Shown here one piece after another: positions 1 to 64,000 of a stretch of 64,000 nt of DNA. The stretch is taken from NCBI GenBank assembly GCA_016206785.1, contig JACQQV010000021.1, positions 63,509 through 127,508 on the forward strand, written 5' to 3'. Both the position numbers and the translations under genes were made by a program. Positions within the stretch are counted from its first letter, which is position 1. Each line of letters begins with the position of its first letter. The stretch is from Candidatus Omnitrophota bacterium (GTDB lineage: Bacteria; Omnitrophota; Gorgyraeia; JACQQV01). The notes below the pieces were generated by a model. The model did not search any database. It had not been told where the DNA came from and saw nothing but the letters and a program-made list of their open reading frames with translations.

Positions 1-46
1 TCGTCCACACCCTTCAGTTTTTCATTGAGGAGAAATGGCCACTCCC

Positions 47-1844
47 CTAGGAGGGAATCGAAAAGAGTTGCCAGAAGCGCTCCGACGCCCTGATAATAGA
101 GGGGAAGGAGTTCTTCTTGAAATCGATTTTCAATATCGCGGTGACGTTTCATTTTGTCAAGAAAGGAATCAGCAAATGGATATCCCCAGGCATGCTTTCC
201 GAGAGCGTAAACCAGGGCCTTCTGGTTTTGGGGGGAGACGCTCTCTACCTGTCTCAAGACATATCCGAATATTCGATCCTGTTTCAAACGCATCCGAAAG
301 GGTAAACCTTCAAGAGATCCTATGAGTCCCTCGACGAAATAAGGCTGATCTTCTTGACCCAGAGAACTCGCCCAATAATCGATCCTCTTCAAGAAAGCCT
401 TCTCGGAAGAACTCCACGCATTGCCGATCTCCTTAAGATAAAAAGGTTGATACATCCTGTCTAACTGTTTGACCCAAAGGAAAAGTTTTTCGAGATTTTC
501 CAGTGTCTCAGGGCGATAGACCATGTCTTGGCTTAAACCAAGATGGAAGTCGAACCGTTCGGAAGGAGATAAGCGCATATCCAATGCCTTTATTAAGTCT
601 GAAAGTTGGTTAAGATCCTGACCATGGCGATACGCAAGGGCCCACCCCAATTGACGATAGGAATACCCTCGATGCTTCAAGGAAAGGGCGAATTCTTTGA
701 ACCTCAGGAGATTCAGTTCACCCACACATCCCATCCCTAAAAGCAAAATAAGAATACCCAAAGAGACCTTTTGAAAGATTCTTGAGAAGTTTCCTAAACG
801 GACAAGTGCCAGAGCGATCACAGCAAAGAAAAAAGGAAAAAGAGGAACATAATAGCGGAATTCATAGATCCCCAGATGGAATCGACTGAGGCTTGCAGCG
901 GATAGGAAGAAGAGGGGGAACAGAAAAAAGAAATAAATTTTTTTATTCTCCTTTTCAAACTGGCAGAGGATGCCATAAGAAAAAAAGAGGGCGGCGTAAT
1001 AGACGATGTTGAAAAGTGTTATATGCGATAAGACATGGGTTCCTTCTCGATAATTGAAGGAAAAGAGTTGTATCAAACGAAGCGTCGCCAGTTTCAAGAA
1101 ACGAAAAGGAATAATCAGGGGCCGTTCCACAGAAGAATAGACAAAAGCCTCCTTGACACGATCGAAGCCATGAAAACCATAGAGGCCATTATAGAGTAGC
1201 CAGGGACTGAAACCGACGAGAAAAAAAAGGAGGAAAAGATAAAATTCTTTTTTTCGGAAGAGCCTTCGATCCTCGTAGCACCAGAAGAGAATAAAGCATG
1301 CGAGACTGACGACCTGCTGATAACTGAAATAAGTGCCGAATCCTTCTACAAGACCTAACCAGGCTGCACAACGCAGAGAATGTTTTCCATCGTACAGAAT
1401 ACGAAAGAGGAAGAAGAGTCCGAGTGCCGTAAAAAGAAGGGATTCGGCATGAACCCCCATTGCATACATCGCATAGAGGGTAAGATACGGAGGTGAAAAA
1501 AGGTAAAGGAGCGCTATATAAAGAGCTGCTTTCCTTCCAAAAAAGCGCTTCATGAACAGAGCCCATGTGAGGAACGTCCCCAATTGGAAAAAGAGGGCCG
1601 TCAGGCGAAGGACAAAAACACTTTTCCCAAAGACAAGAAACGAGGGGACCGTCAGGACTCCATAGACCAGGCTCCCGCCACTGTAGTGATCTGCAGCATA
1701 ATCAAAAAAGGGGATCTTTAATCCCTGGATGAGTTCTTTGGCAATGGTTCCTCGCTGGAGTTCTTCTGTGAAAGGCTCTGGGAAACAGTAAAGAAGGTGG
1801 AGAATTCGGGTGAGCAGAAAAACAATGGCGAGAAGAAAAATCAT
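47..1844 (-). CDS. GT-C fold membrane glycosyltransferase (ArnT/PMT-like, GT39/GT83-type), ~599 aa; absent from the supplied ORF track
   Basis: Manual minus-strand translation from ATG (revcomp of cat 1842-1844) to TAG (47-49) gives an uninterrupted ORF: MIFLLAIVFLLTRILHLLYCFPEPFTEELQRGTIAKELIQGLKIPFFDYAADHYSGGSLVYGVLTVPSFLVFGKSVFVLRLTALFFQLGTFLTWALFMKRFFGRKAALYIALLYLFSPPYLTLYAMYAMGVHAESLLF... It has at least 10 hydrophobic helices. The N-terminal region resembles ArnT/PMT-family polyprenyl-phosphate-sugar transferases. Its start abuts the stop of the upstream rSAM gene (TAAATG). Confidence 0.7.
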
Positions 1845-2930
1845 TTACGGGGCGGGTCGTCTCAAGCGCTCCTCGGCCAGAGCGAGCGCTTCGTAGTAAG
1901 GAACAGGGGCATCGAAGTTGTCCGCCTCCCCCCATCCATCCCGAGGGCAGCCACGGTAAAGGGGATGAAGACTTTTTCCGTCGGAAGGCTCTTTTTTCGC
2001 ATAAGCATCAAACCAATCAAGAAGGGTGCGCCACCCCTCGTGAACGGTTCCCTTCATTAGATTATACTTAGGGAAAGGAAAACTGACGCAAAAATTCATC
2101 TCCCCATAGGGAGTAATCGCGCAGGAGTTTTGGGCAGCCCGGCAATTCATCCGCCCTTTCCATCGCCTCGGTCCTTCCTCTCCTTTCTCGAGCGGTTTGT
2201 GGTAAACAAGAGGAAGGGGATCTTGAAGAAGTTGAGCCGCTTTGTCAGGATCGAGGCGGTAAACAAGCGGCTCGAGTGAACCGTCCGACTTGGGATGAAT
2301 TACGGTACTGGTTACGGCTCGGATTCCCCACCCCTTGGCCATCGCCTGCATCCTCTCCACTTCCTCAACGTTCACAGTCATGGCAGGAATGATGAGCGTT
2401 ACGGGGATCTTCTTCTTGATCAACCGCTCAATTCCAGAGATACATTTAGAGAAGGAGCCTGGAACAGAGGTCACTCTTTCATAAATCTTCCTTGTCGCTC
2501 CATAAAGTGAGAGGTCGACCTCCAGAGGAAGGAGAGATTGGAGACAATCGGCAATTTCCTCTGTCAGGAAGGTCCCATTTGTTTTCAGGGTAACGGCGAA
2601 TCCCTCCTCTTTAGCGCGAGTCAAAATGTCAAGAAAGTCTCTCCGCGTAAACATCTCTCCGCCTGTCAGGGTTAAAGAAAGGCATCCTTCTGTTCGGAGT
2701 TCTTTAAAAATAGAAATGATTTTCTCCGTCGGCATCTCCTCTTTCTTGGCCCTATGGGTAGGATTATAGCAATGGACGCAGCGGAGATTGCACCCGTAGG
2801 TCAGTTCCATAGTCGCCTCTAAAAGGGTCCGTGAGGATTCTGTTTTGCTAACGACGTTATCCCAAAACTCGATAGGAGAACGCTCCGGGATCGAAGGGGT
2901 TTTAGGATCTAGCGAGGGCATAGGCTTCAT
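1845..2930 (-). CDS. radical SAM/SPASM-domain peptide maturase-like protein (PqqE/MftC-like), 361 aa
   Basis: ORF track. Carries the CxxxCxxC motif LTYGCNLRCVHCYNP and a C-terminal Cys-rich SPASM-like region (CRAAQNSCAITPYGEMNFC). Paralogous to the two rSAM genes at 4040-6087. Confidence 0.8.
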   Translation of the reverse strand: MKPMPSLDPKTPSIPERSPIEFWDNVVSKTESSRTLLEATMELTYGCNLRCVHCYNPTHRAKKEEMPTEKIISIFKELRTEGCLSLTLTGGEMFTRRDFLDILTRAKEEGFAVTLKTNGTFLTEEIADCLQSLLPLEVDLSLYGATRKIYERVTSVPGSFSKCISGIERLIKKKIPVTLIIPAMTVNVEEVERMQAMAKGWGIRAVTSTVIHPKSDGSLEPLVYRLDPDKAAQLLQDPLPLVYHKPLEKGEEGPRRWKGRMNCRAAQNSCAITPYGEMNFCVSFPFPKYNLMKGTVHEGWRTLLDWFDAYAKKEPSDGKSLHPLYRGCPRDGWGEADNFDAPVPYYEALALAEERLRRPAP

Positions 2931-3831
2931 CAGGACGCGCCGCCTCCTTTAGAAAAGAAATAGCGCTTTGTTCTTTCACAAATCCGAATTGATAGCATGG
3001 GACACTCGAAAAAAGCTCTTCACAGAAGGCGAGCGCTTTTTGAATCCGTCCGCCATCCCAGTGTGGGAGGAAAAGTTGTGGGAGAAGAACCTCTGGGAAG
3101 TCTGACAGTGAAAGAGGCTTAAGAGAATTCTGAGAAGCGTGCTGAAGAAAAAAAAGTCCCCTAAGAGGCGCCGATTCTTGAGAGATTCGGAATGTATCCC
3201 CTGGCCACGGAGTTCCATGAAGGAAAAAAGAAGCGCCATCCTTTCGAATAATGACGGTCTCATCGCTCAAGATAGAAACGCCTCCTGTTCCAAGAAACAG
3301 ATGCGCAAGCGTACTCTTTCCCGAGCCAGAAGGACCCACAAAAGCTCTTCCCTCTCCCCCTTCTCGAATCCCAAGTCCATGGACAACGACCCCCTCTCCT
3401 TGACTTAAGAGGTGCACAAGAAGAATCTGCCCTAAGGGCTTCATAAATTCTGTAAAGGGCCAGCGGGGCTTTATCGGCGGAAAGAGTCTATGGAGAGGTC
3501 CAGAAACCCATCCAGGGGCAGCATAGACTTCACCTTCCGAGAAATCTTTCGTAAGGTGAGCAAGGAACTGTCTCTGCTTTGTCTTTGAATGAAAGGTTTC
3601 GATCCAATAATGGCCATCGCTTTCGTAAAGGGCCCAATGGTCTTTCAGTTCAAAAAGGACCCTTTCTTTTAAGAAATCGGGGAAACCGTTCTCGCAATGA
3701 ACCGTCAGATGAACCCTTGGTTTCCCCCGAAGAGGAAAAAGATCGTACCTGAAGGGAAAATCTCGTGGATGAGAATTTTCCCACTCAATGTGAAATCCAA
3801 TTCCTCCGATTTCGAGACTGAAAGAAGGCAT
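2902..3831 (-). CDS. HPr kinase C-domain-like P-loop protein (HprK-related kinase, as found in PqqD/lasso-peptide-kinase contexts), 309 aa
   Basis: The C-terminal half carries VVHGLGIREGGEGRAFVGPSGSGKSTLAH, which resembles the HprK P-loop GxSGxGKS(E/T). There is no N-terminal HPr-kinase regulatory domain. It lies 8 nt downstream of the candidate precursor ORF. Confidence 0.6.
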   Translation of the reverse strand: MPSFSLEIGGIGFHIEWENSHPRDFPFRYDLFPLRGKPRVHLTVHCENGFPDFLKERVLFELKDHWALYESDGHYWIETFHSKTKQRQFLAHLTKDFSEGEVYAAPGWVSGPLHRLFPPIKPRWPFTEFMKPLGQILLVHLLSQGEGVVVHGLGIREGGEGRAFVGPSGSGKSTLAHLFLGTGGVSILSDETVIIRKDGASFFLHGTPWPGDTFRISQESAPLRGLFFLQHASQNSLKPLSLSDFPEVLLPQLFLPHWDGGRIQKALAFCEELFSSVPCYQFGFVKEQSAISFLKEAARPDEAYALARS

Positions 3832-3842
3832 CTAAGGGGTAC

Positions 3843-4034
3843 CTAAGACGAGATCGCGCTGTTTCCCTGCGTTCTACTCCAACTTCGGCATCCATTTGCC
3901 CTACAGGTATTCGTACCGCTGTCAGAAGCAGAGGTCCCATTGGTGGCGCACTGAGAGAGGATCGCCTGTTCATGGTTTAACCGGATTCTAAAAATTTTCG
4001 GTGTTTCATACATCCTTTTCATTGTCTCTTCCAT
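3843..4034 (-). CDS. candidate RiPP precursor peptide, 63 aa (MEETMKRMYETPKIFRIRLNHEQAILSQCATNGTSASDSGTNTCRANGCRSWSRTQGNSAISS)
   Basis: A small ORF wedged between the rSAM gene (ends 4040) and the HprK-like gene (starts 3831). Minus-strand upstream sequence is gataAGAAGGAGGTaaagacaATG, a near-perfect Shine-Dalgarno about 7 nt before the ATG. The peptide has a charged leader-like N-terminus, then a Ser/Thr/Gly/Asn-rich segment with 3 Cys, and ends in Ser-Ser. Confidence 0.45.
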   Translation of the reverse strand: MEETMKRMYETPKIFRIRLNHEQAILSQCATNGTSASDSGTNTCRANGCRSWSRTQGNSAISS

Positions 4035-4039
4035 TGTCT

Positions 4040-5119
4040 TTACCTCCTTCTTATCTTTTCAGCCAAAAGATGCGCTGTCTGACAGAAATGATCGACCGGC
4101 ATCTCACTCTCTCCATTTTCAAAACGTGCCGGAAAAGGCATCTTCCCGCACATCGAATAGACCGTACACTGCCGACAGGGCGAATCGGTTTGATAGGTCA
4201 TTGTACGAATTTTTGGAAAAACTTCTTGGATCGCTTCCTGAAAGGAGTAATGTTTTAATGAAACTCTCGGCTCCCCAATAAAAGTACACGTTCCAAGCTC
4301 TCCCCAAGCCGAAACATGAAACGTATTGGTCCCGCAACCGCAGCGGTAAAGCCGATCGGTCGGCTCATCCGAAATTTCCACACAACGATCCTCGGTATCT
4401 ATGTCCTCGCCATTTATTTCAAGTTCAACAATTTCCTCTGGAGTGAGTCGATAGGCGCAGGGCTTCAAAGAACCATTCAAATCAGGATAGATATCGGTAC
4501 TGAAACGGAACTCCAGCCCGAAACTTTCGACCAGTTCTTTAATCTCATGGAGCCTTCCCCTGTTGAGCGTCATCGCTTTTGTTTTCACCTTGACCGGAAG
4601 TTTCCGTTCCACAAGAAGCCGCAATCCTTCAACAAATCGCTTGAAGGATCCGGGAACCTGAGTCACCGCGTCGAAAACCTCTTCCGTTCCTCCGTGGCAA
4701 CTCGTCTCAATCAAAAAAGGTGGGTCCTTCGCAAGCCGATCCGCAATCTCGGGAGTGATTATGGTGACATTCGTAAAAAGAATGAGAAGAAATCCTTTTT
4801 TCTTTGCATAGTCATAAATATCAAAAAAGTCCTTCCGCATGAAGATTTCGCCACCCGTAAGACAAAGCCAGAGACACCCCGCTTCATGGATTTCATCGAT
4901 CATCCGAAGGACCTCTTCATAAGAAAGCTCTTTTTGAATGTCCTGAGGGTTATTGTGGCAGTCGGTATAGCAGTGGACACAACGGATATTGCATTTATAG
5001 GTAAGTTCGATCTGGCCCCGGATTGGCATCCTTAAGTCATATCCCTTGTCATTGATCGCACTGCTGAAATCATGATACTCTATCTCAGGAATCGTTTCCT
5101 TCATCTTAAGGCCTCTCAC
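4040..5119 (-). CDS. radical SAM/SPASM-domain protein, 359 aa
   Basis: ORF track. Carries IELTYKCNIRCVHCYTD (CxxxCxxC) and SPASM-like C-terminal cysteines (CRQCTVYSMCGKMPF, CGCGTNTFHVSAWGELGTCTF). Confidence 0.8.
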   Translation of the reverse strand: MRGLKMKETIPEIEYHDFSSAINDKGYDLRMPIRGQIELTYKCNIRCVHCYTDCHNNPQDIQKELSYEEVLRMIDEIHEAGCLWLCLTGGEIFMRKDFFDIYDYAKKKGFLLILFTNVTIITPEIADRLAKDPPFLIETSCHGGTEEVFDAVTQVPGSFKRFVEGLRLLVERKLPVKVKTKAMTLNRGRLHEIKELVESFGLEFRFSTDIYPDLNGSLKPCAYRLTPEEIVELEINGEDIDTEDRCVEISDEPTDRLYRCGCGTNTFHVSAWGELGTCTFIGEPRVSLKHYSFQEAIQEVFPKIRTMTYQTDSPCRQCTVYSMCGKMPFPARFENGESEMPVDHFCQTAHLLAEKIRRR

Positions 5120-6087
5120 GGAGTTGAAGAAACCGCTTTGATTGGGATAAATCCGTTCTTCTTGAACATAAACTCCTTTTTAGGAAACCGGCATGGAAAA
5201 TGGGGAAGGTGATTGTAAAATCCATCGTGAAAAGAACCTTTTCGAAGGTCGTAACCCTTCATCCGGTTCCCGGAACAGAGTTGAAGCATCCCATACGCAT
5301 CGATATGAAAATTAAAGAAGCCTGATTCGCATTGGTAGGTTTCTGCCTCTCGTAATTGGATTTCCTTTTCCCGAAGCATCTGCGGATCTTTTTCCTCGAT
5401 CTCTCTCAGTTCTTTTTCAGAAAGTTGATATTCAAAAACATCCTCTGAGCCATCCAGGCGGTTCCGGATCTCCTCGCCAAATTTGAAGGAAACGTTTCCC
5501 AGACCCTTCACAAAAGCCCTGATCTTCAGAATCTCATCCCGATTCACCGTGAGTCCCGTCACCTTCAAAACAAGGTGGAGGTTTCTTTCTAAAAGAAGGT
5601 TGATCGCCCGTAATACTTTCTGAAAAGAGCCTTCTCCCTGCGTCACCTTTTCAAAAATCTCTTTCGATGTGGCATGAAGACTGATCTCGACGGAAAAAGG
5701 AGGATTTTCTTTCAGAAAATCGGAAACCTCCTCGGTAATCAAGGACCCATTGGTAAAAAGGGTGATTAAAAATCCCTTGTCCTTGGCAACCTTATAGATC
5801 TGGAAAAAATCTTTTCGCATAAAGATTTCGCCACCCGTCAAGGTAAGCCAAAGACATCCTCCTTTATGAAGTTCACCTAAGATCCGTAGGACTTCCTCAG
5901 TTTGAAGTTCTTTGGGAAAATATTGAGGATGATTATAGACATCTGTGTAGCAATGGATACAGTGAAGATTGCAGCGGCAAGTCAATTCCCATTGTCCGAT
6001 AAGAGGGAGTCTTCCCCTCTCACTCTTTGCGACGAGCCGCTTGAAAAACTCACGATCCGTAACAGAAGAAAGAAAATCGCATGCCAC
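5116..6087 (-). CDS. radical SAM/SPASM-domain protein, 323 aa
   Basis: ORF track. Carries WELTCRCNLHCIHCYTD (CxxxCxxC) and C-terminal Cys residues (CESGFFNFHIDAYGMLQLCSGNRMKGYD). It overlaps the downstream paralogue by 4 nt, which suggests translational coupling. Confidence 0.8.
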   Translation of the reverse strand: MACDFLSSVTDREFFKRLVAKSERGRLPLIGQWELTCRCNLHCIHCYTDVYNHPQYFPKELQTEEVLRILGELHKGGCLWLTLTGGEIFMRKDFFQIYKVAKDKGFLITLFTNGSLITEEVSDFLKENPPFSVEISLHATSKEIFEKVTQGEGSFQKVLRAINLLLERNLHLVLKVTGLTVNRDEILKIRAFVKGLGNVSFKFGEEIRNRLDGSEDVFEYQLSEKELREIEEKDPQMLREKEIQLREAETYQCESGFFNFHIDAYGMLQLCSGNRMKGYDLRKGSFHDGFYNHLPHFPCRFPKKEFMFKKNGFIPIKAVSSTP

Positions 6088-6092
6088 CCGCT

Positions 6093-6395
6093 CTATTCTC
6101 CCTTTTCCGCACCCGCAAAATGTTTCGGCTCTATGAGTCCTTCCCTCCTCAGTTTTTTAAGGAAGGAAAGCACATCATGCTTCACCCTTTTGGGTTCTGC
6201 TTCGAAGTTTTGTTCAATGTGTGTGATAAGTTCCTGAACGGTTCTACTCCCGTCCAACGCCTCCCAGATCGCTGCGCCAACAGGAGTGAGTTTGAGGAGG
6301 TCTCCCTCATCCTGATCCACGAGGATCGCTTCTTCCTCTACCCGTCGCCAAGGAATTCTTCCATTCTTCTCGAAGATATCCGTAAGTCTAAACAT
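6093..6395 (-). CDS. PqqD-family (RRE-like) small protein, 100 aa
   Basis: MFRLTDIFEKNGRIPWRRVEEEAILVDQDEGDLLKLTPVGAAIWEALDGSRTVQELITHIEQNFEAEP... matches the PqqD/RRE pattern: P..R..GE..L......L.N..A..IW.L.DG..T..E. Confidence 0.65.
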   Translation of the reverse strand: MFRLTDIFEKNGRIPWRRVEEEAILVDQDEGDLLKLTPVGAAIWEALDGSRTVQELITHIEQNFEAEPKRVKHDVLSFLKKLRREGLIEPKHFAGAEKGE

Positions 6396-7947
6396 GAAAA
6401 TGGATGAGGCGTAAAAAATAATTTTTTGTCTCTAGCCAAAGAAGAAAAAGGATTTTCCTTGCTTCTCTTCCCATTTTGTAGGTGAGGCCCTCACGAAAAT
6501 AGATCCAAAAAAGACGGAGATGTAGAAGTAAGGGATGGAAACCGAGACGCGCCGCTTCAAGTAGGTTCTCTTTTGCCAGACGAGACTCTTTTTTCTTGAG
6601 AAAGGCGGAACCGATCCAGAATTTCAGAATCGCCTCCGGCCCTTTGAGTTCGAGCGACTTCCGGAAAGCACTCAGGGCTCTATCCCACTCTCCCTGCTCG
6701 AAAAAAAGAGACCCTATCCCATAATAAGCCGTGGCCAGTCTGGGATTCTTCGAAAGGGCCTCTTCATAATAAAAGAGCGCCTGGGAAAAATCTTTCTCCG
6801 CCCTAAATGTATGGCCCAAACCGCAGAGTGCATGGGCGTGATTCGGGTCGAGGGTAAGAATCTTTTTGTACTCTTCCTCTGCCTTTTTCCATTGACCAAG
6901 ATTCTGATAGGCCGGTCCAAAATTGTTGTAGGCGGTGGCGTAGGTGGGATCCGCGGAAACCGCTTCTCGATAAAGTCGGGAGGCCTCTGTTTTCTCTCCC
7001 CTTTTTAGAAAGAGCAAAGAAAGATTGTAAAAGCTTGCAGCATCTTTTGGATTGACCCCAAGGGCCTTTCGATACTCCAAAATCGTCTCCTCCACCTTCC
7101 CCTCCTCTTCAAAGGCTTGTGCAGATCTTTTGTGATGATAAGCATCGTTTGGAGCGGAGGGGTCTCGGATAAGTTGTGCAAGGGCGTCTCCAAAATATTT
7201 ATAAGGAAGTGGAGTAAATCCCCCCTCGACAGAATAGGCAATCGTGACACAATCACTCCGGATACCCTTTGATCGCAAGGCGTCGACAACATTCTCTGGG
7301 AAGAGCCACGGTTTCTTACAGCGAGGGTCTTCATCCCCATGTTCTAAAAACCCTGAGATGAGGAAATCGGTATCAATATCAAGAAGAACCTCTTCTTCAA
7401 TAGTGGGAAGGTTCTGAAGAGTGCAGACAATCAATGGAAAGCCATAAAGTGTTGCCTGAGCCTTTGTTCCCTCAATACGGATATCGGTAAACGCTTCTGG
7501 ATGGTTTCTCCGAAATTCTCGAAAGATATAACCCATCTCTTTTTCCCAAGAAACCCCTCGGGGGGCTTCCGGGGTCGCCCAATAAAAAGCCCGAAGAAGG
7601 CCCTGCCGGAGAGCAGGGCAGATATAATTTCCGATATGGACGAAGGACTCTGTCCCTCGATCTGTGAAGTTCCAAAAGATCTTTTGTTGGGTAAGCGCTT
7701 CTAATTCTTGAGGAGAGGAGATACTGAGGAGATCGGAGAAGGACCTCTCAGGAATCCAATTGAAGTCGATGTGGGCATCGATATGGAGGAGGATGCGGTT
7801 TGAAAAGTTCCCTCTCTGCCAGGCCCAGAGGGCCTCATCATGATCTTCCATCAGGGTGACGGCAGGGAGAGGATCAATTCCTACCCGATCGTCTTGGGGA
7901 GTTGAAGACCTTCTTAAAGAAGGTTGGGTCGCTAACGCGTCGGTCAC
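6388..7947 (-). CDS. fusion protein: N-terminal UPF0489-like domain (putative metal-dependent hydrolase fold) plus C-terminal TPR repeats, 519 aa
   Basis: The N-terminus carries MEDHDEALWAW...ILLHIDAHIDFNW, which resembles the EDHHEVL...HFDSHPD signature I associate with UPF0489. The C-terminus carries at least 6 TPR-like repeats (AYNNFGPAYQNLGQWKKAEEEYKKILTLDPNHAHALCGLGHTF...). Confidence 0.6.
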   Translation of the reverse strand: MTDALATQPSLRRSSTPQDDRVGIDPLPAVTLMEDHDEALWAWQRGNFSNRILLHIDAHIDFNWIPERSFSDLLSISSPQELEALTQQKIFWNFTDRGTESFVHIGNYICPALRQGLLRAFYWATPEAPRGVSWEKEMGYIFREFRRNHPEAFTDIRIEGTKAQATLYGFPLIVCTLQNLPTIEEEVLLDIDTDFLISGFLEHGDEDPRCKKPWLFPENVVDALRSKGIRSDCVTIAYSVEGGFTPLPYKYFGDALAQLIRDPSAPNDAYHHKRSAQAFEEEGKVEETILEYRKALGVNPKDAASFYNLSLLFLKRGEKTEASRLYREAVSADPTYATAYNNFGPAYQNLGQWKKAEEEYKKILTLDPNHAHALCGLGHTFRAEKDFSQALFYYEEALSKNPRLATAYYGIGSLFFEQGEWDRALSAFRKSLELKGPEAILKFWIGSAFLKKKESRLAKENLLEAARLGFHPLLLHLRLFWIYFREGLTYKMGREARKILFLLWLETKNYFLRLIHFHV

Positions 7948-7950
7948 CGA

Positions 7951-8235
7951 TTATTTCTCTCGGATGATTCCGGTTTCCTTAAATTGCGCCAGAAGCCCCA
8001 AAAGATCTTTCTCTGCAACGTGAGGATCTATCTCAAATTCGGAGATAACCGTCTCGCAGACCTCTCGGACCGATTTCTTTCCATCAATCAGTTCCCAAAT
8101 CCTCGCCCCTACCTCATTCAACGTGAAGATGGCAGGTTCTTCCCCTAAGGTTTGACGAATAGGGACAAGGACCGTTTCTTCCGCGATTTTCCTTGATACA
8201 ATATTGGGAGATTTTTCGTAACTTGTTTCTAGCAC
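7951..8235 (-). CDS. PqqD-family (RRE-like) small protein, 94 aa
   Basis: ...PNIVSRKIAEETVLVPIRQTLGEEPAIFTLNEVGARIWELIDGKKSVREVCETV... fits the PqqD pattern. This is the second stand-alone copy in the locus. Confidence 0.65.
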   Translation of the reverse strand: MLETSYEKSPNIVSRKIAEETVLVPIRQTLGEEPAIFTLNEVGARIWELIDGKKSVREVCETVISEFEIDPHVAEKDLLGLLAQFKETGIIREK

Positions 8236-8278
8236 TGTAAATAACCTCGTTTCATCATAAAAGATTTAGACCGGTTTG

Positions 8279-9085
8279 TCAAGGTTTTTGTGGGGTGAGA
8301 ATCGCATTGCAGTTGCTGAAATCCATCTCCACAACTTTAAAGTTCGAGTTCTCTATCTCACTCAAAAGCTCCGAGGGTTTGCTGAAAATGTGCCAATAGT
8401 GACCCATAAAGCAGACGTCTCCTTCTTCTAGCTCCCGATTGCCGCCAGAAAGGATTGCAAGCCACTTTTTGAGCCGGAACTTCCAACCCTTTTCCCGGAA
8501 ATCATCTCTACCACAAAACTCTAGATAAAAAAATCCGTCGTCTTTGAGATGAGATCGCATCTTTCTTAAAAAGGCGATCCGCCTTGTGCGGGTAGGAATT
8601 TCGCTATACATCGACTGGCTCAGAAAAAGCGCGTCATGCTTTCTTGCCGGTGATAAACTATCAAGTACATTTCCCACTTCAAAGTGGCAATTTTTTAAGG
8701 AAAGGGCACGGACATGTTCTTTTGCTCTTTCTACAAGATCCTGGGAGGTCTCGATTCCCGTAACCTCAAATCCTAATTTCGCCAAGGCGAGGGATTCCCG
8801 ACCACCGCCAGACATCAGTACAAGACACTCCTTTTTTCCTTTTAAATATTTTGTCACAAATTGAGATTCTTCTGGGCTCAGTCCCCTCGTTCGTACCGCT
8901 TCCCCCGCCAAAGCCTCTGAAAAGTCCCTCCGATTATAAAACTGTTCAACAAATTTTTCGAGATCTTTAGGTTTTGAGAGAACTAGTACAAGTGACCCAA
9001 AGGCTGAAGAAATCTTTTCCTGAAAACGATTCAAGAGAAGGTCGATGCGCACCAAAACGGAAACAAGGAAAAACCGAGCACTCAT
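8279..9085 (-). CDS. class I SAM-dependent methyltransferase, 268 aa
   Basis: Carries the motif I-like segment CLVLMSGGGRESLALAKLGFEVTGIETSQDLVERAKEH, and DALFL/post-I motifs. Confidence 0.65.
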   Translation of the reverse strand: MSARFFLVSVLVRIDLLLNRFQEKISSAFGSLVLVLSKPKDLEKFVEQFYNRRDFSEALAGEAVRTRGLSPEESQFVTKYLKGKKECLVLMSGGGRESLALAKLGFEVTGIETSQDLVERAKEHVRALSLKNCHFEVGNVLDSLSPARKHDALFLSQSMYSEIPTRTRRIAFLRKMRSHLKDDGFFYLEFCGRDDFREKGWKFRLKKWLAILSGGNRELEEGDVCFMGHYWHIFSKPSELLSEIENSNFKVVEMDFSNCNAILTPQKP

Positions 9086-10161
9086 CTATTTTTTAAGAGG
9101 GGTTCAATGACTTCTACCAAGGCTTGGGCAGCGAGTCGATGACCACGTTCATTGAGATGAAACGGGTCTCCTTTTCTATAAAGTTTTTCTCTCAGGTGAC
9201 GTTGTAAACTTTCCCGGATATCGATCAGCGGAACCTGCAAGTTGTGCGAAATGCGTCGGAAACGATAAAAGGAGGGACGGATTTTTAAGATCCCCAGCTC
9301 GTGAAGATCCGGAAAATAGGCAAACAACACTTGAGCGTGAGAGCGACGTGCTAACTGAACCAGCTCGCGCAACCGTTGTTCCGCCTCCTGCCAGTAGCGC
9401 GCCTCCCGAGATCCTGTTGCGTTGTAAGAGACCTGAAGCGCCCAAAAAGAAATAACGGAACCGATGCGCTGATCCAAAAATTTCAATAAGAAACTGTGGG
9501 GCAGCAAGGAAGAGTAGAAATTGTGAAAAGGCGACGATGGAGAAGAAACCTCGGGTTCCGGTAAAAGACAAAGCCTCCCTTGATCATCGACGTTAAAGAG
9601 GGATGGGTAAATGTCGTTCCTATAGAAATTAACAATAACAATATCCGGTCTCAAAAGAGGAAGGAGTTCCTTAAAGATACGAACTTCCTGTTCAGTATTA
9701 TAATTATCAGAGGCGGCATTGAATACAATAGGAGGATTACGTGGAAATTTTTCCTTGAGTAACACTTCAAGTCTTTTACAAAAAGTTGTCTCAAAAGGAA
9801 CCCCGTAGCCAAATGTGATAGAGTCTCCCAAACAGAGGACGACATCGTCTTTTTCTTTCACCTTCGGCCATTCCGGTCCCCGCCAACCCTGTGTATTGAT
9901 TTCATACCATGCCCCTTGCCAGCGAATGCGTGCTCCTCGTCGATACCGGTGGACGACCTCAGGATCTGCGACAAAAAGACCGGGAATGTCGGACATGAAA
10001 AGATAAGGGTCTGGCGCATTTTCCGGCAAGGCCTTGATCACCTCCGCTTCCGGCATACGACGAGAGACAAAAACAAACCGATAAAATCGGAGGATCCCTT
10101 CTGCCGCCAAGCAAGCGAGGCACAAGCCGACTACCACAAGAAAAAATCGTGTACGAGTCAC
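9082..10161 (-). CDS. SGNH/GDSL-family hydrolase with N-terminal signal/TM segment, 359 aa
   Basis: Carries VVLCLGDSITFGYGV (the GDSx block). The N-terminus MTRTRFFLVVVGLCLACLAAEG is hydrophobic. The start codon, by my reading of the sequence, is GTG (cac 10159-10161). Confidence 0.65.
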   Translation of the reverse strand: MTRTRFFLVVVGLCLACLAAEGILRFYRFVFVSRRMPEAEVIKALPENAPDPYLFMSDIPGLFVADPEVVHRYRRGARIRWQGAWYEINTQGWRGPEWPKVKEKDDVVLCLGDSITFGYGVPFETTFCKRLEVLLKEKFPRNPPIVFNAASDNYNTEQEVRIFKELLPLLRPDIVIVNFYRNDIYPSLFNVDDQGRLCLLPEPEVSSPSSPFHNFYSSLLPHSFLLKFLDQRIGSVISFWALQVSYNATGSREARYWQEAEQRLRELVQLARRSHAQVLFAYFPDLHELGILKIRPSFYRFRRISHNLQVPLIDIRESLQRHLREKLYRKGDPFHLNERGHRLAAQALVEVIEPLLKNR

Positions 10162-10166
10162 GGCTG

Positions 10167-10175
10167 ATTATACCA
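10167..10175 (-). promoter_or_regulatory. extended -10 promoter candidate (TGGTATAAT on minus strand) for the SGNH/methyltransferase/RiPP operon
   Basis: Plus-strand attatacca 10167-10175 is minus-strand TGGTATAAT. It sits only 6 nt upstream of the GTG start at 10161, which implies a leaderless or near-leaderless transcript. Confidence 0.35.
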
Positions 10176-10178
10176 CTC

Positions 10179-10207
10179 TTGACCTCCTGAAAAAACAGAT
10201 TTATGCT
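10179..10207 (+). promoter_or_regulatory. sigma-70-type promoter candidate for the 10231 gene: TTGACC-N17-TATGCT
   Basis: TTGACC at 10179-10184, a 17-nt spacer, then TATGCT at 10202-10207, about 24 nt before the ATG. Confidence 0.4.
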
Positions 10208-10230
10208 AAACTATATCGAGAAAGAGAAGG

Positions 10231-12126
10231 ATGGTAGAAACAGTGAAGCCTATTGGTGTTTTAACCGATCTTCTTCAAATAACGGACATTCCAGAGATTA
10301 TCGATCTTTTGATCGCGTCCAAGAAGGCCCGTTTCACCATTGAAGGCTTCAGCATGTACCCCACCCTCCGAGTAGGAGACATCGTTGAGGTGGACCCCCT
10401 AACAAAAGAAACGCTTGAAGTAGGAGACCTTGTTGTTTTTCAAAAAGAAAAGAAACTCATCTGTCACCGCCTGGTAGAGATTTTTGAGAAAAACGGGGAG
10501 GCGTGGATTAAGACAAAGGGGGATACGGTCGAGGAGAGTGACACCCCACTCGCCCTTCGTCAGATCCTGGGAAAGGTGACGCGCATTGAGCGAGACGGAA
10601 TTCCTCGGATCCCCTCGGCCGTTCCTCAAAAACTTTCCTTTGCAGAAATCATCTTCTTCTCTGCCTATCGGCAATTCGGGGGAAAACTCAGACCGAAACT
10701 GAGAACAGTTTTCTTACGCAGTCTCTCTTCTCTTTTATTCCGCCGCGTGTATCGCTTCCTGTTCCGTCCCGATGTGATTTATTCTGTCAGAATTCCAACT
10801 GCTTCGACTCCTGATCCGAAATTCTGGCGGTCTGTTCAAAGTCTCCCGGGGGCGAATGAGTCTTTACAGGACGCTTCGGTCTATCGCTTTTTTGCAAAGG
10901 TAGGCAAAAATGTCGTTGGAAGTCTTGAGGTGCGGACTCTCGATAAAACCGCTTCGCAATGGAGGGTTTCCCATCTTTTCGTGAGGGCAAGGTACCGGGG
11001 GTGCCACGTTGCAACAACACTCCTGAGAAGATCGTTTCAGAGGCTCAGACGACAAGGAGCCTCCTTATTAAGCATAGAAGTGGGTCCTCAAAATCGTCCC
11101 GCACTTTCCCTTCTAAAACAACTAGGCTTCGACGACGCCGTACAAAAAGATCCTTTCGTCCTTCAGAAAGACCTTTCGTTCCCGCTCAAGCGCTTAAGAG
11201 GCGAAAAAGAACTGCAACCGTTTCTTTATCACGCTCTTCCCTCTGATACGCTCAAAGAAAGCTTCCTCAGGAGCGTCGCAAAACACCTCTTCTTCGAACA
11301 GGCCCTTCTTGAGATAGACACCGTTTTCAAAAATGCGGGAATACCTTTTATCGTACAGAAGGGAATGGCACTTGCGTATACCCTTTACCCCGACCCTGCG
11401 ACGCGACCGATGGTGGATATCGATCTGTATCTACGTAAAAACGATGTCCCCTCGGCCATATCCCTTTTAGAAGGACTCGGCTATGAACTGGGAGCAGCCA
11501 AGTTTCGAGAAGAACTGATCACCTTCGGGGGAGAGCTCAGCTTCCACAAAAAAAATGCCCCTTTTGTTGAACTCCACTGGTGCCTTGAACAGTATGAGCG
11601 ATTGAAAGGAATTGTAAAAGTTGACGAGGAAGACCTGTGGAAAAGGACTGTCTCCTATACGATTTCAGGAAGAAAATTTCTGACCCTCTGTTCAGAGCAT
11701 CAACTGCTCGCGCTTTCCATCCACCTCGGTCTCATTCATCGGTTTCGTGGCTCTCTCAAGTGGTTTCTGGACATCGATCAGTTCGTCATGAAATTCGGGG
11801 AGGACCTGGATTGGGAGGAACTTTTTCAAACCGCACGGCGATGGGGAATTGAACGGGTGTTTTGCCAAGTGCTCCTTGCAACCCAGGAGCTCTTCAACAC
11901 CCCCCTTCCTCCTCTTCCGATTCAAAATTCTTCATTCTTCCTGAGACATCCCATCTTTCAATGGTTCCTCCCAGATCGTCCCTCCGACCGCCTCCGGGTC
12001 CTCTTCCGGATCTTCTTCCCGAGCCGGGAATGGCTCATCTACCGATATCGCCTCAAACGGCGCGACCTCATCCCCTTCCACCGCTTCCTCCATCCTCTCT
12101 TTGTTCTTATCGGCAAGACAAGGTAG
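10231..12126 (+). CDS. tri-domain protein: N-terminal S24/S26-type peptidase-like domain, central GNAT acetyltransferase, C-terminal nucleotidyltransferase-like (NTP_transf_5-type) domain, 631 aa
   Basis: The N-terminus carries EGFSMYPTLRVGDIVEVD...DLVVFQKEKKLICHRLVEIF...KTKGDTV (compare signal-peptidase/LexA G-S-M-x-P-T-L...GD motifs). The central region ...SLEVRTL...VRARYRGCHVATTLLRRSFQRLRRQGASLLSIEVGPQN is GNAT-like. I assign the C-terminal region to uncharacterised nucleotidyltransferases. The upstream RBS is GAGAAGGatg. Confidence 0.6.
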   Translation: MVETVKPIGVLTDLLQITDIPEIIDLLIASKKARFTIEGFSMYPTLRVGDIVEVDPLTKETLEVGDLVVFQKEKKLICHRLVEIFEKNGEAWIKTKGDTVEESDTPLALRQILGKVTRIERDGIPRIPSAVPQKLSFAEIIFFSAYRQFGGKLRPKLRTVFLRSLSSLLFRRVYRFLFRPDVIYSVRIPTASTPDPKFWRSVQSLPGANESLQDASVYRFFAKVGKNVVGSLEVRTLDKTASQWRVSHLFVRARYRGCHVATTLLRRSFQRLRRQGASLLSIEVGPQNRPALSLLKQLGFDDAVQKDPFVLQKDLSFPLKRLRGEKELQPFLYHALPSDTLKESFLRSVAKHLFFEQALLEIDTVFKNAGIPFIVQKGMALAYTLYPDPATRPMVDIDLYLRKNDVPSAISLLEGLGYELGAAKFREELITFGGELSFHKKNAPFVELHWCLEQYERLKGIVKVDEEDLWKRTVSYTISGRKFLTLCSEHQLLALSIHLGLIHRFRGSLKWFLDIDQFVMKFGEDLDWEELFQTARRWGIERVFCQVLLATQELFNTPLPPLPIQNSSFFLRHPIFQWFLPDRPSDRLRVLFRIFFPSREWLIYRYRLKRRDLIPFHRFLHPLFVLIGKTR

Positions 12127-12147
12127 CTCATTCGTCGTTCGGCGTTC

Positions 12148-12248
12148 GGGACTAAGTCCCTATGACGGTAAGACTTGTTCCTTGCCAAGGCGGGACTTAG
12201 TCCCGCCTTCATGGGGGGAAAGTCTAAGGCGAAGAGGGACTTAGTCCC
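12148..12248. repeat. three copies of the 13-nt palindromic motif GGGACT(W)AGTCCC at exact 44-bp spacing between convergent genes
   Basis: Copies at 12148-12160 (GGGACTAAGTCCC), 12192-12204 and 12236-12248 (GGGACTTAGTCCC). The middle copy is embedded in a 25-nt near-perfect palindrome, CAAGGCGGGACT-T-AGTCCCGCCTTC. Confidence 0.6.
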
Positions 12249-12350
12249 GGTTTGCTCTGTTTGCTGTTTAGGACAGGTAAGCGGTGCTCGAACCACACCA
12301 GGGGCTACTTATCCTTGGGGACAAATTAGAGCCAGGTCGGAAAACGTCCC

Positions 12351-13206
12351 TCAGACGCGGACCCAGCGAATTCCTTTTTCCTTGCGGAACCAAGTCTCCT
12401 GACGTTTGGCGTATTGGCGGGTTAAGCGTTGAATATGGGTAATAGCCTCTTCGAGGGAAGATTCCCCTTTGAGGTAAGAGAAAAGTTCTTGAAGCCCGAT
12501 GATTCTTTTTGCAGTAAAACTCAGTCTCTTCCGGAGAAGCCTCTTAACTTCCGCAACAACATCATTGCGAATCATCTTTTCCACCCGACGATCGATCCTC
12601 TGATAAAGAACTTTTCGGGGGTGGCGTAATCCGATTTTCTGAATCCGAAACAAAGCTGAGAACCCACCTCCCCCCTCTGCGAACTCCGAGGGTTTTCTCC
12701 CGGTGACTTCGTAAATCTCAAGGGCGCGAATCAGACGATAGGTATCGTTGGGATGAATCTTTTTTGCCCGACGGGGATCGATCGCACGTAATCTTTCGTA
12801 CAAATAAGCGTTTCCCTTCTCCTTCACAAGCCTTGAATATTTTTTCCGAATCGTGGGATCGGCTTTGACGGGAGCGTGCTTTCCTCCCAAAAGGGCCTTG
12901 AGATAAAAACCGCTCCCCCCCACAAGGATTGGCACCTTTCTTCGGCGTGCAATGTCTTGAATAACACTTTTTGCGCGTTGGGAAAATTCAGCCGCGCTAA
13001 ATTCCTTATGTAGAGGGAGAAAACCGATAAGATGATGGGGAATTTTCTTTTGATCCTCTGGGAGGGGTTGGTTGGTGAGGATTGGAACGCCTCGGTACAC
13101 CTGCATGGCGTCGCAGGAGATAATTTCACCTTTGCATCGTTTCGCCAGGCGGAGGGCAAGCCGGCTTTTCCCGCTGGCGGTAGGGCCAACAATGACAATA
13201 AGTTTT
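12351..13206 (-). CDS. miaA: tRNA dimethylallyltransferase MiaA
   Basis: LIVIVGPTASGKSRLALRLAK...ISCDAMQVYRGVPILTNQP... The track ORF extends to 13298 and overlaps the upstream ATPase gene. The likely true start is a GTG (VKKLIVIVGPTASGKS) at about 13206. Confidence 0.85.
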
Positions 13207-13207
13207 T

Positions 13208-14023
13208 TCACCTCGCTTCCTGAACAACTTCCTGGATGGTCTGCTCGTCGATGGAAGTGGCTTTTTTGCCCAATCCTGAGAGAAGGGACAGATTGCATAA
13301 AGTATTGATCTTCCTCGGAATGCCTCCGCTATGTTCGTAGATGAGCTGGATCGCATCGTCCGTAAAGATCGGGTCCTCTCGACCGGCGGTCGTAAGCCGG
13401 GTCTGGATATAATGGCGCGTCTGCTCTTCGTCCAAACCCTCCAGATGGCATTTGATCTCGATCCGCTGCGAAAAGGGCTTGAATCGGTTCACATGTTCCC
13501 TCAACTCAGGTTGGCCGAACAAAAGGAGGGTCAGTAAAAACTGGTCGTTTGACTGAAAGTTGAGGAGGAGCCGCAATCCCTCCAGCACAGAAGGATCTTC
13601 GATCACATGGGCCTCATCCACAATAATGACCGTCTCGCTCCCATCCTTCAAATTATCGTAAAGGATATCCTTCAGCTCATTGAGGAGAAATGTCGCCACA
13701 AGATCCGATTTCTTCGTCGGGAGGTTCTTTCCGCCCCCTAATGCTTGAACGATTGCAGCCAGAAGTTCAATGTAATCCAGTTTTGGATTCCGGATGAAGG
13801 CGATCTTATATTTCTCTCCAACCAGCCCTTTCAACAGGGCTTCCCCCAATAACGTCTTTCCACATCCAAAGATCCCTGTCAACATGGCTGCCCCCACCTT
13901 CTCTTGGACGGCATACAAGAGCCTTGAAAGGGCTTCGTCATGTTGGGGGGAGGCGTAGAAGAATCGGGGATCGGGAGTATTTTGAAAGGGCATGAGATTG
14001 AATTTCCAATATTCTTTATACAT
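13208..14023 (-). CDS. ExeA/MshM-like AAA ATPase (putative secretion ATPase of PEP-CTERM loci), 271 aa
   Basis: Walker A is LTGIFGCGKT and Walker B is VIIVDEAH. The gene lies next to the PEP-CTERM/exosortase locus. Confidence 0.7.
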   Translation of the reverse strand: MYKEYWKFNLMPFQNTPDPRFFYASPQHDEALSRLLYAVQEKVGAAMLTGIFGCGKTLLGEALLKGLVGEKYKIAFIRNPKLDYIELLAAIVQALGGGKNLPTKKSDLVATFLLNELKDILYDNLKDGSETVIIVDEAHVIEDPSVLEGLRLLLNFQSNDQFLLTLLLFGQPELREHVNRFKPFSQRIEIKCHLEGLDEEQTRHYIQTRLTTAGREDPIFTDDAIQLIYEHSGGIPRKINTLCNLSLLSGLGKKATSIDEQTIQEVVQEAR

Positions 14024-14032
14024 GTTCAGACT

Positions 14033-14458
14033 TCAATTCAACATAATCTTTTCGTCTTTTTCGTTATAGGTAAACCGAGGTTTGCCATTCACCTTATGCA
14101 CCTCGGCGTCCGTCACGTTGAGGGTCCCATCCGGCGAAACCGTCACCCAAAAATCGACATCGAGGGCTTCCCCGGTCGTCTGGTCCACAAAATCGGCACA
14201 GGAGAAATAACCATCCTTGGTGGATAGTTTTCCGACCCGCTCATGGACCCGTTGAAAGGTGAGTTTTCTCTCTTGGCCTGTTTTATCGTCATGGATCGGG
14301 AAAAAGCCGCCGTTCTTATGGGTCACTTCCAAGGCATACGTCTGCATCGCCGTCCGGATTTCCTCATGGGTCGGCTCTACAGCATAAAGCTTCGTTCCAG
14401 CGAATGCCACAACGCCTGCGATGACCGCATATAAAAGAAGACGACTGTCGCCTTTCAT
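14033..14458 (-). CDS. hypothetical secreted/periplasmic protein, 141 aa
   Basis: ORF track. The N-terminal signal-like segment is MKGDSRLLLYAVIAGVVAFAG. No recognisable family. Confidence 0.45.
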   Translation of the reverse strand: MKGDSRLLLYAVIAGVVAFAGTKLYAVEPTHEEIRTAMQTYALEVTHKNGGFFPIHDDKTGQERKLTFQRVHERVGKLSTKDGYFSCADFVDQTTGEALDVDFWVTVSPDGTLNVTDAEVHKVNGKPRFTYNEKDEKIMLN

Positions 14459-14459
14459 C

Positions 14460-15431
14460 CTACACCTCCTTTTGTTTTGCGTGAACGTCTCTAAATTGAA
14501 ACTCTGTTTCTACCCTTTGAAAAGGTTTCCCGTCCAACTCGACATACGGATAGAAAAAAATATTGACCGGCTCGCCCTTCTGTTTTGGAACCAGTTGGAT
14601 ATTACGCCCTGTACTGATGAGAAGACGGTTTGCATCATAAGTTCCGAAGTAATACTCCCGCTTCTCTGGGTATTTCCATGCTTCCGAGGCATCCACGGAA
14701 ATCCACCCCTTTCCGTCGACATAAAACTCGGCCCAGCAGTGATACCCTGGAATTTTACCCTCTGATTCCTGTTCAGGGATAGGGATCCCGATTTTAAAAC
14801 GCGAGGGAATTTTACTCGCCCGCGCCAAGGAGATAAAGAGCGAATGAAAATCGGTGCAGTTCCCTTTGCCGACAAGACAGGCTCGCGCCGTATCCCCATT
14901 TCCCCATCCCGGTGTCGTCTTGTCATACTGCATATGGGAAAGGACGTAGTCATAAATGGCCCTTCCCTGTTCTAAAGGAAACACCTTCCCTTGGGTTACT
15001 TCTTTGGACAACCCCTGAATTCTTTCATCCACCACCATCCATTGGCCCGAGCCGAGGTGGAGACGTCTTTGAAAGGGGGTCTCCTGCAAGGGGTTTCTTC
15101 TTTCCTCTACAGTCACATGGTAGGTAATGGCAACGTCGATCTTTTGGGGAAGTGGCGGCTTCAGAAAAAGATGGAGGATCTCATTGCCATAGCGAGGTTC
15201 CTGAAAGATTTGATAAGGGGAAGAGGCGACGATTTTTCGGTCCAGGATCCTCTGGTTGGCCTCTGTGCGTGCCAAAGGGATCCAGATCCGGATCTGTTTT
15301 GCGTCGGGGGGAATTTCCTGAATCAAGGCATGGTAAGTGAGCTCAAACTCCCGCTCTGATTCTCGGGCTTCACTTTTTGAATCACTCAATATCAATAATG
15401 GGGTTACAATAAGTACTATCCATTTCCTCAT
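14460..15431 (-). CDS. transglutaminase-like cysteine protease domain protein with signal peptide
   Basis: Carries GKGNCTDFHSLFISLARASKIPSRF...GYHCWAEFYVDGKGWISVDASE, the Cys-His-Asp transglutaminase core. The likely start is MRKWIVLIVTPLLILS at about 15431, preceded by a GAGGAG RBS. The track ORF is over-extended to 15524. Confidence 0.75.
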   Translation of the reverse strand: MRKWIVLIVTPLLILSDSKSEARESEREFELTYHALIQEIPPDAKQIRIWIPLARTEANQRILDRKIVASSPYQIFQEPRYGNEILHLFLKPPLPQKIDVAITYHVTVEERRNPLQETPFQRRLHLGSGQWMVVDERIQGLSKEVTQGKVFPLEQGRAIYDYVLSHMQYDKTTPGWGNGDTARACLVGKGNCTDFHSLFISLARASKIPSRFKIGIPIPEQESEGKIPGYHCWAEFYVDGKGWISVDASEAWKYPEKREYYFGTYDANRLLISTGRNIQLVPKQKGEPVNIFFYPYVELDGKPFQRVETEFQFRDVHAKQKEV

Positions 15432-15444
15432 CTCTTTTTTCTCC

Positions 15445-16242
15445 TCATTCTTTTTGGGCGGGCGAAAAGGGGGTGACCAGAAGCCCCAGGAAGCTCTGCC
15501 ACCTCTCTGCTTCAAATGCGTCAAGTCCGTAATGGAGGGTCAAGATGTCCTCTTTCCTCCGGAAACTTTTAGCAAAGCGGTCCCAGAAAGAAAAAATACT
15601 GGAATAGTTCGAATCGGTCTCCGGCTGGAAGTGGGAATGATGGACCCGGTGCATATTCGGGGTGACAAGGAGGATGCGAAAGAGACGATCCCACCTTTCA
15701 GGCAAAGCCACATTGCTATGATGAAAAAGGATAATCGGAAGAAGAATCGTTTCGTAGAGGATCAGTTGCCAAAGAGTCAAGCCTAAGAGATACAGGATGC
15801 CGAATCTCACAAGAGAAGAAAGAGTCAGCTCTCCGATATGAAACCGGAGTGCTGTGGTGACGTCTAACTGGGGATCGCTATGATGCATCCTGTGAAACCG
15901 CCATAAAAAAGGCATCTGGTGGTTCGCCCTATGCCAAAGGTACATCCAAAGATCAAAAACAAAAATGGCGATAGCGGCTTCGGTCCAGAAAGGGATTTCG
16001 ATCCAGTGGAGGAGTCCGAACCCCTGGAATTCCGCCGCCTCTGTGATAAACGCGGTCGCCCCTGAGAAAAGGAATCCCGTCATCGCTCCATTCATGAGTC
16101 CCATCGCAATATTGCGGGACCCGTGACGGAGTCTTTCCTTTCTTTCCTTGAAAAGCGGAAGCCACGCTTCAAGGATCAAAAGTAGCGAGAGGATCACGAT
16201 CTCAAGAAGAATCTTCCCTTCTTTCAAACCCTCTGGATCCAT
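15445..16242 (-). CDS. fatty acid hydroxylase/sterol desaturase superfamily membrane protein, 265 aa
   Basis: Carries the histidine boxes HRANH...HRMHHSD...HHSHF. Confidence 0.7.
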   Translation of the reverse strand: MDPEGLKEGKILLEIVILSLLLILEAWLPLFKERKERLRHGSRNIAMGLMNGAMTGFLFSGATAFITEAAEFQGFGLLHWIEIPFWTEAAIAIFVFDLWMYLWHRANHQMPFLWRFHRMHHSDPQLDVTTALRFHIGELTLSSLVRFGILYLLGLTLWQLILYETILLPIILFHHSNVALPERWDRLFRILLVTPNMHRVHHSHFQPETDSNYSSIFSFWDRFAKSFRRKEDILTLHYGLDAFEAERWQSFLGLLVTPFSPAQKE

Positions 16243-16446
16243 GGGTCTATTCTACCATAAGGCGGGTCCTGTCTCGGCATTTCCCATTCGTCCTCGCTCC
16301 ACCCATCTCCGGCCGGCTCACCATCTCGCCGGCGCTCATGGCGTGGCCGCACTTATTCGTGCGGCCATTCGCCCCCGTGGGGGCTGAGTAAAACAGGTGG
16401 TCCCCTTCCGCTGCGGGCGAATGGGAGCCCTTGCCGAGCCACCCGC
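16243..16446. other. GC-rich structured intergenic region with a perfect 8-bp hairpin (16337-16358 ggccgcac-ttattc-gtgcggcc) and repeated CCATTCGCCC / GGGCGAATGG motifs
   Basis: Plus-strand CCATTCG occurs at 16283 and 16364, and its reverse complement CGAATGG occurs at 16418. The region lies between the MFS stop and the desaturase start. No convincing ORF. Confidence 0.4.
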
Positions 16447-17550
16447 CTATGGGCGAAGGAGCCAGCGCTGAATGAGAAGGATCAGGGTGAGAACGACACC
16501 GGAAGCGACGTAGGGAGCGCGGACGTCAAAGAGTTGGCCAACCCCGCCCCCCACAATCGGTCCGAGGCAGATGGCAAGACCGATAAACGCCTCGTGAGAA
16601 CTCGAACCGCCGCCGTGAGGACCTGTCTCCTTGAGGCTGACAAGGAGACTCGCAGAATAAGCGGTGCCGGAAAAACAGCCAAACAGGAAAAAAGAGATTG
16701 CCCAAAGAATCGGGTGATAGGTAAAGGCGATGGCGAAGACGGTAAAAATCGCCACGACCTCCCAGAAAAAAAGGAAATTTGGTCTTTCCCATCCTTCGAG
16801 GCGACCCAAAAAGATGAAAAAAAGGACCTGACCGACACCGATCAAAAGAAGAAAAGCCCCGATCGTGCTCGGTGAAAGCCCGAGTGCAAGCCCGTATTTG
16901 GGGAAAAGGCTCCGGAAGATAGAGGCGGAAAACCAGGCGGCGAAATTCGCGAGCCAACAAGCAATGAGAAACTTTCCAGGTTTTACAGAAGGAATTTTTG
17001 AAACAGTTTCTTTTTCCAACGGGCGAACCGGGAAACCCGCCAACAGGAAAACGACCGGAAGCAGAAAAAGGATCCCGACCCAGATCGGGAGGAGCCTTCC
17101 TCTTTCAAAGAGAAACCCCGCTAAGAAAGGGGCGATAATCTGACCCGGGCTCCAAGAGAGATTAAAGAAGCCGACACTCCGCTTTAAGGAAGTGCTCTCG
17201 CTCGCCTGGGAAATCCAGTTCTCAAGAGAAGGCCAGAAAACTCCCATCGCAAGACTCCCGATCGGGTAGATCCAGAAGACCGAAAAAAGCGTTGGCAGAA
17301 AAGGGTAACTGAAGGAAGTTAGGATAAAAAGTGCCGCTCCGAATAAGGTGAGACCTTTGGGCGAATAGCGACGTGCAAATCTTCTATTCGATGCAGCCCC
17401 CACCATAAAGACAAAGGCGCCAATCCCAGAAAGGGCTCCCAGTTGAAAGAGTGTGGCGTTGAAGTGATCGATAAGGTAGAAAATAATCCCGACAAGGATA
17501 ATGGTAAGGCCTGTATTTTGGAAAAAAGCGGAAAGATAGAGAGGGGTCAT
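16447..17550 (-). CDS. MFS transporter, 367 aa
   Basis: About 12 hydrophobic helices with typical MFS loop motifs. ORF track. Confidence 0.75.
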   Translation of the reverse strand: MTPLYLSAFFQNTGLTIILVGIIFYLIDHFNATLFQLGALSGIGAFVFMVGAASNRRFARRYSPKGLTLFGAALFILTSFSYPFLPTLFSVFWIYPIGSLAMGVFWPSLENWISQASESTSLKRSVGFFNLSWSPGQIIAPFLAGFLFERGRLLPIWVGILFLLPVVFLLAGFPVRPLEKETVSKIPSVKPGKFLIACWLANFAAWFSASIFRSLFPKYGLALGLSPSTIGAFLLLIGVGQVLFFIFLGRLEGWERPNFLFFWEVVAIFTVFAIAFTYHPILWAISFFLFGCFSGTAYSASLLVSLKETGPHGGGSSSHEAFIGLAICLGPIVGGGVGQLFDVRAPYVASGVVLTLILLIQRWLLRP

Positions 17551-18863
17551 GCGGCGCTGCCAAGGAGGGTTTTCCCGAAGAAGGAATCGACTTTTACCTG
17601 AAGAAGATCCCCCGGTGCGGCGTATTTGGCACGAAACACCACTTCACGGCTTGTGCGGGTCCTTCCTTTGTATTCGGATTTGTCCTTCTTGCTCTTTCCT
17701 TCCACAAGGACTTCAACGGTCTCCCCCATCATGGAACGTAACTTCTTTTCCGTCATCCGTCCCTGAAGTCTGAGAAGTGATTGATTACGCGCCTCTTTGT
17801 CCTTTTTGGAGACATCGTCCTTAAAATTCATAGCATCCGTGCCGGGTCGCGGCGAAAATTTAAAGATAAAGGCATCATCGAATTCGACCTCCCCCATCAG
17901 TTGAAAGGTCTTTCCAAAATCTTCTTCTGTCTCGCCGGGATACCCTACAATGACATCGGTCGTCACGGCCCCTTTTGGAAAACGTTTTCGAAATTCCTCG
18001 ATCCTCTTTTTATAATTCTCGACGGTGTATCCACGGCGCATATGGGAGAGGATCCGGTCTGAGCCGGATTGAATCGGAAGATGGAGATGTTCGCAAACAC
18101 GAGGATGTTCTCTTATCGCATCGAACAGCTTTTCGTTCGCATAAACAGGGTGGCTTGTCGTAAACCGGATCCGGTGAATTGTATCCGCAGCACGGTTCAC
18201 CTCCCCAAGAAGTGTCGCAAGATCCGTCGAGGGACTCAAGTCGCGGCCATACGCGTCCACGATCTGTCCGATGAGAGTGACTTCTTTATAACCCTGCGCA
18301 TCAAGCGATTTAACTTCGCTGAGAATCATTTCAACCGGCCGACTCTGCGCAGTCCCCCGGACCGTCGGAACGATGCAGAAGGTACAGTTGTGGTGGCACC
18401 CCTCCATGACGGTCACCCAGGCTTTGATTTGTCCCTCGCGGGCGATCGGACGTCCCATGACCTGCGGCCTCTCCTCTTTATCGACCGCTGCAAGGCGTGT
18501 TCCCTCCCCCTGCACCCTCTCAATCAGCTCTGGAATGTCGTAAATATTCCGCGGCCCTGAAATAAAATCGACGTGGGGGAGTCTGTCAAAGATCGCTTCC
18601 TTGTAATTCTGAGCCATGCACCCCACGATTCCGATGACGAGATCGGGCCTCTCCCGCTTGAGTTGTTTCAAATCTCCCACCTTCCCAAAAACCCGATCTT
18701 CCGCATGCTGCCGGACTGAACAGGTATTAAAAAGGATAATATCTGCTGTTTCTTCTTTCTCCGTCGGAAAATAGCCCCTTTCCCGGAGCATTCCCATAAT
18801 GATCTCCGAGTCAAAATCATTCATCTGGCATCCGTAGGTCTGTAGATAAAAGTTTTTACTCAT
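17547..18863 (-). CDS. miaB: tRNA-i6A37 methylthiotransferase MiaB
   Basis: The N-terminus is MSKNFYLQTYGCQMNDFDSEIIMGMLRERGY (MTTase N-domain). A radical SAM CxxxCxxC (CHHNCTFC) and a TRAM-like C-terminus follow. Confidence 0.9.
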   Translation of the reverse strand: MSKNFYLQTYGCQMNDFDSEIIMGMLRERGYFPTEKEETADIILFNTCSVRQHAEDRVFGKVGDLKQLKRERPDLVIGIVGCMAQNYKEAIFDRLPHVDFISGPRNIYDIPELIERVQGEGTRLAAVDKEERPQVMGRPIAREGQIKAWVTVMEGCHHNCTFCIVPTVRGTAQSRPVEMILSEVKSLDAQGYKEVTLIGQIVDAYGRDLSPSTDLATLLGEVNRAADTIHRIRFTTSHPVYANEKLFDAIREHPRVCEHLHLPIQSGSDRILSHMRRGYTVENYKKRIEEFRKRFPKGAVTTDVIVGYPGETEEDFGKTFQLMGEVEFDDAFIFKFSPRPGTDAMNFKDDVSKKDKEARNQSLLRLQGRMTEKKLRSMMGETVEVLVEGKSKKDKSEYKGRTRTSREVVFRAKYAAPGDLLQVKVDSFFGKTLLGSAA

Positions 18864-18874
18864 TCCTCAATGCG

Positions 18875-19129
18875 TTATGCGACGACTTTGTAGACCTTAT
18901 CGTTGGGGTGGACTTTCTGGTCTACTTTAAGGCCCACCTCCTGTCCCACCGCCGCTGTCTCAATATTCTTGTAGTCGATTTGCATGGAGCCGACCTGCTG
19001 AGTGAAATCGTAGCCATGGCCCTTGATGTGAATCGTATCGCCGACCTTAATGCTATCCGTGAGTTGAATCATTCCAACACCGACCTTGCCGAAGTAATGG
19101 GTAATAACTCCAACCTCTTTTTCTTCCAT
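18875..19129 (-). CDS. small EF-Tu domain-2-like (translation elongation factor-like) protein, 84 aa
   Basis: ORF track. MEEKEVGVITHYFGKVGVGMIQLTDSIKVGDTIHIKGHG... has a beta-barrel domain-2-like pattern. Confidence 0.4.
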   Translation of the reverse strand: MEEKEVGVITHYFGKVGVGMIQLTDSIKVGDTIHIKGHGYDFTQQVGSMQIDYKNIETAAVGQEVGLKVDQKVHPNDKVYKVVA

Positions 19130-19176
19130 GGGGCCCCTCCCTTGTTCAGACTTCTTCTAAAACGAAAGTTGCTCCT

Positions 19177-19431
19177 CTACCTAAAAACCTTCTTCCATAA
19201 AAGAAGTAAAAGGACCAAAACCGGGGGGCCGGCGAAGCGGTTCCAAAGACGTAAGCCGTTCCCTGATTTCTCTATCGTGATCTTAAATCCCAAAAGACGT
19301 AACACCCACGTGTAATAACGCGCCGTCCAACGATCTACAAAATGGGGGGTGAGCCATGAAAGGATTGTGAGTTTTGCGACAACAAGGACCAGTAAAAGAT
19401 AAACGGCCTGACCCAGCATTTCACCCATCAT
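19177..19431 (-). CDS. small membrane protein (DUF), 84 aa
   Basis: ORF track. Two hydrophobic segments. Confidence 0.35.
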   Translation of the reverse strand: MMGEMLGQAVYLLLVLVVAKLTILSWLTPHFVDRWTARYYTWVLRLLGFKITIEKSGNGLRLWNRFAGPPVLVLLLLLWKKVFR

Positions 19432-19619
19432 CCAATTCCACCGATATCGTCTTCATCATACTCTTCTATCTTCAACTCGTCTGGACTCACTTCCTCCGGC
19501 ACCTGGTATTCAGATGTTTTTCTACAAACGGTGCACAGGCATTTGGCAATCTTCACCTCTTCATCATAGGAGAAGAATGTCATTTGGGTAGCGCCGCAGA
19601 CCTTACAGGCCGCTTTCAT
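19428..19619 (-). CDS. small zinc-ribbon protein, 63 aa
   Basis: Two CxxC pairs (CKVCG...CTVCRK) and an acidic C-terminus. Confidence 0.4.
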   Translation of the reverse strand: MKAACKVCGATQMTFFSYDEEVKIAKCLCTVCRKTSEYQVPEEVSPDELKIEEYDEDDIGGIG

Positions 19620-19643
19620 GATTGATCCATTATACCAAAAAGC

Positions 19644-21041
19644 TTACAGTCTTACCTTCTGACCCCGTTCCGGGATAAGGGAGTGCGGGATACCCTGTTC
19701 TCTCAGGGCCTCCTGGAGGGTTTCACCTTGGGACCTTTCCCCATGGACAATGAAAATCTGTTTTAAGGTCTTTCCGCACTGGGTGATGAAATTTAAGAGC
19801 TCTTTCTGATCTGCATGTCCGCTAAAGGCGTTTAAGATCGACACTTCCGCCCGAAGCAAATGCGGTTCTCCAAAAATTTTTACACTTTTCTCCCGTTCCA
19901 CGATCCTTCGTCCAAGCGTTTCCTTCGCCATAAACCCGACGACGAGGATCGTATTCTTCGGATCCTCGACGCTGTTTTTAAGATGGTGGAGGATGCGACC
20001 CGATTCGCACATGCCGGAAGCCGAAAGGATCACCATCGGTCCGGAACGTTCATTGAGTTTCTTTGACTCTTCGACGTCCCGAATATACTCGATCCCTTCG
20101 GCGCCGAAGGGGTCTTTCCCCTCTTTCAACATGTTGCGCGTCTTGTCATCCCAGCACTCTGGATGATTCCTGAAAACTTCGGTCAAATTTGAAGCGAGGG
20201 GGCTATCGACATAAATAGGAATGGGGGGGAGGGATTTTTCTCGGATCAACTCATTCAGATAGTACACAACTTCCTGGGTTCTTTCTAAAGCAAAGGTCGG
20301 GACAATCAGCTTTCCTTTTTTCTGAATCGTCTTTTCTACGACAGTTTTTAATTCCACCTTCGCCTTTTGAATATCGTCGTGAAGGCGCCCCCCATAGGTA
20401 CTCTCAATGATGAGATAGTCCAAACGCTCCGGAATCACTGGATCGCGCAAAATCGGAAGAGAGGCCCTTCCCAGATCGACCGCATAGGCAATCCGGATCG
20501 ATTTCGGTTTTGCTGCAATCTCAAGCACTGCGATCGCGGACCCTAACACATGTCCTGCATCGTAAAGGACACAGGTCGCCCCCTCCACCACAAGAAAAGG
20601 TTTTTCGTACGATCTCTCGAAGAAACGTTTCAAGGAATGTTGGGCGTCCTTTGTGGTGTATAAAGGATGACGGGGAGGAAATCCTTTTCTGCGATGAATC
20701 TTATTGACAAATCGGATGTCTTCCTCTTGGATATGGGCGCTGTCGAGAAGCATATGGGTACAGAGATCTTTCGTCGCTTCCGTCGCATAGATCGGCTGGT
20801 GAAAGCCGCTCCGGATGAGGTTCGGGATATTGCCGCTATGATCAATATGGGCATGTGAAAGCACCATGGCGTCGAGGGACTCTGCCTCGAAGGGGAAATG
20901 CCGGTTCACTTCATACGATTCATTCCGTCTTCCCTGATAAAGTCCACAGTCGAGAAGAATCTTTTGGCCGTTCGCTTCTACCACATGCATGGAGCCGGTA
21001 ACATTTTCTAACCCGCCTAAAAATTGTATGGAGGAATTCAT
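19644..21041 (-). CDS. MBL-fold beta-CASP RNA-metabolising hydrolase (RNase J-like), 465 aa
   Basis: Carries the HAHIDHSGNIP metallo-beta-lactamase motif, with beta-CASP-like downstream motifs. Confidence 0.8.
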   Translation of the reverse strand: MNSSIQFLGGLENVTGSMHVVEANGQKILLDCGLYQGRRNESYEVNRHFPFEAESLDAMVLSHAHIDHSGNIPNLIRSGFHQPIYATEATKDLCTHMLLDSAHIQEEDIRFVNKIHRRKGFPPRHPLYTTKDAQHSLKRFFERSYEKPFLVVEGATCVLYDAGHVLGSAIAVLEIAAKPKSIRIAYAVDLGRASLPILRDPVIPERLDYLIIESTYGGRLHDDIQKAKVELKTVVEKTIQKKGKLIVPTFALERTQEVVYYLNELIREKSLPPIPIYVDSPLASNLTEVFRNHPECWDDKTRNMLKEGKDPFGAEGIEYIRDVEESKKLNERSGPMVILSASGMCESGRILHHLKNSVEDPKNTILVVGFMAKETLGRRIVEREKSVKIFGEPHLLRAEVSILNAFSGHADQKELLNFITQCGKTLKQIFIVHGERSQGETLQEALREQGIPHSLIPERGQKVRL

Positions 21042-21412
21042 GGCTGTCCCGTCGGACCCCCTTGTTGGGCCCGCCGATAGACATACTGATGGATACGGTC
21101 TCTGTCCTGGAACTTAAGTTCCAGGAATTCAACGCCCATCTCGAAGAAAGCGACCTCCCCGTCGGCCATCTTCTTGGCTTTAGCCCAACTCACCTTTCCC
21201 TGTGTCCGAAGAGGAGGAAGATTATCCGGAAGATGGATGATGAGTTCGAGGCGAGTATTCGCCTCTATGGCCTTGTGGAGGGGAAAACGGAGCCCCTTTC
21301 CGCCGATATTCTCGCACATCACGGAATAACTTTCTCCGCCCCCTCCGCGAAGAAAAACCTCGACGGGAATCGTGGTATCCAGTCTTTCGAATTTTCCTCT
21401 TTTACGATCCAT
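21038..21412 (-). CDS. PilZ-domain protein
   Basis: PilZ-like sequence (RLELIIHLPDNLPPLRTQGKVSW...). The likely start is MDRKRGKFERL at about 21412. The track ORF extends to 21466 and overlaps the LOG gene. Confidence 0.55.
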   Translation of the reverse strand: MDRKRGKFERLDTTIPVEVFLRGGGGESYSVMCENIGGKGLRFPLHKAIEANTRLELIIHLPDNLPPLRTQGKVSWAKAKKMADGEVAFFEMGVEFLELKFQDRDRIHQYVYRRAQQGGPTGQP

Positions 21413-21989
21413 CACTCTCCAAGATTTCCCGGAAGGCCCTGGCTGCAGCCTCGGGGGTAGAAACAAACCGTATCATTTGCTTCATACGATCCGCTTCCTT
21501 CGTAAAATGAAATTGGGGATCTGTCCCGGATTCCTGTCGCGCTTTTTTGACAGTAGCCTTCCAAAAATTTCCAAGAAAAACCATCGGTTTGAGCGGCATA
21601 AATTTTTTGTGGGTGTATTCCAAAACAAGGCTTACCTCAAGAAGGGTTCCTGTTCCTCCTTTGAAAACGAGATACCCATCCGCAATCGTCACCAGACGCT
21701 CAAGTCGCTCAAGGAGACTCCGTTTTTTCTCCACGCGATCGATATAGGGATTGGCCTTGAGGTTTTTCCCGGAGAAAGTGATGCCGATTGTTTCTCCGCC
21801 GGCCTCCTTGGCCCCCTTTGCAGAAGCCTCCATCGTTCCCCCAAACCCTCCATTACAAAGGAGGAAGCCGGCACGGGCAAGGGCCTCTCCGGTCCGACAG
21901 GCCAAAAGATACTCTTTCGAGCCCGGTTTGGGCCTGTAGCTCCCAAAGAGTGTAATAATCTTGGATCCTGTGCGAGGTTTGACACCCAT
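21402..21989 (-). CDS. LOG-family (TIGR00730-type Rossmann fold) protein, 195 aa
   Basis: Carries GGFGGTMEA...GGTGTLLEVS, typical of LOG/cytokinin riboside 5-prime-monophosphate phosphoribohydrolase-like proteins. Confidence 0.75.
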   Translation of the reverse strand: MGVKPRTGSKIITLFGSYRPKPGSKEYLLACRTGEALARAGFLLCNGGFGGTMEASAKGAKEAGGETIGITFSGKNLKANPYIDRVEKKRSLLERLERLVTIADGYLVFKGGTGTLLEVSLVLEYTHKKFMPLKPMVFLGNFWKATVKKARQESGTDPQFHFTKEADRMKQMIRFVSTPEAAARAFREILESDGS

Positions 21990-21997
21990 TTGGCTTT

Positions 21998-22006
21998 ATT
22001 ATATCA
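21998..22006 (-). promoter_or_regulatory. extended -10 promoter candidate (TGATATAAT on minus strand) abutting the LOG gene start
   Basis: Plus-strand attatatca 21998-22006 is minus-strand TGATATAAT. The ATG at 21989 lies 8 nt downstream, which implies leaderless mRNA. Confidence 0.35.
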
Positions 22007-22139
22007 AATAAACCCGAACTTTCCCGGATCGTCCATCTCTGTCACACCATATAATTAACTTCTGTCTCTTTTAACACAACCTAACTTGTTTAAAATAAAT
22101 TAATTAAGAAAATTTATATTGTTGCTTACCCGAAATATC

Positions 22140-22168
22140 TTGCATTTTAACCCTGCGTCATGTAAAAT
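22140..22168 (+). promoter_or_regulatory. sigma-70 promoter candidate for rpoN: TTGCAT-N17-TAAAAT
   Basis: TTGCAT at 22140-22145, a 17-nt spacer, then TAAAAT at 22163-22168, 21 nt before the ATG at 22190. The region is AT-rich. Confidence 0.4.
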
Positions 22169-22189
22169 TAGGGTAAACTTAAGAAACGT

Positions 22190-23527
22190 ATGAAACTCAT
22201 TCAGCACCTTGAACAGCGTCAGATCCTTGCCCCTTCTTTAAGGCAAGCACTCCATATTCTTCAACTCTCCACCCTGGAACTCCAGACCCTCATGGAAAAA
22301 GAGCTCCAGGAAAACCCCTGTTTGGAAGAGGAGCGGCCCCGCGGGTCGCAGGAAAAGACACTCCCCTTTGAAACGGTTGTTCCCCCCACATCCCATTTTT
22401 CAGCCTCTGAAGAGGATGAGGAGATATGGAACTACCGGGAGAGTTTGGTGACCAAGCCGATAACGCTGGGTGAACATCTGCTCCATCAGCTCCGTCTCTT
22501 TTGTACTTCAGAACAGGATTGCCGGATTGGGGAAGTCCTCATCGGCTCCCTCGATGAGAATGGATACCTCCGTGAGTCGGTCGAAGAGATTGCGGCCCTG
22601 CATCATGTCTCCCCCACCGACGTCGAACGGCTTCTTTCTCTCATTCAGGGATTTGATCCTCTTGGCGTCGGTGCACGCGATCTTGCAGAATGCCTTCTTC
22701 TTCAACTCGACTCCCACTCTCCGCTCGAGTCCACAATCATTCGTGATCACCTCTCGGACCTACAGGCCAAACGAGTGGACCTCATCCAAAAGAAACTCAA
22801 GGTCTCCGAAGAAAAACTCAAGGAAGCGGTCCGCCGCATCATGGCCCTGGAACCGAAGCCGGGACGTTCCTTTAGCCATCCCAAAACCAGCTACGTGACT
22901 CCTGACATCACTGTAAAGAAGGGGAAGGAAAACACCTTTGAGATTCTCCTCAATGATGAGGAACTCTCCCCTCTACGACTCAACCCCACCTATGAAAGGC
23001 TTTTAAAGGGAAACAACCTCTCCGAATCAGATAAAACTTTCTTAAGAGAAAAAATGCAGTCGGCCCAGTTTCTCATGCGGGCCATTCGCCAAAGGAAAGA
23101 GACACTCCAGCAACTCGCAGAAGCGCTTGTCGCGTTTCAGAAAGAGTTTTTTGAGCAGGGCCCCAGCGCTCTCAGGCCCATGACGATGGATGAGATGGCG
23201 AGCTGCATTCAGAAGCACCGTTCGACGGTAAGCCGGGCGGTCAAAAATAAATTCATCCAGACTCCCTATGGTCTTTTCGAGATCAAATTCTTCTTCACGG
23301 GCGATATGGGCAGTTTGGAGAACGAGGGAGTTTCTTCGAGAGCGGTTAAGGAAAGAATTAAAGAATTGATACAAAATGAAAATCCCGCCGCTCCCTTAAG
23401 CGACGACGAGATCCTTCAAAAACTTCAGGAAGAGGGGATTTCGATTAAACGTCGGACGGTTTCCAAATATCGGCAAACCCTTGGGTTTTCTTCCTCTTTC
23501 CTCAGGAAAAATAGACTTTCCCGTTAA
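22190..23527 (+). CDS. rpoN: RNA polymerase sigma-54 factor RpoN, 445 aa
   Basis: The N-terminal region I is Gln/Leu-rich (LRQALHILQLSTLELQ). The C-terminal RpoN box is KRRTVSKYRQ, and a HTH precedes it. Confidence 0.9.
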   Translation: MKLIQHLEQRQILAPSLRQALHILQLSTLELQTLMEKELQENPCLEEERPRGSQEKTLPFETVVPPTSHFSASEEDEEIWNYRESLVTKPITLGEHLLHQLRLFCTSEQDCRIGEVLIGSLDENGYLRESVEEIAALHHVSPTDVERLLSLIQGFDPLGVGARDLAECLLLQLDSHSPLESTIIRDHLSDLQAKRVDLIQKKLKVSEEKLKEAVRRIMALEPKPGRSFSHPKTSYVTPDITVKKGKENTFEILLNDEELSPLRLNPTYERLLKGNNLSESDKTFLREKMQSAQFLMRAIRQRKETLQQLAEALVAFQKEFFEQGPSALRPMTMDEMASCIQKHRSTVSRAVKNKFIQTPYGLFEIKFFFTGDMGSLENEGVSSRAVKERIKELIQNENPAAPLSDDEILQKLQEEGISIKRRTVSKYRQTLGFSSSFLRKNRLSR

Positions 23528-24549
23528 AAAATCACCATCGTGAGCTTGGCGAGTTGCGCCAAAAGATCCAAGTTTTGGGCCTTGAGGCGATTTTCCCGCT
23601 TGTGACTATTGATGCTTAAGATCCCTAATACCTTCTCCTGGCGGGAAAGAGGCATGACAATTGAAGAATCAATCTCGCTTCTTTTCAAGCGGTGCTTCAG
23701 GGCTGGATCGAGGGGCATTTCCGGATCAATGAGAAGCGGCCGATTCCGCTGGGCCACCCATCCTGCAACCCCTTCCCCAACTTTTACCTCCGCTTTCTGA
23801 ATCACTTCCTCGTTCAATCCGAGGGCGGCTCGAATACGAAGCGTCTGGGAAGGTGAATCCAAAACCATCACAGAACCAGAATCGGCTTTGGTCGCCCGCA
23901 GCGCGAGATCAAGGAGGGTTGAAAAAAAGTTGTCCAATTCATCGGGCTTCGTCGCAAGATCCTTTTTCCAGGAAGAAGTGAACTCAGAGAGGATCTGTTC
24001 GTGTCCTCCCTTGAGAGCGGTCGGTTGGACAAGATAATTACAGACTTCCGACAAAAGCTCAAGCATCGCCTTCATGCCGACGAAGGAAAAAAGTTTTGCT
24101 TCCTGATCAAGGCCCTCCAAGGAAAGAAGATCCCATCCCTGCTCCTTGGCCAGTCCCTCCAATTCCTTTTGGGATCTCCTTGAACCGAGCAAAAGAGGAC
24201 CTACGACAAGATAGGCCATGACCCGTGAAGATTCACTAAAAATGGGAATTACTGCGTAGGTAAAACCGAGCGACTCGGTCCCTTCCGCCGCCGCGTGTGT
24301 GGCTTCGCTTTTGCGGATGAGGCTCTGAATGACTTCGGAAGGCGTCCTGAATTTCAGTCGGGAAGGATTTTTGGCAGCGGCGATCAACTCCCAGATTTTC
24401 GGCGTGTGTTGAGGGAGGGTCAACAGTTTCGCCCTGGGGTCAACGGTGTAGACATCTACGCCCAGAACTTCTGCGAAACGGCTCAGGATGAATGCCCATT
24501 GATCGACATTGATAAGATTCGGTAATGACTCGCCGCCTGGTTCAACCAT
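23524..24549 (-). CDS. GAF-domain protein, 341 aa
   Basis: ORF track. A GAF-like C-terminal region (MVLDSPSQTLRIRAALGLNEEV...SIVMPLSRQEKVLGILSINS). It converges with rpoN. Confidence 0.55.
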   Translation of the reverse strand: MVEPGGESLPNLINVDQWAFILSRFAEVLGVDVYTVDPRAKLLTLPQHTPKIWELIAAAKNPSRLKFRTPSEVIQSLIRKSEATHAAAEGTESLGFTYAVIPIFSESSRVMAYLVVGPLLLGSRRSQKELEGLAKEQGWDLLSLEGLDQEAKLFSFVGMKAMLELLSEVCNYLVQPTALKGGHEQILSEFTSSWKKDLATKPDELDNFFSTLLDLALRATKADSGSVMVLDSPSQTLRIRAALGLNEEVIQKAEVKVGEGVAGWVAQRNRPLLIDPEMPLDPALKHRLKRSEIDSSIVMPLSRQEKVLGILSINSHKRENRLKAQNLDLLAQLAKLTMVIF

Positions 24550-24584
24550 AGATGTCCCCCCATCTCTTTGAGAGTTAACCTGGA

Positions 24585-25988
24585 TTAAACATGCTGAAGC
24601 GCCTCACCCCTTCCTCCAAATAAATTGTATTTTCTCATCTTATTATAGAGGGTGGTGCGGTTGACACCGAGAAGCGCGGCCGCTTTTTTACGATTCCAAT
24701 GGCACTCCTGAAGAGTTCTTAAAATCATCTCTCTCTCCGGTTCGCCGAGCATCTCTTTTAAGGAGCGGCTTGTCGTCTCTCCTCCTTCGGCAGAAACCGA
24801 CAGTTGATGAAAAAGATCGGGTAGATCTCCTTCGGTTAAAAGATCTCCATGCCCAACGATGGTTGCCCGTTCCATGACATTCTCGAGTTCCCGGACATTG
24901 CCCGGCCACTGATACGCTTCGATCGCCTTAAGAAACCCATCCGAAACACCCGAAAATTTCTTTTTGTTCTTCACTGAAAATTTTTTTAAAAAATGTTCGA
25001 TAAGGACAGGGATATCCTCTTTCCGCTCACGGAGCGAAGGGAGCCCAATCGCAATGACATTCAGTCGGTAATAAAGGTCTTCGCGGAACTTTCCTTGCTC
25101 GATGAGTTCTTCCAAATTCTGATTGGTGGCGGCGATGATCCGGACATCGACCCGAATGGTCTTGGTGTCGCCGACCCGCTCAAATTCCCCCTCCTGGAGG
25201 ACGCGGAGAAGTTTAACCTGAAGCGCCGGCGAAAAGGTGTCAATTTCATCCAGAAGGATGGTGCCGCCGTCCGCCAACTCGAAACGCCCCATCCGGTCCT
25301 TGATGGCACCGGTGAAAGCGCCTTTCACATGGCCAAAGAGTTCGCTCTCCAAAAGGGTCTCAGGAATCGCCGCGCAACTGACCTCCACGAAGGGTTTGTC
25401 CTTCCGAGCCGGATCATTCGCATGAATGGCCAAAGCGACCAACCGTTTCCCCGTACCACTTTCCCCCTTGATGAGAAGGGTCGCTTTCGTATCAGCGATC
25501 GTCTCGATCAAGGTATAGATCTTCTGCATCTTCTCATGTTTTCCAATGAGCTGATGGAAGGTATCACGGCCTGTGCGGGCCAGTTGCTGCCGGAGGGCGA
25601 TGTTTTCTTCGATGAGGTTTTTCTGTTCAAAAAGTTTTTTGATGACGATCTTGATCTCACCGTCCATGATGGGCTTGGTGATATAATCGGCCGCCCCAAG
25701 CCGCATCGCCTCGACCGCCTGATCAATCGTCCCGTAGCCCGTGATGAGGATCACGGGGATCTCCGGGTGCTTTTCTCTCACCTGCTTCAAAAGATCTATC
25801 CCGGAGAACTTCGGCATTTTGATGTCGGCGATCACGATATCGATCGGAAGCCGCTCGATTTTTTGCAGGGCCTCTTCCCCATCGGAGGCCATCTCCGCTT
25901 CATACCCTTCGAAACGAAGGGTTTCGTAGAGAGATTTCCGAATGAGTGGTTCGTCGTCGACAATGAGGATGCGTCCGTTACCTGGCAT
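24585..25988 (-). CDS. sigma-54-dependent response regulator (NtrC family; candidate PEP-CTERM-system regulator PrsR-like)
   Basis: Receiver domain [14 protein letters not shown]...D, AAA+ sigma-54 activator domain ([28 protein letters not shown]), and a C-terminal Fis-type HTH. The likely start is [10 protein letters not shown]; the track ORF starts at 26015. Confidence 0.9.
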
Positions 25989-27291
25989 AAACCGTAGACT
26001 CCTTTGGAACCGCATAATTTAAGGGGAAATGGACGAGGAACGTGGCTCCCCGACGCTCTTCACTTTCCACCTCAATCCGCCCGCCGTAGGAGCGGACGAG
26101 CTCATAACAGATGGAAAGTCCCAGACCGCACCCTTTGTCGATCTCTTTCGTCGTAAAGAACGGATCGAAAATGAAGGGCCGATTCTCTTTTGAGATGCCA
26201 CATCCTGTATCCGAGATACGTACCGTGATTTCATGGTCGCTGCGAAGGGTTGCGATCCGAAGTGTCCCCCCGTGAGGCATCGCCTCCAGGGCATTCTTAA
26301 TGACATTGGTAAAGATCTGGTCGATCCCTTTGTCCAGGAGTAACGGAAGGGCGGGATGGTACGCTTTAATGACTTGAACCCTGGAAGTATAAAAGTAATC
26401 GTTCAGGTTGGAAAGGACATCTTCAAGAACTTCATTCACATCCACCGGATTCATCGTGACGCGCTGGCGACTGGAAAAGGTGAGGAGGTTTTTGACGATA
26501 TTCACCATCCGGGTAAGGCCCTGTTTCACCTCCAGGAGATATTCCCGGACCATGTCCCCTTCCTTCAGGTGATTGAGAGAGAGATGAATGTAGCGAAGGG
26601 TTCCGTCCAGAGGGTTGTTCAGTTCATGAGCGATCCCCGCCGCCAATTTTCCGATCGAGGCCATTTTCTGAGAAAGTTCAAGCTCTGTTCCCAGTTGACG
26701 CTTTTCCTCCATCAGAAGGAGGGCGGTCTTGCGGGCTTCCTCCGCGTCATGATGAGACTTCTTGGCTTCGGCACCCAGATGTATCCTTTCAATCCCTTCG
26801 GCCACGTAAGAGGCGAAAAGGGTCATCCACTCCAGATCTTTGGAGACAAAGGGACGCTTCGATTTTTTATCGGTGAGGTTCAAGATGCCTAACAATTTCC
26901 CTTGAAAGACGATGGGGACAGAAAGGAAGGAGGTGGTACGGTAATGGGAAAAGCCGTTCCCGTTTTGGAACCGGAAATCGTTACGGATATCCTCAACCAG
27001 AATGGGAGATTGCCGGCTTGCCACATATCCCAGGATCCCCTCATCGAGCTTGCGCCTCACCTCCGGAAAGTGGGAGAGATACTCTCCAGAGGCCCCTTTA
27101 AGGACCAACTCTTTCTTGTTTTCGTCGACGAGGAAAAGGGATCCGACCTCCGCTTGAACCAGGTTGAGCGCTTCCCTTAAGGAGGTGTCTAAAAGGGAAT
27201 TAAGGAATTTTGCAGTTTGAATTCGCTCCAAAGCGGCCCGGAAACGGAGAATCGGGTCGAGTGGTTTACGTCGAAAGGTATCAAGAAACAT
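25978..27291 (-). CDS. GAF-domain sensor histidine kinase (cytoplasmic), 437 aa
   Basis: N-terminal GAF, H-box HELNNPLDG, and HATPase_c (GGTLRI...DTGCGI...GLGLSI). Confidence 0.8.
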   Translation of the reverse strand: MFLDTFRRKPLDPILRFRAALERIQTAKFLNSLLDTSLREALNLVQAEVGSLFLVDENKKELVLKGASGEYLSHFPEVRRKLDEGILGYVASRQSPILVEDIRNDFRFQNGNGFSHYRTTSFLSVPIVFQGKLLGILNLTDKKSKRPFVSKDLEWMTLFASYVAEGIERIHLGAEAKKSHHDAEEARKTALLLMEEKRQLGTELELSQKMASIGKLAAGIAHELNNPLDGTLRYIHLSLNHLKEGDMVREYLLEVKQGLTRMVNIVKNLLTFSSRQRVTMNPVDVNEVLEDVLSNLNDYFYTSRVQVIKAYHPALPLLLDKGIDQIFTNVIKNALEAMPHGGTLRIATLRSDHEITVRISDTGCGISKENRPFIFDPFFTTKEIDKGCGLGLSICYELVRSYGGRIEVESEERRGATFLVHFPLNYAVPKESTVYAR

Positions 27292-28159
27292 TTTTCTGTG
27301 TCCTCCTTGATGATTTTAACCGCTCAATCCGTTTTTTGAAAAGAGCGACATCCTTATGGTCGGGATAAGATTGGATGAATGATTCGTAGATCGCGATTCC
27401 TTTTTCCGGCTGTTTGAGCCGCAGGCTATAGGCATCGATCCTTGGAAAGTACATCCGACTCATCCTGGGATAGGTGAGAATAATTTCTTTAAGGACCTCC
27501 AGGGCTTTTTCCCATTTCTTCTGTTCCTCATACCCTCCCAGAAGATAGCTCATCGCCAAAAACTGTAGAGGTTTTTTAGGATGTTCCTGAATCAGTCGGC
27601 GGTAGTAGTCGGCCGCGGCCTCGTAACTTTCACTCCCCTTCTTACTGTCTGTCTTAAGGTCATGCCTTGCAATATAAAGAGGGATCTCAAGCCCGAGTTG
27701 ACTCTCCGGATACCGATCTCTTAAAAGACGGTACTCCTTCAAGGCCGCCTCCCAATGACCTTCCTTTTCATACGAGAATCCTACCAAGAATTGGGACCTT
27801 GCGTTAAAGGCCTTATCGTCGGGAAAATCCTTCCGGATCTTTGTCAAAAAATTTCTTCCCTCTTGATATTTTTTTTCGAAGATGAGGAGTCCTGCAATGG
27901 AGAGGTTGGATTCCTTGATCAAGGTGGGGTTCCCGGGATAATCTTTGATGATACCCTCAAAGCGTTTCCGTGATTTCTCGAACAAAGGGGGCGGCGTCGA
28001 CTCGGGGTTTACCACAATTTTCTGGGAGAGGGCCTTTGCTTTCCAAAAGCGTGTTTCCGTCGCATAGGTATTCTTTGAGGCATCCTTGGATCCCAAGTAA
28101 CGCAAACCCCCGTAGACCAGAAGAAGGAGGATCAGATAAACGCTAAGCGCTTTTTTCAT
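27281..28159 (-). CDS. TPR-repeat protein with signal peptide, 292 aa
   Basis: The N-terminus MKKALSVYLILLLLVYGGLRYLGS is signal-like. Multiple TPR-like repeats follow. Confidence 0.6.
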   Translation of the reverse strand: MKKALSVYLILLLLVYGGLRYLGSKDASKNTYATETRFWKAKALSQKIVVNPESTPPPLFEKSRKRFEGIIKDYPGNPTLIKESNLSIAGLLIFEKKYQEGRNFLTKIRKDFPDDKAFNARSQFLVGFSYEKEGHWEAALKEYRLLRDRYPESQLGLEIPLYIARHDLKTDSKKGSESYEAAADYYRRLIQEHPKKPLQFLAMSYLLGGYEEQKKWEKALEVLKEIILTYPRMSRMYFPRIDAYSLRLKQPEKGIAIYESFIQSYPDHKDVALFKKRIERLKSSRRTQKNVS

Positions 28160-29015
28160 GCCGTATCCTTAGAAAAAAGAGGGTTACACTCACCGCAATA
28201 AAGGTGTCGACGAGAAGCGTGGCCACGATCCCCACTCCCAAAAGCCAGACAATCGCTTCCGGCTGGAGGGTTCTTTGAACCAGAAAAGCGCTCCTTCCCT
28301 TCAAAAACCAGATCGGGCTATAACATAGCGCGGGAAAAAGGAGCAAAAGAAACACACGCCCAAAATGCCTCCCACCAAACACAATCCCTTCTCCGAGGGC
28401 GCGGAAGAATTTCTTGTTCTCAAGGACAAGGCAAGGAAAGATGAACAGGACAAGGGTTTGGATTGCGACGGCGATCAAGAAATTGAGGTAGCGAAAGCTC
28501 TTCGTGAGAAATTCAAGGGCTTTGCGTAGAAAACCCCTTCCGGCAAATTCAAACCCCGCCCTTAAAAAGGAGACCTCCCGCCCGCTCACAAAACCGAGCA
28601 GAAAAACGATGAACAGGGAGACGAGGATCAGAGCAAAGAGACGTTTTCTCACCTTCTTCCAGGCCGCTCCGAAGGTCAGGGGATGTCCTTCGGAGAGTGA
28701 GGCGGCCATTACGATCGTAACCGCAGTCAGGATCCCCCCAACGAAAATATAGATGAGAAGCTGGGCATACCCAAAAAGACTCGGCACAATAAAAAGGAAT
28801 GCCGGATAATGAAGACTGAATTCGCCAAAGAAACGCTTGATGGGAGGAAGAAAGAAGGTTTTTAAAGGAGGTTGAAGGCTAAAGCAGAGGATCTCAAGCC
28901 AGAGTGCTTCCAGAAACGCGACGATGGAAAGAGGTAAAAGGAGACGGGGTGTTTTTCGAATAAGATCATAGGCATCCAACCAGATATTTCCAAGTGTGTT
29001 CAATTTTTTAGACAT
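28143..29015 (-). CDS. polytopic membrane protein of unknown function, 290 aa
   Basis: ORF track. At least 6 hydrophobic helices. It is the first gene of the apparent operon with the TPR protein, histidine kinase and response regulator. Confidence 0.4.
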   Translation of the reverse strand: MSKKLNTLGNIWLDAYDLIRKTPRLLLPLSIVAFLEALWLEILCFSLQPPLKTFFLPPIKRFFGEFSLHYPAFLFIVPSLFGYAQLLIYIFVGGILTAVTIVMAASLSEGHPLTFGAAWKKVRKRLFALILVSLFIVFLLGFVSGREVSFLRAGFEFAGRGFLRKALEFLTKSFRYLNFLIAVAIQTLVLFIFPCLVLENKKFFRALGEGIVFGGRHFGRVFLLLLFPALCYSPIWFLKGRSAFLVQRTLQPEAIVWLLGVGIVATLLVDTFIAVSVTLFFLRIRHEKSA

Positions 29016-29048
29016 TGTTTATAGTTTACCATCCCTAAAAGGTAAGTC

Positions 29049-29094
29049 AAGTAAAAATTTAAAAAATTACAGGGGTAGATTTCTCTACCCCTGT
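29049..29094 (-). terminator. rho-independent terminator downstream of PEP-CTERM gene 29161..30189
   Basis: Perfect hairpin ACAGGGGTAGA-tttc-TCTACCCCTGT (29069-29094; 11-bp stem, 4-nt loop). On the minus strand a U-rich tract follows it (plus-strand aagtaaaaatttaaaaaatt, 29049-29068). Confidence 0.7.
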
Positions 29095-29160
29095 AACGTT
29101 ACACCGTCATTCCGAGGGAACCTATCTCATTTTACTACAACAAGTTAAGACTTGTATGAA

Positions 29161-30189
29161 TTACTTCTTAATCAGTCTTTTTCTCCCGAAGCCGGCCATC
29201 CCCAGAAGACCTGAACCTAACAGGAGCATGGATGAAGGTTCTGGAATAACGCCATCCGTTGTTGGGGGGGGAGGTGGTTCATTAATCCCCGCTCTCCCGA
29301 AAACGTGGAAAAGAGCCAGGAAGATGTTGTCATCATGAGAAGGGTTTATGGTTGTCACCGCGATAGTGGTATCCCCATCGGTAATTTGTGGCACGAGGTT
29401 GTACCGCTCATGATCCTCTGCATAGGTTGGGAGTAAAGGTGAGAAGGGATCATCAAAGCCGCCGACAGTAATCAATTGACCATTCGAAATAGAACCGATC
29501 CCATCATCATTGTTCCCGGCATTTTCTGTGATCGTAACGCCATTCACGGTGATCGTGGATCTCTGACCGCAACAGCTGAAGTTATCTCCGATGATCATTT
29601 CTGCAAAAAACCCTGCATCGGCCGGATGGAGCGGATCAGCAAAATTGATTGCCGTTGCATCCCCGCCAACTGCAGAAAAACCATCGAGGATTCCCACTGT
29701 CGCAACGGGGAGGGCCGGGTGAGAGTAAACGACGACCAGCGCCTCACCATCCTGACCTCCGAATCCCTCTGTCACCGTGAAGTTATAAATACCGCCCGGG
29801 CCTCCATCAATGATCGGTTTGACAATCCCGGTCACATCGGCACGGGCCGAGCCCAATCCACAACAGGCTGTTACATTGAATACACTCGGACCGAACGCAA
29901 CAGCATTTCCGTCTAATGTTGCGGTAGGAGCTGCCAGGCTGCCGAAAAATCCGGTGTAGAGATACGCGTTCAACACCGTTGCCCCCACGGGCACACTTGC
30001 GGAAATCGTGCCTGTCTGTCCTGTACTTCCGAAACCATCCGAGGAGTAGCCGACATTTCCCACAAACGTAACGAACTCTGTCAAGCTGGCATGCGCTACT
30101 CCCGCGACGCCAAGGGTGAGAAATGCCACCCCGATGACTGCCACGAACACCTTTTTCACGATAGGCCCCCTTCCCTGTTCATGGTTCAT
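29161..30189 (-). CDS. PEP-CTERM sorting-domain protein, 342 aa
   Basis: N-terminal signal peptide, Gly/Thr-rich body, and C-terminus VIPEPSSMLLLGSGLLGMAGFGRKRLIKK (PEP motif, TM helix, basic tail). Confidence 0.85.
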   Translation of the reverse strand: MNHEQGRGPIVKKVFVAVIGVAFLTLGVAGVAHASLTEFVTFVGNVGYSSDGFGSTGQTGTISASVPVGATVLNAYLYTGFFGSLAAPTATLDGNAVAFGPSVFNVTACCGLGSARADVTGIVKPIIDGGPGGIYNFTVTEGFGGQDGEALVVVYSHPALPVATVGILDGFSAVGGDATAINFADPLHPADAGFFAEMIIGDNFSCCGQRSTITVNGVTITENAGNNDDGIGSISNGQLITVGGFDDPFSPLLPTYAEDHERYNLVPQITDGDTTIAVTTINPSHDDNIFLALFHVFGRAGINEPPPPPTTDGVIPEPSSMLLLGSGLLGMAGFGRKRLIKK

Positions 30190-30210
30190 GGTGTGTGTTG
30201 CAAAAAGACC

Positions 30211-30537
30211 TTACGAGGTCTTCTTTCTAAACAACCTTCGAAGCCTTGAGCGACCGAGAGCACTACTGAGAAGTCCGGTGCCGAACAAAAGAAGGGAGCC
30301 AGGTTCTGGAGTATGGGCAAGGGTCGATGTTTCATTCCCATCACTCCCCCCATTTTCTGAAGAGACAAGCGTCACGACCCCGCTACTACTTCCGTAATAC
30401 TCTCCACCTGAACTCCCTGTTCCACTCAGTGCTCCTAAAAGACTGCTGAACGCCCCTCCCCCGCCTCCCTCCTCACAACCTGAAAGGAGGATAAGGAGAA
30501 GGGGTAAAAGGAGGAGAATAGATTTATCTCTGAACAA
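30211..30537 (-). CDS. small PEP-CTERM protein with lipoprotein-type signal, 108 aa
   Basis: LLSGC lipobox-like segment, Gly/Ser-rich body, and C-terminus TPEPGSLLLFGTGLLSSALGRSRLRR. Confidence 0.75.
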   Translation of the reverse strand: MFRDKSILLLLPLLLILLSGCEEGGGGGAFSSLLGALSGTGSSGGEYYGSSSGVVTLVSSENGGSDGNETSTLAHTPEPGSLLLFGTGLLSSALGRSRLRRLFRKKTS

Positions 30538-30579
30538 TCAAAATCACTTCCTTAATACAATACCCAGATTCGCCGAGAC

Positions 30580-31221
30580 TTAGGCGGCGTTCCTTTTCCT
30601 TCTTGCAAACCCCAATGCGCCGAGAAGCCCTGACCCGAAGAGGATCATGCTGGTCGGTTCCGGAATGGTGGTATGGAATCCGGCATCCGGAATCCGGTCA
30701 TCGGGTGGTGCGCCTGCGTTATCCAGAAGGCTAAAGGTATTGAACCCTCCGAGCGGAAAGCTGGCAAACATCCCTGATGGGATACCATATTCCACCGCGG
30801 ATCCCAAGACGGCCGAGGGCGCGCCTCCGACAGGAGTTCCACTTCCATCGAAGACGGTAAAGCCTGAGGCACGGAAGTCAAAGATCCTGTCGGCCAGGTC
30901 TGTGAAATCACCGTCCGCGTTGGTATCGAGTCCTGTGGTGTAGAAAACAGGGTCGATCGGCGGAAGGATATCGAGCGACGTGAAGGTCGGCACCCCATAG
31001 AGTTCGATGAGGACATAAAGTGCCCCCGCGTCACTCTGCATCGCAACCCGCGAGATGTCATAGGCATCCGGGATCGCTCCCTCATTCGGGTCAAACCCGT
31101 TGATCAAAAGTCCTGCCACCCATTCGCCGGCGGAATTAATCCCGTCGACGACGACGGCAGAGGCATCACTGGTAAATAAAAGAAGTGATGCCATCACTAC
31201 TGCTAACGTTACCTTTTTCAT
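30580..31221 (-). CDS. PEP-CTERM sorting-domain protein, 213 aa
   Basis: Signal peptide MKKVTLAVVMASLLLFTSDASA. C-terminus IPEPTSMILFGSGLLGALGFARRKRNAA. Confidence 0.85.
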   Translation of the reverse strand: MKKVTLAVVMASLLLFTSDASAVVVDGINSAGEWVAGLLINGFDPNEGAIPDAYDISRVAMQSDAGALYVLIELYGVPTFTSLDILPPIDPVFYTTGLDTNADGDFTDLADRIFDFRASGFTVFDGSGTPVGGAPSAVLGSAVEYGIPSGMFASFPLGGFNTFSLLDNAGAPPDDRIPDAGFHTTIPEPTSMILFGSGLLGALGFARRKRNAA

Positions 31222-32012
31222 TCTATTTCCTCCTTTTTAAACAACGTTTTCTTCTTACGCTTTAATAATCCTAAAAGACCCACACCTAAGAGCCCAAAAG
31301 AACTCGGCTCGGGGATGACATGGAGACATCCTCCAAGTTGCGGGCAGATCGCCCATTCCTCAAACCCATCATTGGAGGCGAAGTTGGTGCCGAGTTGGGA
31401 ATAGAGATAAACAAAATCCGAGTCCGCGGCTGTTGTAAAGAGACTCTCCGGAATGTAGGCGAACATATCCCCCTTGCCGCTGCCAGGATTTAGGATGTAA
31501 TTCAACTTCACATAACTATCTCCCGCAGCATCGAGATCATAGATAGGAACGCCGAGAGAAGCAAGATTGGAGGTGATGCTACCGCTATTTTTAATGAAGA
31601 TTTGCAGTTCGTCCAACGAGAGGAAAGCATCCGGCGCGGTTTGGTTAATGTCTAACAAAAACTCGCGGTAATCGACACCATTAATCGTAACGACGGGTAC
31701 ACTCCCTAAGGTAATGGAATGAGTAAAGACTGGACTTGTGTTCACATCGGGCCAAAGAGGGAGCGGGCGACCATCTGTGTTATATCCCTCTTCGGTCCCA
31801 TTATGTTGAATGCGAACAAATGAATCAATGATGCCGGTCCCTGTTGCATGGCGGTTAAGGTCAGTCTGCAGGAAGAAAGCCCCATTAACGAAACCTGAGG
31901 AGGCCGCGGTTGTGAGGTCCAGGACGACCGCCTGCGCTTCGGAAACGCTACCCATAATGCCGATGCCTACCATCATGAGAAGAGCGCTACAAAAGAATAC
32001 GAACCGCTTCAT
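31218..32012 (-). CDS. PEP-CTERM sorting-domain protein
   Basis: C-terminus VIPEPSSFGLLGVGLLGLLKRKKK. The likely start is MKRFVFFCSALLMMV at about 32012. The track ORF starts at 32024. Confidence 0.8.
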   Translation of the reverse strand: MKRFVFFCSALLMMVGIGIMGSVSEAQAVVLDLTTAASSGFVNGAFFLQTDLNRHATGTGIIDSFVRIQHNGTEEGYNTDGRPLPLWPDVNTSPVFTHSITLGSVPVVTINGVDYREFLLDINQTAPDAFLSLDELQIFIKNSGSITSNLASLGVPIYDLDAAGDSYVKLNYILNPGSGKGDMFAYIPESLFTTAADSDFVYLYSQLGTNFASNDGFEEWAICPQLGGCLHVIPEPSSFGLLGVGLLGLLKRKKKTLFKKEEIE

Positions 32013-32023
32013 TCTCACCCCCA

Positions 32024-32824
32024 TTACCTCGCCCCTTTACCGGTTAAGACCACAACAAACGTGTTTACCAGAATCCGAAGATCGACCAAAAGACACATCT
32101 TGCGAATATAGAGAAGATCGTATTTTACTTTCTTCCGGACATCCTGAACCGTCTCGTCGTATTTGTGCCAGACCTGTGCAAGTCCCGTAATCCCCGGTTT
32201 GACCTTCAGTCTTCTCTCGTAATCCGGAATCGCTTCCCGAAGCTGATTCACAAATTCAGGCCGCTCCGGTCTTGGACCGATAAAGCTCATCTCCCCGCGG
32301 AGCACGTTCCAGAGTTGCGGAATCTCATCGAGGTGCATCTTCCGGATCCATTTCCCACCGGCAATGAGACGGGGGTCATTCTCTTTGGCCCAGACCGCCC
32401 CGGTCTCTTTTTCGGCATCCACACGCATGGTACGTAACTTATAAATGGTAAAGAGGACTCCCTCTTTTCCGACCCGCGCTTGTTTAAAGAAAATAGGACC
32501 TGGTGAAACGATCTTGATGAAGAGCCCAACAAGGATTAAAAGCGGAAGGGCCGAGAGGAGTCCGAGGAAAGATACGGTGCAGTCGAAAATTCTTTTAAAC
32601 TCCTGAAAACGGCGGCGGGCAAAACGGACGATCGCCCCCACTACGCCACCACCCCCCAATAAGATCGCACTGCTCGGTTCAGGAAGAACCGCGTGATTAT
32701 TCGCAAGGTCGCTGGCCGAAGAAGAACCGACGTAGAGAAACGAAGCCAACCCGATGAGGGCGAAAATGAATACTCCCACGACCAGTGCAATCCGGATTTT
32801 CCCTTTGAGACTTTTATGCGACAT
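32024..32824 (-). CDS. bacterial sugar transferase (polyprenyl-phosphate glycosyl-phosphotransferase, Bac_transf/EpsB-like) with an N-terminal TM segment and an internal PEP-CTERM-like motif
   Basis: The C-terminal catalytic domain is ...IVSPGPIFFKQARVGKEGVLFTIYKLRTM...DEIPQLWNVLRGEMSFIGPRPERPEF... The N-terminal region MSHKSLKGKIRIALVVGVFIFALIGLASF... contains VLPEPSSAILLGGGGVVGAIVRFARRR. The track ORF extends to 32926, but a sigma-54 promoter lies inside that extension, so the start is probably MSHKS at about 32824. Confidence 0.75.
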   Translation of the reverse strand: MSHKSLKGKIRIALVVGVFIFALIGLASFLYVGSSSASDLANNHAVLPEPSSAILLGGGGVVGAIVRFARRRFQEFKRIFDCTVSFLGLLSALPLLILVGLFIKIVSPGPIFFKQARVGKEGVLFTIYKLRTMRVDAEKETGAVWAKENDPRLIAGGKWIRKMHLDEIPQLWNVLRGEMSFIGPRPERPEFVNQLREAIPDYERRLKVKPGITGLAQVWHKYDETVQDVRKKVKYDLLYIRKMCLLVDLRILVNTFVVVLTGKGAR

Positions 32825-32894
32825 GAAACTTCTTTCTTTGTTCAGAGTTGAACCAAACAGGGCATAAAAATAGCGTGACATACTGTTATAAGAA

Positions 32895-32909
32895 GCATGT
32901 TTCGTGCCA
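32895..32909 (-). promoter_or_regulatory. sigma-54 (-24/-12) promoter on minus strand: TGGCACGAAACATGC
   Basis: Plus-strand gcatgtttcgtgcca at 32895-32909 is minus-strand TGGCACG-AAAC-ATGC, matching the consensus TGGCACG-N4-TTGC(W) with a single change (TTGC to ATGC). It lies about 70 nt upstream of the proposed MSHKS start. rpoN and a sigma-54-dependent regulator are encoded nearby. Confidence 0.6.
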
Positions 32910-33005
32910 ACTCCCTTTCTTCTCAAAAAAATTTCTCTGTTTTCATAATTTTTAACTCTTTTATCTACAATAAGTTACGAGATTATTTTTGGCCGTTTTT
33001 AGGAC

Positions 33006-33036
33006 TGTCTAGGATATACGTGGACATACTTAGACA
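33006..33036. promoter_or_regulatory. candidate enhancer/UAS dyad TGTCTA-N19-TAGACA about 100-130 nt upstream of the sigma-54 promoter
   Basis: TGTCTA at 33006-33011 and its exact reverse complement TAGACA at 33031-33036. The distance from the -24/-12 element is typical for a bacterial enhancer-binding-protein site. Confidence 0.3.
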
Positions 33037-33118
33037 ATCCATTCTTTTTTTGTTGATCAAACTCGACATCGTGTTGACGGTTCGTGTTGGAGGTTAACCA
33101 GTTAGCGGGTTGGCGAGT

Positions 33119-33742
33119 TCAGGCGTGGGGTTCTTGGGTTAAGATCGGGAGAAGTTCTCCGATAAACCGTTTTGCTGTTATGAGGGATTCCTCTTCACTC
33201 TTTGAAATCGGAACGATGATCCGGACCATAGCCCCTCCCAATCCCTTACCGGTCGCTTGCTTCATGACCCACCGGATCTGCTGAGTGAAGTAATCATTGG
33301 TGAATTCCTTGCCCAACATGTACCAATAGAGAACGACGTTTTGGCTCTTTCCCTCTCCGGCAAGGAGTCGGTTTACCGTTAGGGTTTGACCGGGAAAGGA
33401 AAGACTCTCCTTCGTCGTCTTTGTGACAGAAACCCCGCTTCCAATCAGACAGACGACCGGAGGATGGCAGACACGGCGGTTGGTTTCGGAATAGATCACA
33501 AACAGATCAACGGATTCACCCTTTTTGTTTCGATACTGCCGCAGGGCCAAATTCCTTGTTTCAAGAATCTCGTAATCATGGTCGGAGACGGCGACGTCAC
33601 TTGCTTTCCATTCACCGATCTCCATCGGAATTTCGCGGATGTCCCGAATATCCTTCTCCACCCTCTGCATCTGGTAAAAGTGGAAGGAAATGGCACCGAC
33701 GATGACGAAAAGGAAACTGCTGACAACCCAATGCTTCTTCAT
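33119..33742 (-). CDS. EpsI-family exosortase-associated protein, 207 aa
   Basis: N-terminal TM helix. ...GESVDLFVIYSETNRRVCHPPVVCLIGSGVSV... matches the EpsI signature. It overlaps the exosortase gene stop by 4 nt. Confidence 0.7.
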   Translation of the reverse strand: MKKHWVVSSFLFVIVGAISFHFYQMQRVEKDIRDIREIPMEIGEWKASDVAVSDHDYEILETRNLALRQYRNKKGESVDLFVIYSETNRRVCHPPVVCLIGSGVSVTKTTKESLSFPGQTLTVNRLLAGEGKSQNVVLYWYMLGKEFTNDYFTQQIRWVMKQATGKGLGGAMVRIIVPISKSEEESLITAKRFIGELLPILTQEPHA

Positions 33743-34545
33743 CGGAGAATCCTTCCGACGGTGGAGAGGCCACCCAGTGCGAGTCCGAACACGACGAATC
33801 CGGAGAAATCATGAAAGAATTTGAGGGCCGCTTCAACGCCGTAGATATCGGCGATACCTGCAAGAAGGATGATGCGGACGATATTGGCAATCATGGCGAT
33901 CGGAATGGAAGAAAGGAAAAAGAGCGTTTTCCTCGGAAAAGAGGCCTGTTTGAGATACGCAAAAAGGACGCCGAGTGTCAGAAGCGACAAAAGCGACCGA
34001 AGGCCGCTACAGGGATCTTCCACCGCAACCACCGCATTTTTCATGTAGATCAGATGACCTTTTTGAAGAGCGGGAAACCCGATCGCATGAAGTACATGGG
34101 TCGCACACATCGCTGCGAAAAGTTTAAGACGCACCGTCGCCGTTCCAACGACCACGAGGGGAAACGGAACCATGAAAAGGAGAAAGATTATCGGAAAGGC
34201 CGCCGCCCGAAGCATCTTTTTCCCCCAGAGAAAAAGCACGAGTCCCGTGACGGTTAAGAGGATGGAGAAGGCCGAAGTGAAATAGACCTTGATCAAAGCA
34301 CTCACCAGATGGACCAAGAGTCCTGTGATCAGCAGAGGAAGGCCCCATCGGGAGGGCGAAGGAACGATAGTGGCGATCTCCTTCCGTTTACGCCAAACCA
34401 GATAAAGACTCACAAAGGGAATCAAGAATCCATGGCCGAAATAGGAATCTTTCGCGCTCCAACGGTCCACCATCCAGACAATCGTCGGGAAATAAGCGAA
34501 GGTGAGCAGAAGACTCATGACACCGAGTGAAATCCACTTTTTCAT
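33739..34545 (-). CDS. exosortase (EpsH/Xrt family)
   Basis: Polytopic membrane protein with the exosortase Cys motif AVEDPCSGLRSLLSLL and the Asn/Arg motif IANIVRIILLAGI. The likely start is MKKWISLGVMSLLLTF at about 34545. The track ORF's extra 24 N-terminal residues are translated from the upstream repeat region. Confidence 0.85.
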   Translation of the reverse strand: MKKWISLGVMSLLLTFAYFPTIVWMVDRWSAKDSYFGHGFLIPFVSLYLVWRKRKEIATIVPSPSRWGLPLLITGLLVHLVSALIKVYFTSAFSILLTVTGLVLFLWGKKMLRAAAFPIIFLLFMVPFPLVVVGTATVRLKLFAAMCATHVLHAIGFPALQKGHLIYMKNAVVAVEDPCSGLRSLLSLLTLGVLFAYLKQASFPRKTLFFLSSIPIAMIANIVRIILLAGIADIYGVEAALKFFHDFSGFVVFGLALGGLSTVGRILR

Positions 34546-34566
34546 AGGGCTGTCTTCCCGAAAAAT

Positions 34567-34694
34567 TCCAATAACCAAATCACAATGACCAAATAAGCTC
34601 CAATACCCAAATTCCAAACACCAAACCGAGGTTTAATTATTGGTGATTGGTTCTTGGTGATTATTTGGAACTTGGAATTTGGTGCTTGGTGATT
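34567..34694. repeat. imperfect palindrome built from degenerate heptad repeats: ACCAAAT-like units at 34567-34626, a central gaggtttaatta, then ATTTGGT/TTGGTGA-like units at 34639-34694
   Basis: Left arm is ccaataaccaaatcacaatgaccaaataagctccaatacccaaattccaaacaccaaacc. Right arm is ttggtgattggttcttggtgattatttggaacttggaatttggtgcttggtgattg. The arms are approximately reverse-complementary. The structure lies in the GT2-exosortase intergenic region. Confidence 0.6.
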
Positions 34695-34702
34695 GTTTCT
34701 CA

Positions 34703-35824
34703 TCATTGTGTTTTCCAAGTCACCTGCTGCTGTCGTGAAAGATAGCGATAAAGACCGACGAGGGCAGAGACATTTAAAAGACAGAAGACATACGGTTGAG
34801 AAAAAAGACGCCGTGCCTTTTGCGGTGCAACCGCTCCGAGAGTCGCACAGCCGTAAAAAGCGATCTGCAACATGAAAAAAATCCGGTAGAGGGGCTCATG
34901 GAGCAGGAAAAAATCGGATAAAAAGAGCGCGATCAAAAAGAAAGGCGCAAGAACCCTTAAGAGTTTGTGGGATATGAATTGAAGGGCGACGCGACTTCGG
35001 AAGGGATTGAGCATGGAAGAGAACTGCACAAAACTTTGATAATTCCCCGCCAGGGTTCTCACCTTCCGTTCATATTCCTGTCGTGGTGTGGAAGAGACAT
35101 CATCATACACCCATGCCCTTCCTTCAAAGAGGGTGCGGTATCCCTGAGAAACCACTTTCATCGGAAGATAAAGGTCGTCCAAGATCGTCTCTTCCGGCAT
35201 GGGATGATACAAAAGGCGGCGGATGGCATAGAGCGCTCCTGTGGCTCCGATCACAGAGCCCGCCTGACTCTCATGACCTCGGATGAATTTCTCATAGTTC
35301 CAATAGAATCCGAGTCCCTTCGCGACCGAGCCATTTGTTCCTTCAAGCACGAGTTCCCCACTGACACATCCCACCGCCGGGTCGCTGAAATTTCGAACCA
35401 AATGACGAATCGCCTGCCGATCGATCTTCTGTCGGGCGTCCGTAAAAACCAGAATCTCGCCTCTCGCCTGCTCAGCCAAGCCATTGAGCATCCGGGGTTT
35501 CCCCCCCCTTTCATTCAAAACGACAAGGCCAACCCTTTCCCCTTCGTACTGTGCCAAAATGCTTGCAGTATTGTCTGTGGAACCGTCGGAACCGACGAAG
35601 ATCTCAAGTTTATCCTCCGGATAGTCGAGGGAAAGAAGATTTTCCATTTTCTTGGCGATCACCTTCTCCTCATTAAAAGCAGAAAGAAGGACAGAGACAG
35701 AGGGTAAATGTTCTGAGGCCCGGACAGGACAAGGAAAGTACTTTGCCCAAATCCATAAAAGAAGCGGGTATCCTAAGTAAATATAAAAAAGTATCGTCGC
35801 TGAAACCCAGAAAAGAAAGGTCAT
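34703..35824 (-). CDS. family 2 glycosyltransferase (membrane-associated, cellulose-synthase-like), 373 aa
   Basis: Carries the GT2 motifs SVLLSAFNEE...DGSTD...VFTDA, with C-terminal TM segments. Confidence 0.8.
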   Translation of the reverse strand: MTFLFWVSATILFYIYLGYPLLLWIWAKYFPCPVRASEHLPSVSVLLSAFNEEKVIAKKMENLLSLDYPEDKLEIFVGSDGSTDNTASILAQYEGERVGLVVLNERGGKPRMLNGLAEQARGEILVFTDARQKIDRQAIRHLVRNFSDPAVGCVSGELVLEGTNGSVAKGLGFYWNYEKFIRGHESQAGSVIGATGALYAIRRLLYHPMPEETILDDLYLPMKVVSQGYRTLFEGRAWVYDDVSSTPRQEYERKVRTLAGNYQSFVQFSSMLNPFRSRVALQFISHKLLRVLAPFFLIALFLSDFFLLHEPLYRIFFMLQIAFYGCATLGAVAPQKARRLFSQPYVFCLLNVSALVGLYRYLSRQQQVTWKTQ

Positions 35825-35825
35825 G

Positions 35826-36608
35826 CTATTTCTCCTTTACTGCCTTCCCTCGGACTCTTTCATAGAGGGTGTGGCCCAAGAGCCGATAGGCCGATTGCTT
35901 GACCAGATACTCAAAAACGAGATGACCCTTTGTACGCCCCTCTACGATAGAAATAAAATCATCAAGCGTGTAGGGCCGTTTGATGGTCCACCGCTTAAGA
36001 CGGAACGGATCTGCGTCTTGGCGATTCACGCCGATGTCGGAGGTGCAGGCGGCCCGATAGCCGACTCCTTTGACCGCTTCTAAGACGCGGTGGTTGTAAC
36101 GGCCGCGCGGGATTGAGAAAAAAGGAACCTCTTTTTTAAGAATCTCTTCCAGTCTCTTCTTGGATCGGGTCAGTTGATCATGAAGTTTTTGATCGTCGAG
36201 CCGCGTCAAGAAAATGTGGTCGAACCCATGGGAGCCAACTTCCATCCCTTCTCCATTCAACCGTCTAAGTTCATCCGTGGTTAGATGATCTTCGGTATTC
36301 AATGTCCCGGGATTCACGAAGAAGGTTGTAGTAAAGCCGTGACGTTTCAAAATCGGAAATGCAATGGAAAAGTCGCTTGAGAGGCCATCGTCAAAAGTGA
36401 TCACGATCGGTTTCTCAGGAAGCGGTTTGCCGGTGAGCCAGTTTACCAGTTCTCTTAAAGAGATGGAATGAAAGTTCCCCCTTGCAAGATAGGCCATCTG
36501 TGCCTCAAACTGCGCCTGGGTGAGTGTGTACAATCCATTCCCGGCGCTGTTTTCTTCCACCAAGCCATGATACGTCAAGATTGGAACTGACGGTGCGTTG
36601 CGTTTCAT
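35826..36608 (-). CDS. polysaccharide deacetylase (NodB-type)
   Basis: Carries VPILTYHG...ITFDDG...HGFDHI motifs. The likely start is MKRNAPSVPILTYHG at about 36608. The track ORF extends to 36683. Confidence 0.8.
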   Translation of the reverse strand: MKRNAPSVPILTYHGLVEENSAGNGLYTLTQAQFEAQMAYLARGNFHSISLRELVNWLTGKPLPEKPIVITFDDGLSSDFSIAFPILKRHGFTTTFFVNPGTLNTEDHLTTDELRRLNGEGMEVGSHGFDHIFLTRLDDQKLHDQLTRSKKRLEEILKKEVPFFSIPRGRYNHRVLEAVKGVGYRAACTSDIGVNRQDADPFRLKRWTIKRPYTLDDFISIVEGRTKGHLVFEYLVKQSAYRLLGHTLYERVRGKAVKEK

Positions 36609-37618
36609 CTGGGTCTCGGCAGACCCACCCCGAACAGAATGTGGGCGATGGTATTGACCATAAAGAAATCGATCTGGCCCCACTCACGCGCAAGCTGTGC
36701 CAAAGGAGCCGTGGATCGAAAAATGGCAAAGATGACAAGATTTCCGACGAGGACAAGCCAAAGAAACCCGATGGGAACGGTCGTCCCAAAACGCCAAAGA
36801 TCGGACCTCTTCCCCGCGAACTGTTGCGATGTCCTCCATTGCCCTGTCCGGCTCAGGAGCTTACGTGCATAGAAGACATACCAGATAATGTAGTGGTAGA
36901 TGACGATTAGCGCAAACCGTTCTGCAGAGGTGAATAGAGGTTCGCCAAATGGCTGCGCCAAACACAAACCGCCCAGAATGCCCACCGCGCTCCATCCAAA
37001 AAGTGAACGGGATGAACGGGGGGCAGGCAGGAGATAGTACCATCCGTACGCGATCCAGAGGACCGTCCAGAGGGCAGCCACAACCGGCAGCGCCCTATGC
37101 CACATATGATCTGCCATCGCCAACTGATCGATCAAGACCAGACCAACCGCCAGCGTCACCCAGAAGGTGCCACGTGTTGTCCAAGCGGCCGGCTGATACC
37201 CGTTTGCCGTCTGCTGCCTGAAAAGAACCTCGTTGGAGGCATGATGGGTCATAAACACCGCTTCGACGAATAGGAAATTTACCTGCGTGGGCAACCACCA
37301 TCTCAGCAAAGCGGCATAAGCGCCCATGACTGTGAGGAAGGCGGCAAGGTACCCGAAGGCGGCCGGCAGATTCCCATATCGTCGACAGACTAACCTCCAG
37401 GTGAAGATGTAGGCCAGGGTGAAATGTCCGTAGCCAAGAAAGTTGCGCATACGGATGATGTTCAGAAAGTGCAAGAGATTCGCACTCGCTGCCCACGCCA
37501 GCAAAAGAAACAGACACCCCATGGACCATGCCGTCACGCTTCCGTAATCGTAGAGTCCGGGGTGCGAGAGGCTGACTGATTGGGCAGAAAGAGTCACGCT
37601 GGACTGATGTTGTCTCAT
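36605..37618 (-). CDS. polytopic membrane protein, unknown function, 337 aa
   Basis: ORF track. At least 8 hydrophobic helices, rich in Trp/Tyr. Confidence 0.4.
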   Translation of the reverse strand: MRQHQSSVTLSAQSVSLSHPGLYDYGSVTAWSMGCLFLLLAWAASANLLHFLNIIRMRNFLGYGHFTLAYIFTWRLVCRRYGNLPAAFGYLAAFLTVMGAYAALLRWWLPTQVNFLFVEAVFMTHHASNEVLFRQQTANGYQPAAWTTRGTFWVTLAVGLVLIDQLAMADHMWHRALPVVAALWTVLWIAYGWYYLLPAPRSSRSLFGWSAVGILGGLCLAQPFGEPLFTSAERFALIVIYHYIIWYVFYARKLLSRTGQWRTSQQFAGKRSDLWRFGTTVPIGFLWLVLVGNLVIFAIFRSTAPLAQLAREWGQIDFFMVNTIAHILFGVGLPRPR

Positions 37619-40600
37619 TCTGCACCCTTTAACGATTCAATGGCCTGCGCGATCCGACCTCGTAACTCCAAGAGACCCTCCGGCTGTTTCGGGTATTCTC
37701 GCATCGAACGGGCAAGGGTCTCCGCATCATTTAACGCCGTCTCTGCCTGTTGAATGGTCTCTGCCAGGAGACTCCCCTTCGCTTTAGCCCTTGCAATCTT
37801 ATCCGACAGAATCGCAATCATGTCATAATCCTCCATCCCATCGCGTAGTAGTTCGAGACGGATGGAACCGACCGGACCCTCCGGGCCCGGATAGAAAAGA
37901 ACCCCATTGTCGTTCTGTTCCCACTTGGTGTTCTCCGGATTGGTGTAGGGGTTTACGGTCCAGAAGTTCACGCACCAATAGAGAAGCCCTGTCACTTTGT
38001 ACTTCCAGCACATCCAAGGAAGAATCCGGTAGGCCATCATCGGGTAATCGATCACAAAGGTCGGATAGGGATAGGAGGGACCTGAACAATAGATCCAAAG
38101 TTCCTTTCCCGCTTTTCTAATCTCTTCCGCCTGTGCGGGGTCGAAAGAGACGTTTCTAAGACAAACAATATCGATATCCTTAAACCAGTCCGCATATGAA
38201 GAGTACATCGGCGTTTCCATAAGAGTGACCATATTCCTCAGGAAAGGGCTTGCTTGATGAACCTTCTCTGCGACTCTCGCGACCTTCTCTGTACCGGCAG
38301 GAGATTCATCAGAGGTGTAAAGATAAGAGCGGTCGAGGAGATTGTGATCTCGTAAAATGGCGGCGTAGCTCTGATAAAGGGGGACAACGGGGGTAAGGTC
38401 TGCTGGCCAATTGTTTCCGCTGCTCCCACTATATTTTCCGATACCGAAAGAGGTCATTCCAAGATTCAAAAGGCGCTTGACTCGCTCAATACTTTCTGGT
38501 CTTGCCGGATCGATATTGAGGATCGGAGAAATCCGATAGCGAAGCATCCTCTCGTAATACCGGTCTTCCAATTGGGAAATAGATTCTCGCCACTTCGGCC
38601 ACCAATCGGGAAAGAAATTTTGATAACCGTCGACCAAACGACCCGTATAGAGGTCAAAAGCGGTCTTGAGGCGTGGGGTCTTCGGAAGTTCAAAGTCCCA
38701 AATGTGTACCTCAAGAGCTACTTTCTTCTGAGGACCATTTTTGGGTTGAATGAAAATTGATCCTTGATAAAGACCGGCCGGTGTCCCGGGGGGTGCGTAG
38801 ACGGTCACCCAAATCGGCTGAAGCTTCCCTCGCTTCACGTCAAAAGTTTCTTTTGAAGGAAGGGGATCGGGAACAAAGCCGATCAGTTCCGGGAGATACT
38901 GTGTTTTCCTGAGTTCAACATATCCGACCGGATAGGTCACGATTTCTTTTTTGTCAATCTTAGTGCCTGTCGTCGCATTCACAAGGTCTTCTGCCTGAAT
39001 CCGAACCTCTTTTAAATCCCCCGCGAGAGAAGAGAGAACGATCTGCGTCGATTCGTATTCGTTGGCAGCGAGGGAGAGTTGAATCGGATTGGCATGCCCA
39101 AGACCTTTGAATGGGGCATCTCTGAGAACCCTTTGGAATGGAGAAACAATTCGCACCTCGTAATCGAGGCCTTTGGCTTCGGACTTGGCAACGATTTCCT
39201 CTTCTTTCTTTTCATAGTAAGGTTTAAGAAAAGAGGGATTCCTGACACCGAGCAAATAAGGAACCGTGTAAAGAAGCGGGGGGACCCGATCATAAGTGAT
39301 TTTGCCGAAGACCATCCCGTTCCGGAGCGGATCTTCACTACGGTCCTGGGCCTGAATCTGCGCCATGAGTCGGCGACGGCCCTCTTCCATATATTTTGCC
39401 TCGCCGGTGAGTTCGTACGAATAAGCGAGCGCATCGAAGAAAGGAAGATACTTTTCGTTCTGAATCAAATAATCGGTCCCTTTTAGGATTGCCTCTTTGA
39501 CACGGGGATTACCCGTGAGACGATGATACGTGATGAGAGACGGAAGGGTATGAAGTGCCATAAATCGGCTATCCGATTCATCCGGCCAGCTGTCCGCGCG
39601 GGGGTTATAGTCTTTCGCCCAACTTCCGTCTTCTCGCTGGCCCTCCACAAAGAGAGCGGCCCACCGGTCAGCCGCTTCCTTATATCGCTTGTCGCGCGTT
39701 GCCTGATAAAGGAGGGTCTCACCCCAGAGGAGATTGGCAATCGCCCGTTGAGGGGCGATATCCGGATGTCGGGTATAGGTAATCGGGTTCTTGAGATAAA
39801 AACTTCCGACCTCTTTCGCCACATCAAAAGAGCGTTCATAACCGGTTAAATAATAATAGAGAAGAAAACCGAGGAGATGCGTATGGGAGGCCTCATCGGA
39901 GCGTCCTCCCCAATGGTTTGCGTTATGCCGGTGCATCGCTCCCACATGGCTATGGTCACTGTAGATTTTTCCCTTAAGCCGAGGATCCCTCTCAACCATG
40001 TCATAGTGGATGGTATCGACATCCATGATGTGACGGGAAGAGGCTTCCCCAAAAGCAAAATATTTGTAAAGGCCGGTCCTTGCAAATTGTAAAAGGGACG
40101 CTGCATGCGTTCCGACCTGTTCGCAGTTAAACCAACCCCATCGTCCCTCGGGATGCCAACCCCATTCCGGATAGGATTTATCATAGGCATCTTTGCGATA
40201 CCAGAAACGGGTGTCTCCATAATCGAGCATCCCGTACCAGCCGAACGCCTTCGGCTGTCGCGCCGCCCAATCAAAAAGACGGGCGATGAGTTCCTCCCCT
40301 TCCACAGAAACTTGGTGAGGGCCGAGAGATCCGAGCGCGTAACTGACGTACACCCACTCGGGGTCTGCGTGAAGAATCGGTGGATGCTGAAAAGCACTCA
40401 GCGTCTGATGAAGGGTTTGGGGTTCCGCAACACCTGAATGAAAGGAGAAAATAAGTTCATGAGTCTTACCGAGTCCGAAGGCGGAACCGCGTGCGACCGC
40501 ATCGGGCCCATAGGCCGCATCCTGTGTTTCGAGATTGAGTGGACCTGCCGAACGAGGCCAGAGAGAGATCTTGATTTTCCCTGCAACATCCACAAGGATC

Positions 40601-42384
40601 TCCTTGGGATATTGCTGCCAGAAATCTCTGACAAAAACCGAAGTCCCTGAGGAAAGGGACGAAAGATTCACCCACCCGGACGCCTCTTTCCCTTCATGAA
40701 TCACATCCGTTCCTTGCGAAAGACGGAAAAGATCCTGCTTGGGCTGGGAAAGGAGCAAAGGTCCTTTCATCTTCCCAACGAGAACCTGCGTGGGAAGACC
40801 GACCTGATAGGCGGTCTCTTTCTGGGTAGGAGAGGAATGCTCCATCGCAATCTCTTCAATCGTTTCGTTCTCAGGGAGACCTTTGACATCTTTATATTCA
40901 TGATGGTAGATATTTTCAGGATAGCCGGTATAAATAAAGGTGTGATAGACGCGAACGTCGCTTTTCCCTGCAAAGGCCTGGATCCGAACGTTATACTGAC
41001 AGAATTTCTTTCCTTCTGCGTTCCGAAACCAACCACTCGCCTTGAGGGTTACCCGCAGAGGTCCTCGCTCTTCAAGCTTTAGAGAGTACTCTTCCGCATC
41101 CAAGGAAGAGCGGTACTCGCTTCCTCGAAAACGGATCACAAGGTCTCCTCCCCCATCGGCTACCTTTTCATCCTCTAAAAATTGTTTATCACCGTTTAAA
41201 TCCAAAAAGGCCTTTTGGAAAAGGGTAAAATTCTTTTTGCTCACGGAAAATTGCAGAGGACCTGTCGTGATTGTGACTGAGGAGGGATCTTCTGAAATAC
41301 GAAGAGGACTCTCTGGTTCAGTGGGCGGGGGTGTTTGATGAATTTCAAGGAAAAGTTTTTTGTCTGCCGTCCCCTGAGGAAGCTGCGTATCTACAAGAAG
41401 CCACTGGATGGAACCATCTTCCCAAAATCCCAGAGGACGGATTTGAAGCGGAAGTTCCTCCCCCTCCGCCGTCATGAGTCGGAAAGAAGTCGTGCTACTT
41501 AAAAGTCCATAAGGAAATGGAACCCCCCCAGAGACTGGAAATCTGTCAGGAAGCGTAGCGGTGAGGCTCGCAACTTTGATGGGAACTTGCAAGAATGTCT
41601 CTCCGCTTGTCTTGGAAACGGCCTGCCATTTCTTCGCGACCTGTTGAAACAGGAGACCGCTCACGACATTCGGAGAGTTTGCAGTGATGGACCCACCAAA
41701 CGGCTCTTTCTCTGAGGCCGCCACAGGAGTTTGTGGTTCAGGAGCGCCCTCGAGTTCCGGAGAAAGACGAGATTCCTCTTGTCGAGCCTTTTTCTCCTTC
41801 GGGATCAGCTTAACGTCGTCGAGGAAAAAGATCGCGGCCGTTTTTGGATTCCAGCGGAAAAAATTAAGTTGGACGATCTCTTTCAGATCGACAAAAGAAG
41901 CGATATCTTCAAGAGGAACCCTGTAAGAAAGAGAGTTGTTCGCCGGGATGTACATATCCTCTTTATAACGGCGGTCCTTTCTATCCTTAATCTGAAGGAT
42001 GAGACGCTGCTGGGAAGACCCGGGATTAAACAATGTGAAGACAAGGGTTTCATAACCCCGCCAGTCCCTCGCCTTTTTGTTCTTCTCGAAGAAGTCTTCC
42101 ATCATAAAAGTGGGGTTCTGATCCCCCCCATAGGTGAGCTTGGCGGAATGCCTACCGCGGGCAACATGTTCATCGGAAAGAAATGCAGAAACGTTTGTCG
42201 CTTCCCATCGTTCCAAATCTTTTTCGGACTCAAAGTCGCCAAGCATGAGTTCGCCGGAGGCGAAAATGAACTCTTCCTTTGACCTTCTTCCCTCCCCTTG
42301 ACCCTTTTCATGAGACCTGGATAGAAACTGCCCTATCGCGATTCCGAGGAGGAGAATTGCTCCAATCTGAAACCATTTTTTCAC
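37615..42384 (-). CDS. giant secreted multidomain protein (1589 aa) with a central alpha/alpha-toroid-like (glycosidase/lyase-like) region and a C-terminal DUF4091/GH123-like domain
   Basis: The N-terminus is signal/TM-like: MKKWFQIGAILLLGIAIGQFL. The central region carries W/Y-rich repeats: ...WYGMLDYGDTRFWYRKDAYDKSYPEWGWHPEGRWGWFNCEQ... The C-terminus ...ELWIYCSGPSYPYPTFVIDYPMMAYRILPWMCWKYKVTGLLYWCVNFW... resembles DUF4091-type glycoside-hydrolase domains. Confidence 0.65.
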   Translation of the reverse strand: MKKWFQIGAILLLGIAIGQFLSRSHEKGQGEGRRSKEEFIFASGELMLGDFESEKDLERWEATNVSAFLSDEHVARGRHSAKLTYGGDQNPTFMMEDFFEKNKKARDWRGYETLVFTLFNPGSSQQRLILQIKDRKDRRYKEDMYIPANNSLSYRVPLEDIASFVDLKEIVQLNFFRWNPKTAAIFFLDDVKLIPKEKKARQEESRLSPELEGAPEPQTPVAASEKEPFGGSITANSPNVVSGLLFQQVAKKWQAVSKTSGETFLQVPIKVASLTATLPDRFPVSGGVPFPYGLLSSTTSFRLMTAEGEELPLQIRPLGFWEDGSIQWLLVDTQLPQGTADKKLFLEIHQTPPPTEPESPLRISEDPSSVTITTGPLQFSVSKKNFTLFQKAFLDLNGDKQFLEDEKVADGGGDLVIRFRGSEYRSSLDAEEYSLKLEERGPLRVTLKASGWFRNAEGKKFCQYNVRIQAFAGKSDVRVYHTFIYTGYPENIYHHEYKDVKGLPENETIEEIAMEHSSPTQKETAYQVGLPTQVLVGKMKGPLLLSQPKQDLFRLSQGTDVIHEGKEASGWVNLSSLSSGTSVFVRDFWQQYPKEILVDVAGKIKISLWPRSAGPLNLETQDAAYGPDAVARGSAFGLGKTHELIFSFHSGVAEPQTLHQTLSAFQHPPILHADPEWVYVSYALGSLGPHQVSVEGEELIARLFDWAARQPKAFGWYGMLDYGDTRFWYRKDAYDKSYPEWGWHPEGRWGWFNCEQVGTHAASLLQFARTGLYKYFAFGEASSRHIMDVDTIHYDMVERDPRLKGKIYSDHSHVGAMHRHNANHWGGRSDEASHTHLLGFLLYYYLTGYERSFDVAKEVGSFYLKNPITYTRHPDIAPQRAIANLLWGETLLYQATRDKRYKEAADRWAALFVEGQREDGSWAKDYNPRADSWPDESDSRFMALHTLPSLITYHRLTGNPRVKEAILKGTDYLIQNEKYLPFFDALAYSYELTGEAKYMEEGRRRLMAQIQAQDRSEDPLRNGMVFGKITYDRVPPLLYTVPYLLGVRNPSFLKPYYEKKEEEIVAKSEAKGLDYEVRIVSPFQRVLRDAPFKGLGHANPIQLSLAANEYESTQIVLSSLAGDLKEVRIQAEDLVNATTGTKIDKKEIVTYPVGYVELRKTQYLPELIGFVPDPLPSKETFDVKRGKLQPIWVTVYAPPGTPAGLYQGSIFIQPKNGPQKKVALEVHIWDFELPKTPRLKTAFDLYTGRLVDGYQNFFPDWWPKWRESISQLEDRYYERMLRYRISPILNIDPARPESIERVKRLLNLGMTSFGIGKYSGSSGNNWPADLTPVVPLYQSYAAILRDHNLLDRSYLYTSDESPAGTEKVARVAEKVHQASPFLRNMVTLMETPMYSSYADWFKDIDIVCLRNVSFDPAQAEEIRKAGKELWIYCSGPSYPYPTFVIDYPMMAYRILPWMCWKYKVTGLLYWCVNFWTVNPYTNPENTKWEQNDNGVLFYPGPEGPVGSIRLELLRDGMEDYDMIAILSDKIARAKAKGSLLAETIQQAETALNDAETLARSMREYPKQPEGLLELRGRIAQAIESLKGAE

Positions 42385-43505
42385 GAAGAAATTCCTTTCG
42401 CTTGCAATAAGCGTTCATAGAGTGCTTCTGTCTTTTCAACCATCCGTTCTACCGTGAATGCTTTCGTAATAGACTCGCGCGCCTTCTGTCCGATCTCCGC
42501 AACTCTTCTTGGATCCTGAAGGAGAGAAGAAAGTGCCTCAACCAATTCATCGGTTTGCCCATGGCGGACCAGAATGCCGGTCTCGCCGTCTTGGACCACC
42601 TCGGGTGTCCCACCCACGCGTGTGGCAACCACACATTTTCCCGCTGCCATCGCCTCTAAAACAACATTGGGACAGCCCTCATATCGTGATGGCAAAATGA
42701 AAAGATCGATTCCCGCCAGAAGTTCAGGAATGTCTGAACGGGCACCAAGCCATCTGAGATGCGTTGCAATGCCCAATTCTTCTCCAAGACGGACAAGAGA
42801 AGTATACAAAGGCCCGTCACCGATTAAAAGGAGATAAGGCTTTACGTTCTTTTTGAAGAGTTGGGACGCCGCTTGAAGGAGGGTGCGGTGATCCTTTTCA
42901 GGACCGAGGCGCCCGACCGTTCCCAAAACGAAAGCGTCTTCCGGAATCTCAAGGGATTTCCGAAGATGACCATTCTGCATGGGGTAAGGAAAACGACCGA
43001 GATCCACGCCATTATGAATGGTATAAATCTTAGAAATTTTAATCTTTTCCCGGGCGGCCAGAATTTCTCCGATGCAAGAGGCGTTCCCTATGACCGCATC
43101 GCACCACCTTCCCAAGTAGCGGTCTACAAGAATATAGCGCTGCTTCTTATCCGGTTCGGTACTCCGTACGGAACTGATGAGCATTGGAACTCCGGCCATT
43201 CTTGCGGCAAGCCTTCCGTAAAAGTCGGCTGTAAAAAGATAAGTGTGAACAATCGTCGGAGAGAACTGGCGGAGGGCCTTCCAAAGTTTAAAGAGCACCG
43301 GAAACGAGATCTTCCCCCGCTGGTCGAAGAGAATGACAGAAAGACCGGCTTTTTCAAAGGCGTCTTTCAGAGCAATCTTTTTTTCGGAAAGAGCATAGAG
43401 GACCGGTTGGAAACGTCGCCGATCGAGCCGCTTCACCAGTTCCAAGAGTTGGCGCTGGGCCCCTCCCAATCCCAAGTCATCGATCACAAACGCAATCTTT
43501 ACCAT
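42381..43505 (-). CDS. GT4 (GT-B) glycosyltransferase, 374 aa
   Basis: N-terminus MVKIAFVIDDLGLGGAQRQLLELVKRL. C-terminal EX7E-like region LPSRYEGCPNVVLEAMAAGKCVVAT. Confidence 0.8.
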   Translation of the reverse strand: MVKIAFVIDDLGLGGAQRQLLELVKRLDRRRFQPVLYALSEKKIALKDAFEKAGLSVILFDQRGKISFPVLFKLWKALRQFSPTIVHTYLFTADFYGRLAARMAGVPMLISSVRSTEPDKKQRYILVDRYLGRWCDAVIGNASCIGEILAAREKIKISKIYTIHNGVDLGRFPYPMQNGHLRKSLEIPEDAFVLGTVGRLGPEKDHRTLLQAASQLFKKNVKPYLLLIGDGPLYTSLVRLGEELGIATHLRWLGARSDIPELLAGIDLFILPSRYEGCPNVVLEAMAAGKCVVATRVGGTPEVVQDGETGILVRHGQTDELVEALSSLLQDPRRVAEIGQKARESITKAFTVERMVEKTEALYERLLQAKGISS

Positions 43506-44890
43506 TGGAGCGCTACCTCTTTGAATCCTTCTCTGTTTCTCATCTTAACCCACGCCGTCCCCTTCCCTTCGACCCTGACTCTGGGATCCCCATCGAACGG
43601 GGATTCAATGACAACGTGTCTCAAGAAGCCACGAAGTTCCTCTACCGATCCTTCTTTGAATTGGAAATGTCCTTCCGTATCGCCGACAGAGACGACCTCG
43701 ATCCGTTCTGAACTATACGTGATCAGTTGATAAGGAACATTCGCGAGGATCTTCTGATTCGCATAAGGTGGAATGACGAAGTTCCGGTAGTCATTTGGAT
43801 TCCCGGAGCGCCCGGCCTCGGCCGCCTTGAGAATGTTGTAAGCCTCTCGCGCCGTAGCATAATGGAGCCGGTATCGTTTCCCGTCGTTATACTTTTTCTC
43901 CAACGTCTCATACATCTTCTCGGCCCCCTTCCCTAAAAGGGGTTCATGGTCTCTGGCGATCGCCCCATGGGTAAAAACCTTCACAAAAATCCACTCGGGC
44001 CGACCTTTCACATGGATCGCTGTCCTCATCCAGCGGTCGATCCGTTTTGACGTTGGAAGATCCCAAACGGTTACATCCCCATGGTCATAGCGGAGCCTTC
44101 CTTTCTCAAAGGAAAGGATGCTCGGGCCTTCAAAGATAAGAAGGTCGCCCCACGCTTCACCTTCTGCCTGTACGATTTGACCTTTGTCGTATGATTTGGG
44201 ATGTGACGGATCATCCTTTGCGTAATAGAGACTGTTCGTGAGCGTCGGATTCATCGTCCCCCAGGATGAATGCGTAAAATCTGCGTAGCAGCCGGTCTTG
44301 CGCAGAATCTCCAGTTCATTGTTGACTCCACAAAACTGCCCCTCTCTCGAATTGTCCAGCGCCCACATCCCATGGATAAAGGCATACATCGTCTTGGGTT
44401 TTTCTTCTGCCGTAATAAATGCCCCCGTCACCTGTGAAAGTTTGATCCGTCTTTGAAGTTCACGGGTCACCGTGAGAGGTGTGTCGTTGTTGTGATGGAG
44501 ATGGAGTTCCACCTCCCCATACCCCTCATAAGCAAGTTTTGCAAGTCTCGTGAGATTTCGAAGGGTCACATCCCCCCTGTCATCGGCCCAATACCAGAAA
44601 AAGGTGTGTTGCGGTTTCCTTCCATCCGCATCCCGGTGGCGGTCTGCGAGGCGTCGGTACATCTTCTCCCATCGTTCAACAGCAGCGATGTGGTGTGGTT
44701 CAAAGTGGTCGACGAAAACGAAAACAATGTCTACGGGTTGCTTTGAGGAAAAGGAGGGATCTTTCTGAAAAATTTGTTGAGCCAACAAACCGGGAAGCCA
44801 CGGCTTTGTCCGATGAACATAGAAGCCGATCCCGCTTGCGGCCAAAAGAAATAAAACGACAATCAGTTTTCGTAACGTACTCTTACGCAT
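43499..44890 (-). CDS. conserved hypothetical protein with N-terminal TM anchor (unassigned family)
   Basis: ORF track. The TM segment is LIVVLFLLAASGIGFY, followed by a His-rich motif VFVFVDHFEPHH...HLHHNN. The likely start is MRKSTLRKL at about 44890. The track ORF extends to 45010. Confidence 0.45.
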   Translation of the reverse strand: MRKSTLRKLIVVLFLLAASGIGFYVHRTKPWLPGLLAQQIFQKDPSFSSKQPVDIVFVFVDHFEPHHIAAVERWEKMYRRLADRHRDADGRKPQHTFFWYWADDRGDVTLRNLTRLAKLAYEGYGEVELHLHHNNDTPLTVTRELQRRIKLSQVTGAFITAEEKPKTMYAFIHGMWALDNSREGQFCGVNNELEILRKTGCYADFTHSSWGTMNPTLTNSLYYAKDDPSHPKSYDKGQIVQAEGEAWGDLLIFEGPSILSFEKGRLRYDHGDVTVWDLPTSKRIDRWMRTAIHVKGRPEWIFVKVFTHGAIARDHEPLLGKGAEKMYETLEKKYNDGKRYRLHYATAREAYNILKAAEAGRSGNPNDYRNFVIPPYANQKILANVPYQLITYSSERIEVVSVGDTEGHFQFKEGSVEELRGFLRHVVIESPFDGDPRVRVEGKGTAWVKMRNREGFKEVALQW

Positions 44891-47198
44891 CGTGAAGAAG
44901 TTCCTCATAAAGTTTTTCGGTATCGCGAAGGAGTTTTTCCCTCGAATAGTGCGAAAGGACGGTCTTTCGCGCCTCTTTCCCGATCCGTTTCGCTTCCTCC
45001 GGGTGATCAAGGAGATAGGCGATCTTTCCGGAGAGGGCCTTGACGTCTCCTACAGAAATTAAAAAGCCGTTTTGGCCGTCCTGGATCAGGCGCGCATGGT
45101 CTCCTACACGTGAAACAATAACCGGCAGTTCAGTGGCCATCGCTTCAAGGACCGCCAGGGAAAGGGCTTCTCGTGAAGAAGTAAGCACAAAGAGGTCGGC
45201 ACTTCGATAGATCCCTTCGACATTTTCTCTTTCTCCTAAGAATTGAACCCGCCCATCGAGACCCAACCTCGCCTTCAATCTCAAGAGTTCCTCCCTCTCC
45301 TGTCCCTCTCCAACCAATATCAAGTTTAAATCAGTCCTTGCAAGTGACGGCTCTTTAAGTGCCTTTAAAAAAATATCGTGCCGTTTCTCAGGAGCCAGCC
45401 GCCCGATACTCAGGGCAATTTTCTTTTCAACAGAGAAACCAAGTTCTTTGCGCCACCTCAGGCAATCCGGATCGGGTTTAAAACGTTCGGTGTCGATCCC
45501 ATTTGGAATGACAGTACATTTCCGTTCGGCGACGCTCGTGACCTTGCAAAATTCTTGCCGGACCATCTCGGCAACAAAAATGATTTTATGACAAAGAAGC
45601 GAAAGAACCTTATCGGCGAAACGATGGAGCGGCCCTCGCCATTCCTGAATGCCATGTTCTGTTGCGATGCGGACCGGCACACCGGCCAACCACGCTGCAA
45701 TCCTTCCCCAGACATTGGCTCCCCAAAGATGGGTATGCACGATTTGAACTTTTTCTTTCCGCATGAGTGTCACAAGTTTCGGAATCACGGAAAAATCGAG
45801 GCCGCTCCGTTTGTGAAGTGCCACGACCGGAATCCCCGAGGGGATGAGCCGTTCGGCGAGCGAACCGGGATGATTGAGGCAGCAGATGAGAGGATCAAAA
45901 CGCCTCCGATCCAGTCCTTCTGCCAGAGACACCACCAGACCCTCAGCCCCTCCCATCTCAAGCGACCAGATCACGTAAAGAATTTTGATCTTCCCGGTTT
46001 TTTCTTCAAAGAGACGCGATAACGCCTTAAGATGGAGGTCCGAATTAAATTTCTCCGATACCGTGCGGTGCGCTTCTTCCCCATAACGGTTCGCCAACGG
46101 AGGGTCCTTCAGTATCGTTTCAATGGCCCCTGCGAGTGCCGCGGGATTTTTTTCTGGGACAAGGAGGCCGTTTCTCCCTGAAGTCACCGCTTCAGGAATG
46201 CCGGAAATCTCCGTGGAAACGACAGGAATTCCGACAGCCATCGCTTCCAAGAGAACGTTCGGGATGCCGTCCCGGTCTCCACTCGGAGCGATCTCAGACG
46301 GAAGCACGAAACAGGCGGCCTTTCGATAATAATCCAGAAGTTCTTCTCTTGAGAGAGAACCGGCCAACCGGACAACATGCTCCAATTGTTCTTCCTTAAT
46401 TTCCTCTTCCAGTTTGCTACGCAAGGGTCCCTCTCCGACAATGACGCACTCAAAGGAGAACCTTTTTGCTTTAAGAAGAGAAAGCGATCGAATCAACGTG
46501 AAAAATCCTTTTGTTTCCACAACTCTTCCGACCGAAAGAATGAGCGGTGTACCCTCTTTCCGAAGGGGCTCCCTTTTCTGAAAGCGGTTTAAGTCCACAC
46601 CATGATAATTGAGAAAGATCTTTTGTTCGCATCCCGGCGATGTTGTAGAAAGGAACTTCCGGTTATGCTCTGTACAGGTCACAACAAACTCGGCTTCCTC
46701 GAGTTTCTCTTTGAGTGTGGGATTCCCCACATAAAGATCCCACGCGTGCCCTGTGAAACTGAAAGGAAGGTTGAGGAGTCTCGCCATCATCCTTGCCGAA
46801 GTTGTTGGAAAGGTCGCCCAATGGGAATGGAGATGACCGATTCTCATCCCTTTAGCGCGATGTACCAAGGCGAGTGTTTTTACATACACGACGAGCACTT
46901 TTAAGAAAGAGACGAAATCTTTTCCATCCGCCATCATTTCTCCCAGGGCTTCGATGGACCTCATCGGTTGTCTGAGGAACTCGAGCAGTCCCTCTCCCCA
47001 CACCGTGGGTGAGGAGAGAGGGGCATACTCTACCCAATGAAGAAGTGACCCAACCTCGGGGTGGATGATCCGATCGCGGCACTTCTTTAGTGAAAAAATC
47101 CGCAACTCGACCCCTACTTCCCGCAAGGCGAGAAACTCCTTCAAGATAAAGGTTTCGTGCAACTCTGGAAATTGGCTCACAACAATGCCGAGTTTCAT
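44883..47198 (-). CDS. tandem double GT4 glycosyltransferase fusion, 771 aa
   Basis: Two complete GT-B/GT4 modules, each with a Gly-rich N-terminus (…KILYVIWSLEMGGAEGLVVSLA…) and an E-x7-E C-terminal motif (…LPSEIAPSGDRDGIPNVLLEAMAVGIPVVST…; …VLTSSREALSLAVLEAMATELPVIVS…). Confidence 0.8.
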   Translation of the reverse strand: MKLGIVVSQFPELHETFILKEFLALREVGVELRIFSLKKCRDRIIHPEVGSLLHWVEYAPLSSPTVWGEGLLEFLRQPMRSIEALGEMMADGKDFVSFLKVLVVYVKTLALVHRAKGMRIGHLHSHWATFPTTSARMMARLLNLPFSFTGHAWDLYVGNPTLKEKLEEAEFVVTCTEHNRKFLSTTSPGCEQKIFLNYHGVDLNRFQKREPLRKEGTPLILSVGRVVETKGFFTLIRSLSLLKAKRFSFECVIVGEGPLRSKLEEEIKEEQLEHVVRLAGSLSREELLDYYRKAACFVLPSEIAPSGDRDGIPNVLLEAMAVGIPVVSTEISGIPEAVTSGRNGLLVPEKNPAALAGAIETILKDPPLANRYGEEAHRTVSEKFNSDLHLKALSRLFEEKTGKIKILYVIWSLEMGGAEGLVVSLAEGLDRRRFDPLICCLNHPGSLAERLIPSGIPVVALHKRSGLDFSVIPKLVTLMRKEKVQIVHTHLWGANVWGRIAAWLAGVPVRIATEHGIQEWRGPLHRFADKVLSLLCHKIIFVAEMVRQEFCKVTSVAERKCTVIPNGIDTERFKPDPDCLRWRKELGFSVEKKIALSIGRLAPEKRHDIFLKALKEPSLARTDLNLILVGEGQEREELLRLKARLGLDGRVQFLGERENVEGIYRSADLFVLTSSREALSLAVLEAMATELPVIVSRVGDHARLIQDGQNGFLISVGDVKALSGKIAYLLDHPEEAKRIGKEARKTVLSHYSREKLLRDTEKLYEELLHDA

Positions 47199-48784
47199 TC
47201 TTTGACTCCATATTTCATTTTGTCCAACCTCCGAAGCGAAGAAGAAATGGAGCGGGATCGTGCCACTGCAGGAACAGGAATCGGTAATGTCCTCACCGCA
47301 GTTTTCACTTTCCCCACCCCTTCCTGGAGTTCTGGCGATGTTGATGTTTCAAACAAAAGCCCGCGAAGCATCAGCGCAGAGAGGATCCAGAAATAACCGG
47401 AAATTTCTTCATGGTGCAGGCGCGAACCAAACATGTTTGCCATAAGGACTCCGAAAAGCCCTGCGAGAAAGCCGAGGGCCGTTGCCTTCAAAAAAGGATC
47501 CTTTGCCGTCTTATAAAGGCGATACGTCTTCCAGATAATTAGGGAAAGGACCCATAAGAAAATGAGGAGTGCAGGAATCCCCATTTCTGCGGCGATAATG
47601 ATGTAACTATTGTGAGCGTCCATGCGTCGTCCGCGAAGTTCAGGGGCATAGAAGGGGATCACAGCCCCGAACGTTCCATATCCGGTTCCCCAAAAGGGGT
47701 AATCGGCGATGATCTTGAGCGCCCCTTTCCAGATGATGAGCCTTCCTCGGGAACTTCCCTCAAGAACGACTTCTTCACCCTCATACCCTTCGGCGGCAAT
47801 TTCTCTGCGACCCTGTTCATCCATCTGCTCCACATTCTTAAAGGTTGAAAGCAAACGATAAACAATCCCCTGAGGCAAAAGAATAGGATTCATGAGCGCA
47901 ATCACCAACGCGAAAATGGTGAAGACAAATAAGATTTTACTTCTGAAAAAAGAGAGGGCGAGGCCTCCGGCAAAAAAGGAAAGATACCCGCCGCGTGAAA
48001 AGGTGACCTGGATCCCACGGAAACAGATAAGCATTGGAACCAGAAGGAGCCAATATCGGGGTTTCGTGCTGTTGCACAGGAAAAAACTGCCAAAAAGAAA
48101 CATGTAATAACAAAAGAAAGCGGCAAGCATGTTCGGCTGCTCCGCAATCCCTCCCACCCGCTCTTTTTCAATGCTTCCCACTTGCCCGATGTCGATATGT
48201 TCTTTAATGGTCAAGAGCCCGACCACGGCGACAGCGATCATGATGATCAAAACAACTGTTTTAAGAGTCCGACGGTCCCTTACAATCAAGAGAGTGAGGA
48301 AATAAAGGAAAATAGGTGTGAGCCATCTCTTAAGAGGAATAATAAATTTCTCCATATACCACGCGCCATATTCCCAGCTCCCTCGGATAAGACTGATGGC
48401 TCCTACCAAGGCAAAAAGAAAGACCGCGAAATTTAAGGCCGATTTTGGAAAGGTTCCCACCTTTTCCTTCTTGAGGGGAGACATGTATCCAAAAATCGCC
48501 AAAAGGCACAAAATATTCATGAGATTTAAGGCGGTCATCAGCCCGCCGAAATTCCCTTGCAAGGTACGACTAAAAGGAAGATAGGCCACTAACACATAAA
48601 AGGGAATTTCAGGATAGAAAAGAGTGCTAAAGAAAAGCGCTGCGCCTCCCAATATCCCCCCCATCACAATGGCGGGGAGGGGAAGCGAGATCTCCTTGTT
48701 CACGACATAAGCAAGAATGAGACTCAGGACGCCGAATACGAAGAGCGGTTTCCAGGAAACTCTTTCAGAAACATTATTTCTCAT
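47195..48784 (-). CDS. O-antigen ligase-like (Wzy_C domain) polytopic membrane protein, 529 aa
   Basis: At least 10 TM helices. A Wzy_C-like loop (…FSRGGYLSFFAGGLALSF…) and a C-terminal soluble tail. Confidence 0.7.
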   Translation of the reverse strand: MRNNVSERVSWKPLFVFGVLSLILAYVVNKEISLPLPAIVMGGILGGAALFFSTLFYPEIPFYVLVAYLPFSRTLQGNFGGLMTALNLMNILCLLAIFGYMSPLKKEKVGTFPKSALNFAVFLFALVGAISLIRGSWEYGAWYMEKFIIPLKRWLTPIFLYFLTLLIVRDRRTLKTVVLIIMIAVAVVGLLTIKEHIDIGQVGSIEKERVGGIAEQPNMLAAFFCYYMFLFGSFFLCNSTKPRYWLLLVPMLICFRGIQVTFSRGGYLSFFAGGLALSFFRSKILFVFTIFALVIALMNPILLPQGIVYRLLSTFKNVEQMDEQGRREIAAEGYEGEEVVLEGSSRGRLIIWKGALKIIADYPFWGTGYGTFGAVIPFYAPELRGRRMDAHNSYIIIAAEMGIPALLIFLWVLSLIIWKTYRLYKTAKDPFLKATALGFLAGLFGVLMANMFGSRLHHEEISGYFWILSALMLRGLLFETSTSPELQEGVGKVKTAVRTLPIPVPAVARSRSISSSLRRLDKMKYGVKE

Positions 48785-51515
48785 GTTGAGAGACCTTTTC
48801 TGCCAAGGAAAGAATGCGATTCACAAAATGTGTCAGGGAAAATTCATTTTGGACCCGCTCATAAGCCTTCTCCACCATTTTCTGGACTTCGGAGCCTCCT
48901 CCCATGACGCGAAGGATCGCTTCGCGAAGAGCCACCGGATCTCCTGGAGGAACCACAATCCCAGTAACCTCCGGCGTGACATGGTCAAGTACCCCCGGAA
49001 CTTCACTCACAATGACTGGCTTTTTGAGAGCCATCGCGTTTAAGTAGCTCTGTTGGCCTGTGCTTTGAAGGAGACCTCGCGTGAGAGGAAGAACCACCAT
49101 CCGGGCCCCCGCCATGAGTTTCCGAAATCCGAGGGGATCTGTTGTTTGAGCAGTCACATGAGGAGGAAGGGGTTTTCCATTCCAGAAAGCCACCTGTTTT
49201 GCAACGATCAGAGTCGGGAACGAAAGGGATCGGACCGCCTCAAGAAGCGTTTCATAATCTCTGGAGGAGTCCCCACCGGCAAAAATATAATTCCCGTTTT
49301 TTCCTTCTACGTCATATCCATCGAGTGACGCATGATGCGGCATAAAAACGAATTTTTCTCTCGGAATTTTGAAATAAGCACTATAGGTGTCGCACTCCTG
49401 CCGCGACCAGACGAGAAATAGTCTTACCGAGCGGGCAATCCATCGGAGGACCATCCCCTTCCACCACTTCCGAAGAGGATTCGTTTCAGATTTCCAAAGA
49501 CAACAGGTCATCAGGTGCGGAATTCTTTTGCCCGGTAAGAGGGACTGAAGTATTGCGAAAAAGCCATCTTCTCTTTCGCATCCTGTAATAAGAACATCAT
49601 ATTTTCGTCTCGCCTTAAGGAGACGAAACGCCAGGGTCCAGTCCCGGAAACCCCAATGGCCCAAGAGACCTCGTTTTTCCTCACTCCTCGGCTTTAAGAG
49701 AGTGGTCTCCTTTTGCCAGTGAGGACTTTGTGGAATGGGATAGGTCGTCAGGATCCGGACGCCGCTACGATTCAGCTGAGGGCGTGTCAATATGTTAGGA
49801 AGAGAATGGGAAATTTCCTTCTTCGCCTCAAACAGCCTTTCAAAAATCGTCATTCCCTTGATCCGGAAGCTCAGAATCCTTTGGCCGGTCTCGCAAATTC
49901 CAATGCGACGATAGGTCCGAAGGGACGTCTCGTTTTGGACATTAATCACGCAGTAGAGATACCGAATTCCTTCCTCAGCGAGTCGATTGCAAAACTCTTC
50001 AAAGGCCTTCAGGGCAATTCCTTTCCCGCGATACTCTGCCTGGGTCATTGCGTCGTAAAAGAAGGCCTCGTTTTCTCTAAGGGGGAATCTTCTCGAATTC
50101 TCCCACACGCACCACTCGTTCGGACTAACCCAGGTCGTATGAATCAGCTTGCCGTTGACAAAGGCTCCGAAACAACGATGCCCCCGCTTCCACCGCACTC
50201 CGAATTTATCAACGTCGTTCGTCTCTTTGAGTCTCGCAATCTCGCTCAGAGTCGCACGGTCCCCAGCGTCGAGCCAGCGGTATTCTATACCACCTCCTAC
50301 AACAGTTCGAACACCCTTTGCCCTGTTGTTTCTGGAATCCATCACAAAGACCTTAAAAAGATCCCTCTGAAACCAACGGCTCTTGGGATTCATTTTCTTA
50401 AGAAAACTCCGAACGGTAGAAGGAAAATGGACGAGCCTTTGTAACCAGGTCAATAACCTCCCCCGGAAGGTCGTCCCCAAGATCAGAACCCTCCCCACCT
50501 CTCGGATACCCTGGGTCCAGTCATACTTGTAGTTCTCCCCCCCACGCAACAGATCCACCTCCCGAATCCCCCGCTTGCAGCAGTCCTCGAGGATATATCC
50601 CATGAGGATTTGAAAAACCCCCGATTGCTTGTAGGCCGGATCGAAGCCGGTCTGATAGGCAAAGAGCCGCCCCTGATACTCAAAACCGTACTGAACAGCA
50701 ACCCGCTTCCCGTTGAGTTCAAGAAAAGAGAGATGGAGCCGACCGCGTCCGGCCAACTCCTGGGCCAGGCGACTGTGGAAGAGACGGTACGCCTCGAAAC
50801 TGAACTTGTCCGCCGACCCAATCGAAATCCTGCGCTTTCCATGGAGCTCCATAAAATTTTGCATGTCTTGCTCAAGGGTGGAGGGGTTCCCGGCTTTTAC
50901 AAAAGTTGTTTGGAATTCCCTGTTCAGCTTCGTCCGGCGCCTTCGGATATTTTTCTGCATGCTGTCCTTCAGAGAGGCGACGTAAGTATCCCATCCCTGC
51001 CCGTCCAGTTGGACATAGGGGGCAACCTCCCCCAAGCGCTTCTCAATCAGGGCCCTCCCACTCCCCTTGAGCTCTTCCCCGAGACGTCGACAGAAAGGAT
51101 CCTCTACATCGATATCGCGCAACATCATCGTGTCCCACTCATGTTGAATAGAGACGAGGAAATCCTTCACCTTCTGGATAACCGCCTCTTCATAGCCGGG
51201 AGCCACAAGGCCAGTGAGATGATCAGGGCAAACCAGGCCACCTGTTCCGACAAAACGAAGTTCCCTTACCGAAAGGATCTTTTTCATCTTACGTCGCGTC
51301 AGATAGAATGGAACGCCGCCGACCAGTTGATCTTTATCATAGGCAAGTAAAAGATAAAGCTGATTTCCCCTGCCGAAGACGGACCACCAACTCCCGAGCC
51401 ACTCAACCGTCAAAAAGATGTTGGGACGCGGCGCGGCATCGAGGAGGGCATTCCACTCCCCCCGCACCTGATAAAATTCCCGCAGTGTCTGAATCACCCG
51501 TACAGAAAGAGACAT
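48774..51515 (-). CDS. 913-aa fusion: FemAB/BioF2-like GNAT domain plus a second GNAT acetyltransferase plus a GT4-like glycosyltransferase domain
   Basis: The N-terminal 350 aa are FemAB-like (…LTVEWLGSWWSVFG…FLELNGKRVAVQYGFEYQGRLFAYQTGFDP…). The middle region is GNAT (…AEYRGKGIALKAFEEFCNRLAEEGIRYLYCVIN…). The C-terminal region is GT-B-like (…KPVIVSEVPGVLDHVTPEVTGIVV…). Confidence 0.7.
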   Translation of the reverse strand: MSLSVRVIQTLREFYQVRGEWNALLDAAPRPNIFLTVEWLGSWWSVFGRGNQLYLLLAYDKDQLVGGVPFYLTRRKMKKILSVRELRFVGTGGLVCPDHLTGLVAPGYEEAVIQKVKDFLVSIQHEWDTMMLRDIDVEDPFCRRLGEELKGSGRALIEKRLGEVAPYVQLDGQGWDTYVASLKDSMQKNIRRRRTKLNREFQTTFVKAGNPSTLEQDMQNFMELHGKRRISIGSADKFSFEAYRLFHSRLAQELAGRGRLHLSFLELNGKRVAVQYGFEYQGRLFAYQTGFDPAYKQSGVFQILMGYILEDCCKRGIREVDLLRGGENYKYDWTQGIREVGRVLILGTTFRGRLLTWLQRLVHFPSTVRSFLKKMNPKSRWFQRDLFKVFVMDSRNNRAKGVRTVVGGGIEYRWLDAGDRATLSEIARLKETNDVDKFGVRWKRGHRCFGAFVNGKLIHTTWVSPNEWCVWENSRRFPLRENEAFFYDAMTQAEYRGKGIALKAFEEFCNRLAEEGIRYLYCVINVQNETSLRTYRRIGICETGQRILSFRIKGMTIFERLFEAKKEISHSLPNILTRPQLNRSGVRILTTYPIPQSPHWQKETTLLKPRSEEKRGLLGHWGFRDWTLAFRLLKARRKYDVLITGCEREDGFFAILQSLLPGKRIPHLMTCCLWKSETNPLRKWWKGMVLRWIARSVRLFLVWSRQECDTYSAYFKIPREKFVFMPHHASLDGYDVEGKNGNYIFAGGDSSRDYETLLEAVRSLSFPTLIVAKQVAFWNGKPLPPHVTAQTTDPLGFRKLMAGARMVVLPLTRGLLQSTGQQSYLNAMALKKPVIVSEVPGVLDHVTPEVTGIVVPPGDPVALREAILRVMGGGSEVQKMVEKAYERVQNEFSLTHFVNRILSLAEKVSQHEK

Positions 51516-53665
51516 TATCGATACCCCAACAGCCGGCAGGCCAATGTGCTGAACGGCTCTTCGTAGGCCGGCACCCGTTTCAGAATAAATGGTTCTTGAA
51601 AGTCGCGATTGACCCCGTAAAGGGTGGTGCAGGCGGCTGTGAATCCATTTGCCTTAAGGGCGCCAATGGCCCTTTCATCGAAATCTCCCGCTTCGCCGTT
51701 CGGATAGGCAAAAAGGGTTACCCTTTGCCCCGTCATCGCTTCAATCCGTTCCTTCGACCCGACAATCTCCTTCTCCAACATCCCGTTACTCATTTTGGAG
51801 AGGATCGGATGAGAGATGGTGTGGGCACCAAAAGAGATCCCTGCTTGCGACATCACTTTCGCCTCCTCCCACGTCATCATCCTCGCACCGTCTTGGTGAA
51901 AAAACGTGGGCGTCATCTGCGCCAGTTTCTCGACGAGGGTATTCCTCTCTGGATCCGGCAACCGCTTCAGCCATTCTTTCAACGCCTTGAGGGTGGTTAT
52001 TTTTTCCCAGACGGTTTTTGTCGGAAAACGTCTTTCGATGCCGTTTCCGCCAAGGGTCAATGTCTCTCCCTCGAAACGGGAAACCAACGAGGTGACACAA
52101 TCTGTCCAGAGCGGCCTCTGGTCATCCATCGCGCCCGTTGTCAGAAAGACGGTCGCCGGAAGTTTCATCGCGGAAAGGGCCGGAAAGGCGACCGAGAATG
52201 TGTTTCGGATGCCGTCGTCAAACGTCAGACTGACCGTCCGGCGAGGAACTCTTTTGCCTCGGGAGAGGGTATCCACCACCTCTCCAAGAGGGAGTACCGT
52301 AAAGTGACGCTTTAAAAAAGCGAGCTGCCGTTCGAAATGTGTAACGCTAATCCCGGTAAAATAGGGAACCTCTTCTTTCAAAACACGGTGATACATGAGG
52401 ATCGAAAATGCGTTCTCTCTTCCGAGGCGCCAAGGAACCGCACGGGTCCCCGACCAGGCCACATCCGCCGCTCTTTCCAAGAGGGTCCGTCGAAGGCGCC
52501 GTTTGACCTGTGCAAGTAGCTTTCCCTTCGCACGGAGACGCAACCGCTCATAAGTTTCAAGAGCCTCTCCTGCCACACGCGCCATTGAAAAATGCCGTAA
52601 GATCCTCTCCCGCCCCGATTCCGACATCTTTTTTCTCTTCTCATGATTTGTAATAAGTTCTTTCATCGCTTCTGCGAGCGCCGAGGGGTCGGAAGGAGGG
52701 ATTAGAATTCCATCCTGGCCGTTTCTAACCAATTCCGGAATACCCCCTACCTCCGTCGCAATGACCGCCTTTCCAAGGGCCATCGCTTCTGCGATGGCAA
52801 GCCCAAGTCCCTCTCCCAAAGAGGGAAGGACAACGAGATCCATCGCCGCCATGACCGGTTTTACGTCCGACTGCCACGGAATAAAACGGATCTTCCCGCC
52901 CAGCGATAACGTTTCCGCAAGGTTCCGAATCCGTTCTTCATAAGCCCCTTTTCCGTTCGCTCCGACCAGAAAAAACGAAACATTTTTCTCCCTTTCCAGA
53001 ACCTTCTGTGCGGCGTTAAGAAACTGATCATGCCCCTTCCCTTCCACAAACCGTGCGATCATCCCTACCGCGCACTCCCCTTCCGGCAAGGCGAGTTTTT
53101 GCCGCTCATCGCTTCTCACCGACGGATTCATCTCAAATTCGCGAAGGTCGATTCCGTCGTAGAGGGTCTTAACGCTCCGGGATCCCTTCAAGGAGTCGAG
53201 CCGGTAAACATTCCTTACCGCATTCGAGACACACAAATATTCATCGACCCAACGGCTCGCCCAGCGGGAAAGATTTCCCATAAACATTGTCTCGTTTCCG
53301 CGCGCATGCGAAACCAAAGGAATGCCTAAGCATTTCGCAGCCGCTGCGCCGGATAAGCCAGAGGCGACACCCGTATTCAAATGGACGATTTCTACTTTTT
53401 CCTTAAGACAGAGCGCGGTAAGAAAAAGGATCTCGGCGAATAAACGGGGGATAATAAAGAGTTTTCCCCTTCCAAAGAATTTCGGAATCGTGAAAATAGA
53501 TACCCCCAATTCACGGAGTTTCTCAACATTCGGGCCTGTCTTTCGCACGGCAACCGTCGGAGTCACCCCATGATGCTGTAACACCTTGGCCAGCCGGTAG
53601 AGCGAAGCGGAGGATCCGCCGGAACCTGAACCCGCTTCGATATAGAGCACATGGAGGGCACTCAT
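51515..53665 (-). CDS. 716-aa fusion: GT4 glycosyltransferase plus polysaccharide deacetylase (NodB) domain
   Basis: The N-terminus is GT4 (…LYIEAGSGSGGSSASL…LPSLGEGLGLAIAEAMALGKAVIAT…). The C-terminus is NodB (…ILMYHRV…LTFDDG…). Confidence 0.8.
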   Translation of the reverse strand: MSALHVLYIEAGSGSGGSSASLYRLAKVLQHHGVTPTVAVRKTGPNVEKLRELGVSIFTIPKFFGRGKLFIIPRLFAEILFLTALCLKEKVEIVHLNTGVASGLSGAAAAKCLGIPLVSHARGNETMFMGNLSRWASRWVDEYLCVSNAVRNVYRLDSLKGSRSVKTLYDGIDLREFEMNPSVRSDERQKLALPEGECAVGMIARFVEGKGHDQFLNAAQKVLEREKNVSFFLVGANGKGAYEERIRNLAETLSLGGKIRFIPWQSDVKPVMAAMDLVVLPSLGEGLGLAIAEAMALGKAVIATEVGGIPELVRNGQDGILIPPSDPSALAEAMKELITNHEKRKKMSESGRERILRHFSMARVAGEALETYERLRLRAKGKLLAQVKRRLRRTLLERAADVAWSGTRAVPWRLGRENAFSILMYHRVLKEEVPYFTGISVTHFERQLAFLKRHFTVLPLGEVVDTLSRGKRVPRRTVSLTFDDGIRNTFSVAFPALSAMKLPATVFLTTGAMDDQRPLWTDCVTSLVSRFEGETLTLGGNGIERRFPTKTVWEKITTLKALKEWLKRLPDPERNTLVEKLAQMTPTFFHQDGARMMTWEEAKVMSQAGISFGAHTISHPILSKMSNGMLEKEIVGSKERIEAMTGQRVTLFAYPNGEAGDFDERAIGALKANGFTAACTTLYGVNRDFQEPFILKRVPAYEEPFSTLACRLLGYR

Positions 53666-54609
53666 TCGTCTTTACGCTCCTTCAAAGTTGCTACTGCACA
53701 GACGCCGCTCGCGGCAGTTGCCAGATACGGTTTCACATGTTTGAACAGTTTTACAACTCCTCCATCTGTATCCTCTTCAAAATAGCTCCCCAATGTGGGT
53801 TGGGACCAGACGGCGGCGGCAAAATGTCGCGTCGCACTCCGATACAAACGTTTACGATAGTACTCCTTCGCCAAGAGGTAATGGCGAACGGCCAGCCGTG
53901 TTTTCAAAAGAGGCGTATAGTATTTAAACATCGGGTCTCTCAAGAGTTTTTGAAATATCTTAATCTGTTCACCAAACATATGGATGAGGTTAGATGAGAG
54001 GCTCTGATTGGAAAGACGGTAGGTTGCGAGCGTTTCCCGGAGACCACAAAAGTCATACCTCGCCGCCAATCTCATCCAGAGATCGTAATCATCGGGACCC
54101 TTCAGGCTCTCATCAAAACCACCCACCGCTTTGATGCATTCCAGACGCGCTACCACCGTAAGCGTCGGAATAAAATTCATCTGCAGGAGTTCTTCGAGTG
54201 TCTCGGGATGAACCTTATCTGGCTTATTCCCGAGAAAATGCCCTTCATCGTCTACCACCTGTGCTATTGCATAAAGGAAGCCAAGCGTCGGACGACGTTC
54301 CAGAAATGCTACTTGCCGTTCCAGTTTTTCGGGAAGCCAGGAGTCATCATCATCAAGAAATCCCACATATGTCCCCCGCGCTTCCCCGATACCCCTATTG
54401 CGGGCTGCGGCGACGCCGCGATTGGTCTGGAAAAAGTAGCGTACGGCTCTCCCGAATTTCGCGACCAGATCGGCTGTCCCATCTGTCGAGCCGTCATCCA
54501 CCACAATCAGTTCCCAGTCCTGATAGGTCTGGTCCAAGACGCTTTGAATCGCCCTTGACAGAAGATGGGCCCGGTTATACGTTGGGAGTATCACACTAAC
54601 TTTTGGCAT
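53662..54609 (-). CDS. GT2 glycosyltransferase, 315 aa
   Basis: MPKVSVILPTYNRAHLL…VVDDGSTDGT… (classic GT2 DxD context). Confidence 0.8.
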   Translation of the reverse strand: MPKVSVILPTYNRAHLLSRAIQSVLDQTYQDWELIVVDDGSTDGTADLVAKFGRAVRYFFQTNRGVAAARNRGIGEARGTYVGFLDDDDSWLPEKLERQVAFLERRPTLGFLYAIAQVVDDEGHFLGNKPDKVHPETLEELLQMNFIPTLTVVARLECIKAVGGFDESLKGPDDYDLWMRLAARYDFCGLRETLATYRLSNQSLSSNLIHMFGEQIKIFQKLLRDPMFKYYTPLLKTRLAVRHYLLAKEYYRKRLYRSATRHFAAAVWSQPTLGSYFEEDTDGGVVKLFKHVKPYLATAASGVCAVATLKERKDE

Positions 54610-55768
54610 GGTTCATCCTTAAATAACGACCACTCTTTCGTTCTTTCCAGAACTCCTCTTTGACTGAAAATTTGTTCAATAAAGCGGAGAAGAGCACCTT
54701 TAAACGGGATATTTGACACGGGTGTCCAAAATAGTACTTCAGATAAAACGTAGCCCCGGGGCGGTCTTCGATGAGAATGCGCAACATCGCCTCGCGTGTC
54801 CGCCGGGCTTCCTTCGGCCAATGTTTAAGTAATTTTAAATAATCGCTTTCGGCATCCCGTATCAAATTGGCCAGGCGGAAGAGAGTATTGGAAACGTATG
54901 TTTCCTCCTCATTTTCCAACTTCTTTTCCTGACGGCGTATGAATTCCTGGGTCGCCTGCATGTCTCCTTTGGCGAACGCCTCCACAAGATTGTATTGATC
55001 ATGGGCAAGAAGGCTCCGCCTCGTAAGAGTTCTCTTTTCCTCCTCATTCTTTAGAAAGGAGGAACGATAGGCAAGGGCCTCATCGGTCACGCGTAGCCCC
55101 AGGCGGAGATACCTCCAAAGATCCCGCTGACGCAGTTGTATGAAATTGGATTGTCCATGTCGTCGGTGCGCAACGGTCCAAGCACGCAGACGGACCATTT
55201 GTGTCCTTGAAGAGAGACGGAGCCACAACGAATAATCGGACATCCCGGAGTGCTCTTCAGGCCAGCCTCCCGCCTCTTCCAGCGCTTTCCTTCGGAAAAG
55301 AGCGGTGGCAGGGGCGCAGCCCAATCCGTGCATCGGGTAAAATTCCCACGGATCAAAGGTCTCAACGCCCACATCAGAAAGGTCGTATCGCACATCGCTA
55401 CCGTCTTGAAAAGGCCGCATCTGCGCAACGGCGGCAGAAACTTCGGGATGCCTTTCAAGGGTTTCGTTCAATAACGCCAAATGTTCCGGATGCCAAAGGT
55501 CATCCTGGTCCAAAAATGCCACACGCTCTGCGCGGGTGTGGGAAAGCCCAAAATTTCTTGAAGCGGTTCCGCCCTTCTTGATCGCGGAATCCTTCACAAG
55601 AAAACGGACGCCTGGATAGCTTTTAATTAATTCCGGAGAACCGTCCGTGGAGCCATCATCGACCACAATGACCTCTTCGGGCTTAAGGCGCTGCGCAAAA
55701 ACCGAATCGAGAGTCTCGCGAATCCATTTTGCCCCGTTGTAAAGCGGAATAATGACAGCGATCGCCAT
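54596..55768 (-). CDS. GT2 glycosyltransferase, 390 aa
   Basis: MAIAVIIPLYNGAKWI…VVDDGSTDGS…FLDQDDLW…. Confidence 0.8.
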   Translation of the reverse strand: MAIAVIIPLYNGAKWIRETLDSVFAQRLKPEEVIVVDDGSTDGSPELIKSYPGVRFLVKDSAIKKGGTASRNFGLSHTRAERVAFLDQDDLWHPEHLALLNETLERHPEVSAAVAQMRPFQDGSDVRYDLSDVGVETFDPWEFYPMHGLGCAPATALFRRKALEEAGGWPEEHSGMSDYSLWLRLSSRTQMVRLRAWTVAHRRHGQSNFIQLRQRDLWRYLRLGLRVTDEALAYRSSFLKNEEEKRTLTRRSLLAHDQYNLVEAFAKGDMQATQEFIRRQEKKLENEEETYVSNTLFRLANLIRDAESDYLKLLKHWPKEARRTREAMLRILIEDRPGATFYLKYYFGHPCQISRLKVLFSALLNKFSVKEEFWKERKSGRYLRMNHAKS

Positions 55769-56721
55769 TACACTCCCTCTCTGTTCAAGTCAACCAAGTC
55801 TTCTATCGTTTCTTTCGATAGATACTGTTTCAACTGCCGCTCGGCAAACGCCTCTATCGCCGGGCCACGCTCCGGAAAGTGAGCGGCCGCATGGGAAGTG
55901 ATTAAAAGTCTCGGTGTCTTCCAGATGGAGTCGCTCTCCGAAACCGGTTCAGGAACGATCACGTCAAGGCCTGCCCCTCCCAGATGGCTTCCTCGTAGGA
56001 CTTTCACAAGCGCTTCTGTTTGTAGCGTCTCTCCCCGACCCACATTCACTAAAACCGCATGTTTAGGGAGTGACTGAAGCATCCCTTCGTCAAAGAGCGC
56101 TTCCGTGCTCGTATTTCGAGGGAGCGCAAGGAAACATAAATCTGCCTCTTTAAGATGCGTGGGCCAACTCTCAGCGTTGTAGCGGGCCTCGCAGAAAGGG
56201 GCCGCCAGTCCTTCTCCGCTACGCGAAGCCCCTATGACAAAAAGCCCCCGACTCTTTAAAATCTTTGCGATCTCCCGACCAATGTGGCTCATGCCGACCA
56301 CCATCGCCGTCTTGGGCGAAGGAAGTGGGGCAAGTTCCAAGTGCCATTTGGGTTGACTAGGACGTAGAAACTCATCTACCTTTCTTGTCACAAGACTATC
56401 GGAAAGTTTCAGTGCAAACCGGGCGATCACATCAGAAAAAAGGGTGCACCGTGACAGGATCACCTGTTTATCCCGAAGCATCTGAAGGGGAAGCCGATCT
56501 GTGCCGCCTGCGGTCGATTGGACCCATTTCAACCGGCGTACATGCGGCATCACCTGTCTTAAATAACGATGCCCGAAAATGACATCTGCCTCCTCTGCCG
56601 CCCGGATCGCCTCCTCCTCGGAATGTGCAACCGCGACATGGCTCTTTTGAGTGATCGCCTTCAATCTCGAGACGTGAGCCTCGCTCGGCTCATGGGTGCT
56701 ATACATTAAAAGAATATTCAT
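55768..56721 (-). CDS. D-isomer-specific 2-hydroxyacid dehydrogenase (NAD-binding)
   Basis: GMSHIGREIAKIL…GxGxxG-like NAD site and the catalytic R/E/H region (…VNVGRGETL…ITSHAA…). The likely start is MNILLMYS at about 56721. The track ORF starts at 56805. Confidence 0.75.
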   Translation of the reverse strand: MNILLMYSTHEPSEAHVSRLKAITQKSHVAVAHSEEEAIRAAEEADVIFGHRYLRQVMPHVRRLKWVQSTAGGTDRLPLQMLRDKQVILSRCTLFSDVIARFALKLSDSLVTRKVDEFLRPSQPKWHLELAPLPSPKTAMVVGMSHIGREIAKILKSRGLFVIGASRSGEGLAAPFCEARYNAESWPTHLKEADLCFLALPRNTSTEALFDEGMLQSLPKHAVLVNVGRGETLQTEALVKVLRGSHLGGAGLDVIVPEPVSESDSIWKTPRLLITSHAAAHFPERGPAIEAFAERQLKQYLSKETIEDLVDLNREGV

Positions 56722-57496
56722 GATGCAACATCTCCCGGATCGCTTCACAAAAACGCTCATGGTCCGCCGCTTTCGCTTCGGGTCCTCGCCGGCTACTCGC
56801 TTCAAAGGCGACGTGTATCGCCCGAACTTCGGCCACCAAGTCCCGATCTTTACATTCTTTTTTGAAGGTGCGTCGCATGAAGCTTAACCCGCACCCAAGG
56901 CGGGTTAACTCATGCAGAATATGCGTAAACCGAATCGGATATCCTCCCCCTAAAATGGTGACACCCCCAAATCCATACACTCTCCCTGGAAGCGCTTGGA
57001 AAATGCGCTCGACAGTCCCATCCAGAACGTATTCCCAAATCGATTTTCCCCCTTTTGCGATCATGAGGTCATTCAGTCCGATATAGACATACTCCCAGCC
57101 GAGTTTCGCAAGATCCCGACTCTCCGCCTCCAGTTGCGGCGTTTCAATTTGAACAAGGGTCTTTGCCCGACCTTTGACGATTTTAAGAAAGGACTCCACG
57201 TCCCGACAATTCCTTGCCATCGGAAGCATGAGGATCCTTGCGCCGTGGTCCAGTGCCGTTTCCACCTCTGTCGCGGTATGTGCCCCCGGACAATTGATCC
57301 GCACCGTCACAGGAATGTGCAGATGACTCGCGAGATTGGAGACATCCTCCGGCGAATCGCCGTTGATTTCAACGTCATACCCCTGCTGACGGCTCCCCTT
57401 TCCCTTCGTCTCCCAGTCCACAATGACGCTGTCAAGACCAGCGCGCTCTGCTTCTTGTGCGAGTGTCAAATCGGTTGTAAATAAAAATAATTTCAT
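56699..57496 (-). CDS. HpcH/HpaI aldolase / citrate-lyase-beta-like family protein, 265 aa
   Basis: TIM-barrel aldolase pattern (…VRINCPGAHTATEVETALDHGARILMLPMA…IETPQ…). This assignment comes from overall pattern rather than a single diagnostic motif. Confidence 0.6.
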   Translation of the reverse strand: MKLFLFTTDLTLAQEAERAGLDSVIVDWETKGKGSRQQGYDVEINGDSPEDVSNLASHLHIPVTVRINCPGAHTATEVETALDHGARILMLPMARNCRDVESFLKIVKGRAKTLVQIETPQLEAESRDLAKLGWEYVYIGLNDLMIAKGGKSIWEYVLDGTVERIFQALPGRVYGFGGVTILGGGYPIRFTHILHELTRLGCGLSFMRRTFKKECKDRDLVAEVRAIHVAFEASSRRGPEAKAADHERFCEAIREMLHHEYSFNV

Positions 57497-60400
57497 CTAT
57501 ACCTCTATAGACTTTACAAGAAGACGCTTCCCAGAGGGTTCCCGCGGGATCTCCGATACCGCTTTGGCGCCTACCGTGAAGTCTTTTCCGAAAAAACTTT
57601 GAAGATCGTGCTCGAGAGAGGCTCCAATCTGCGGTGTCCACTTTGAAGTCGGAACATAGAGAAATTGAAGCTCAGAGTCACCCCGCCGTACCGCCTGATA
57701 CTCCACGAGATGCGGCGTATAGTCATGCTGAATTTGCAGAAGGTGGTCAATCATACTCGAGAAAACGATGCGGCCGGAACGGGTTGTGATCCGATCCGAA
57801 GTCCTTCCTTCAATGTGTGCAATGGTCGGCCAGCTCCGTCCGCACCGACATGGTTCAGAGACGCGTACAAGGTCTCCTGTGTCATAGCGGATAAAAGGCA
57901 TTGCCTCGTTGGTGAGATCGGTGATGACGATGTGCCCCACCTCGCCCGAGTCTGCCGGAGAACCGTCCTCCCGCAGAATTTCACAGACGTACCATTCTGG
58001 ATTAAGATGCATCAGATCCGGAACGTCCGGGCAGGAGAACCCAACGGTTCCAAATTCCAAACTCGCATACTGATTGATCGTACCTGTTCCAAAAGCCTGT
58101 TCGATGAGCCTTCGCTGTGCTGTACTCATCGTTTCTGCCGTTGCGATCACACATCGGGGACGCCGCACCACTTTTAATCCCTGACGCTCAATCTCCTCTG
58201 CCATCACCAAAAGGGCCGATGTATAGCCTGCCAGAACATAAGAAACAGGTGCCCTTGTGATGCGTGCCAGATGAAAAGGCACAGTACGGGCCGAGAGATC
58301 AAAGACAGAGATGAAACGGGGTGGCTCCTGACCCAGCATCACCTTGAACCATTCCCCCACGCGCCGCTCACTTTTATGAAAAGGTGCGCCAATCCAAACA
58401 AGTCGATCACCTGGCTGGATTCCCGCCCACCGGTCAGCGAGACGACGGCATGCAATCCGCATCGGCATCCCCGCAATATCCCGATAGAATCGAAACGCCT
58501 CCCCTGTGGAACCCGAAGTAAATGCGAGGTGAAATCTTGATCTGTCCACCTTCTCTGCCACGCATCCCTGAGGAAAAACACGGGCAAGATCCCGTTTCGA
58601 AATAATCGGCAACCTTTTTAAGAGTTCAAACCCCTCTAAATTTTCTCCGCGACAGACGCTGCCATTCCACCGCTCTCGATAAAAAGGAACCTGGGTGACC
58701 GCATGGTGAATCAAGTGAGAAATCCGGGCAGCCACTCGTTTCTGTCGTTCTGTATCGTTTTCCCATTGCGAGCGGTCTAAGGCGATAAATTCTCTCTCTG
58801 TCCGAGCGTGTATCTCAGGACTCGTCTTCCACGGTTGACTGACAATATGCCGTGCCTCAAACCGACGCTGCCTTAACAACTGTACCGCTAGCGGAACCGC
58901 GGCCAACACCGTCTGGCGCATCGGCCGCGCACGTTCCTCAAGTGATTTCATGAGGGTGGAAGGTGTTTCATGAAGGAGAGTACCCATATGTTCGACGAGT
59001 TGGTCCGCTGTCAATCCTTCAAGCGGCAGGACGTGATGGCTTTGACCCATCGGTCTCATGACTCCCATCATTTTCATGGTGTAGTAGTCGCTGACACTGA
59101 CGGCGATTGCTGGTCTTGCGGTCGAGAGGGTAAAAAGGACACCGTGATACCGGGTTCCGATGACCAGATCCATTCTCCCTAAAATCCCCTTGATGACAGA
59201 AGGCGTGTGATCCCCTCGAACAATGAAAGAGCGTTCCCGATGCCGCATTCGGCCGATGATCCGTTTCGCCTCAACCCGGTCATCCTTGGCCGGATCCTGA
59301 TTCACGAACATCGGCACAAAAACGATAGCGGCATTGAAACGTTCCACTGCCTGATCGAATGCTTCTGCAAAGAGATCCCGCAAACGATCTTCGCTGAAGG
59401 AGCTGGTGGCCACGAAACGGGCCGTCACACCGATCCAAGGAGTGTGAGAGTGGGGGAAGAGGTCTTCCTGACGGAGGGCCGCTTCTACCGCCTCGGCAGG
59501 AACCGCTTCAAGCGCCCAAGCGTCGTCGGCGACGTCGAGAATCTTTGGACAGACGACGCCGATCTGTCGAAGCACCTCCCGGGAGATCCCATGATCGCGA
59601 AGGGTGATGACCTCTGCTCGGTTTAACGCAACGCGCGCAAACCACCGGTCAAACGGCCGTGTGAGGGGTCCAACCGTCTGACCGGAGAGGACCGACCGCT
59701 TTCCGAAAATCCGACCTGCTAAAATGACCAGCGCCCGGTGGTATAGACCCTCTGCCGCATAGAGGCTGTTCATCGCCCCAGCCCCCACCATGTAAAGCAA
59801 GTCTGCCTGCTGGATCGCCTTGAGGATGCGATCGGCTTGTGAGGGTAAGCACCATGTCTTGCCAAACGTCTTAAGGAAAAAAGCATTCAACAAGATCCAT
59901 CCCCCATAAGTGATCGCTTGGACGGTTGAGCGAATTTCCGAGATTCGAAATCGTCGGTGAGACGGAAGGACGAGATTCGCTATCCTGCTCAGACGAGTGG
60001 CAATGCCCCCCGCTCCCCTCGCCACCGCCTCTACGATAGGATAACCTGACTTTAGTAATCCTGTGAGGGAAAGAAGGACATCTGTCGGTTGATTGAGATC
60101 CGCCTGACGCACCTCTTCCGGTGTCAACTCCCGATGGATAAGAGTGACCGTACGGATCGGCCCAAACTCCTTTGCAAAGGCGCTCCGCGTGACGTTGTAC
60201 ATCGCATCATCCCCTCGGTTCCCTCGATGAGAAGGAGTCACGAAAAGAACCGTCGGTATTTTCTGAGAGACAGAGGCCGATGGCCTCCTGCCATGCATCA
60301 CTGTCCAACGTCCAACGGTCCTTTTTATCCTGAGGGGTCTGATGAGACTTAACACGGCATTCCGGGCTGTATGTTTGGCGCGCCGGACAAATCCGCCGGG

Positions 60401-61537
60401 AACGCTCTGGGTGCGATGGGGCGGGTCACTGACCGTCATAAAGAGGCCGCTAAAGTTAAATCCATTCTCCGCCAGGAATTCCGCCTGGCGATCGAGGACG
60501 GCAATGCGGCGCCTCAACCAATAGTGATAAAAAGGATCGACCTTTTCAGTGCGGAGAAGATGCTTTCCGAAAGAACGGCGCAGAGTTTCTGTCATCGGTC
60601 CTCTTCCTTCTTGCGCGTAGGCGCTGAGTTGAACTCCGAAGGAAAAAGGTAACACGACCAGAGGAGATCGCCACGTCGCCCTCGCGCGCCATCGCCCAGG
60701 AAGGAGATTCCATTCTAAAAGCCTGGAAGTCCACTCCACCGGAGAGACCCCCTCCAGTGATGCAAAAACAACCGCACCGCCATCACCCGTCGTCAGGAAT
60801 GCACTCTTCTCCCGAGAAACAGTCACCCATCCCTGGTCTCTGATAAATTGATCTACTGTAAAGATCGCCTCTCCCAAAACCTCTCCGACCCGAGCCAGGA
60901 GTACCTTTAAACAACTCATACGATCGGGGGAGTTTTTGAACCAGTCGCGCCGCAACAAAGCGACCTCTTCGATGAAGTGCGGGGTAGTGATTTTTCCGGT
61001 GACTGTTTGAAGCACTTTGAGACAAGACACCAGGTTATTCAGGAAAGCCAGGACGGCTCGGATGGAGAGTTCCGTCTCGCCCAACAGGCGGGCGTACCTT
61101 AACGCATGAAACCCGAGTTGGTCTACCGTATGAATCACGGACAATATCGCCGCCTCTTTCTCTGTATATACCTCCTGCATCAACACCTTCCCGTGAATAG
61201 GGCGAAGGCGTGGAAGAGGAAACGCTTCCTGGAGATGATGAAAAACGCTCTTTGGAACAATGCGAGGCTCCCCCCGAAATGCGACGTGACCGGCACCGAA
61301 AAGGGGCCGGGCTGAGAATTCCTCCGGGCGGCTCTTTGTCAACCGGTCCTCGACCACGCAGACCAGATCGAGATCGGAAATCCCCAGGATAGTCGGCTCG
61401 CCCTGTTGATAGACCGCCAAGAGCTCCGGTCGCTTCGCTAAGTGGCTCACAAAAACCTCACGGGCTTTCTCATAATCTTCCGGAGCAGCCAATGAGGGTT
61501 CCCCTATCCACCGGATTTGATCAAGATATTTTTTCAT
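57497..61537 (-). CDS. about 1350-aa tri-domain fusion: N-terminal nucleotidyltransferase-like, central polysaccharide pyruvyl transferase (CsaB/WcaK-like), C-terminal CapK/PaaK-like adenylate-forming enzyme (F390-synthetase family)
   Basis: The N-terminus is …ILGISDLDLVCVVED… (the GxSDxDL nucleotidyltransferase motif). The middle is …VLFVTPSHRGNRGDDAMYNVTRS…RDHGISREVL… (PS_pyruv_trans-like). The C-terminus is …HLAFTSGSTGEAFRF…YDTGDLV…GRTSDRI… (phenylacetate-CoA-ligase-like). The likely start is MKKYLDQ at about 61537. The track ORF starts at 61567. Confidence 0.75.
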   Translation of the reverse strand: MKKYLDQIRWIGEPSLAAPEDYEKAREVFVSHLAKRPELLAVYQQGEPTILGISDLDLVCVVEDRLTKSRPEEFSARPLFGAGHVAFRGEPRIVPKSVFHHLQEAFPLPRLRPIHGKVLMQEVYTEKEAAILSVIHTVDQLGFHALRYARLLGETELSIRAVLAFLNNLVSCLKVLQTVTGKITTPHFIEEVALLRRDWFKNSPDRMSCLKVLLARVGEVLGEAIFTVDQFIRDQGWVTVSREKSAFLTTGDGGAVVFASLEGVSPVEWTSRLLEWNLLPGRWRARATWRSPLVVLPFSFGVQLSAYAQEGRGPMTETLRRSFGKHLLRTEKVDPFYHYWLRRRIAVLDRQAEFLAENGFNFSGLFMTVSDPPHRTQSVPGGFVRRAKHTARNAVLSLIRPLRIKRTVGRWTVMHGRRPSASVSQKIPTVLFVTPSHRGNRGDDAMYNVTRSAFAKEFGPIRTVTLIHRELTPEEVRQADLNQPTDVLLSLTGLLKSGYPIVEAVARGAGGIATRLSRIANLVLPSHRRFRISEIRSTVQAITYGGWILLNAFFLKTFGKTWCLPSQADRILKAIQQADLLYMVGAGAMNSLYAAEGLYHRALVILAGRIFGKRSVLSGQTVGPLTRPFDRWFARVALNRAEVITLRDHGISREVLRQIGVVCPKILDVADDAWALEAVPAEAVEAALRQEDLFPHSHTPWIGVTARFVATSSFSEDRLRDLFAEAFDQAVERFNAAIVFVPMFVNQDPAKDDRVEAKRIIGRMRHRERSFIVRGDHTPSVIKGILGRMDLVIGTRYHGVLFTLSTARPAIAVSVSDYYTMKMMGVMRPMGQSHHVLPLEGLTADQLVEHMGTLLHETPSTLMKSLEERARPMRQTVLAAVPLAVQLLRQRRFEARHIVSQPWKTSPEIHARTEREFIALDRSQWENDTERQKRVAARISHLIHHAVTQVPFYRERWNGSVCRGENLEGFELLKRLPIISKRDLARVFPQGCVAEKVDRSRFHLAFTSGSTGEAFRFYRDIAGMPMRIACRRLADRWAGIQPGDRLVWIGAPFHKSERRVGEWFKVMLGQEPPRFISVFDLSARTVPFHLARITRAPVSYVLAGYTSALLVMAEEIERQGLKVVRRPRCVIATAETMSTAQRRLIEQAFGTGTINQYASLEFGTVGFSCPDVPDLMHLNPEWYVCEILREDGSPADSGEVGHIVITDLTNEAMPFIRYDTGDLVRVSEPCRCGRSWPTIAHIEGRTSDRITTRSGRIVFSSMIDHLLQIQHDYTPHLVEYQAVRRGDSELQFLYVPTSKWTPQIGASLEHDLQSFFGKDFTVGAKAVSEIPREPSGKRLLVKSIEV

Positions 61538-62441
61538 TAAATCTCCTAAACGGACGCCCGATCCCATACACCCACCGCTTTAAAAGTGGCGATACGATCG
61601 CTGTGTCGTATATCAAGTAAGCGGTGTTGACAATGGGAGAACGCTCCACTTTCTGATAGGCCTGCGGAGTCGTATTCGAGAGTTGGAGCATGTCGTGTGT
61701 TTCACCCCAGAGTATCTGCAATCCAATCGACCGGAATTTTCTGATCGTCCGCTCTCCCCCGTGGTTGGGCTGCATGGGACGCCTGGAATCTTTTCGTAAT
61801 GCCCCGTTGACAATTAAGATCCCATTTTCAGTTAAGGAGCCCCGAAGTTCTTTCATCGTCGCGATCGGATCCTCCACATGCTGGAGGACGTGAAAACAGG
61901 TAATCATATCAAACTTGTTCTTGGGAAGTGCGTTTTGCTTTAAGTCAAGAGATTCCGCTGAAAGCCCCCGCCGTTCAAAACGCCATTTGGCAAAATCCAA
62001 CATGCGACTCGAGATATCGGCGACCGTTGTTGCAATTCCCTCTCGGGCAAAAAAGATCGCTCCGGATCCCGTTCCAGCCCCATAGTCAAGATAGTGACGC
62101 ACGCCTAAACGCTTTGCCAGATCCAAGGCGTAGAGGTAAAGGAGGGGACTACTGTTTTCAGTTCTCATGGCGCTATTATGCATGACAAAGAAAATATGAC
62201 TGAATGACTCATCGTAGAACTTCGTTCGAGCGAGCGCGTCGTCCTGGCGCTTTTCTTCCCACTCTTTCGCAAACGCTTCTGTGCCGTTGTAAAAAAGTTT
62301 TTCTACTTCTGGCCGAGGAAGTTTCGAATACTCCTCTAGTTCGTCCAAAAAGTTTGTCACCACATCTTTACGCGGATTAAGACAAATCCCCTTAACCCAC
62401 TGCTGACGATAGACGGTGACATCAATAGAATTTCCCATCAC
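61521..62441 (-). CDS. class I SAM-dependent methyltransferase, 306 aa
   Basis: …HYLDYGAGTGSGAIFFAREGIATTVADIS… (motif I) and …FDMITCFHVLQHVEDP… (post-I/motif II). Confidence 0.75.
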   Translation of the reverse strand: MMGNSIDVTVYRQQWVKGICLNPRKDVVTNFLDELEEYSKLPRPEVEKLFYNGTEAFAKEWEEKRQDDALARTKFYDESFSHIFFVMHNSAMRTENSSPLLYLYALDLAKRLGVRHYLDYGAGTGSGAIFFAREGIATTVADISSRMLDFAKWRFERRGLSAESLDLKQNALPKNKFDMITCFHVLQHVEDPIATMKELRGSLTENGILIVNGALRKDSRRPMQPNHGGERTIRKFRSIGLQILWGETHDMLQLSNTTPQAYQKVERSPIVNTAYLIYDTAIVSPLLKRWVYGIGRPFRRFNEKIS

Positions 62442-63997
62442 GCCATCTTCTTCTGAAGCACCTTTTCGTAGAGGGCTTCGATCTTTTCTTTTGTTCTCTG
62501 GATATCAAAATGATCCTGCGCTTTCTTCTGCGCCGCCTCTCCCATCTTTCGGCGCTCTTTTTCTCCCCTTAAGAGGGAAAGGAGAGCGTTTGCGAATGCG
62601 TTGGGATCGCCAGGAGTCACCAAAAGTCCTGTGACCCCGTCTTCAACAAGTTCCGGAATCGCCCCTACCCGGGTCGAGACAACTGGGATTGCATGGGCCA
62701 TCGCTTCAAGACAGACGAGTGAAAAGCCCTCCGGCATAAGAGAGGTCTGGGCTAAAAGATCAAAGGCTGGATAAAGAGTTTCGGGATGTTCCACCCAGCC
62801 GGTAAACTGGATATTGCCTGAGAGGCCCTGTTCGGAAACCAGACCCTTGAGATGAGCAAGGTAATTGGAGGGGGCCTCACATTCATCCCCGGCAATAATC
62901 GCCCTCGCGTCTGGATAGACCTTTACAACCTCTGCCATTGCCTGAATAAATTCATGCTGACCCTTCAAAGGCATCAACCGACTCACTACACCCATGGTGG
63001 GTGCTCCATTTAAAATCCCGAGTCTTTTACGAGTTTCCTCCCGATGTAAAGAGGAAGGAGACGTGCCTTTCACATCAAGGCCATTCGGGACATAATGGAG
63101 TTTCTCGGATAAAACGCCTTGGCCCTCACAGATCCTTTTCGAGGAGTGACTGATGACCACGAGCGCCTTCAAGAATTGAACCAAGAACAACTCAGGATTT
63201 GTCAGCGGTCTATTGGCGCGCAAATGAGAGACGATGGGAATTCCTAAAAGACGGGCCGCAAAGACCGCTACGAACGGCGAGCGGGGACTGTTGTTTAGAT
63301 GGATGAGGTCCGGCTTAATCGCCCGAAACTCTCGAATGAGCCGATAAAAAAGAGGAAGGTAAAATTCGAAGAGGTTTCGAAGAAATCCTCTCCCTGTCGC
63401 CTCCGGCCGAAGTCGAACAGAATGAACAGGGATCCCCATCTCAAGCATCTCATCGGTCGATTTCCCTGATTGATGCACAATGACAACCGGATCCCAACGG
63501 CTTCGATTCAGAACTCTTAGAAGGCGAAGGAGGGAAACGGCCGAGCCGCCGCTCCCAGACCCCGCATCAAGATATAAGACACGGTATTTCATATTTCCAT
63601 TCGACGGACGGGTCTTGCGCACGCGTCGTTCATAGAGGTAATTCTTAATCGCATGCACTGCACGCCGTGCCATCGAACGCACAAACGGCATCGGATCATC
63701 CCAAGCGAAGATCCCGAAGACGTTTGTCCCCCAGAGAGAGCCCAACCACTGCCTCCATGAAAGCAGGCCCTGCCGATGGTAGGCGCGAAAGGCATCGCAG
63801 TCCTGTTCGAAAAACAGAAGTTTCTTGCGATAGGTTCTTGCGTGTTGTTCCTCTACACGCCCTCCCAGCATTTCCCGATAGGCAAGATATGGCGCATCAA
63901 TGCCGCTCGCCACGACCAGCGCCAACGAGATAGCACATCGGGGGTTCACCTCGATCAATTTGAAACGATTGTCCCGTGGATCCTTTTTAAATTCCAC
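62438..63997 (-). CDS. GT4 glycosyltransferase whose N-terminal 120 aa look like the C-terminal part of an ATP-grasp domain; the gene probably continues beyond the window end
   Basis: …FKLIEVNPRCAISLALVVASGIDAPYLAYREMLG… (ATP-grasp C-terminal-like) followed by a GT4 module (…VLYLDAGSGSGGSAVSLLRL…MPEGFSLVCLEAMAHAIPVVST…). The ORF is open to within 3 nt of the window edge. Confidence 0.7.
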   Translation of the reverse strand: MEFKKDPRDNRFKLIEVNPRCAISLALVVASGIDAPYLAYREMLGGRVEEQHARTYRKKLLFFEQDCDAFRAYHRQGLLSWRQWLGSLWGTNVFGIFAWDDPMPFVRSMARRAVHAIKNYLYERRVRKTRPSNGNMKYRVLYLDAGSGSGGSAVSLLRLLRVLNRSRWDPVVIVHQSGKSTDEMLEMGIPVHSVRLRPEATGRGFLRNLFEFYLPLFYRLIREFRAIKPDLIHLNNSPRSPFVAVFAARLLGIPIVSHLRANRPLTNPELFLVQFLKALVVISHSSKRICEGQGVLSEKLHYVPNGLDVKGTSPSSLHREETRKRLGILNGAPTMGVVSRLMPLKGQHEFIQAMAEVVKVYPDARAIIAGDECEAPSNYLAHLKGLVSEQGLSGNIQFTGWVEHPETLYPAFDLLAQTSLMPEGFSLVCLEAMAHAIPVVSTRVGAIPELVEDGVTGLLVTPGDPNAFANALLSLLRGEKERRKMGEAAQKKAQDHFDIQRTKEKIEALYEKVLQKKMA

Positions 63998-64000
63998 ATG

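Follow-up and report, generated by a model that had tools for sequence, protein, structure and literature searches.

Genetic neighbourhood of a short open reading frame

The window analysed here (the whole 64,000-nt stretch of DNA) contains, at 3843..4034 on the minus strand, an open reading frame (ORF) of 63 codons plus stop, the product of which (MEETMKRMYETPKIFRIRLNHEQAILSQCATNGTSASDSGTNTCRANGCRSWSRTQGNSAISS) is the peptide quoted in an earlier note on this DNA. The peptide carries three Cys residues (C29, C44 and C49) and ends in Ser-Ser. The minus-strand sequence upstream of the ORF reads ...GAAAAGATAAGAAGGAGGTAAAGACAATGGAAGAG..., and the Shine-Dalgarno (SD) sequence AGAAGGAGGT (4042..4051, minus strand) precedes the ATG (4034) by exactly 7 nt, overlapping the last codons and the stop of the upstream radical-SAM (rSAM) gene; the ORF, the spacing of its SD, the three Cys and the Ser-Ser end are as the note had described them. 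The choice of start codon is supported by the MEETMKR N-terminus, which is retained in a homologue from locus L088. The ORF takes up 192 nt of the 208-nt gap between the rSAM stop (4040) and the start of the downstream gene (3831), and a 62-aa ORF in a different frame (3785..3973) overlaps it. The SD had been singled out as the strongest in the window; its placement 7 nt ahead of the ATG stands, but the 8-mer AAGGAGGT is one of five identical copies in the window, versus 3.0 expected by chance, so that the motif alone is not significant and was rejected as statistical evidence. The weight of the SD lies in its position ahead of a conserved ORF, not in the motif itself, and it is conservation, as described below, rather than the ribosome-binding site that sets the ORF apart from chance.

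The downstream gene (2902..3831, minus strand), which starts 11 nt past the precursor stop and lacks an SD of its own, encodes a 309-aa ScmC-type P-loop protein of the HprK/PEPCK fold, a putative peptide kinase. A fold search assigned it to the PEPCK/HprK fold, with an intact and invariant Walker A motif, and when the PDB was searched by sequence alone, the ScmC profile returned mostly generic P-loop matches. The window protein and most of its homologues are annotated with PF27840 (ScmC), and some homologues are fused to a PqqD domain.

Three rSAM enzymes, all matching PF04055 and all encoded on the minus strand, flank this pair of genes: rSAM B (4040..5119, 359 aa), rSAM A (5116..6087, 323 aa) and rSAM C (1845..2930, 361 aa). 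The earlier note had called them rSAM/SPASM paralogues; the rSAM assignment holds for all three, whereas the Pfam SPASM model matches none of them, even at E<=10. A SPASM-like, Cys-rich C-terminus is nevertheless apparent in rSAM B, where a CX10GX4C...CX2CX5C pattern can be read directly from the sequence. It is the only one of the three neighbours that aligns via this region to profiles of SPASM-type maturases, namely MftC (residues 28-340) and PapB (residues 39-325). For all three enzymes, the best match among solved structures is the sactipeptide thioether synthase SkfB: for rSAM A (E 3.8e-15, residues 25-272), the alignment runs through the twitch region, and for rSAM C, SkfB (E 3.9e-14) is joined by PqqE. 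Among the paralogues, rSAM B is the one common to cassettes with a single rSAM, giving the best E-value for the lone enzyme in loci L019-L022 and L035 (L047 is fragmented).

Farther upstream, on the same strand, are genes for two PqqD-family proteins, both putative leader-binding recognition elements (RREs) for RiPPs, peptides that are ribosomally synthesised and post-translationally modified: protein 2 (6093..6395, 100 aa; PF05402, 68.3 bits) and protein 1 (7951..8235, 94 aa; PF05402, 66.1 bits). Lasso PqqD chaperones are the best NCBIfam matches of both (45.7 bits for protein 2). Between them lies an arginase-like gene, considered below, and beyond them a 268-aa SAM-dependent methyltransferase (8279..9085, minus strand; Methyltransf_25/31), for which the best NCBIfam match is a daptide-type RiPP methyltransferase (37.5 bits, under the cutoff of that model). 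The next gene on this strand (9082..10161) encodes a 359-aa GDSL/SGNH hydrolase (PF13472), which was found at no related locus, and its membership in the cluster is uncertain. A divergently transcribed gene (10231..12126, plus strand) encodes a tri-domain protein with signal-peptidase-I-like (S26/S24), GNAT and NTP_transf_5 domains (TIGR02228, 59.1 versus a cutoff of 51.85; PF14907, 157.8 bits; PF00583 also matches). At the opposite end of the cluster, directly after rSAM C, a gene for a 689-aa PMT_2 membrane glycosyltransferase (1..1844, minus strand; PF13231) runs off the window, which holds its 5' part only; the gene is complete in L001 and conserved in L003, L096, L134 and L138.

A family of three-cysteine peptides

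A profile search among 1.84 billion representatives recovered 135 small-protein clusters at E<=1e-3, nearly all 55-80 aa long; the window peptide itself scores 86.5 bits against the family profile (E 5.5e-25). Members share the architecture KKxYxxPx(I/L)xRVxLNxEQA(I/V)LSxCS, followed by a second Cys, a third Cys with an adjoining basic residue, C(R/K), and a C-terminal (D/N)S(G/A)xxxS. The Y-x-x-P-x-(I/L/V) motif is nearly invariant and is located exactly 20 residues ahead of Cys1 in 109 of 111 peptides. The distance from Cys1 to Cys2 is 15 in 72/106 peptides, the residue after Cys3 is R or K in 99/106, and exactly three Cys are present in 103 of the 131 profile matches. Ser occupies the C-terminal end in 113/131 matches, most of the others appearing truncated, and is also found in precursors from single-rSAM cassettes. 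In the window peptide, the spacing C1-x14-C2 and C2-x4-C3, the R after C3 and the C-terminal Ser all correspond to the family modes. Thus, the conserved leader, Cys spacing and C-terminal Ser that the earlier note had proposed to look for are found across the family. Its suggestion that three Cys correspond to three rSAMs had to be discarded, as precursors in single-rSAM cassettes likewise contain three Cys.

Neither Pfam nor NCBIfam gave a significant match for the window peptide or eight of its relatives, the best being CefA (E 0.054). The family is widespread in uncultivated bacteria and unnamed, and many of its loci encode 2-4 tandem, divergent precursor copies.

Conserved leader and hypervariable core

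The peptide falls into two regions that evolve differently. Residues 1-28 (3951..4034, minus strand), the leader region, include the Y9-x-x-P12-x-I14 motif (3993..4010) and the stretch LNHEQAILS, and residues 29-63 (3846..3950), the core region, hold C29, C44, C49, R50 (3885..3887) and the C-terminal N-S-A-I-S-S with Ser63 (3846..3848). In comparisons of orthologues, pN across the leader is 0.04-0.05 versus a pS of 0.56-0.90, whereas the core is hypervariable (pN ~0.5), with retention of the Cys residues and the C-terminus. For instance, 19 leader residues (YETPKIFRIRLNHEQAILS) are unchanged in both L003 and L008, although 8-12.5 synonymous differences fall within the 21 codons compared, the sole replacements affecting the variable residue that precedes the first Cys. 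The leader is therefore under strong purifying selection while the core varies, and the column statistics of the whole family agree with this division. For the reading frame, which the note had proposed to follow in close relatives, the outcome is that nucleotide changes in the leader are nearly all synonymous.

Co-occurrence with a radical-SAM/PqqD/ScmC cassette

In groundwater contigs from related Omnitrophota, a 60-aa homologue with 58% identity is encoded between the orthologous rSAM and ScmC-like genes. Syntenic or cluster-linked homologues of the precursor were found in L003, L008-L012, L014, L015, L017 and L018, so that a similarly placed small ORF does exist in homologous loci, and the proposal that this ORF encodes the precursor peptide of the surrounding rSAM/HprK-like operon is supported by its conservation there. 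The gene does not always keep this position; in L010 it comes after ScmC, and in L018 it comes after rSAM C.

Co-occurrence was assessed from both sides. Starting from the kinase, with related loci found via a 9-sequence alignment of ScmC-like proteins, a family peptide is encoded on the same strand in 13 of the 15 closest loci (L008-L022), as well as in the ScmC-like loci L035 and L047; in L013 and L016, ScmC-like genes are present, but no family peptide was found in the DNA searched. Starting from the peptide, the 26 long loci (those of at least 8 kb) encode the ScmC/HprK-fold P-loop protein together with three rSAMs in 22 cases, PqqD in 21 and an NTP_transf_5 homologue in 21, and methyltransferase homologues in most; four of the 26 have no cassette within 6 kb of the peptide. 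Leader-specific purifying selection, a large conserved family and co-occurrence with the cassette show that the ORF is a real gene.

An arginase-like protein and the residue after the third cysteine

The gene between the two PqqD genes (6388..7947, minus strand) encodes a 519-aa protein with a peptide-arginase-like N-domain and TPR repeats (PF12640, 27.7 bits versus a gathering cutoff of 27.0). Its score against the FlmR/OhkR model NF052474 is 32.9 bits, under the cutoff of 350, and OspR (8BRP) is the only PDB match of the N-domain, with an alignment spanning the first two motifs. The motifs EDHDEA, DAHID and DIDTDF are shared by the window protein and every homologue whose N-terminus is complete; they correspond to peptide-arginase motifs described in PMC12703449.

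The arginase gene occurs in a minority of family loci (5 of the 26 long loci with a whole-protein query), and its presence tracks the identity of the residue after Cys3: with the arginase gene in the locus, R stands there in 15/16 peptides, while all 14 peptides from arginase-negative cassette loci have K (Fisher p = 2e-7, uncorrected for phylogeny, the covariation being partly clade structure). Because Arg or Lys at this position follows the arginase gene, R50 is predicted to become ornithine. Arg after Cys2 is common in loci that lack the arginase.

Weighing the alternatives

Taken together, these comparisons point very strongly to 3843..4034 as a translated gene in a Candidatus Omnitrophica genome, encoding the precursor peptide for a biosynthetic operon of the RiPP type. 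Were the frame a product of chance, the gap would be an untranslated intergenic or regulatory spacer, such as an mRNA processing or attenuation element. The unremarkable frequency of the SD 8-mer and the second, overlapping 62-aa frame would fit such a spacer, and short ORFs are common, with 103 of at least 40 aa overlapping positions 1..14000. However, hardly any substitution between orthologues changes an amino acid when the leader is read in the precursor frame, 135 profile-detectable relatives have the same length and architecture, and the gene stays with the cassette even where its place in the cluster differs. Furthermore, a scan of the region matched no Rfam family, and a promoter/terminator scan detected no promoter-like or terminator-like site inside the gap. 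A chance frame thus appears exceedingly improbable and, on these sequence comparisons, can be considered effectively refuted. Slightly less improbable, although still very unlikely, is that the peptide is translated but serves as an accessory subunit, scaffold, immunity or regulatory peptide, the true substrate being encoded elsewhere or not being a peptide at all. The four long loci with a peptide and no cassette enzymes would be compatible with such a role, and catalogues of SynChlorMet-type cassettes do not, to our knowledge, name a precursor. RiPP systems, however, often contain orphan extra precursor genes, and the combination of a conserved leader with a hypervariable core, the tandem divergent copies in many loci and the Y-x-x-P-x-(I/L) motif beside genes for PqqD-family RREs are signatures of RiPP substrates and not of accessory proteins. 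The link between the residues of the core and the presence or absence of a tailoring enzyme also argues for a substrate.

The peptide could also be the precursor of a lasso peptide, with the kinase, PqqD and nucleotidyltransferase as parts of a phosphorylated lasso pathway like those of paeninodin and pseudomycoidin. The affinity of both PqqD proteins to lasso PqqD chaperones, the Y-x-x-P-x-(I/L) leader motif and the joint occurrence of an HPr-kinase-fold enzyme, NTP_transf_5 and a C-terminal Ser (PMC8498205) are in keeping with this possibility, as is a transglutaminase-core protein encoded at 14460..15524. Yet the latter gene is situated outside the cluster, on the far side of miaA, and is not among the called genes of L001 and L003, the two syntenic loci examined. 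Neither an asparagine-synthetase-like cyclase nor a B2 peptidase is encoded within positions 1-12126 or at the syntenic loci, and it is three rSAM enzymes and three conserved Cys that define the family. We therefore rejected the lasso assignment, which has a very small probability in our estimate, and retained the reading of the peptide as the substrate of the rSAM cassette.

Proposed maturation pathway and implications

We infer every chemical step of the pathway from homology or covariation. The N-terminal leader of about 28 residues, with its Y-x-x-P-x-(I/L) and LNxEQA(I/V)LS elements, would be bound by the stand-alone PqqD-family proteins acting as RREs, which would present the core of about 35 C-terminal residues to the tailoring enzymes. 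The sactisynthase-like rSAMs are predicted to modify the core, where the three conserved Cys are the likeliest sites and thioether cross-links the leading guess, and the arginase-like/TPR protein may hydrolyse R50, after the third Cys, to ornithine. Phosphorylation of the C-terminal S63 would fall to the ScmC/HprK-fold P-loop protein. Such phosphorylation is plausible, the near-universal C-terminal Ser of the family being consistent with the known specificity of HPr-kinase homologues from lasso-peptide clusters (PMC8498205). The NTP_transf_5 domain may then decorate the S63 phosphate, and the signal-peptidase-like domain fused to it is a candidate leader peptidase that could cut after (V/I)-L-(S/A/G).

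Orphan radical-SAM/PqqD/ScmC cassettes without a known substrate cannot be studied biochemically, and with the precursor pinned down, the whole pathway becomes testable by co-expression and mass spectrometry. The rules are specific: a fixed distance between the leader motif and Cys1, three conserved Cys, a basic residue after Cys3 and a near-universal C-terminal Ser. The Arg/Lys switch, in particular, is a concrete and falsifiable prediction of an ornithine site and would add a precursor type to those of peptide arginases.

Tentatively, and with somewhat less than even confidence, we suggest that the peptide family and its cassette could constitute an undescribed class of RiPPs, in which cross-linking by a core of three radical-SAM enzymes is combined with recognition and tail chemistry of the lasso type, yielding a new scaffold. 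If so, the lasso-type parts would be the Y-x-x-P leader, the PqqD RRE, the NTP-transferase and, for the C-terminal Ser, a kinase of the HprK fold. The residue after Cys3 would provide an obligatory primary amine, either genetically, as Lys, or post-translationally, through conversion of Arg to ornithine. A product with both thioether-type cross-links and a C-terminus that is phospho(glyco)sylated would represent a new natural-product scaffold from phyla whose secondary metabolism has hardly been characterised, and with this family, ScmC/SynChlorMet-like cassettes would gain the substrate type that has long been missing. The proposed class may be widespread among uncultivated phyla, namely Omnitrophota, Nitrospirota, Methylomirabilota, Acidobacteriota, Aminicenantes and Desulfobacterota.

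Comparison with known systems

The neighbour proteins score far under the curated cutoffs of every named family. The SynChlorMet (SCM) system shares with the window cassette a PqqD homologue, PqqE-like radical-SAM proteins and an HprK-like P-loop protein of the ScmC type. When compared with the SCM models (TIGR04249 and PF27840 for ScmC, TIGR04248 for ScmD, and TIGR04250 and TIGR04251 for ScmE and ScmF), the ScmC-like protein finds its best match there, and these models are among the better matches for PqqD protein 2 and rSAM C, while other models outscore them for PqqD protein 1, rSAM A and rSAM B. All scores are far under the curated cutoffs (ScmC, 23 versus 125; ScmD, 27.8 and 44.8 versus 100; ScmE/ScmF, 76-87 versus 400), and membership in SCM was rejected on these grounds; the single-rSAM relatives in L019-L021 and L035 also remain under the cutoffs. 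The window cassette further differs in having three rSAMs along with NTP_transf_5, a methyltransferase and, in this clade, the arginase/TPR protein. NCBIfam and Pfam hold no model of an SCM precursor with which the peptide could be compared, and searches of the openly accessible literature returned nothing relevant on SCM, on HPr kinase with radical SAM, PqqD or SPASM, or on the leader sequence.

In lasso-peptide clusters, HPr-kinase homologues phosphorylate the C-terminal Ser of linear precursors (PMC8498205, PMC5067487), and a nucleotidyltransferase adds sugars to the resulting phosphate (PMC8498205). The clusters of paeninodin (PadeK) and pseudomycoidin (PsmK/PsmN) resemble that of the window in the PqqD-type RRE, the Y-x-x-P-x-L/I leader, the HPr-kinase homologue, the nucleotidyltransferase gene and precursors ending in Ser. 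The window cluster thus has the lasso-like Y-x-x-P-x-L leader motif and a PqqD-type B1 protein, but these two features alone do not define lasso membership; in place of a lasso cyclase and B2 peptidase, it combines radical-SAM enzymes with conserved Cys. The kinases differ as well, the window protein being a two-domain, PEPCK-like ScmC that is only a distant relative of the lasso enzymes (about 19-23 bits against the HprK-related A and B models, versus a cutoff of 200).

With the sactipeptides and ranthipeptides (SkfB, AlbA, PapB and the SCIFF maturases), the window system has in common a core that contains Cys, a leader with a predicted dependence on an RRE, and putative radical-SAM maturases, and the AlbA, StsB and PapB models give sub-threshold matches to the window rSAMs. 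It is distinguished by scores under all family cutoffs and by the lack of Pfam SPASM matches in its rSAMs, by a putative RRE that takes the form of a separate PqqD protein and not of an N-terminal domain, and by three paralogous rSAMs accompanied by predicted kinase, arginase and NTP-transferase tailoring functions. Finally, the peptide arginases OspR (landornamide) and FlmR/OhkR share three diagnostic motifs with the N-domain of the 519-aa window protein, which, unlike them, is fused to a long TPR array. The precursors of arginase systems catalogued in PMC12703449 are of the NHLP, N11P, SCIFF, SCCRRSCN, DD(I/V)LF and MGXRRSSE types, and the window precursor is of a type outside this list.

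Precursor gene and operon

The 63-codon open reading frame (ORF) at 3843..4034 on the minus strand encodes MEETMKRMYETPKIFRIRLNHEQAILSQCATNGTSASDSGTNTCRANGCRSWSRTQGNSAISS, annotated merely as a hypothetical protein in the source Candidatus Omnitrophica MAG. Read on the minus strand, the region 3700..4200 contains AAGATAAGAAGGAGGTAAAGACAATGGAAGAGACAATG. A Shine-Dalgarno (SD) sequence, AGAAGGAGGT, lies at 4042..4051 (-), 7 nt ahead of the ATG at 4034 and inside the last codons of the gene upstream (4040..5119), whose end is at 4040. The next gene downstream begins at 3831, 11 nt past the ORF stop, without a purine-rich SD of its own. The earlier note had described this arrangement accurately. 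The SD motif alone is not unusual, as AAGGAGGT is found at five places in the window versus 3.0 expected. The choice of the ATG at 4034 as start codon is supported by the homologue from the related locus L088, which retains the N-terminus MEETMKR. The precursor has a strong SD, but the segment 3832..3842 offers none that is recognisable for the ScmC-like gene, as is also the case in L003; this contrast suggests translational coupling or a deliberately low enzyme-to-substrate expression.

The ORF is the eighth gene of a minus-strand operon that begins with a GDSL hydrolase (9082..10161) and continues with a methyltransferase (8279..9085), a PqqD protein (7951..8235), a 519-aa protein with a UPF0489/FlmR-OhkR_N domain and TPR repeats (6388..7947), a second PqqD protein (6093..6395), radical-SAM (rSAM) A (5116..6087) and rSAM B (4040..5119), the latter directly upstream of the ORF. 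It is followed by a 309-aa P-loop protein (2902..3831), the best NCBIfam match of which is ScmC of the SynChlorMet cassette, rSAM C (1845..2930) and, last, a PMT_2 membrane glycosyltransferase that extends past the window start and is complete in L001. A divergent gene (10231..12126) encodes a 631-aa tri-domain protein, signal-peptidase-I-like (TIGR02228, 59.1 against a cutoff of 51.85), GNAT and NTP_transf_5 (157.8 bits). An internal promoter may drive the core cassette: the best sigma-70-like match of the region (8254..8282 (-), TTGACA-17-TATGAT, 11/12 positions) falls in the final part of the methyltransferase gene, shortly before the first PqqD gene. Beyond miaA (12351..13298) and outside the cluster, 14460..15524 (-) encodes a 354-aa Transglut_core protein whose N-terminus is hydrophobic. 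It is absent from the called genes of both syntenic loci examined (L001 and L003) and probably has no part in the RiPP pathway.

Groundwater metagenome contigs L003-L007 carry a 60-aa homologue (58% identity) between the rSAM B and ScmC-like orthologues, and a homologue occupies the equivalent position in a second Omnitrophota MAG (L008). The window, L003-type and L008 peptides share the 19-residue stretch YETPKIFRIRLNHEQAILS without a change, and the underlying DNA varies at many third positions; by Nei-Gojobori counting, pN is 0.04-0.05 and pS 0.56-0.90 in the leader, and pN reaches ~0.5 in the following 21 codons. A conserved leader joined to a hypervariable core is the classic pattern of RiPP precursors, and this contrast in substitution rules out a chance ORF. 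Furthermore, the precursor gene shifts position within the cluster in L009, L010, L014 and L018, which argues that selection acts on the gene and not on a spacer. The proposal of the earlier note, that the ORF encodes the precursor peptide of the rSAM/HprK-like operon, is confirmed and extended.

A family of three-cysteine peptides

A HMMER search with a two-peptide profile against 1.84 billion representative proteins (E<=1e-3) yielded 135 matches, nearly all of 55-80 aa. C-terminal Ser is found in 113 of the 131 short matches and exactly three Cys in 103/131. Column statistics from 112 full-length members gave the leader consensus (K/R)(K/R)xYxxPx(I/L/V)x(R/K)(V/I)xLNxEQA(V/I)LSxCS, with exactly 20 residues from the Y of Y-x-x-P to the first Cys in 109/111. 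The C1-C2 distance is 15 in 72/106 members, R or K directly follows Cys3 in 99/106, and the C-terminal tail reads (D/N/S)-(S/G/A)-x-x-x-S. The window peptide agrees with every one of these modes, including the Cys spacing and terminal Ser, whose conservation the earlier note proposed to check. No Pfam or NCBIfam model matches any member tested, source records naming members use 'hypothetical protein', and full-text literature searches, with subscription journals mostly outside their coverage, found no description of the family.

Many metagenome loci (L097, L103, L110, L113, L150, L159, L163, L165) contain 2-4 tandem divergent precursor genes, and a recurrent five-Cys variant, CSLTTMSALANSLxNGCRANGQCQPPGxPGGCKKSNVxGxxCRDSGPRLS, adjoins three-Cys copies in such loci. 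A family peptide with a cassette fragment also occurs on a contig binned as Thaumarchaeota (L017; VBPP01000351.1, 2.8 kb); given the short contig, this binning is doubtful and archaeal occurrence should not be assumed.

Among 80 genome loci retrieved starting from the ScmC-like protein, a same-strand family peptide is present in 13 of the 15 closest-matching ones (L008-L022), and also in L035 and L047. These loci, from Omnitrophota, Nitrospirae, Methylomirabilota, ANGP1, Aminicenantaceae and Deltaproteobacteria, share the set PqqD/arginase-TPR/PqqD/rSAM A/rSAM B/ScmC/rSAM C, with L019-L022, L035 and L047 having a simpler form (PqqD, one SPASM-like rSAM, peptide and ScmC-like protein). The precursors of the simpler cassettes are a sister type, KKxYExPxL...EEVLAxGCK...C...C...GS, with three Cys and C-terminal Ser; Cys3 is not followed by a basic residue, the arginase is absent, and the cassettes score below the curated SynChlorMet cutoffs. 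Conversely, 80 metagenome loci were retrieved from 158 confirmed relatives of the peptide; of the 26 that span at least 8 kb, 22 encode ScmC and three rSAMs, 21 PqqD and 21 NTP_transf_5, and four lack a cassette within 6 kb. The family peptides of L118, L120, L143 and L148, and likewise of the shorter L121, L123, L125, L132, L141 and L146, keep leader and core intact and are without ScmC, rSAM and PqqD genes within 6 kb; they may be orphan precursors served in trans or part of a different enzyme set. Dozens of gut MAG loci from Clostridia/Acutalibacteraceae (L023-L087) match the ScmC-like protein only over its P-loop half; small ORFs in two of them (e.g. L027:2602-2766 and L078:2740-2934; sequence such as MKKTYETPVAEKIEFRYNDQVVASGTSCTQIWYGYGDFITPNCTHEVAVPDSGY), with a KxYxTP-like start and an aromatic final residue, probably represent a different RiPP family.

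Predicted maturation

Functions of the tailoring enzymes throughout the cassette are putative assignments by distant homology. PF04055 was found in all three rSAMs, and the best solved relative of each is the sactipeptide thioether synthase SkfB (E = 3.8e-15, 9.7e-09 and 3.9e-14 for A, B and C, respectively); sub-threshold matches include MftC, AlbA, StsB, PapB, ScmE/F and WgkB. Pfam SPASM matches none of the three. A SPASM-like Cys pattern and end-to-end alignment with the MftC and PapB profiles are confined to rSAM B, and it is the B paralogue that single-rSAM cassettes retain. Because precursors in those cassettes have three Cys too, the link between the three Cys and the three rSAMs suggested in the earlier note is unsupported. 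Our leading guess, a tentative one, is that rSAM enzymes, probably B, would install thioethers at the core Cys.

The sole PDB match of the N-domain of the 519-aa protein is the peptide arginase OspR (8BRP), with MEDHDEAL and LLHIDAHID aligning with MEEHNEAF and LLHVDEHSD of OspR. The 519-aa protein contains each of the three motifs by which peptide arginases are defined (PMC12703449), and homologues from four phyla keep them. Distinct peptides were tabulated for the loci in which the arginase domain could be scored as present or absent: Arg follows the third Cys in 15/16 arginase-positive cases and Lys in 14/14 arginase-negative ones (Fisher p = 2e-7, uncorrected for phylogeny); two further arginase-negative peptides, of the five-Cys type, stand outside the 14/14 since Cys3 indexing mis-assigns them. 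The simplest reading is that this position needs a primary amine, supplied either by an encoded Lys or by Arg made into ornithine, from which we predict, with fair confidence, that the arginase/TPR protein would turn R50 of the window peptide into Orn. Not all Arg residues can be targets, since arginase-less loci often have one after Cys2.

Family-wide, A-(V/I)-L-(S/A/G) stands right before x-Cys1. Type I signal peptidases prefer small residues at P1 and P3, and this fit, together with the S26-like domain of the 631-aa protein encoded within the cluster, suggests that this domain might cut the leader after S27.

In lasso systems, HPr-kinase homologues have few sequence requirements other than the C-terminal Ser of the linear precursor, which they phosphorylate, and in the case of pseudomycoidin a nucleotidyltransferase next glycosylates the Ser phosphate (PMC8498205). 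Given the near-universal C-terminal Ser, the HprK-fold ScmC-like enzyme and the NTP_transf_5 domain, the most economical hypothesis would by analogy be that S63 is phosphorylated and possibly then decorated further, and we favour it slightly. The affinity of PqqD-type B1 proteins for leaders is nanomolar (PMC5067487). Fused PqqD domains occur in ScmC-like homologues of 407-486 aa (PF05402; P0015, P0022, P0023, P0029, P0032, P0035, P0041) and in the TPR protein of L003.

Comparison with known systems

On sequence evidence, the peptide and its cassette are rated as an uncharacterised RiPP class. Membership in the curated SynChlorMet group was rejected because scores fall far below the cutoffs, and a lasso system because the cyclase and the B2 peptidase are missing; the cassette is not demonstrably that of a sactipeptide. 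By analogy, it resembles a hybrid: it is akin to phosphorylated lasso peptides, the leader motif of which is Y-x-x-P-x-L, in recognition and predicted tail chemistry, and to sacti- and ranthipeptides in the predicted radical-SAM cross-linking of the core. To this lasso-like/sacti-like combination, the window clade adds a peptide-arginase-like gene.

Follow-up and report, generated by a model that had tools for sequence, protein, structure and literature searches.

The window (the whole 64-kb stretch of DNA that was analysed) contains three radical SAM (rSAM) genes and a gene for a 63-aa precursor peptide, all within one tightly packed minus-strand operon (Table 1). ORFs and Pfam Radical_SAM matches confirmed the three rSAM paralogues named in the original prediction. 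Its placing of them in a RiPP-type operon held too, since the operon has a genuine precursor gene as well as recognition proteins of the PqqD type. The precursor gene is located between the rSAM2 gene and the gene of a putative HprK-like kinase. In related loci the gene order is constant: methyltransferase, PqqD, rSAM1, rSAM2, one or more precursors, HprK-like kinase, rSAM3 and nucleotidyltransferase. The 65 related loci with enough flanking sequence are called complete here; other counts are based on 66, 76, 79, 80 or 82 loci. In the related loci inspected, the conserved core includes neither a transporter nor a dedicated leader protease. An Rfam scan of positions 1-14000 of the window gave no match.

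Table 1. Genes of the operon and its flanks, with positions in the window.
Feature	Position	Strand	Remarks
PMT_2 (GT-C type) membrane glycosyltransferase-like gene	1..1844	-	Pfam PMT_2 E 1e-9
rSAM3, third paralogue	1845..2930	-	361 aa; Pfam Radical_SAM E 2.5e-24
HprK-related P-loop protein, putative peptide kinase	2902..3831	-	Weak NCBIfam matches to ScmC, HprK_rel_B and HprK_rel_A
Precursor peptide	3843..4034	-	Small ORF, 63 aa: MEETMKRMYETPKIFRIRLNHEQAILSQCATNGTSASDSGTNTCRANGCRSWSRTQGNSAISS
rSAM2, radical SAM with SPASM-like C-terminal domain	4040..5119	-	359 aa from GTG; Pfam Radical_SAM E 2.1e-20
rSAM1, radical SAM with short twitch-like C-terminal domain	5116..6087	-	323 aa; Pfam Radical_SAM E 1.9e-25
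PqqD_b, discrete RRE-type peptide-binding protein	6093..6395	-	Pfam PqqD E 7.5e-19; directly upstream of rSAM1
Peptide-arginase-like (PF12640) N-terminal domain with C-terminal TPR repeats	6388..7947	-	Accessory protein; strong TPR hits
PqqD_a, second RRE-type protein	7951..8235	-	Pfam PqqD E 3.5e-18
Class I SAM-dependent methyltransferase	8279..9085	-	Pfam Methyltransf_25/31/11
GDSL/SGNH-type hydrolase	9082..10161	-	Pfam Lipase_GDSL_2 E 1.3e-12; first gene of the operon
Fusion of S24/S26-like peptidase, GNAT acetyltransferase and NTP_transf_5 nucleotidyltransferase	10231..12126	+	Pfam NTP_transf_5 E 4.7e-46, Acetyltransf_1 E 1e-11, Peptidase_S24 E 2.4e-6; divergent from the operon

Some of the flanking genes are shared with related loci and others are not. 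A methyltransferase homologue was found upstream of PqqD in 52 of the 65 complete loci. The hydrolase gene, which overlaps the methyltransferase gene by 4 nt, had no homologue among 80 related loci and is peculiar to the window locus. NTP_transf_5 genes lie downstream of rSAM3 in Nitrospira-type loci, and the peptidase-GNAT-NTP_transf_5 fusion of the window is also present in L081, an 81%-identical relative. At the other end of the operon, the ATG of the PMT_2 gene (1844) directly abuts the rSAM3 stop codon (TAAATG), and its 614 open codons extend beyond the window edge. L081 also carries this gene downstream of rSAM3; homologues were present in only 2 of 80 genome loci, and its membership of the cassette is uncertain.

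All three rSAM proteins matched Pfam Radical_SAM (PF04055) at 74-90 bits against a cut-off of 29.5, and the motifs CNLHCIHC, CNIRCVHC and CNLRCVHC as well as the GGE motif are visible in their alignment. The original prediction held that they share one unusual cluster motif, YxCN(L/I)(R/H)C(V/I)HCY(N/T). This fits rSAM2 (YKCNIRCVHCYT) and rSAM3 (YGCNLRCVHCYN); however, rSAM1 (CRCNLHCIHCYT; cluster cysteines C39/C43/C46) has Cys in place of Tyr, and CN(L/I)xCxHCY is common in SPASM/twitch rSAM enzymes. Identity among the three is 30-41% (rSAM1 is 41% identical to rSAM2 and 33% to rSAM3), with BLASTP E-values of 1e-53 to 1e-74. No further ORF in the 64-kb window aligns full-length to them. A short, weak match (54 aa, E 1e-4) falls in the ORF at 17547-18863.

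The prediction of functional triplication could be set against the possibility that homologous loci carry a single copy. All three rSAM copies were found in 64 of 65 complete loci, and no related locus contained extra copies. Pairwise comparison of the paralogues resolved three orthologue groups, with 57-62% identity within and 29-33% between groups, and 224 of 225 nearest neighbours belonged to the same group. At least five phyla share the cassette in the same gene order. It is widespread in Nitrospirota, with further occurrences in Omnitrophota, Elusimicrobia, Rokubacteria/Methylomirabilota, Planctomycetota, and others, and it is frequent in the set of related genomes recovered, most of which are Nitrospira. 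Because nearly all complete loci keep the three copies and these fall into three separate orthologue groups, the rSAMs are, as judged by protein comparison, anciently diverged and not the product of recent duplication. That redundant or decaying copies arose by a recent tandem duplication, for which the loss of five conserved Cys from the window rSAM3 could speak, is therefore close to negligible in probability: the three groups are deep and span several phyla, and the reduced rSAM3 is intact, 66-76% identical across four separate sequences, and retains its rSAM motifs.

The C-terminal regions are where the paralogues differ most clearly from what had been predicted, namely Cys-rich SPASM extensions in all three. 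Pfam SPASM (PF13186) gave no match at E<=10 for the three window rSAMs and six orthologues, a search in which HMMER filters may drop weak hits. [quoted passage not shown] Based on these Cys counts, rSAM2 was assigned as SPASM-like and rSAM1 as twitch-like. Thus "Cys-rich" describes rSAM2, with eight C-terminal Cys, but is overstated for rSAM1 (three) and the window rSAM3 (four), both of which fall short of the seven to eight of SPASM.

In rSAM2 the pattern is C241-x13-C255-x-C257-x15-C273-x36-C310-x2-C313-x5-C319-x21-C341 (354-aa numbering), and each of these eight Cys is at least 99% conserved in 81 sequences. Its C-x17-C-x36-C-x2-C-x5-C part has spacing identical to the SPASM motif of AhbD. 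Relative to the SPASM motif CX2CX5CX3C, rSAM2 is missing the fourth Cys, and two additional Cys lie upstream. An AF2 model of rSAM2 (pLDDT 84) aligned over its full length to SuiB, PqqE, and anSME, with E 2.7e-13, TM 0.70 and 377 columns for SuiB and TM 0.65-0.67 over about 375 columns for anSME. A sequence-based PDB profile search matched the rSAM core only (residues 27-199), and the C-terminal Cys lie outside this match. rSAM2 is the only copy that combines a two-cluster-type Cys set with a SPASM-like predicted fold, and is predicted to bind the corresponding clusters.

The auxiliary-cluster candidates of rSAM1 are C253, C271, and C299, which are invariant in 76 orthologues. A fourth Cys occupies position 242 in 74% of orthologues and is Glu in the window. 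The spacing read from the sequence is C253-x12-G266-x4-C271. The AF2 model of rSAM1 (pLDDT 77) contains a hairpin (259-269) and a helix (286-296); C253 and C271 flank the predicted hairpin and C299 lies past the helix, with the protein ending shortly thereafter. Its best PDB matches were SkfB, MoaA, PqqE, and BlsE, of which SkfB, MoaA, and BlsE are twitch enzymes. The C-terminal domain of rSAM1 therefore looks twitch-like and is predicted to bind an auxiliary cluster.

rSAM3 varies with lineage. The window protein has lost five of the eight Cys of its family, retains C263, C281, and C328, and has gained C270; P254, A265, G318, an alignment gap, Y325, and P342 stand where most orthologues have Cys. 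The same loss is seen in its three closest relatives (66-76% identical). From these alignments, rSAM3 is SPASM-like in most lineages and has a degenerate set of four Cys in the lineage of the window. A pseudogene was ruled out, as the gene is intact and conserved in four relatives. A link between the Cys loss and the ISS-for-RPS change in the C-terminal motif was also considered and found unsupported, since other lineages without Arg-Pro keep a full rSAM3.

The 4-nt overlap of rSAM1 and rSAM2 in the original prediction depends on the rSAM2 start. From GTG 5119, the start overlaps the rSAM1 stop (GTGA at 5116-5119); the public annotation (P0001, 354 aa) instead places the start at ATG 5104, with GAGAGG lying 7 nt before it, and the two genes are then separated by 11 nt. 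L081 has ATGA at this junction and Ile in place of the internal Met of the window, and on this comparison the GTG start with the overlap is favoured. An 8-nt overlap of the ATGnnTGA type is available in 69 of 76 loci. Close coupling of the rSAM1 and rSAM2 genes is, from these gene junctions, a trait of the family.

About 98 small ORFs homologous to the precursor were found at its position in 79 loci. In the window, GAAGGAGG lies 8 nt upstream of the precursor ATG. The family shares a YxxPx(L/I) leader (YETPKI in the window; consensus YSPPQL) and EQAIL-x2-C; the leader is conserved and the core variable, and a locus holds one to three divergent copies. Essentially every precursor keeps Cys at three positions (EQAILxxC, C-R, C-K/R). 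The total number of Cys is 3 in 66 precursors, 5 in 19, and 7 in 5, beside the same three rSAMs. The peptide ends in Ser in 91 of 92 precursors, which fits phosphorylation by the HprK-like kinase.

Both PqqD proteins that had been predicted are genuine, but the second does not belong with the rSAMs. Upstream of rSAM1, a PqqD gene was found in 64 of the 65 complete loci, and the best NCBIfam match of PqqD_b was the lasso PqqD chaperone (E 5.5e-12, sub-cut-off). Just 4 of the 65 complete loci gave two PqqD hits, and the TPR protein that L081 has at the position of PqqD_a carries a fused PqqD domain. PqqD_a was therefore assigned, from gene context, to the accessory arginase-TPR module and not to the rSAM trio.

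The kinase candidate overlaps the rSAM3 start by 29 nt in the window, and a 4-nt HprK/rSAM3 overlap is possible in about 56 of 66 loci. The window protein scored 19-22.5 bits against TIGR04352 and TIGR04355, under the 200-bit cut-off. Among its orthologues, 27 of 27 matched HprK_rel_B (best E 6e-12) and 24 of 27 HprK_rel_A, and a few matched true HPr kinase models. Walker A residues (GxSGxGKxT) and D190-E191 are invariant. A sequence-based PDB profile search gave P-loop-level matches only, with HPr kinase at E 0.014, which by itself carries no weight. A relationship to the HprK superfamily is supported by the orthologue matches; the assignment as a kinase, drawn from sub-threshold family hits and context, is putative.

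PF12640 is a peptide arginase family. The arginase-like domain of the window (residues 30-127 of a 519-aa protein) scored 27.7 bits against Pfam UPF0489/PF12640, where the cut-off is 27, and matched NCBIfam pept_arginase at E 4.7e-8 and 32.9 bits, where it is 350. The domain is accessory, with about 10 of 82 loci carrying it. The third precursor Cys is followed by Arg at 8 of 8 loci with an arginase and by Lys at 57 of 60 others (raw counts that ignore kinship). This covariation supports the tentative peptide-arginase assignment.

None of the window rSAMs scored above any specific NCBIfam cut-off, and the best models (MftC, NirJ, AhbD, ScmE/F) are generic matches. The sactipeptide and ranthipeptide models StsB, AlbA, SkfB, and PapB were all far under cut-off. 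The prerequisites of such systems, conserved core Cys and SPASM/twitch rSAMs, are present. SPASM/twitch maturases such as SuiB, CteB, PqqE, and SkfB share the layout of the cassette enzymes (an rSAM core, a Cys-flanked beta-hairpin, a helix, and further Cys), likewise act on a Cys-containing precursor with a leader, and match the predicted folds best. Identity to the solved SPASM/twitch structures is 11-21%. The cassette differs from them in having a discrete PqqD, no fused N-terminal RRE, and three different enzymes.

The same building blocks, an HprK-like protein, PqqD, and paired rSAMs, are found in the SynChlorMet (ScmC/ScmD/ScmE/ScmF) and NCBIfam/TIGRFAMs HprK-related kinase A/B systems, for which we know of no demonstrated product. 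SynChlorMet families were among the top matches of the window proteins, all sub-cut-off (ScmC 23/125 bits, ScmD 45/100, ScmE 76-81/400, ScmF 64-87/400), and the cassette differs by its three rSAMs, NTP_transf_5 enzyme, and methyltransferase. Lasso peptide tailoring modules (paeninodin PadeK, pseudomycoidin PsmK/PsmN, BsfK/BsfB1/BsfN) also resemble the cassette: their leaders carry YxxPxL, their precursors end in Ser, and they combine a discrete PqqD-type RRE with an HprK-family kinase and an 'uncharacterised nucleotidyltransferase'. For lasso peptides with such leaders, experiments have shown that phosphorylation of the C-terminal Ser by an HprK-type kinase depends on leader and RRE, and that a nucleotidyltransferase adds a hexose to the Ser phosphate. 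The cassette has the corresponding terminal Ser, YxxPxL leader, PqqD RRE, and NTP_transf-type partner. A lasso peptide locus was nonetheless rejected: neither the operon nor the related loci contain a cyclase (Asn-synthetase-like C) or B2 leader protease domain. In the cassette, three rSAMs are the candidate core-forming enzymes, and the kinase activity is presumptive. Enteropeptin and OspR-type arginase systems likewise place an rSAM and a methyltransferase in the RiPP locus together with an arginase, putative in the cassette, and have a core Cys beside Arg. However, the enteropeptin arginase is pfam00491 while that of the window is pfam12640-like and TPR-fused, and Arg precedes Cys in enteropeptin but follows it in the window cassette.

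Considering this evidence, we favour, at a probability of about 0.6, the reading that the three rSAMs are ancient, non-redundant maturases of a conserved RiPP cassette that would do different jobs, with their chemistry deduced from context. The C-terminal domains of the paralogues differ in type, and three versions of one reaction would thus be unexpected. A discrete PqqD would bind the lasso-type YxxPx(L/I) leader and present the peptide. The overlapping genes would supply rSAM1 and rSAM2 in a fixed ratio, and this pair would perform the central radical chemistry on the core with its Cys, most likely by forming thioether links of the sactionine or ranthionine type from the conserved Cys, with one enzyme able to serve several sites. 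rSAM3, coupled to the HprK-like kinase gene, would perform a different radical step. The kinase may phosphorylate the invariant C-terminal Ser, the NTP_transf_5 enzyme may decorate that phosphate, and the methyltransferase may add a methyl group. In the lineage of the window, the PF12640-type arginase may convert the Arg after the third Cys to ornithine, mimicking the Lys found elsewhere. The Cys count, always odd (3, 5, 7), is left unexplained by simple thioether formation, and metal binding or disulfide formation are other possible roles of these Cys.

An obligate hetero-complex of rSAM1 and rSAM2, possibly with rSAM3, was also considered. One subunit would be catalytic and the others would serve as scaffold, peptide clamp or electron conduit, in the manner of TrnC/TrnD of thuricin CD. 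That system also uses more than one rSAM for a single RiPP and has adjacent genes, but its two enzymes are both SPASM-type and act on two peptides, whereas the cassette has three enzymes with differing auxiliary domains and usually one precursor type. Overlap of the rSAM1 and rSAM2 genes in 69 of the 76 loci favours equimolar synthesis, and auxiliary Cys have been lost in rSAM1 and the window rSAM3. Against this, CxxxCxxC and GGE are intact in all three and invariant within each orthologue group, which argues that each would be catalytically active. The model is rather unlikely; it overlaps with the preferred reading of three distinct maturases and does not exclude it.

The original prediction had suggested instead that every rSAM makes a single crosslink, one for each of the three core Cys. 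The window precursor does have exactly three Cys, and three Cys positions are conserved across the family. However, 5-Cys and 7-Cys precursors occur beside the same trio with no extra rSAM copies, so it is by chance that the window precursor has as many Cys as there are enzymes. Moreover, the enzymes differ in auxiliary-domain type, and in known sactipeptide and ranthipeptide systems several links are installed by one rSAM. Site-specific triplication is thus improbable.

A pathway to a peptide-derived redox cofactor, similar to PQQ or mycofactocin, rather than to a secreted or bioactive peptide is very improbable. Those systems (PqqD/PqqE and MftB/MftC) also employ a discrete PqqD-family chaperone and an rSAM on a small peptide; the best family matches here are of the MftC, PqqE, and PqqD types, that of rSAM2 to MftC being near whole-length; the cassette is widespread in Nitrospira genomes; and its core lacks a transporter or protease. 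Yet the scores are less than half of the cut-offs, with 115 (rSAM2), 91 (rSAM3), and 84 (rSAM1) against 265 bits for MftC (TIGR03962), and 53-76 against 381 for PqqE. The precursor is unlike MftA or PqqA, and its core varies between the Cys, as do Cys number and, from one to three, the divergent precursors of a locus. Together with lineage-specific tailoring genes, these traits are hallmarks of natural-product RiPPs and not of an invariant cofactor.

The cassette probably makes a modified peptide for which no description was found, and it matches no specific curated NCBIfam family. The literature search found no paper describing it, which is weak evidence, with most subscription journals outside the search. 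A new RiPP class is tentatively proposed, at somewhat less than even odds: a lasso-type leader/RRE/kinase/nucleotidyltransferase module joined to three specialised rSAMs (twitch, SPASM, and lineage-variable), whose products might carry new crosslinks involving the conserved Cys and the neighbouring Lys or ornithine, and a phospho- or glyco-phospho-Ser C-terminus.

To our knowledge, radical SAM RiPP pathways almost always have one, and sometimes two, rSAM enzymes. Three distinct rSAMs kept together across several phyla therefore suggest a multi-step radical maturation of which we found no description, and the cassette provides three candidate enzymes for it. Nitrospira dominate nitrite oxidation in soils, waters, and treatment plants, and we know of little work on modified peptides from them; the product may matter for their ecology. 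The family also offers natural experiments, with paralogues predicted to have two, one or reduced auxiliary-cluster sites, precursors with 3, 5 or 7 Cys, and a Lys position swapped for Arg where an arginase is added. This variation allows precise mass spectrometry predictions. The window's own share is modest: it is one family member, from an Omnitrophica genome, whose rSAM3 is reduced and which carries an arginase module in addition.

The gene cassette of the window combines three non-redundant orthologue groups of radical SAM proteins (rSAM1, rSAM2 and rSAM3), which differ in their type of auxiliary domain, with coupled gene pairs and with a conserved leader-bearing precursor and tailoring set. 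As originally predicted, the three genes are real paralogues, and the BLASTP E values among them range from 1e-53 to 1e-74. Identity is 41% between rSAM1 and rSAM2 and 33% between rSAM1 and rSAM3 by alignment, and 30% between rSAM2 and rSAM3 by BLASTP. CxxxCxxC and GGE are present in all three proteins in the window. The longer cluster motif that had been quoted for all of them holds for rSAM2 and rSAM3 but not for rSAM1, which has Cys for the leading Tyr. At core residues 31, 50, 82 and 158 of rSAM1, where the protein encoded in the window carries Gly, Val, Thr and Val, 88-97% of orthologues have extra Cys.

The distribution of the cassette was examined by scanning one genome per species, which gave 131 stretches encoding rSAM2 relatives. 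Eighty loci were kept, and the window proteins were mapped onto their six-frame ORFs. These loci are mostly from Nitrospira and other Nitrospirota, with Omnitrophota, Elusimicrobia, Rokubacteria/Methylomirabilota, Planctomycetota, and Deltaproteobacteria also represented. The genes always come in the order methyltransferase, PqqD, rSAM1, rSAM2, precursor (one to three copies), HprK-like gene, rSAM3, and NTP_transf_5. All three rSAMs were found in 64 of the 65 loci with enough flank. Moreover, the rSAM sequences (225 in all) separate cleanly into three groups (57-62% identity within, 29-33% between), and the nearest neighbour lies in the same group for all but one of them (224/225). Taken together, the three groups and the completeness of the loci show that the triplication is old and that each copy has been retained. 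Recent duplication, the reading which the original prediction had named as damaging to functional triplication, is excluded by the same two results. The sole complete locus without all three rSAMs is L010 (1619-7836). It holds a simpler cousin cassette of PqqD, one rSAM (36% identity), HprK-like protein and NTP_transf_5, with a solitary rSAM2 orthologue 1.5 kb away.

On the minus strand of the window, a single tightly packed operon runs from 10161 down past position 1, with spacing from a 29-nt overlap up to a 43 nt gap. A Candidatus Omnitrophica MAG contig matches the sequence identically.

Genes of the rSAM operon and the divergent neighbouring gene (window positions)
Feature	Position	Strand	Remark
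GDSL hydrolase	9082-10161	-	first in transcription order
SAM methyltransferase	8279-9085	-	
PqqD_a (RRE-type)	7951-8235	-	
PF12640-like (peptide arginase family) domain + TPR repeats	6388-7947	-	
PqqD_b (RRE-type)	6093-6395	-	
rSAM1	5116-6087	-	
rSAM2	4040-5119	-	
Precursor, 63-aa ORF	3843-4034	-	
HprK-related P-loop protein, 309 aa	2902-3831	-	
rSAM3	1845-2930	-	
PMT_2-type (GT-C type) membrane glycosyltransferase-like protein, at least 614 aa	1-1844	-	ATG 1844, runs off window
S24-peptidase/GNAT/NTP_transf_5 fusion	10231-12126		divergent from operon

The 4-nt overlap of rSAM1 and rSAM2 is GTGA at 5116-5119; in the public annotation, rSAM2 begins at ATG 5104 instead. In L081, an 81%-identical relative, ATGA is found at the homologous junction and Ile replaces the internal Met of the window protein, so the overlapping start proposed originally is the better supported one. 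An in-frame start with an 8-nt overlap of the rSAM1 stop (ATGnnTGA-type) is available in 69 of 76 loci. About 56 of 66 loci would allow the HprK-like stop and the rSAM3 start to overlap by 4 nt, and in the window these two genes overlap by 29 nt (2902-2930). With such overlaps available across the loci, the cassette thus has two coupled pairs: rSAM1 and rSAM2 form one, the kinase and rSAM3 the other.

The start of the PMT_2 gene abuts the rSAM3 stop (TAAATG), and the gene is absent from the ORF list because it runs off the window edge. It is also located 3' of rSAM3 in L081 (11254-11703), and was found in just two of the 80 genome loci (L002, 2682-4754; L058, 16099-18411). Outside the operon, a 438-aa minus-strand ORF at 17547-18863 aligns weakly with the cluster region of rSAM3 over just 54 aa (E 1e-4) and is probably an unrelated radical SAM enzyme.

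The C-terminal extensions had been proposed to be SPASM or twitch domains. By published definition, a SPASM domain uses seven to eight Cys for two clusters; twitch, its truncated form, has one cluster and three or four Cys. rSAM2 has eight C-terminal Cys, which in the numbering of the 354-aa protein are C241, C255, C257, C273, C310, C313, C319, and C341, each with a conservation of 99% or more among 81 sequences. They include the CX10GX4C hairpin signature and CX2CX5C, and the spacing C255-x17-C273-x36-C310-x2-C313-x5-C319 equals the corresponding part of the AhbD SPASM motif. SuiB, PqqE, and anSME align with the AF2 model of rSAM2 (pLDDT 84) along the whole length of the model. rSAM1 stops shortly past the first Cys of the second motif (CX2CX5C). 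Its C253 and C271 flank a predicted hairpin and C299 follows a helix; all of them are invariant, whereas a fourth Cys, present in 74% of orthologues, is absent in the window. Structurally, its predicted fold is closest to those of the twitch enzymes SkfB, MoaA, and BlsE. In most lineages rSAM3 shares the eight-Cys pattern of rSAM2. In the window rSAM3 and its three closest relatives (P0122, P0123, and P0124; 66-76% identical), five of the eight Cys have been lost, C263, C281, and C328 are kept, and C270 is gained, with the remainder of the protein conserved. In this Omnitrophota clade, the domain seems to have undergone a lineage-specific reduction from SPASM type to one-cluster type, and a similar lineage-specific loss of SPASM Cys has been documented for AhbD. 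The Cys patterns thus fit putative auxiliary Fe-S domains, but in three unlike versions, and none of nine proteins tested matched Pfam SPASM even at E<=10. In a profile search of PDB sequences, the alignment was confined to the rSAM core.

The 63-aa precursor ORF is preceded by a GGAGG ribosome-binding site. Homologues were found at the same position in essentially every locus (93 by BLAST), and loci seemingly without a precursor were found to contain one on inspection. Conservation is strong in the N-terminal part (consensus KKPYSPPQLFRVELNQEQAILSAC), which includes YxxPx(L/I). Next comes a variable stretch of 14-15 residues in which Ser, Thr, Gly, Ala, and Asn are abundant, followed by two more Cys, usually as C-R and C-K. 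The usual C-terminus is DSGxRPS; the terminal Ser is present in 91 of 92 precursors, the lone exception being a fragment.

Every one of the 27 orthologues of the 309-aa protein matched HprK-related kinase B of NCBIfam (best E 6e-12), and kinase A was matched by 24 of them. The P-loop is invariant, as is an Asp-Glu pair 18-19 residues past the P-loop Lys. The NTP_transf_5 match is strong (E 4.7e-46). In lasso-peptide pathways, the C-terminal Ser of the precursor receives a phosphate on its side chain from an HprK-family kinase, in a leader-dependent reaction stimulated by a PqqD-type RRE, and an 'uncharacterised nucleotidyltransferase' then attaches a hexose to the phosphate. The leaders of these phosphorylated peptides contain YxxPxL. 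The cassette shares with this module the leader motif, a discrete PqqD (whose best match is the lasso PqqD chaperone), a kinase-like protein, a nucleotidyltransferase, and the invariant terminal Ser; unlike lasso systems, it has no lasso cyclase or protease. From these shared parts and the lasso precedent, we infer that the C-terminal Ser would be phosphorylated and then further decorated.

The PF12640-like domain, from the peptide arginase family, reaches the gathering score marginally in the window (27.7 vs 27 bits). It occurs in about ten loci (among them the window, L003-L006, L008, L009, L015, L018, and L081) together with a second PqqD, separate or fused. The residue after the third precursor Cys is Arg in 8/8 cases with the arginase-like domain and Lys in 57/60 without it; two of the three exceptions in the latter group lie on contigs too short to reveal an arginase gene. 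Arg at -3 from the C-terminus is found in 0/9 cases with the domain and in 83/89 without. This covariation gives a Fisher p of 2e-8, uncorrected for phylogeny. Conversion of Arg to ornithine would restore a Lys-like amine beside the third Cys, which suggests that an amine at this site matters and that Arg50 of the window precursor (3886-3888) may be the arginase target. A precedent exists in enteropeptins, where an rSAM, an arginase, and a methyltransferase modify neighbouring Cys and Arg residues; the arginase there is of a different family and the Cys/Arg order is reversed. In L081, the region 2607-7039 encodes three PqqD domains, one fused C-terminally to a TPR protein at the arginase-TPR position, and AbiEii-like and IPP-transferase-like genes lie just upstream.

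None of the cassette components reached the curated cut-off of a named NCBIfam system, the nearest being the SynChlorMet cassette and HprK-related kinase systems, and the precursor had no family match in NCBIfam or Pfam. Judged by its sequences, the cassette lies outside every family tested. No description of it was found in the literature searched, which was incomplete. The cassette resembles an rSAM RiPP pathway of the SPASM/twitch type to which a lasso-type kinase module has been added, and the value of the analysis lies more in this family-wide picture than in the single window locus.

In the proposed pathway, PqqD would bind the precursor leader, and rSAM1 and rSAM2 would jointly modify the Cys-containing core, most likely through thioether links, with one enzyme acting at several sites. 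rSAM3 would carry out a separate radical step, and the kinase, nucleotidyltransferase, and methyltransferase (in the window also the arginase) would complete the peptide. One main rival is a complex of the paralogues, similar to TrnC/TrnD, with only some of its members catalytic. Another, strict specificity of one enzyme per Cys, is disfavoured. The original prediction had matched three enzymes to three Cys, which is not a rule of the system, since the same three rSAMs accompany precursors with three (66 peptides), five (19), or seven (5) Cys after the leader. The exceptions to an odd number are one four-Cys peptide and one truncated fragment with a single Cys; this odd parity fits no explanation tried. 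A cofactor pathway, the third main rival, is also disfavoured, given the variable core and the multiple precursors.

Follow-up and report, generated by a model that had tools for sequence, protein, structure and literature searches.

Ornithine, a non-proteinogenic amino acid characteristic of nonribosomal antibiotics, can be installed in ribosomal peptides by peptide arginases, which are prized as tools for this purpose; only about ten of them have been characterised, and the field calls them rare. The landornamide peptide arginase OspR (PDB 8BRP) and its counterparts FlmR and OhkR are stand-alone proteins of ~270-325 aa. In OspR, the metal ligands include Asp39, His41 and Asp43 (PMC10028609), Ser264 stands where human arginase-1 has Glu277, and Glu11 has been proposed to stabilise the guanidinium group. 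A different architecture is represented by PbsE, a member of the UPF0489 superfamily (PF12640) described as containing TPR, which in vitro, supplied with Mn, turns Arg into Orn (PMC12257519); TPR-fused peptide arginases thus have a precedent. Here we describe a gene encoding such a fusion in a 64,000-nucleotide stretch of an Omnitrophota contig (JACQQV010000021.1; hereafter, the window). Judging from sequence and predicted structure, its product would be a metal-dependent peptide arginase of a RiPP operon, tailoring Arg to Orn, a reading to which we assign a probability of about 0.65.

Domain architecture and active site of the fusion protein

The gene starts with a GTG codon and encodes a protein of 519 aa; genes of this kind are at present annotated merely as 'tetratricopeptide repeat protein' or 'hypothetical'. 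A sequence-only reading of the locus had likened the N-terminus, with its EDHDEAL segment (residues 34-40; residues 52-63 are LLHIDAHIDFNW), to UPF0489. The corresponding Pfam family, PF12640, matches residues 30-127 of the full protein, marginally (27.7 bits against a gathering cut-off of 27) and over profile positions 1-83 of 167 only. The N-terminal domain by itself scores 29.3 bits, 30 of the 32 homologues used for conservation analysis match the family, and the metal motifs are conserved, all of which bears the resemblance out. The premise that UPF0489 proteins have no established function is outdated, because the family has been known since 2020 to comprise peptide arginases.

In the AF2 model of the full-length protein (pLDDT 87.5, pTM 0.84) the N-terminal domain adopts the ureohydrolase alpha/beta/alpha fold, with OspR as the closest structure. 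OspR is also the sole PDB sequence match of the protein, and its alignment to the family profile (E = 2.6e-12) brings all three metal motifs into register. With a set of 26 canonical peptide arginases, OhkR and FlmR among them, hhalign gave a probability of 99.4% (E = 1.7e-21, 213 aligned columns). On NF052474, the peptide arginase model of NCBIfam, the protein reaches 32.9 bits where the cut-off is 350, which places it outside the curated FlmR/OhkR family. The suggestion of an arginase/deacetylase-like metal hydrolase therefore survives in its arginase-like half, through the homology to OspR, but not in its deacetylase half: we found no match to the Pfam family Hist_deacetyl, and HDAC-type deacetylases and acetylpolyamine amidohydrolases are not the closest structures.

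Conservation was assessed with 32 homologues sharing 28-67% identity with the query (mean column identity 42%). H55, D57, H59, D190, D192 and D194 are invariant among them, so that the motif similarity is not coincidental; D61 is kept in 31 of 32, and E34 and H36 in at least 90%. The equivalents of six OspR Mn ligands (H36, D57, H59, D61, D190 and D192) are thus invariant or nearly so, with conservation of at least 97%. Two OspR-specific replacements, I105 (Ile73 in OspR) and S239 (Ser264), are likewise conserved, unlike in arginases acting on free arginine. A departure from OspR lies at Glu11, which is invariant in the 26 canonical peptide arginases: the first motif of 81 homologues reads EDH in 43 cases, ENH in 31 and EEH in one. 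Position 35 covaries with position 241 (Fisher p = 2e-6), and of the 70 sequences with both positions scored, 67 have a carboxylate at one or both. This covariation, together with the family-wide Asp/Asn at the Glu11 equivalent, suggests a rearranged guanidinium pocket, in which residues 35 and 241 could explain guanidinium binding without the Glu11 of OspR.

The C-terminal half consists of TPR repeats. Pfam families TPR_1, TPR_2, TPR_8 and TPR_11 match approximately residues 253-470 (E about 1e-22 to 1e-25), and the AF2 model places 15 helices in residues 268-516, where pLDDT is mostly above 90. They make up seven pairs that repeat every 34 residues, starting near residues 268, 303, 337, 371, 405, 439 and 473, in agreement with the earlier estimate of at least six repeats. 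The same architecture recurs in ~40 homologous clusters, and 76 of 79 genomic homologues are fused (at least 400 aa). The OspR insert of ~60 aa (Ser170-Ser234), which forms the homodimer and the substrate cleft, is absent from the window family, hhalign placing a gap of ~60 residues after DIDTDF. By analogy, the TPR domain would stand in for this insert, and most likely holds the precursor, or a PqqD-leader complex, near the active site.

The operon and its conservation

The gene lies in a tightly packed RiPP operon, all of whose genes from 1845 to 10161 are on the minus strand (Table 1). It starts 4 nt after the upstream PqqD gene ends, and its stop is overlapped by 8 nt by the start of the downstream one; the placement between two PqqD genes, first read from the letters alone, holds for both neighbours. 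The mycofactocin-maturase model covers residues 28-340 of the second radical SAM maturase. The putative peptide kinase contains a Walker A motif (GPSGSGKST), and its homologue in another cluster of the set, L003, is labelled PF27840 (ScmC); the L003 cluster, too, has a GDSL gene nearby. The candidate precursor is the sole ORF of the window that matches the precursor HMM, and its homologues sit at the same position in other loci. Pfam and NCBIfam gave no match to MNIO or B12-dependent radical SAM proteins in the operon, Rfam detected no RNA families anywhere in the window, and a literature search for SynChlorMet, ScmC and HprK-related proteins returned no relevant paper.

Table 1. Features of the fusion gene and of the surrounding operon (window coordinates)
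Feature	Position	Strand	Basis or remarks
Radical SAM maturase 3	1845..2930	-	PF04055, E = 2.5e-24
HprK-related/ScmC-like P-loop protein, putative peptide kinase	2902..3831	-	weak NCBIfam matches: ScmC, HprK_rel_A, HprK_rel_B
Candidate precursor peptide, 63 aa	3843..4034	-	ORF; precursor HMM, E = 6e-21
Radical SAM/SPASM-type maturase 2	4040..5119	-	PF04055, E = 2e-20
Radical SAM maturase 1	5116..6087	-	PF04055, E = 1.9e-25; best NCBIfam matches SPASM-type
PqqD-family gene, downstream	6093..6395	-	PF05402, E = 7.5e-19
PF12640 (peptide arginase-like) + TPR fusion gene	6388..7947	-	ORF list, Pfam, NCBIfam, AF2 model
C-terminal TPR domain, residues 268-516	6400..7146	-	Pfam and AF2; last repeat ends in long capping helix
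Catalytic ureohydrolase-fold domain, ~residues 23-262	7162..7881	-	
S239-V-E241	7225..7233	-	alignment; S239 = OspR Ser264
Motif 3, D190-I-D192-T-D194	7366..7380	-	OspR Asp165/Asp167 in DIDLD; aligned to OspR ILDIDIDYF
Motif 2, D57-A-H59-I-D61 (DXHXD)	7765..7779	-	OspR Asp39/His41/Asp43
Motif 1, E34-D35-H36	7840..7848	-	alignments; H36 = OspR His12 (Mn ligand), D35 = OspR Glu11
PqqD-family RRE/chaperone gene, upstream	7951..8235	-	PF05402, E = 3.5e-18
SAM-dependent methyltransferase	8279..9085	-	Methyltransf_25, Methyltransf_31
SGNH/GDSL hydrolase, first gene of the operon	9082..10161	-	PF13472, E = 1.3e-12
S24 peptidase + GNAT acetyltransferase + NTP_transf_5 fusion, divergent	10231..12126	+	Pfam

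At 50% identity, the branch that includes the window protein amounts to 362 clusters or more (E <= 1e-30). The co-occurrence with PqqD, HprK-like and radical SAM genes that the sequence-only reading had raised was found across the 39 fully flanked loci, that is, those with at least 8 kb on either side of the gene: PqqD, HprK-like (ScmC) and NTP_transf_5 genes are each present in 34 (87%), radical SAM and S24 peptidase genes each in 22, and GNAT genes in 10. The methyltransferase is an accessory gene, not conserved in the family (3/39). A PqqD gene directly follows the arginase-TPR gene in 31 of 75 loci. Besides the radical SAM/SPASM clusters, another subset of the loci are bona fide lasso peptide clusters, which have neither a radical SAM enzyme nor Cys.

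The protein can be pictured as a peptide arginase (PF12640) that tailors a RiPP in the cytoplasm; its six conserved ligands would hold a binuclear metal centre, presumably of Mn2+. A metal-bridged hydroxide would attack the guanidinium carbon of a core Arg, with loss of urea, to give ornithine (a mass change of -42.02 Da at each site). The window's own substrate would be the 63-aa peptide, at R45, R50 and R54; with this precursor, or its complex with PqqD, most likely held by the seven-repeat TPR domain, a core Arg could reach the shallow active site. The three radical SAM enzymes are the putative partners, probably introducing Cys cross-links, the HprK-like kinase and the NTP_transf_5 enzyme probably modify the conserved C-terminal Ser, and the S24 peptidase probably removes the leader. 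The order of these steps is one that we infer.

Precursor peptides and the nature of the substrate

The window precursor has a PEQAIL-type leader (...YETPKIFRIRLNHEQAIL) and the core SQCATNGTSASDSGTNTCRANGCRSWSRTQGNSAISS, which contains three Cys and three Arg, the latter (R45, R50, R54) within ...TCRANGCRSWSR..., and ends in Ser. At least 228 relatives of the PEQAVL-leader precursor are present in metagenomes. A C-terminal Ser is found in 45 of 53 radical SAM-class precursors, while most lasso precursors beside arginase-TPR genes end in other residues. Arg is present in all 64 distinct radical SAM-class cores and in all 10 lasso cores linked to the gene. Its share of the core is 7.7% where the gene is present, against 3.8% in six related clusters that lack the gene and 1.2% for orphan precursors (Mann-Whitney p = 0.0017); this association is not independent of phylogeny, and its negative set is small, at 11 cores. 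The density of Lys shows the opposite trend. The expectation that clusters lacking the arginase would have Arg-free cores was ruled out by the 3.8% Arg there, and the association with Arg is therefore quantitative only.

An unlikely alternative is that the protein is an active binuclear-metal ureohydrolase with a substrate other than unmodified Arg. This may be an Arg that the pathway has modified beforehand, such as one joined to an adjacent Cys by a radical SAM enzyme (the case of KgrD in enteropeptin biosynthesis) or one with modified neighbours (the case of PbsE), or else another guanidino or amidino group. The family-wide Asp/Asn at the Glu11 equivalent and its covariation with position 241 would fit such a substrate, PbsE and KgrD each require substrates modified in advance, and the window operon combines radical SAM enzymes with a methyltransferase, as does the enteropeptin pathway. 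The window core also has two Cys-Arg dipeptides, and 38 of these are observed overall against 18.8 expected; however, they occur in only 23 of 64 cores, and without one related subfamily the excess is not significant (18 against 13.3, P = 0.11). Moreover, the lasso-type clusters carry the same enzyme with neither radical SAM proteins nor Cys, and the methyltransferase is confined to the 3 of 39 loci mentioned above. A general Cys-Arg target motif was dropped, since the enrichment hangs on a single subfamily.

We give little credence to a non-catalytic role as a scaffold or chaperone for the precursor or the maturation complex, a version of the 'substrate handling' proposed earlier. In its favour are the general ability of TPR domains to bind proteins and peptides, the two flanking PqqD chaperone genes and the borderline PF12640 score. 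Against it, the six metal ligands and the invariant second-shell residues N107, S239 and T245 are kept in homologues with 28-67% identity and in at least 15 phylum-level lineages. Such conservation is not expected of a pseudoenzyme. Least credible is a housekeeping or metabolic role, with free arginine, agmatine or an acetylated polyamine as substrate and a merely coincidental place in the operon: although its fold is common to arginases, agmatinases and acetylpolyamine amidohydrolases, the protein matches neither PF00491, the family of conventional arginases and agmatinases with its GGDHS and SXDXDXXDP motifs, nor HDAC models in Pfam, it has Ile (I105) and Ser (S239), as in OspR, at the positions of His141 and Glu277 of free-arginine arginases, and its gene is translationally coupled within an operon whose RiPP neighbourhood is kept across phyla and two RiPP classes.

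If the peptide arginase reading is followed further, one may speculate, tentatively, that the TPR-fused branch is a portable 'ornithine module' by which uncultivated bacteria would serve unrelated RiPP scaffolds, with the TPR domain docking on the complex of PqqD (RRE) and leader. The branch is large, distributed across many uncultivated phyla and tied to two RiPP classes. Our literature search found no report of ornithine in lasso or radical SAM/SPASM peptides; if the module exists, the first lasso peptides with ornithine are to be expected, along with a large undescribed family of peptides from Omnitrophota, Nitrospirota and lineages related to them that are cross-linked by radical SAM enzymes, carry ornithine and are decorated at the C-terminus. 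In a more radical version, the replacement of Glu11 by Asp/Asn with a compensating position 241 may mark chemistry other than a simple conversion of Arg to Orn.

Comparison with known systems

In contrast to the window protein, canonical peptide arginases have no TPR in any of the 104 clusters (at 90% identity) found for them, a number that compares with the 362 or more clusters (at 50% identity) of the TPR branch. Their motifs read EEH(N/H)EAF, with Glu11 invariant, and LDIDLDYFSC, as opposed to EDHDEAL (Asp/Asn within the branch) and LDIDTDFLIS. The precursors differ as well: those of canonical enzymes are of NHLP, Nif11, SCIFF and DD(I/V)LF types, whereas the TPR branch is associated with PEQAVL-leader or lasso types. 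A homology search seeded with OspR retrieved stand-alone arginases only and no PbsE-like protein.

By its published description, PbsE shares with the window protein the combination of a PF12640 catalytic domain and TPR in one polypeptide. The two were compared by ligand spacing alone: the predicted PbsE ligands His10, Asp31, His33, Asp35, Asp165 and Asp167 correspond to window residues 36, 57, 59, 61, 190 and 192, with spacings of 21 and 130 against 21 and 129, and this near-identity suggests that both belong to the same architectural branch. PbsE and BipC have the motifs EEHxE, DxHxD and DIDLD, and BipC keeps EEH where the window branch has E(D/N)H. [quoted passage not shown]

In the radical SAM pathway to enteropeptin, which the arginase KgrD serves, cross-linking of a Cys beside the target Arg comes first and methylation of the resulting ornithine follows; the window operon resembles this system in having radical SAM enzymes, an arginase-fold protein, a methyltransferase and Cys-Arg dipeptides. 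Yet KgrD is a conventional PF00491 arginase with 15.8% identity to OspR, and the analogy, weakly supported, would extend to pathway logic only. The lasso HPrK-like kinases PadeK, ThcoK and PsmK and the nucleotidyltransferase homologue PsmN are akin to the partner genes, not to the arginase-TPR protein itself: HprK-related, NTP_transf_5 and PqqD genes are its steadiest companions, and the C-terminal Ser phosphorylated by lasso kinases matches the ends of the radical SAM-class precursors. Taken together, the arginase-TPR proteins most likely belong to a known enzyme family, but form a separate, large and uncharacterised branch of it.

Gene context, domain identity and active site

The gene lies exactly where the sequence-only reading had placed it, with its start codon four bases beyond the upstream gene's stop and its 3′ end sharing 8 nt with the start of the downstream gene (ORF calling). 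The GTG start is preferred over an internal ATG at residue 33, because residues 22-32 (VGIDPLPAVTL) form the first beta strand and are kept in homologues. Both flanking genes encode PqqD proteins (PF05402, E about 1e-18, Pfam), again as that reading had it, and the minus-strand operon runs SGNH hydrolase, methyltransferase, PqqD, arginase-TPR, PqqD, radical SAM (rSAM), rSAM, 63-aa precursor candidate, HprK-like/ScmC-like P-loop protein, rSAM. A three-part fusion protein is encoded divergently. At the window edge, no ORF in positions 1-1845, adjoining the last rSAM gene, matches any family, Rfam has no match there or elsewhere in the window, and A-over-T skew is strong at positions 1-2000 (0.21).

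Features of the window and of related loci (L numbers, other genomes and metagenomes)
Feature	Source	Position (nt)	Strand	Remarks
Arginase-TPR gene	window	6388-7947	minus	519-aa ORF, GTG start
Residue 35 of the window protein	window	7843-7845
Residue 241 of the window protein	window	7225-7227
HprK-like P-loop protein	window	2902-3831	minus
rSAM-class precursor candidate	window	3843-4034	minus	63-aa ORF
S24/S26-type peptidase-GNAT acetyltransferase-NTP_transf_5 fusion	window	10231-12126	plus	single 631-aa protein
rSAM-class precursor	L001	3780-3962
rSAM-class precursors	L003/L085	12769-15036		four genes
rSAM-class precursors	L005-L084			~58 more ORFs
Lasso-type cluster	L043	7838-16788		B1 PqqD, B2 protease, arginase-TPR, cyclase-like Asn synthetase homologue
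Further arginase-TPR lasso loci	L014, L025, L027, L031, L033, L044, L049, L060, L076
Tandem PqqD-domain ORFs	L039	11461-16300		five ORFs, ~310-325 aa

The proposed UPF0489 assignment is borne out by a Pfam match to PF12640 (27.7 bits, cut-off 27), and the proposed fusion to at least six TPRs by many matches to TPR families (E down to 1e-25), the window branch having seven repeats with a period of 34 residues. The full-length model has a pLDDT of 87.5 and a pTM of 0.84. The NCBIfam model 'peptide arginase, FlmR/OhkR family' matches weakly (32.9 bits against a cut-off of 350), and the sole PDB sequence match is the peptide arginase OspR (8BRP, E = 0.023). A profile built from 32 N-domains matched OspR with E = 2.6e-12 and all three metal motifs aligned, and matched a profile of 26 canonical peptide arginases, OhkR and FlmR included, with 99.4% probability (E = 1.7e-21, 213 columns). 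A homologue search returned 40 clusters, mostly of 410-480 aa with TPRs; some ten fall below this range (214-391 aa), and many of these come from short contigs or lack a recorded contig. The nearest homologue, from a Candidatus Omnitrophota MAG, has 67% identity. Public records name the homologues only 'tetratricopeptide repeat protein', 'PilF', 'TadD' or hypothetical; precomputed Pfam labels already give PF12640 as 'FlmR_OhkR_N' and contain a new ScmC family, PF27840.

The earlier remark that UPF0489 proteins have no established function is outdated. Peptide arginases convert arginine to ornithine in RiPP precursors; OspR (2020, structure 2023), FlmR and OhkR (both 2025) have been characterised, with the motifs EEH(N/H)EAF, DXHXD and LDIDLDYFSC (PMC12703449, PMC10028609), and BipC, a biphenomycin-pathway arginase, was explicitly assigned to 'the UPF0489 superfamily' (PMC12707348). 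In the window protein, EDHDEAL occupies residues 34-40 and LLHIDAHIDFNW residues 52-63.

In OspR, His12 and Asp43 bind MnA, His41 and Asp167 bind MnB, Asp39 and Asp165 bridge both metals, Glu11 is the proposed guanidinium stabiliser, and Ile73 and Ser264 stand in for His141 and Glu277 of human arginase-1 (PMC10028609). By alignment, the six ligands correspond to H36, D61, H59, D192, D57 and D190, and Glu11, Ile73 and Ser264 to D35, I105 and S239. The metal-binding residues expected of the hydrolase proposed earlier are conserved in the family alignment, where D57, H59, D190, D192, S239 and N107 are invariant and H36, D61 and I105 are kept in at least 94%. Glu11 is invariant within the canonical family; at the equivalent position, 43 of 81 distinct genomic homologues carry Asp, 31 Asn and one Glu. 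This position co-varies with residue 241, two positions past S239 (D/N 27, N/E 24, D/E 14, N/N only 2; Fisher p = 2e-6), a previously undescribed covariation that may stem partly from shared ancestry, the lasso clade being mostly N/E. At least one carboxylate is present in 67 of the 70 sequences scorable at both positions, and the window protein has one at each.

Distribution, gene neighbourhood and precursors

The arginase-TPR branch is large. Searched exhaustively with a profile, 1.84 billion cluster representatives gave 1532 matches at E <= 1e-3, 362 of them with E <= 1e-30; among the best 150 of the 1532, nearly all are 450-550 aa long. A scan of species-representative genomes yielded 80 loci, every one from a MAG or SAG, most commonly of Omnitrophota; the others come from Nitrospirota, Methylomirabilota, 'Deltaproteobacteria', Acidobacteriota, Planctomycetota, Aminicenantes, Elusimicrobiota, Melainabacteria, Saganbacteria, Schekmanbacteria, Verrucomicrobiota, Chloroflexota and Kiritimatiellae. 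Homologues of at least 400 aa make up 76/79. Both the size and the taxonomic spread of the branch are new, as is its steady partnership with PqqD, HprK-like and NTP_transf_5 genes.

ORFs were called for each locus and searched with HMMs iterated from the window proteins, and neighbours were counted in the 39 loci having at least 8 kb on either side. PqqD, ScmC/HprK-like and NTP_transf_5 genes each occur in 34/39, against 22/39 for rSAM, so the conserved core consists of PqqD, arginase-TPR, HprK-like and NTP_transf_5; of the co-occurrence that the sequence-only reading proposed to check, the PqqD and HprK-like part holds, while rSAM falls outside this core. S24 occurs in 22/39 and methyltransferase in 3/39. 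In selidamide pathways a GNAT acylates the ornithine made by the arginase, but GNAT joins arginase-TPR in only 10/39 loci. An unusual expansion of PqqD-domain proteins, all matching the PqqD HMM, lies directly downstream of arginase-TPR in a Melainabacteria MAG (L039).

Precursors of the window's own class, the rSAM class, share a conserved leader, ...KP.I..VKLNPEQAVL..C, followed by hypervariable cores of 15-76 aa with abundant Cys, Ser, Thr, Gly and Arg; they end in Ser in 45/53 and in Thr in 6/53. No Pfam or NCBIfam model matched this large family, for which a leader scan of metagenomes gave more than 600 pattern matches and at least 228 confirmed relatives. Since six related clusters with the leader, PqqD, rSAM and ScmC (L095, L101, L106, L115, L117, L121) lack arginase-TPR within 7-20 kb, the gene counts as an optional tailoring component of this RiPP class. 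Leader-bearing orphan precursors, sometimes paired, were also found with no maturase gene within up to 20 kb (L112, L127, L144, L147, L154). The window's trio of HprK-like protein, NTP_transf_5 and precursor with C-terminal Ser parallels what is seen in the paeninodin and pseudomycoidin lasso systems, where that Ser is (poly)phosphorylated by the kinase and a nucleotidyltransferase homologue attaches hexoses.

In rSAM-less loci, the arginase-TPR gene is embedded in lasso peptide clusters, an association that is likewise new. Their gene set comprises B1 PqqD, B2 protease, Asn-synthetase-like cyclase, HprK-like gene and NTP_transf_5. In cluster L043, the B2 protease matches NF033537 (81 bits, cut-off 33), the Asn synthetase homologue has NF033535 as its top match (362 bits, under the curated cut-off of 525), and the HprK-like gene is immediately preceded by a classical lasso precursor. 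Together, the arginase-TPR loci yielded ten precursors of this kind (e.g. ...AYHPPQVMDYGNVKQITMATGRNGNTDTGGWTGRNKTAA), all ten with Arg in the core. Lasso precursors adjoining arginase-TPR genes mostly end without a C-terminal Ser. According to a 2022 review of lasso modifications, HPrK-like kinases phosphorylate the C-terminal Ser and a nucleotidyltransferase homologue adds further decoration; neither ornithine nor a TPR enzyme is among the modifications that it covers (PMC9266682). The presence of arginase-TPR predicts ornithine-containing lasso peptides, of which we found no report.

Arginine in the precursor cores

Arg is present in every one of the 64 distinct rSAM-class cores that are linked to an arginase-TPR gene. 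Its density is 7.7% in linked cores, 3.8% in arginase-less clusters (n = 11 cores, one without Arg) and 1.2% in orphans (n = 7, three without Arg), a difference significant per core (Mann-Whitney p = 0.0017) and on density (Fisher's p = 8e-4); Lys shows the reverse trend (2.6% vs 4.4%). This supports Arg as the substrate, to a limited degree, since the sequences are mutually related, the negatives are few and a gene missing from a contig may still be in the genome.

Dipeptides were counted in the precursor cores of L005-L163 and window positions 3843-3947. Cys-Arg occurs 38 times against 18.8 expected; as a general target motif it was rejected, because removal of one Arg-rich subfamily leaves 18 against 13.3 (P = 0.11). 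The enrichment lies mainly in that subfamily, with the pattern CRS....R.NP.R...CRACRTTYRSS. Arg-Cys is rarer than expected (7 vs 18.5; 5 vs 13.2 with the subfamily removed), a directional asymmetry.

Proposed reaction and comparison with known peptide arginases

We put at about 0.9 the probability that the window protein is a PF12640 ureohydrolase capable of catalysis and belonging to a RiPP pathway; that it makes ornithine from core arginine is predicted less firmly, as the probable outcome. By analogy with OspR, a binuclear Mn centre would activate hydroxide for attack on the guanidinium of a core Arg, giving ornithine and urea, and D35 and/or E241 would take the role of Glu11. The TPR-containing biphenomycin-pathway arginase PbsE yields L-Orn in vivo and in vitro with Mn and requires a pre-modified substrate (PMC12257519), as does the enteropeptin arginase KgrD, so dependence of the window enzyme on earlier cross-linking by its pathway is a real possibility.

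The predicted ligands of PbsE are His10, Asp31, His33, Asp35, Asp165 and Asp167 (PMC12257519), with spacings of 21 and 130, nearly those of the window protein (21 and 129) and unlike those of OspR (27 and 122); judged by the published ligand positions, PbsE would be nearer in architecture to the window branch than OspR is. A search with OspR as query gave 104 clusters, all stand-alone, nearly all of 270-325 aa with none longer, and none with TPRs. After its DIDLD motif OspR carries a ~60-residue insert (Ser170-Ser234) that builds the homodimer, and the central cleft of this dimer is the presumed binding site of the precursor (PMC10028609). The window branch lacks this insert and has the seven TPRs in its place; the TPR domain may substitute for the missing cleft, binding the precursor or a PqqD-leader complex. 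[quoted passage not shown]
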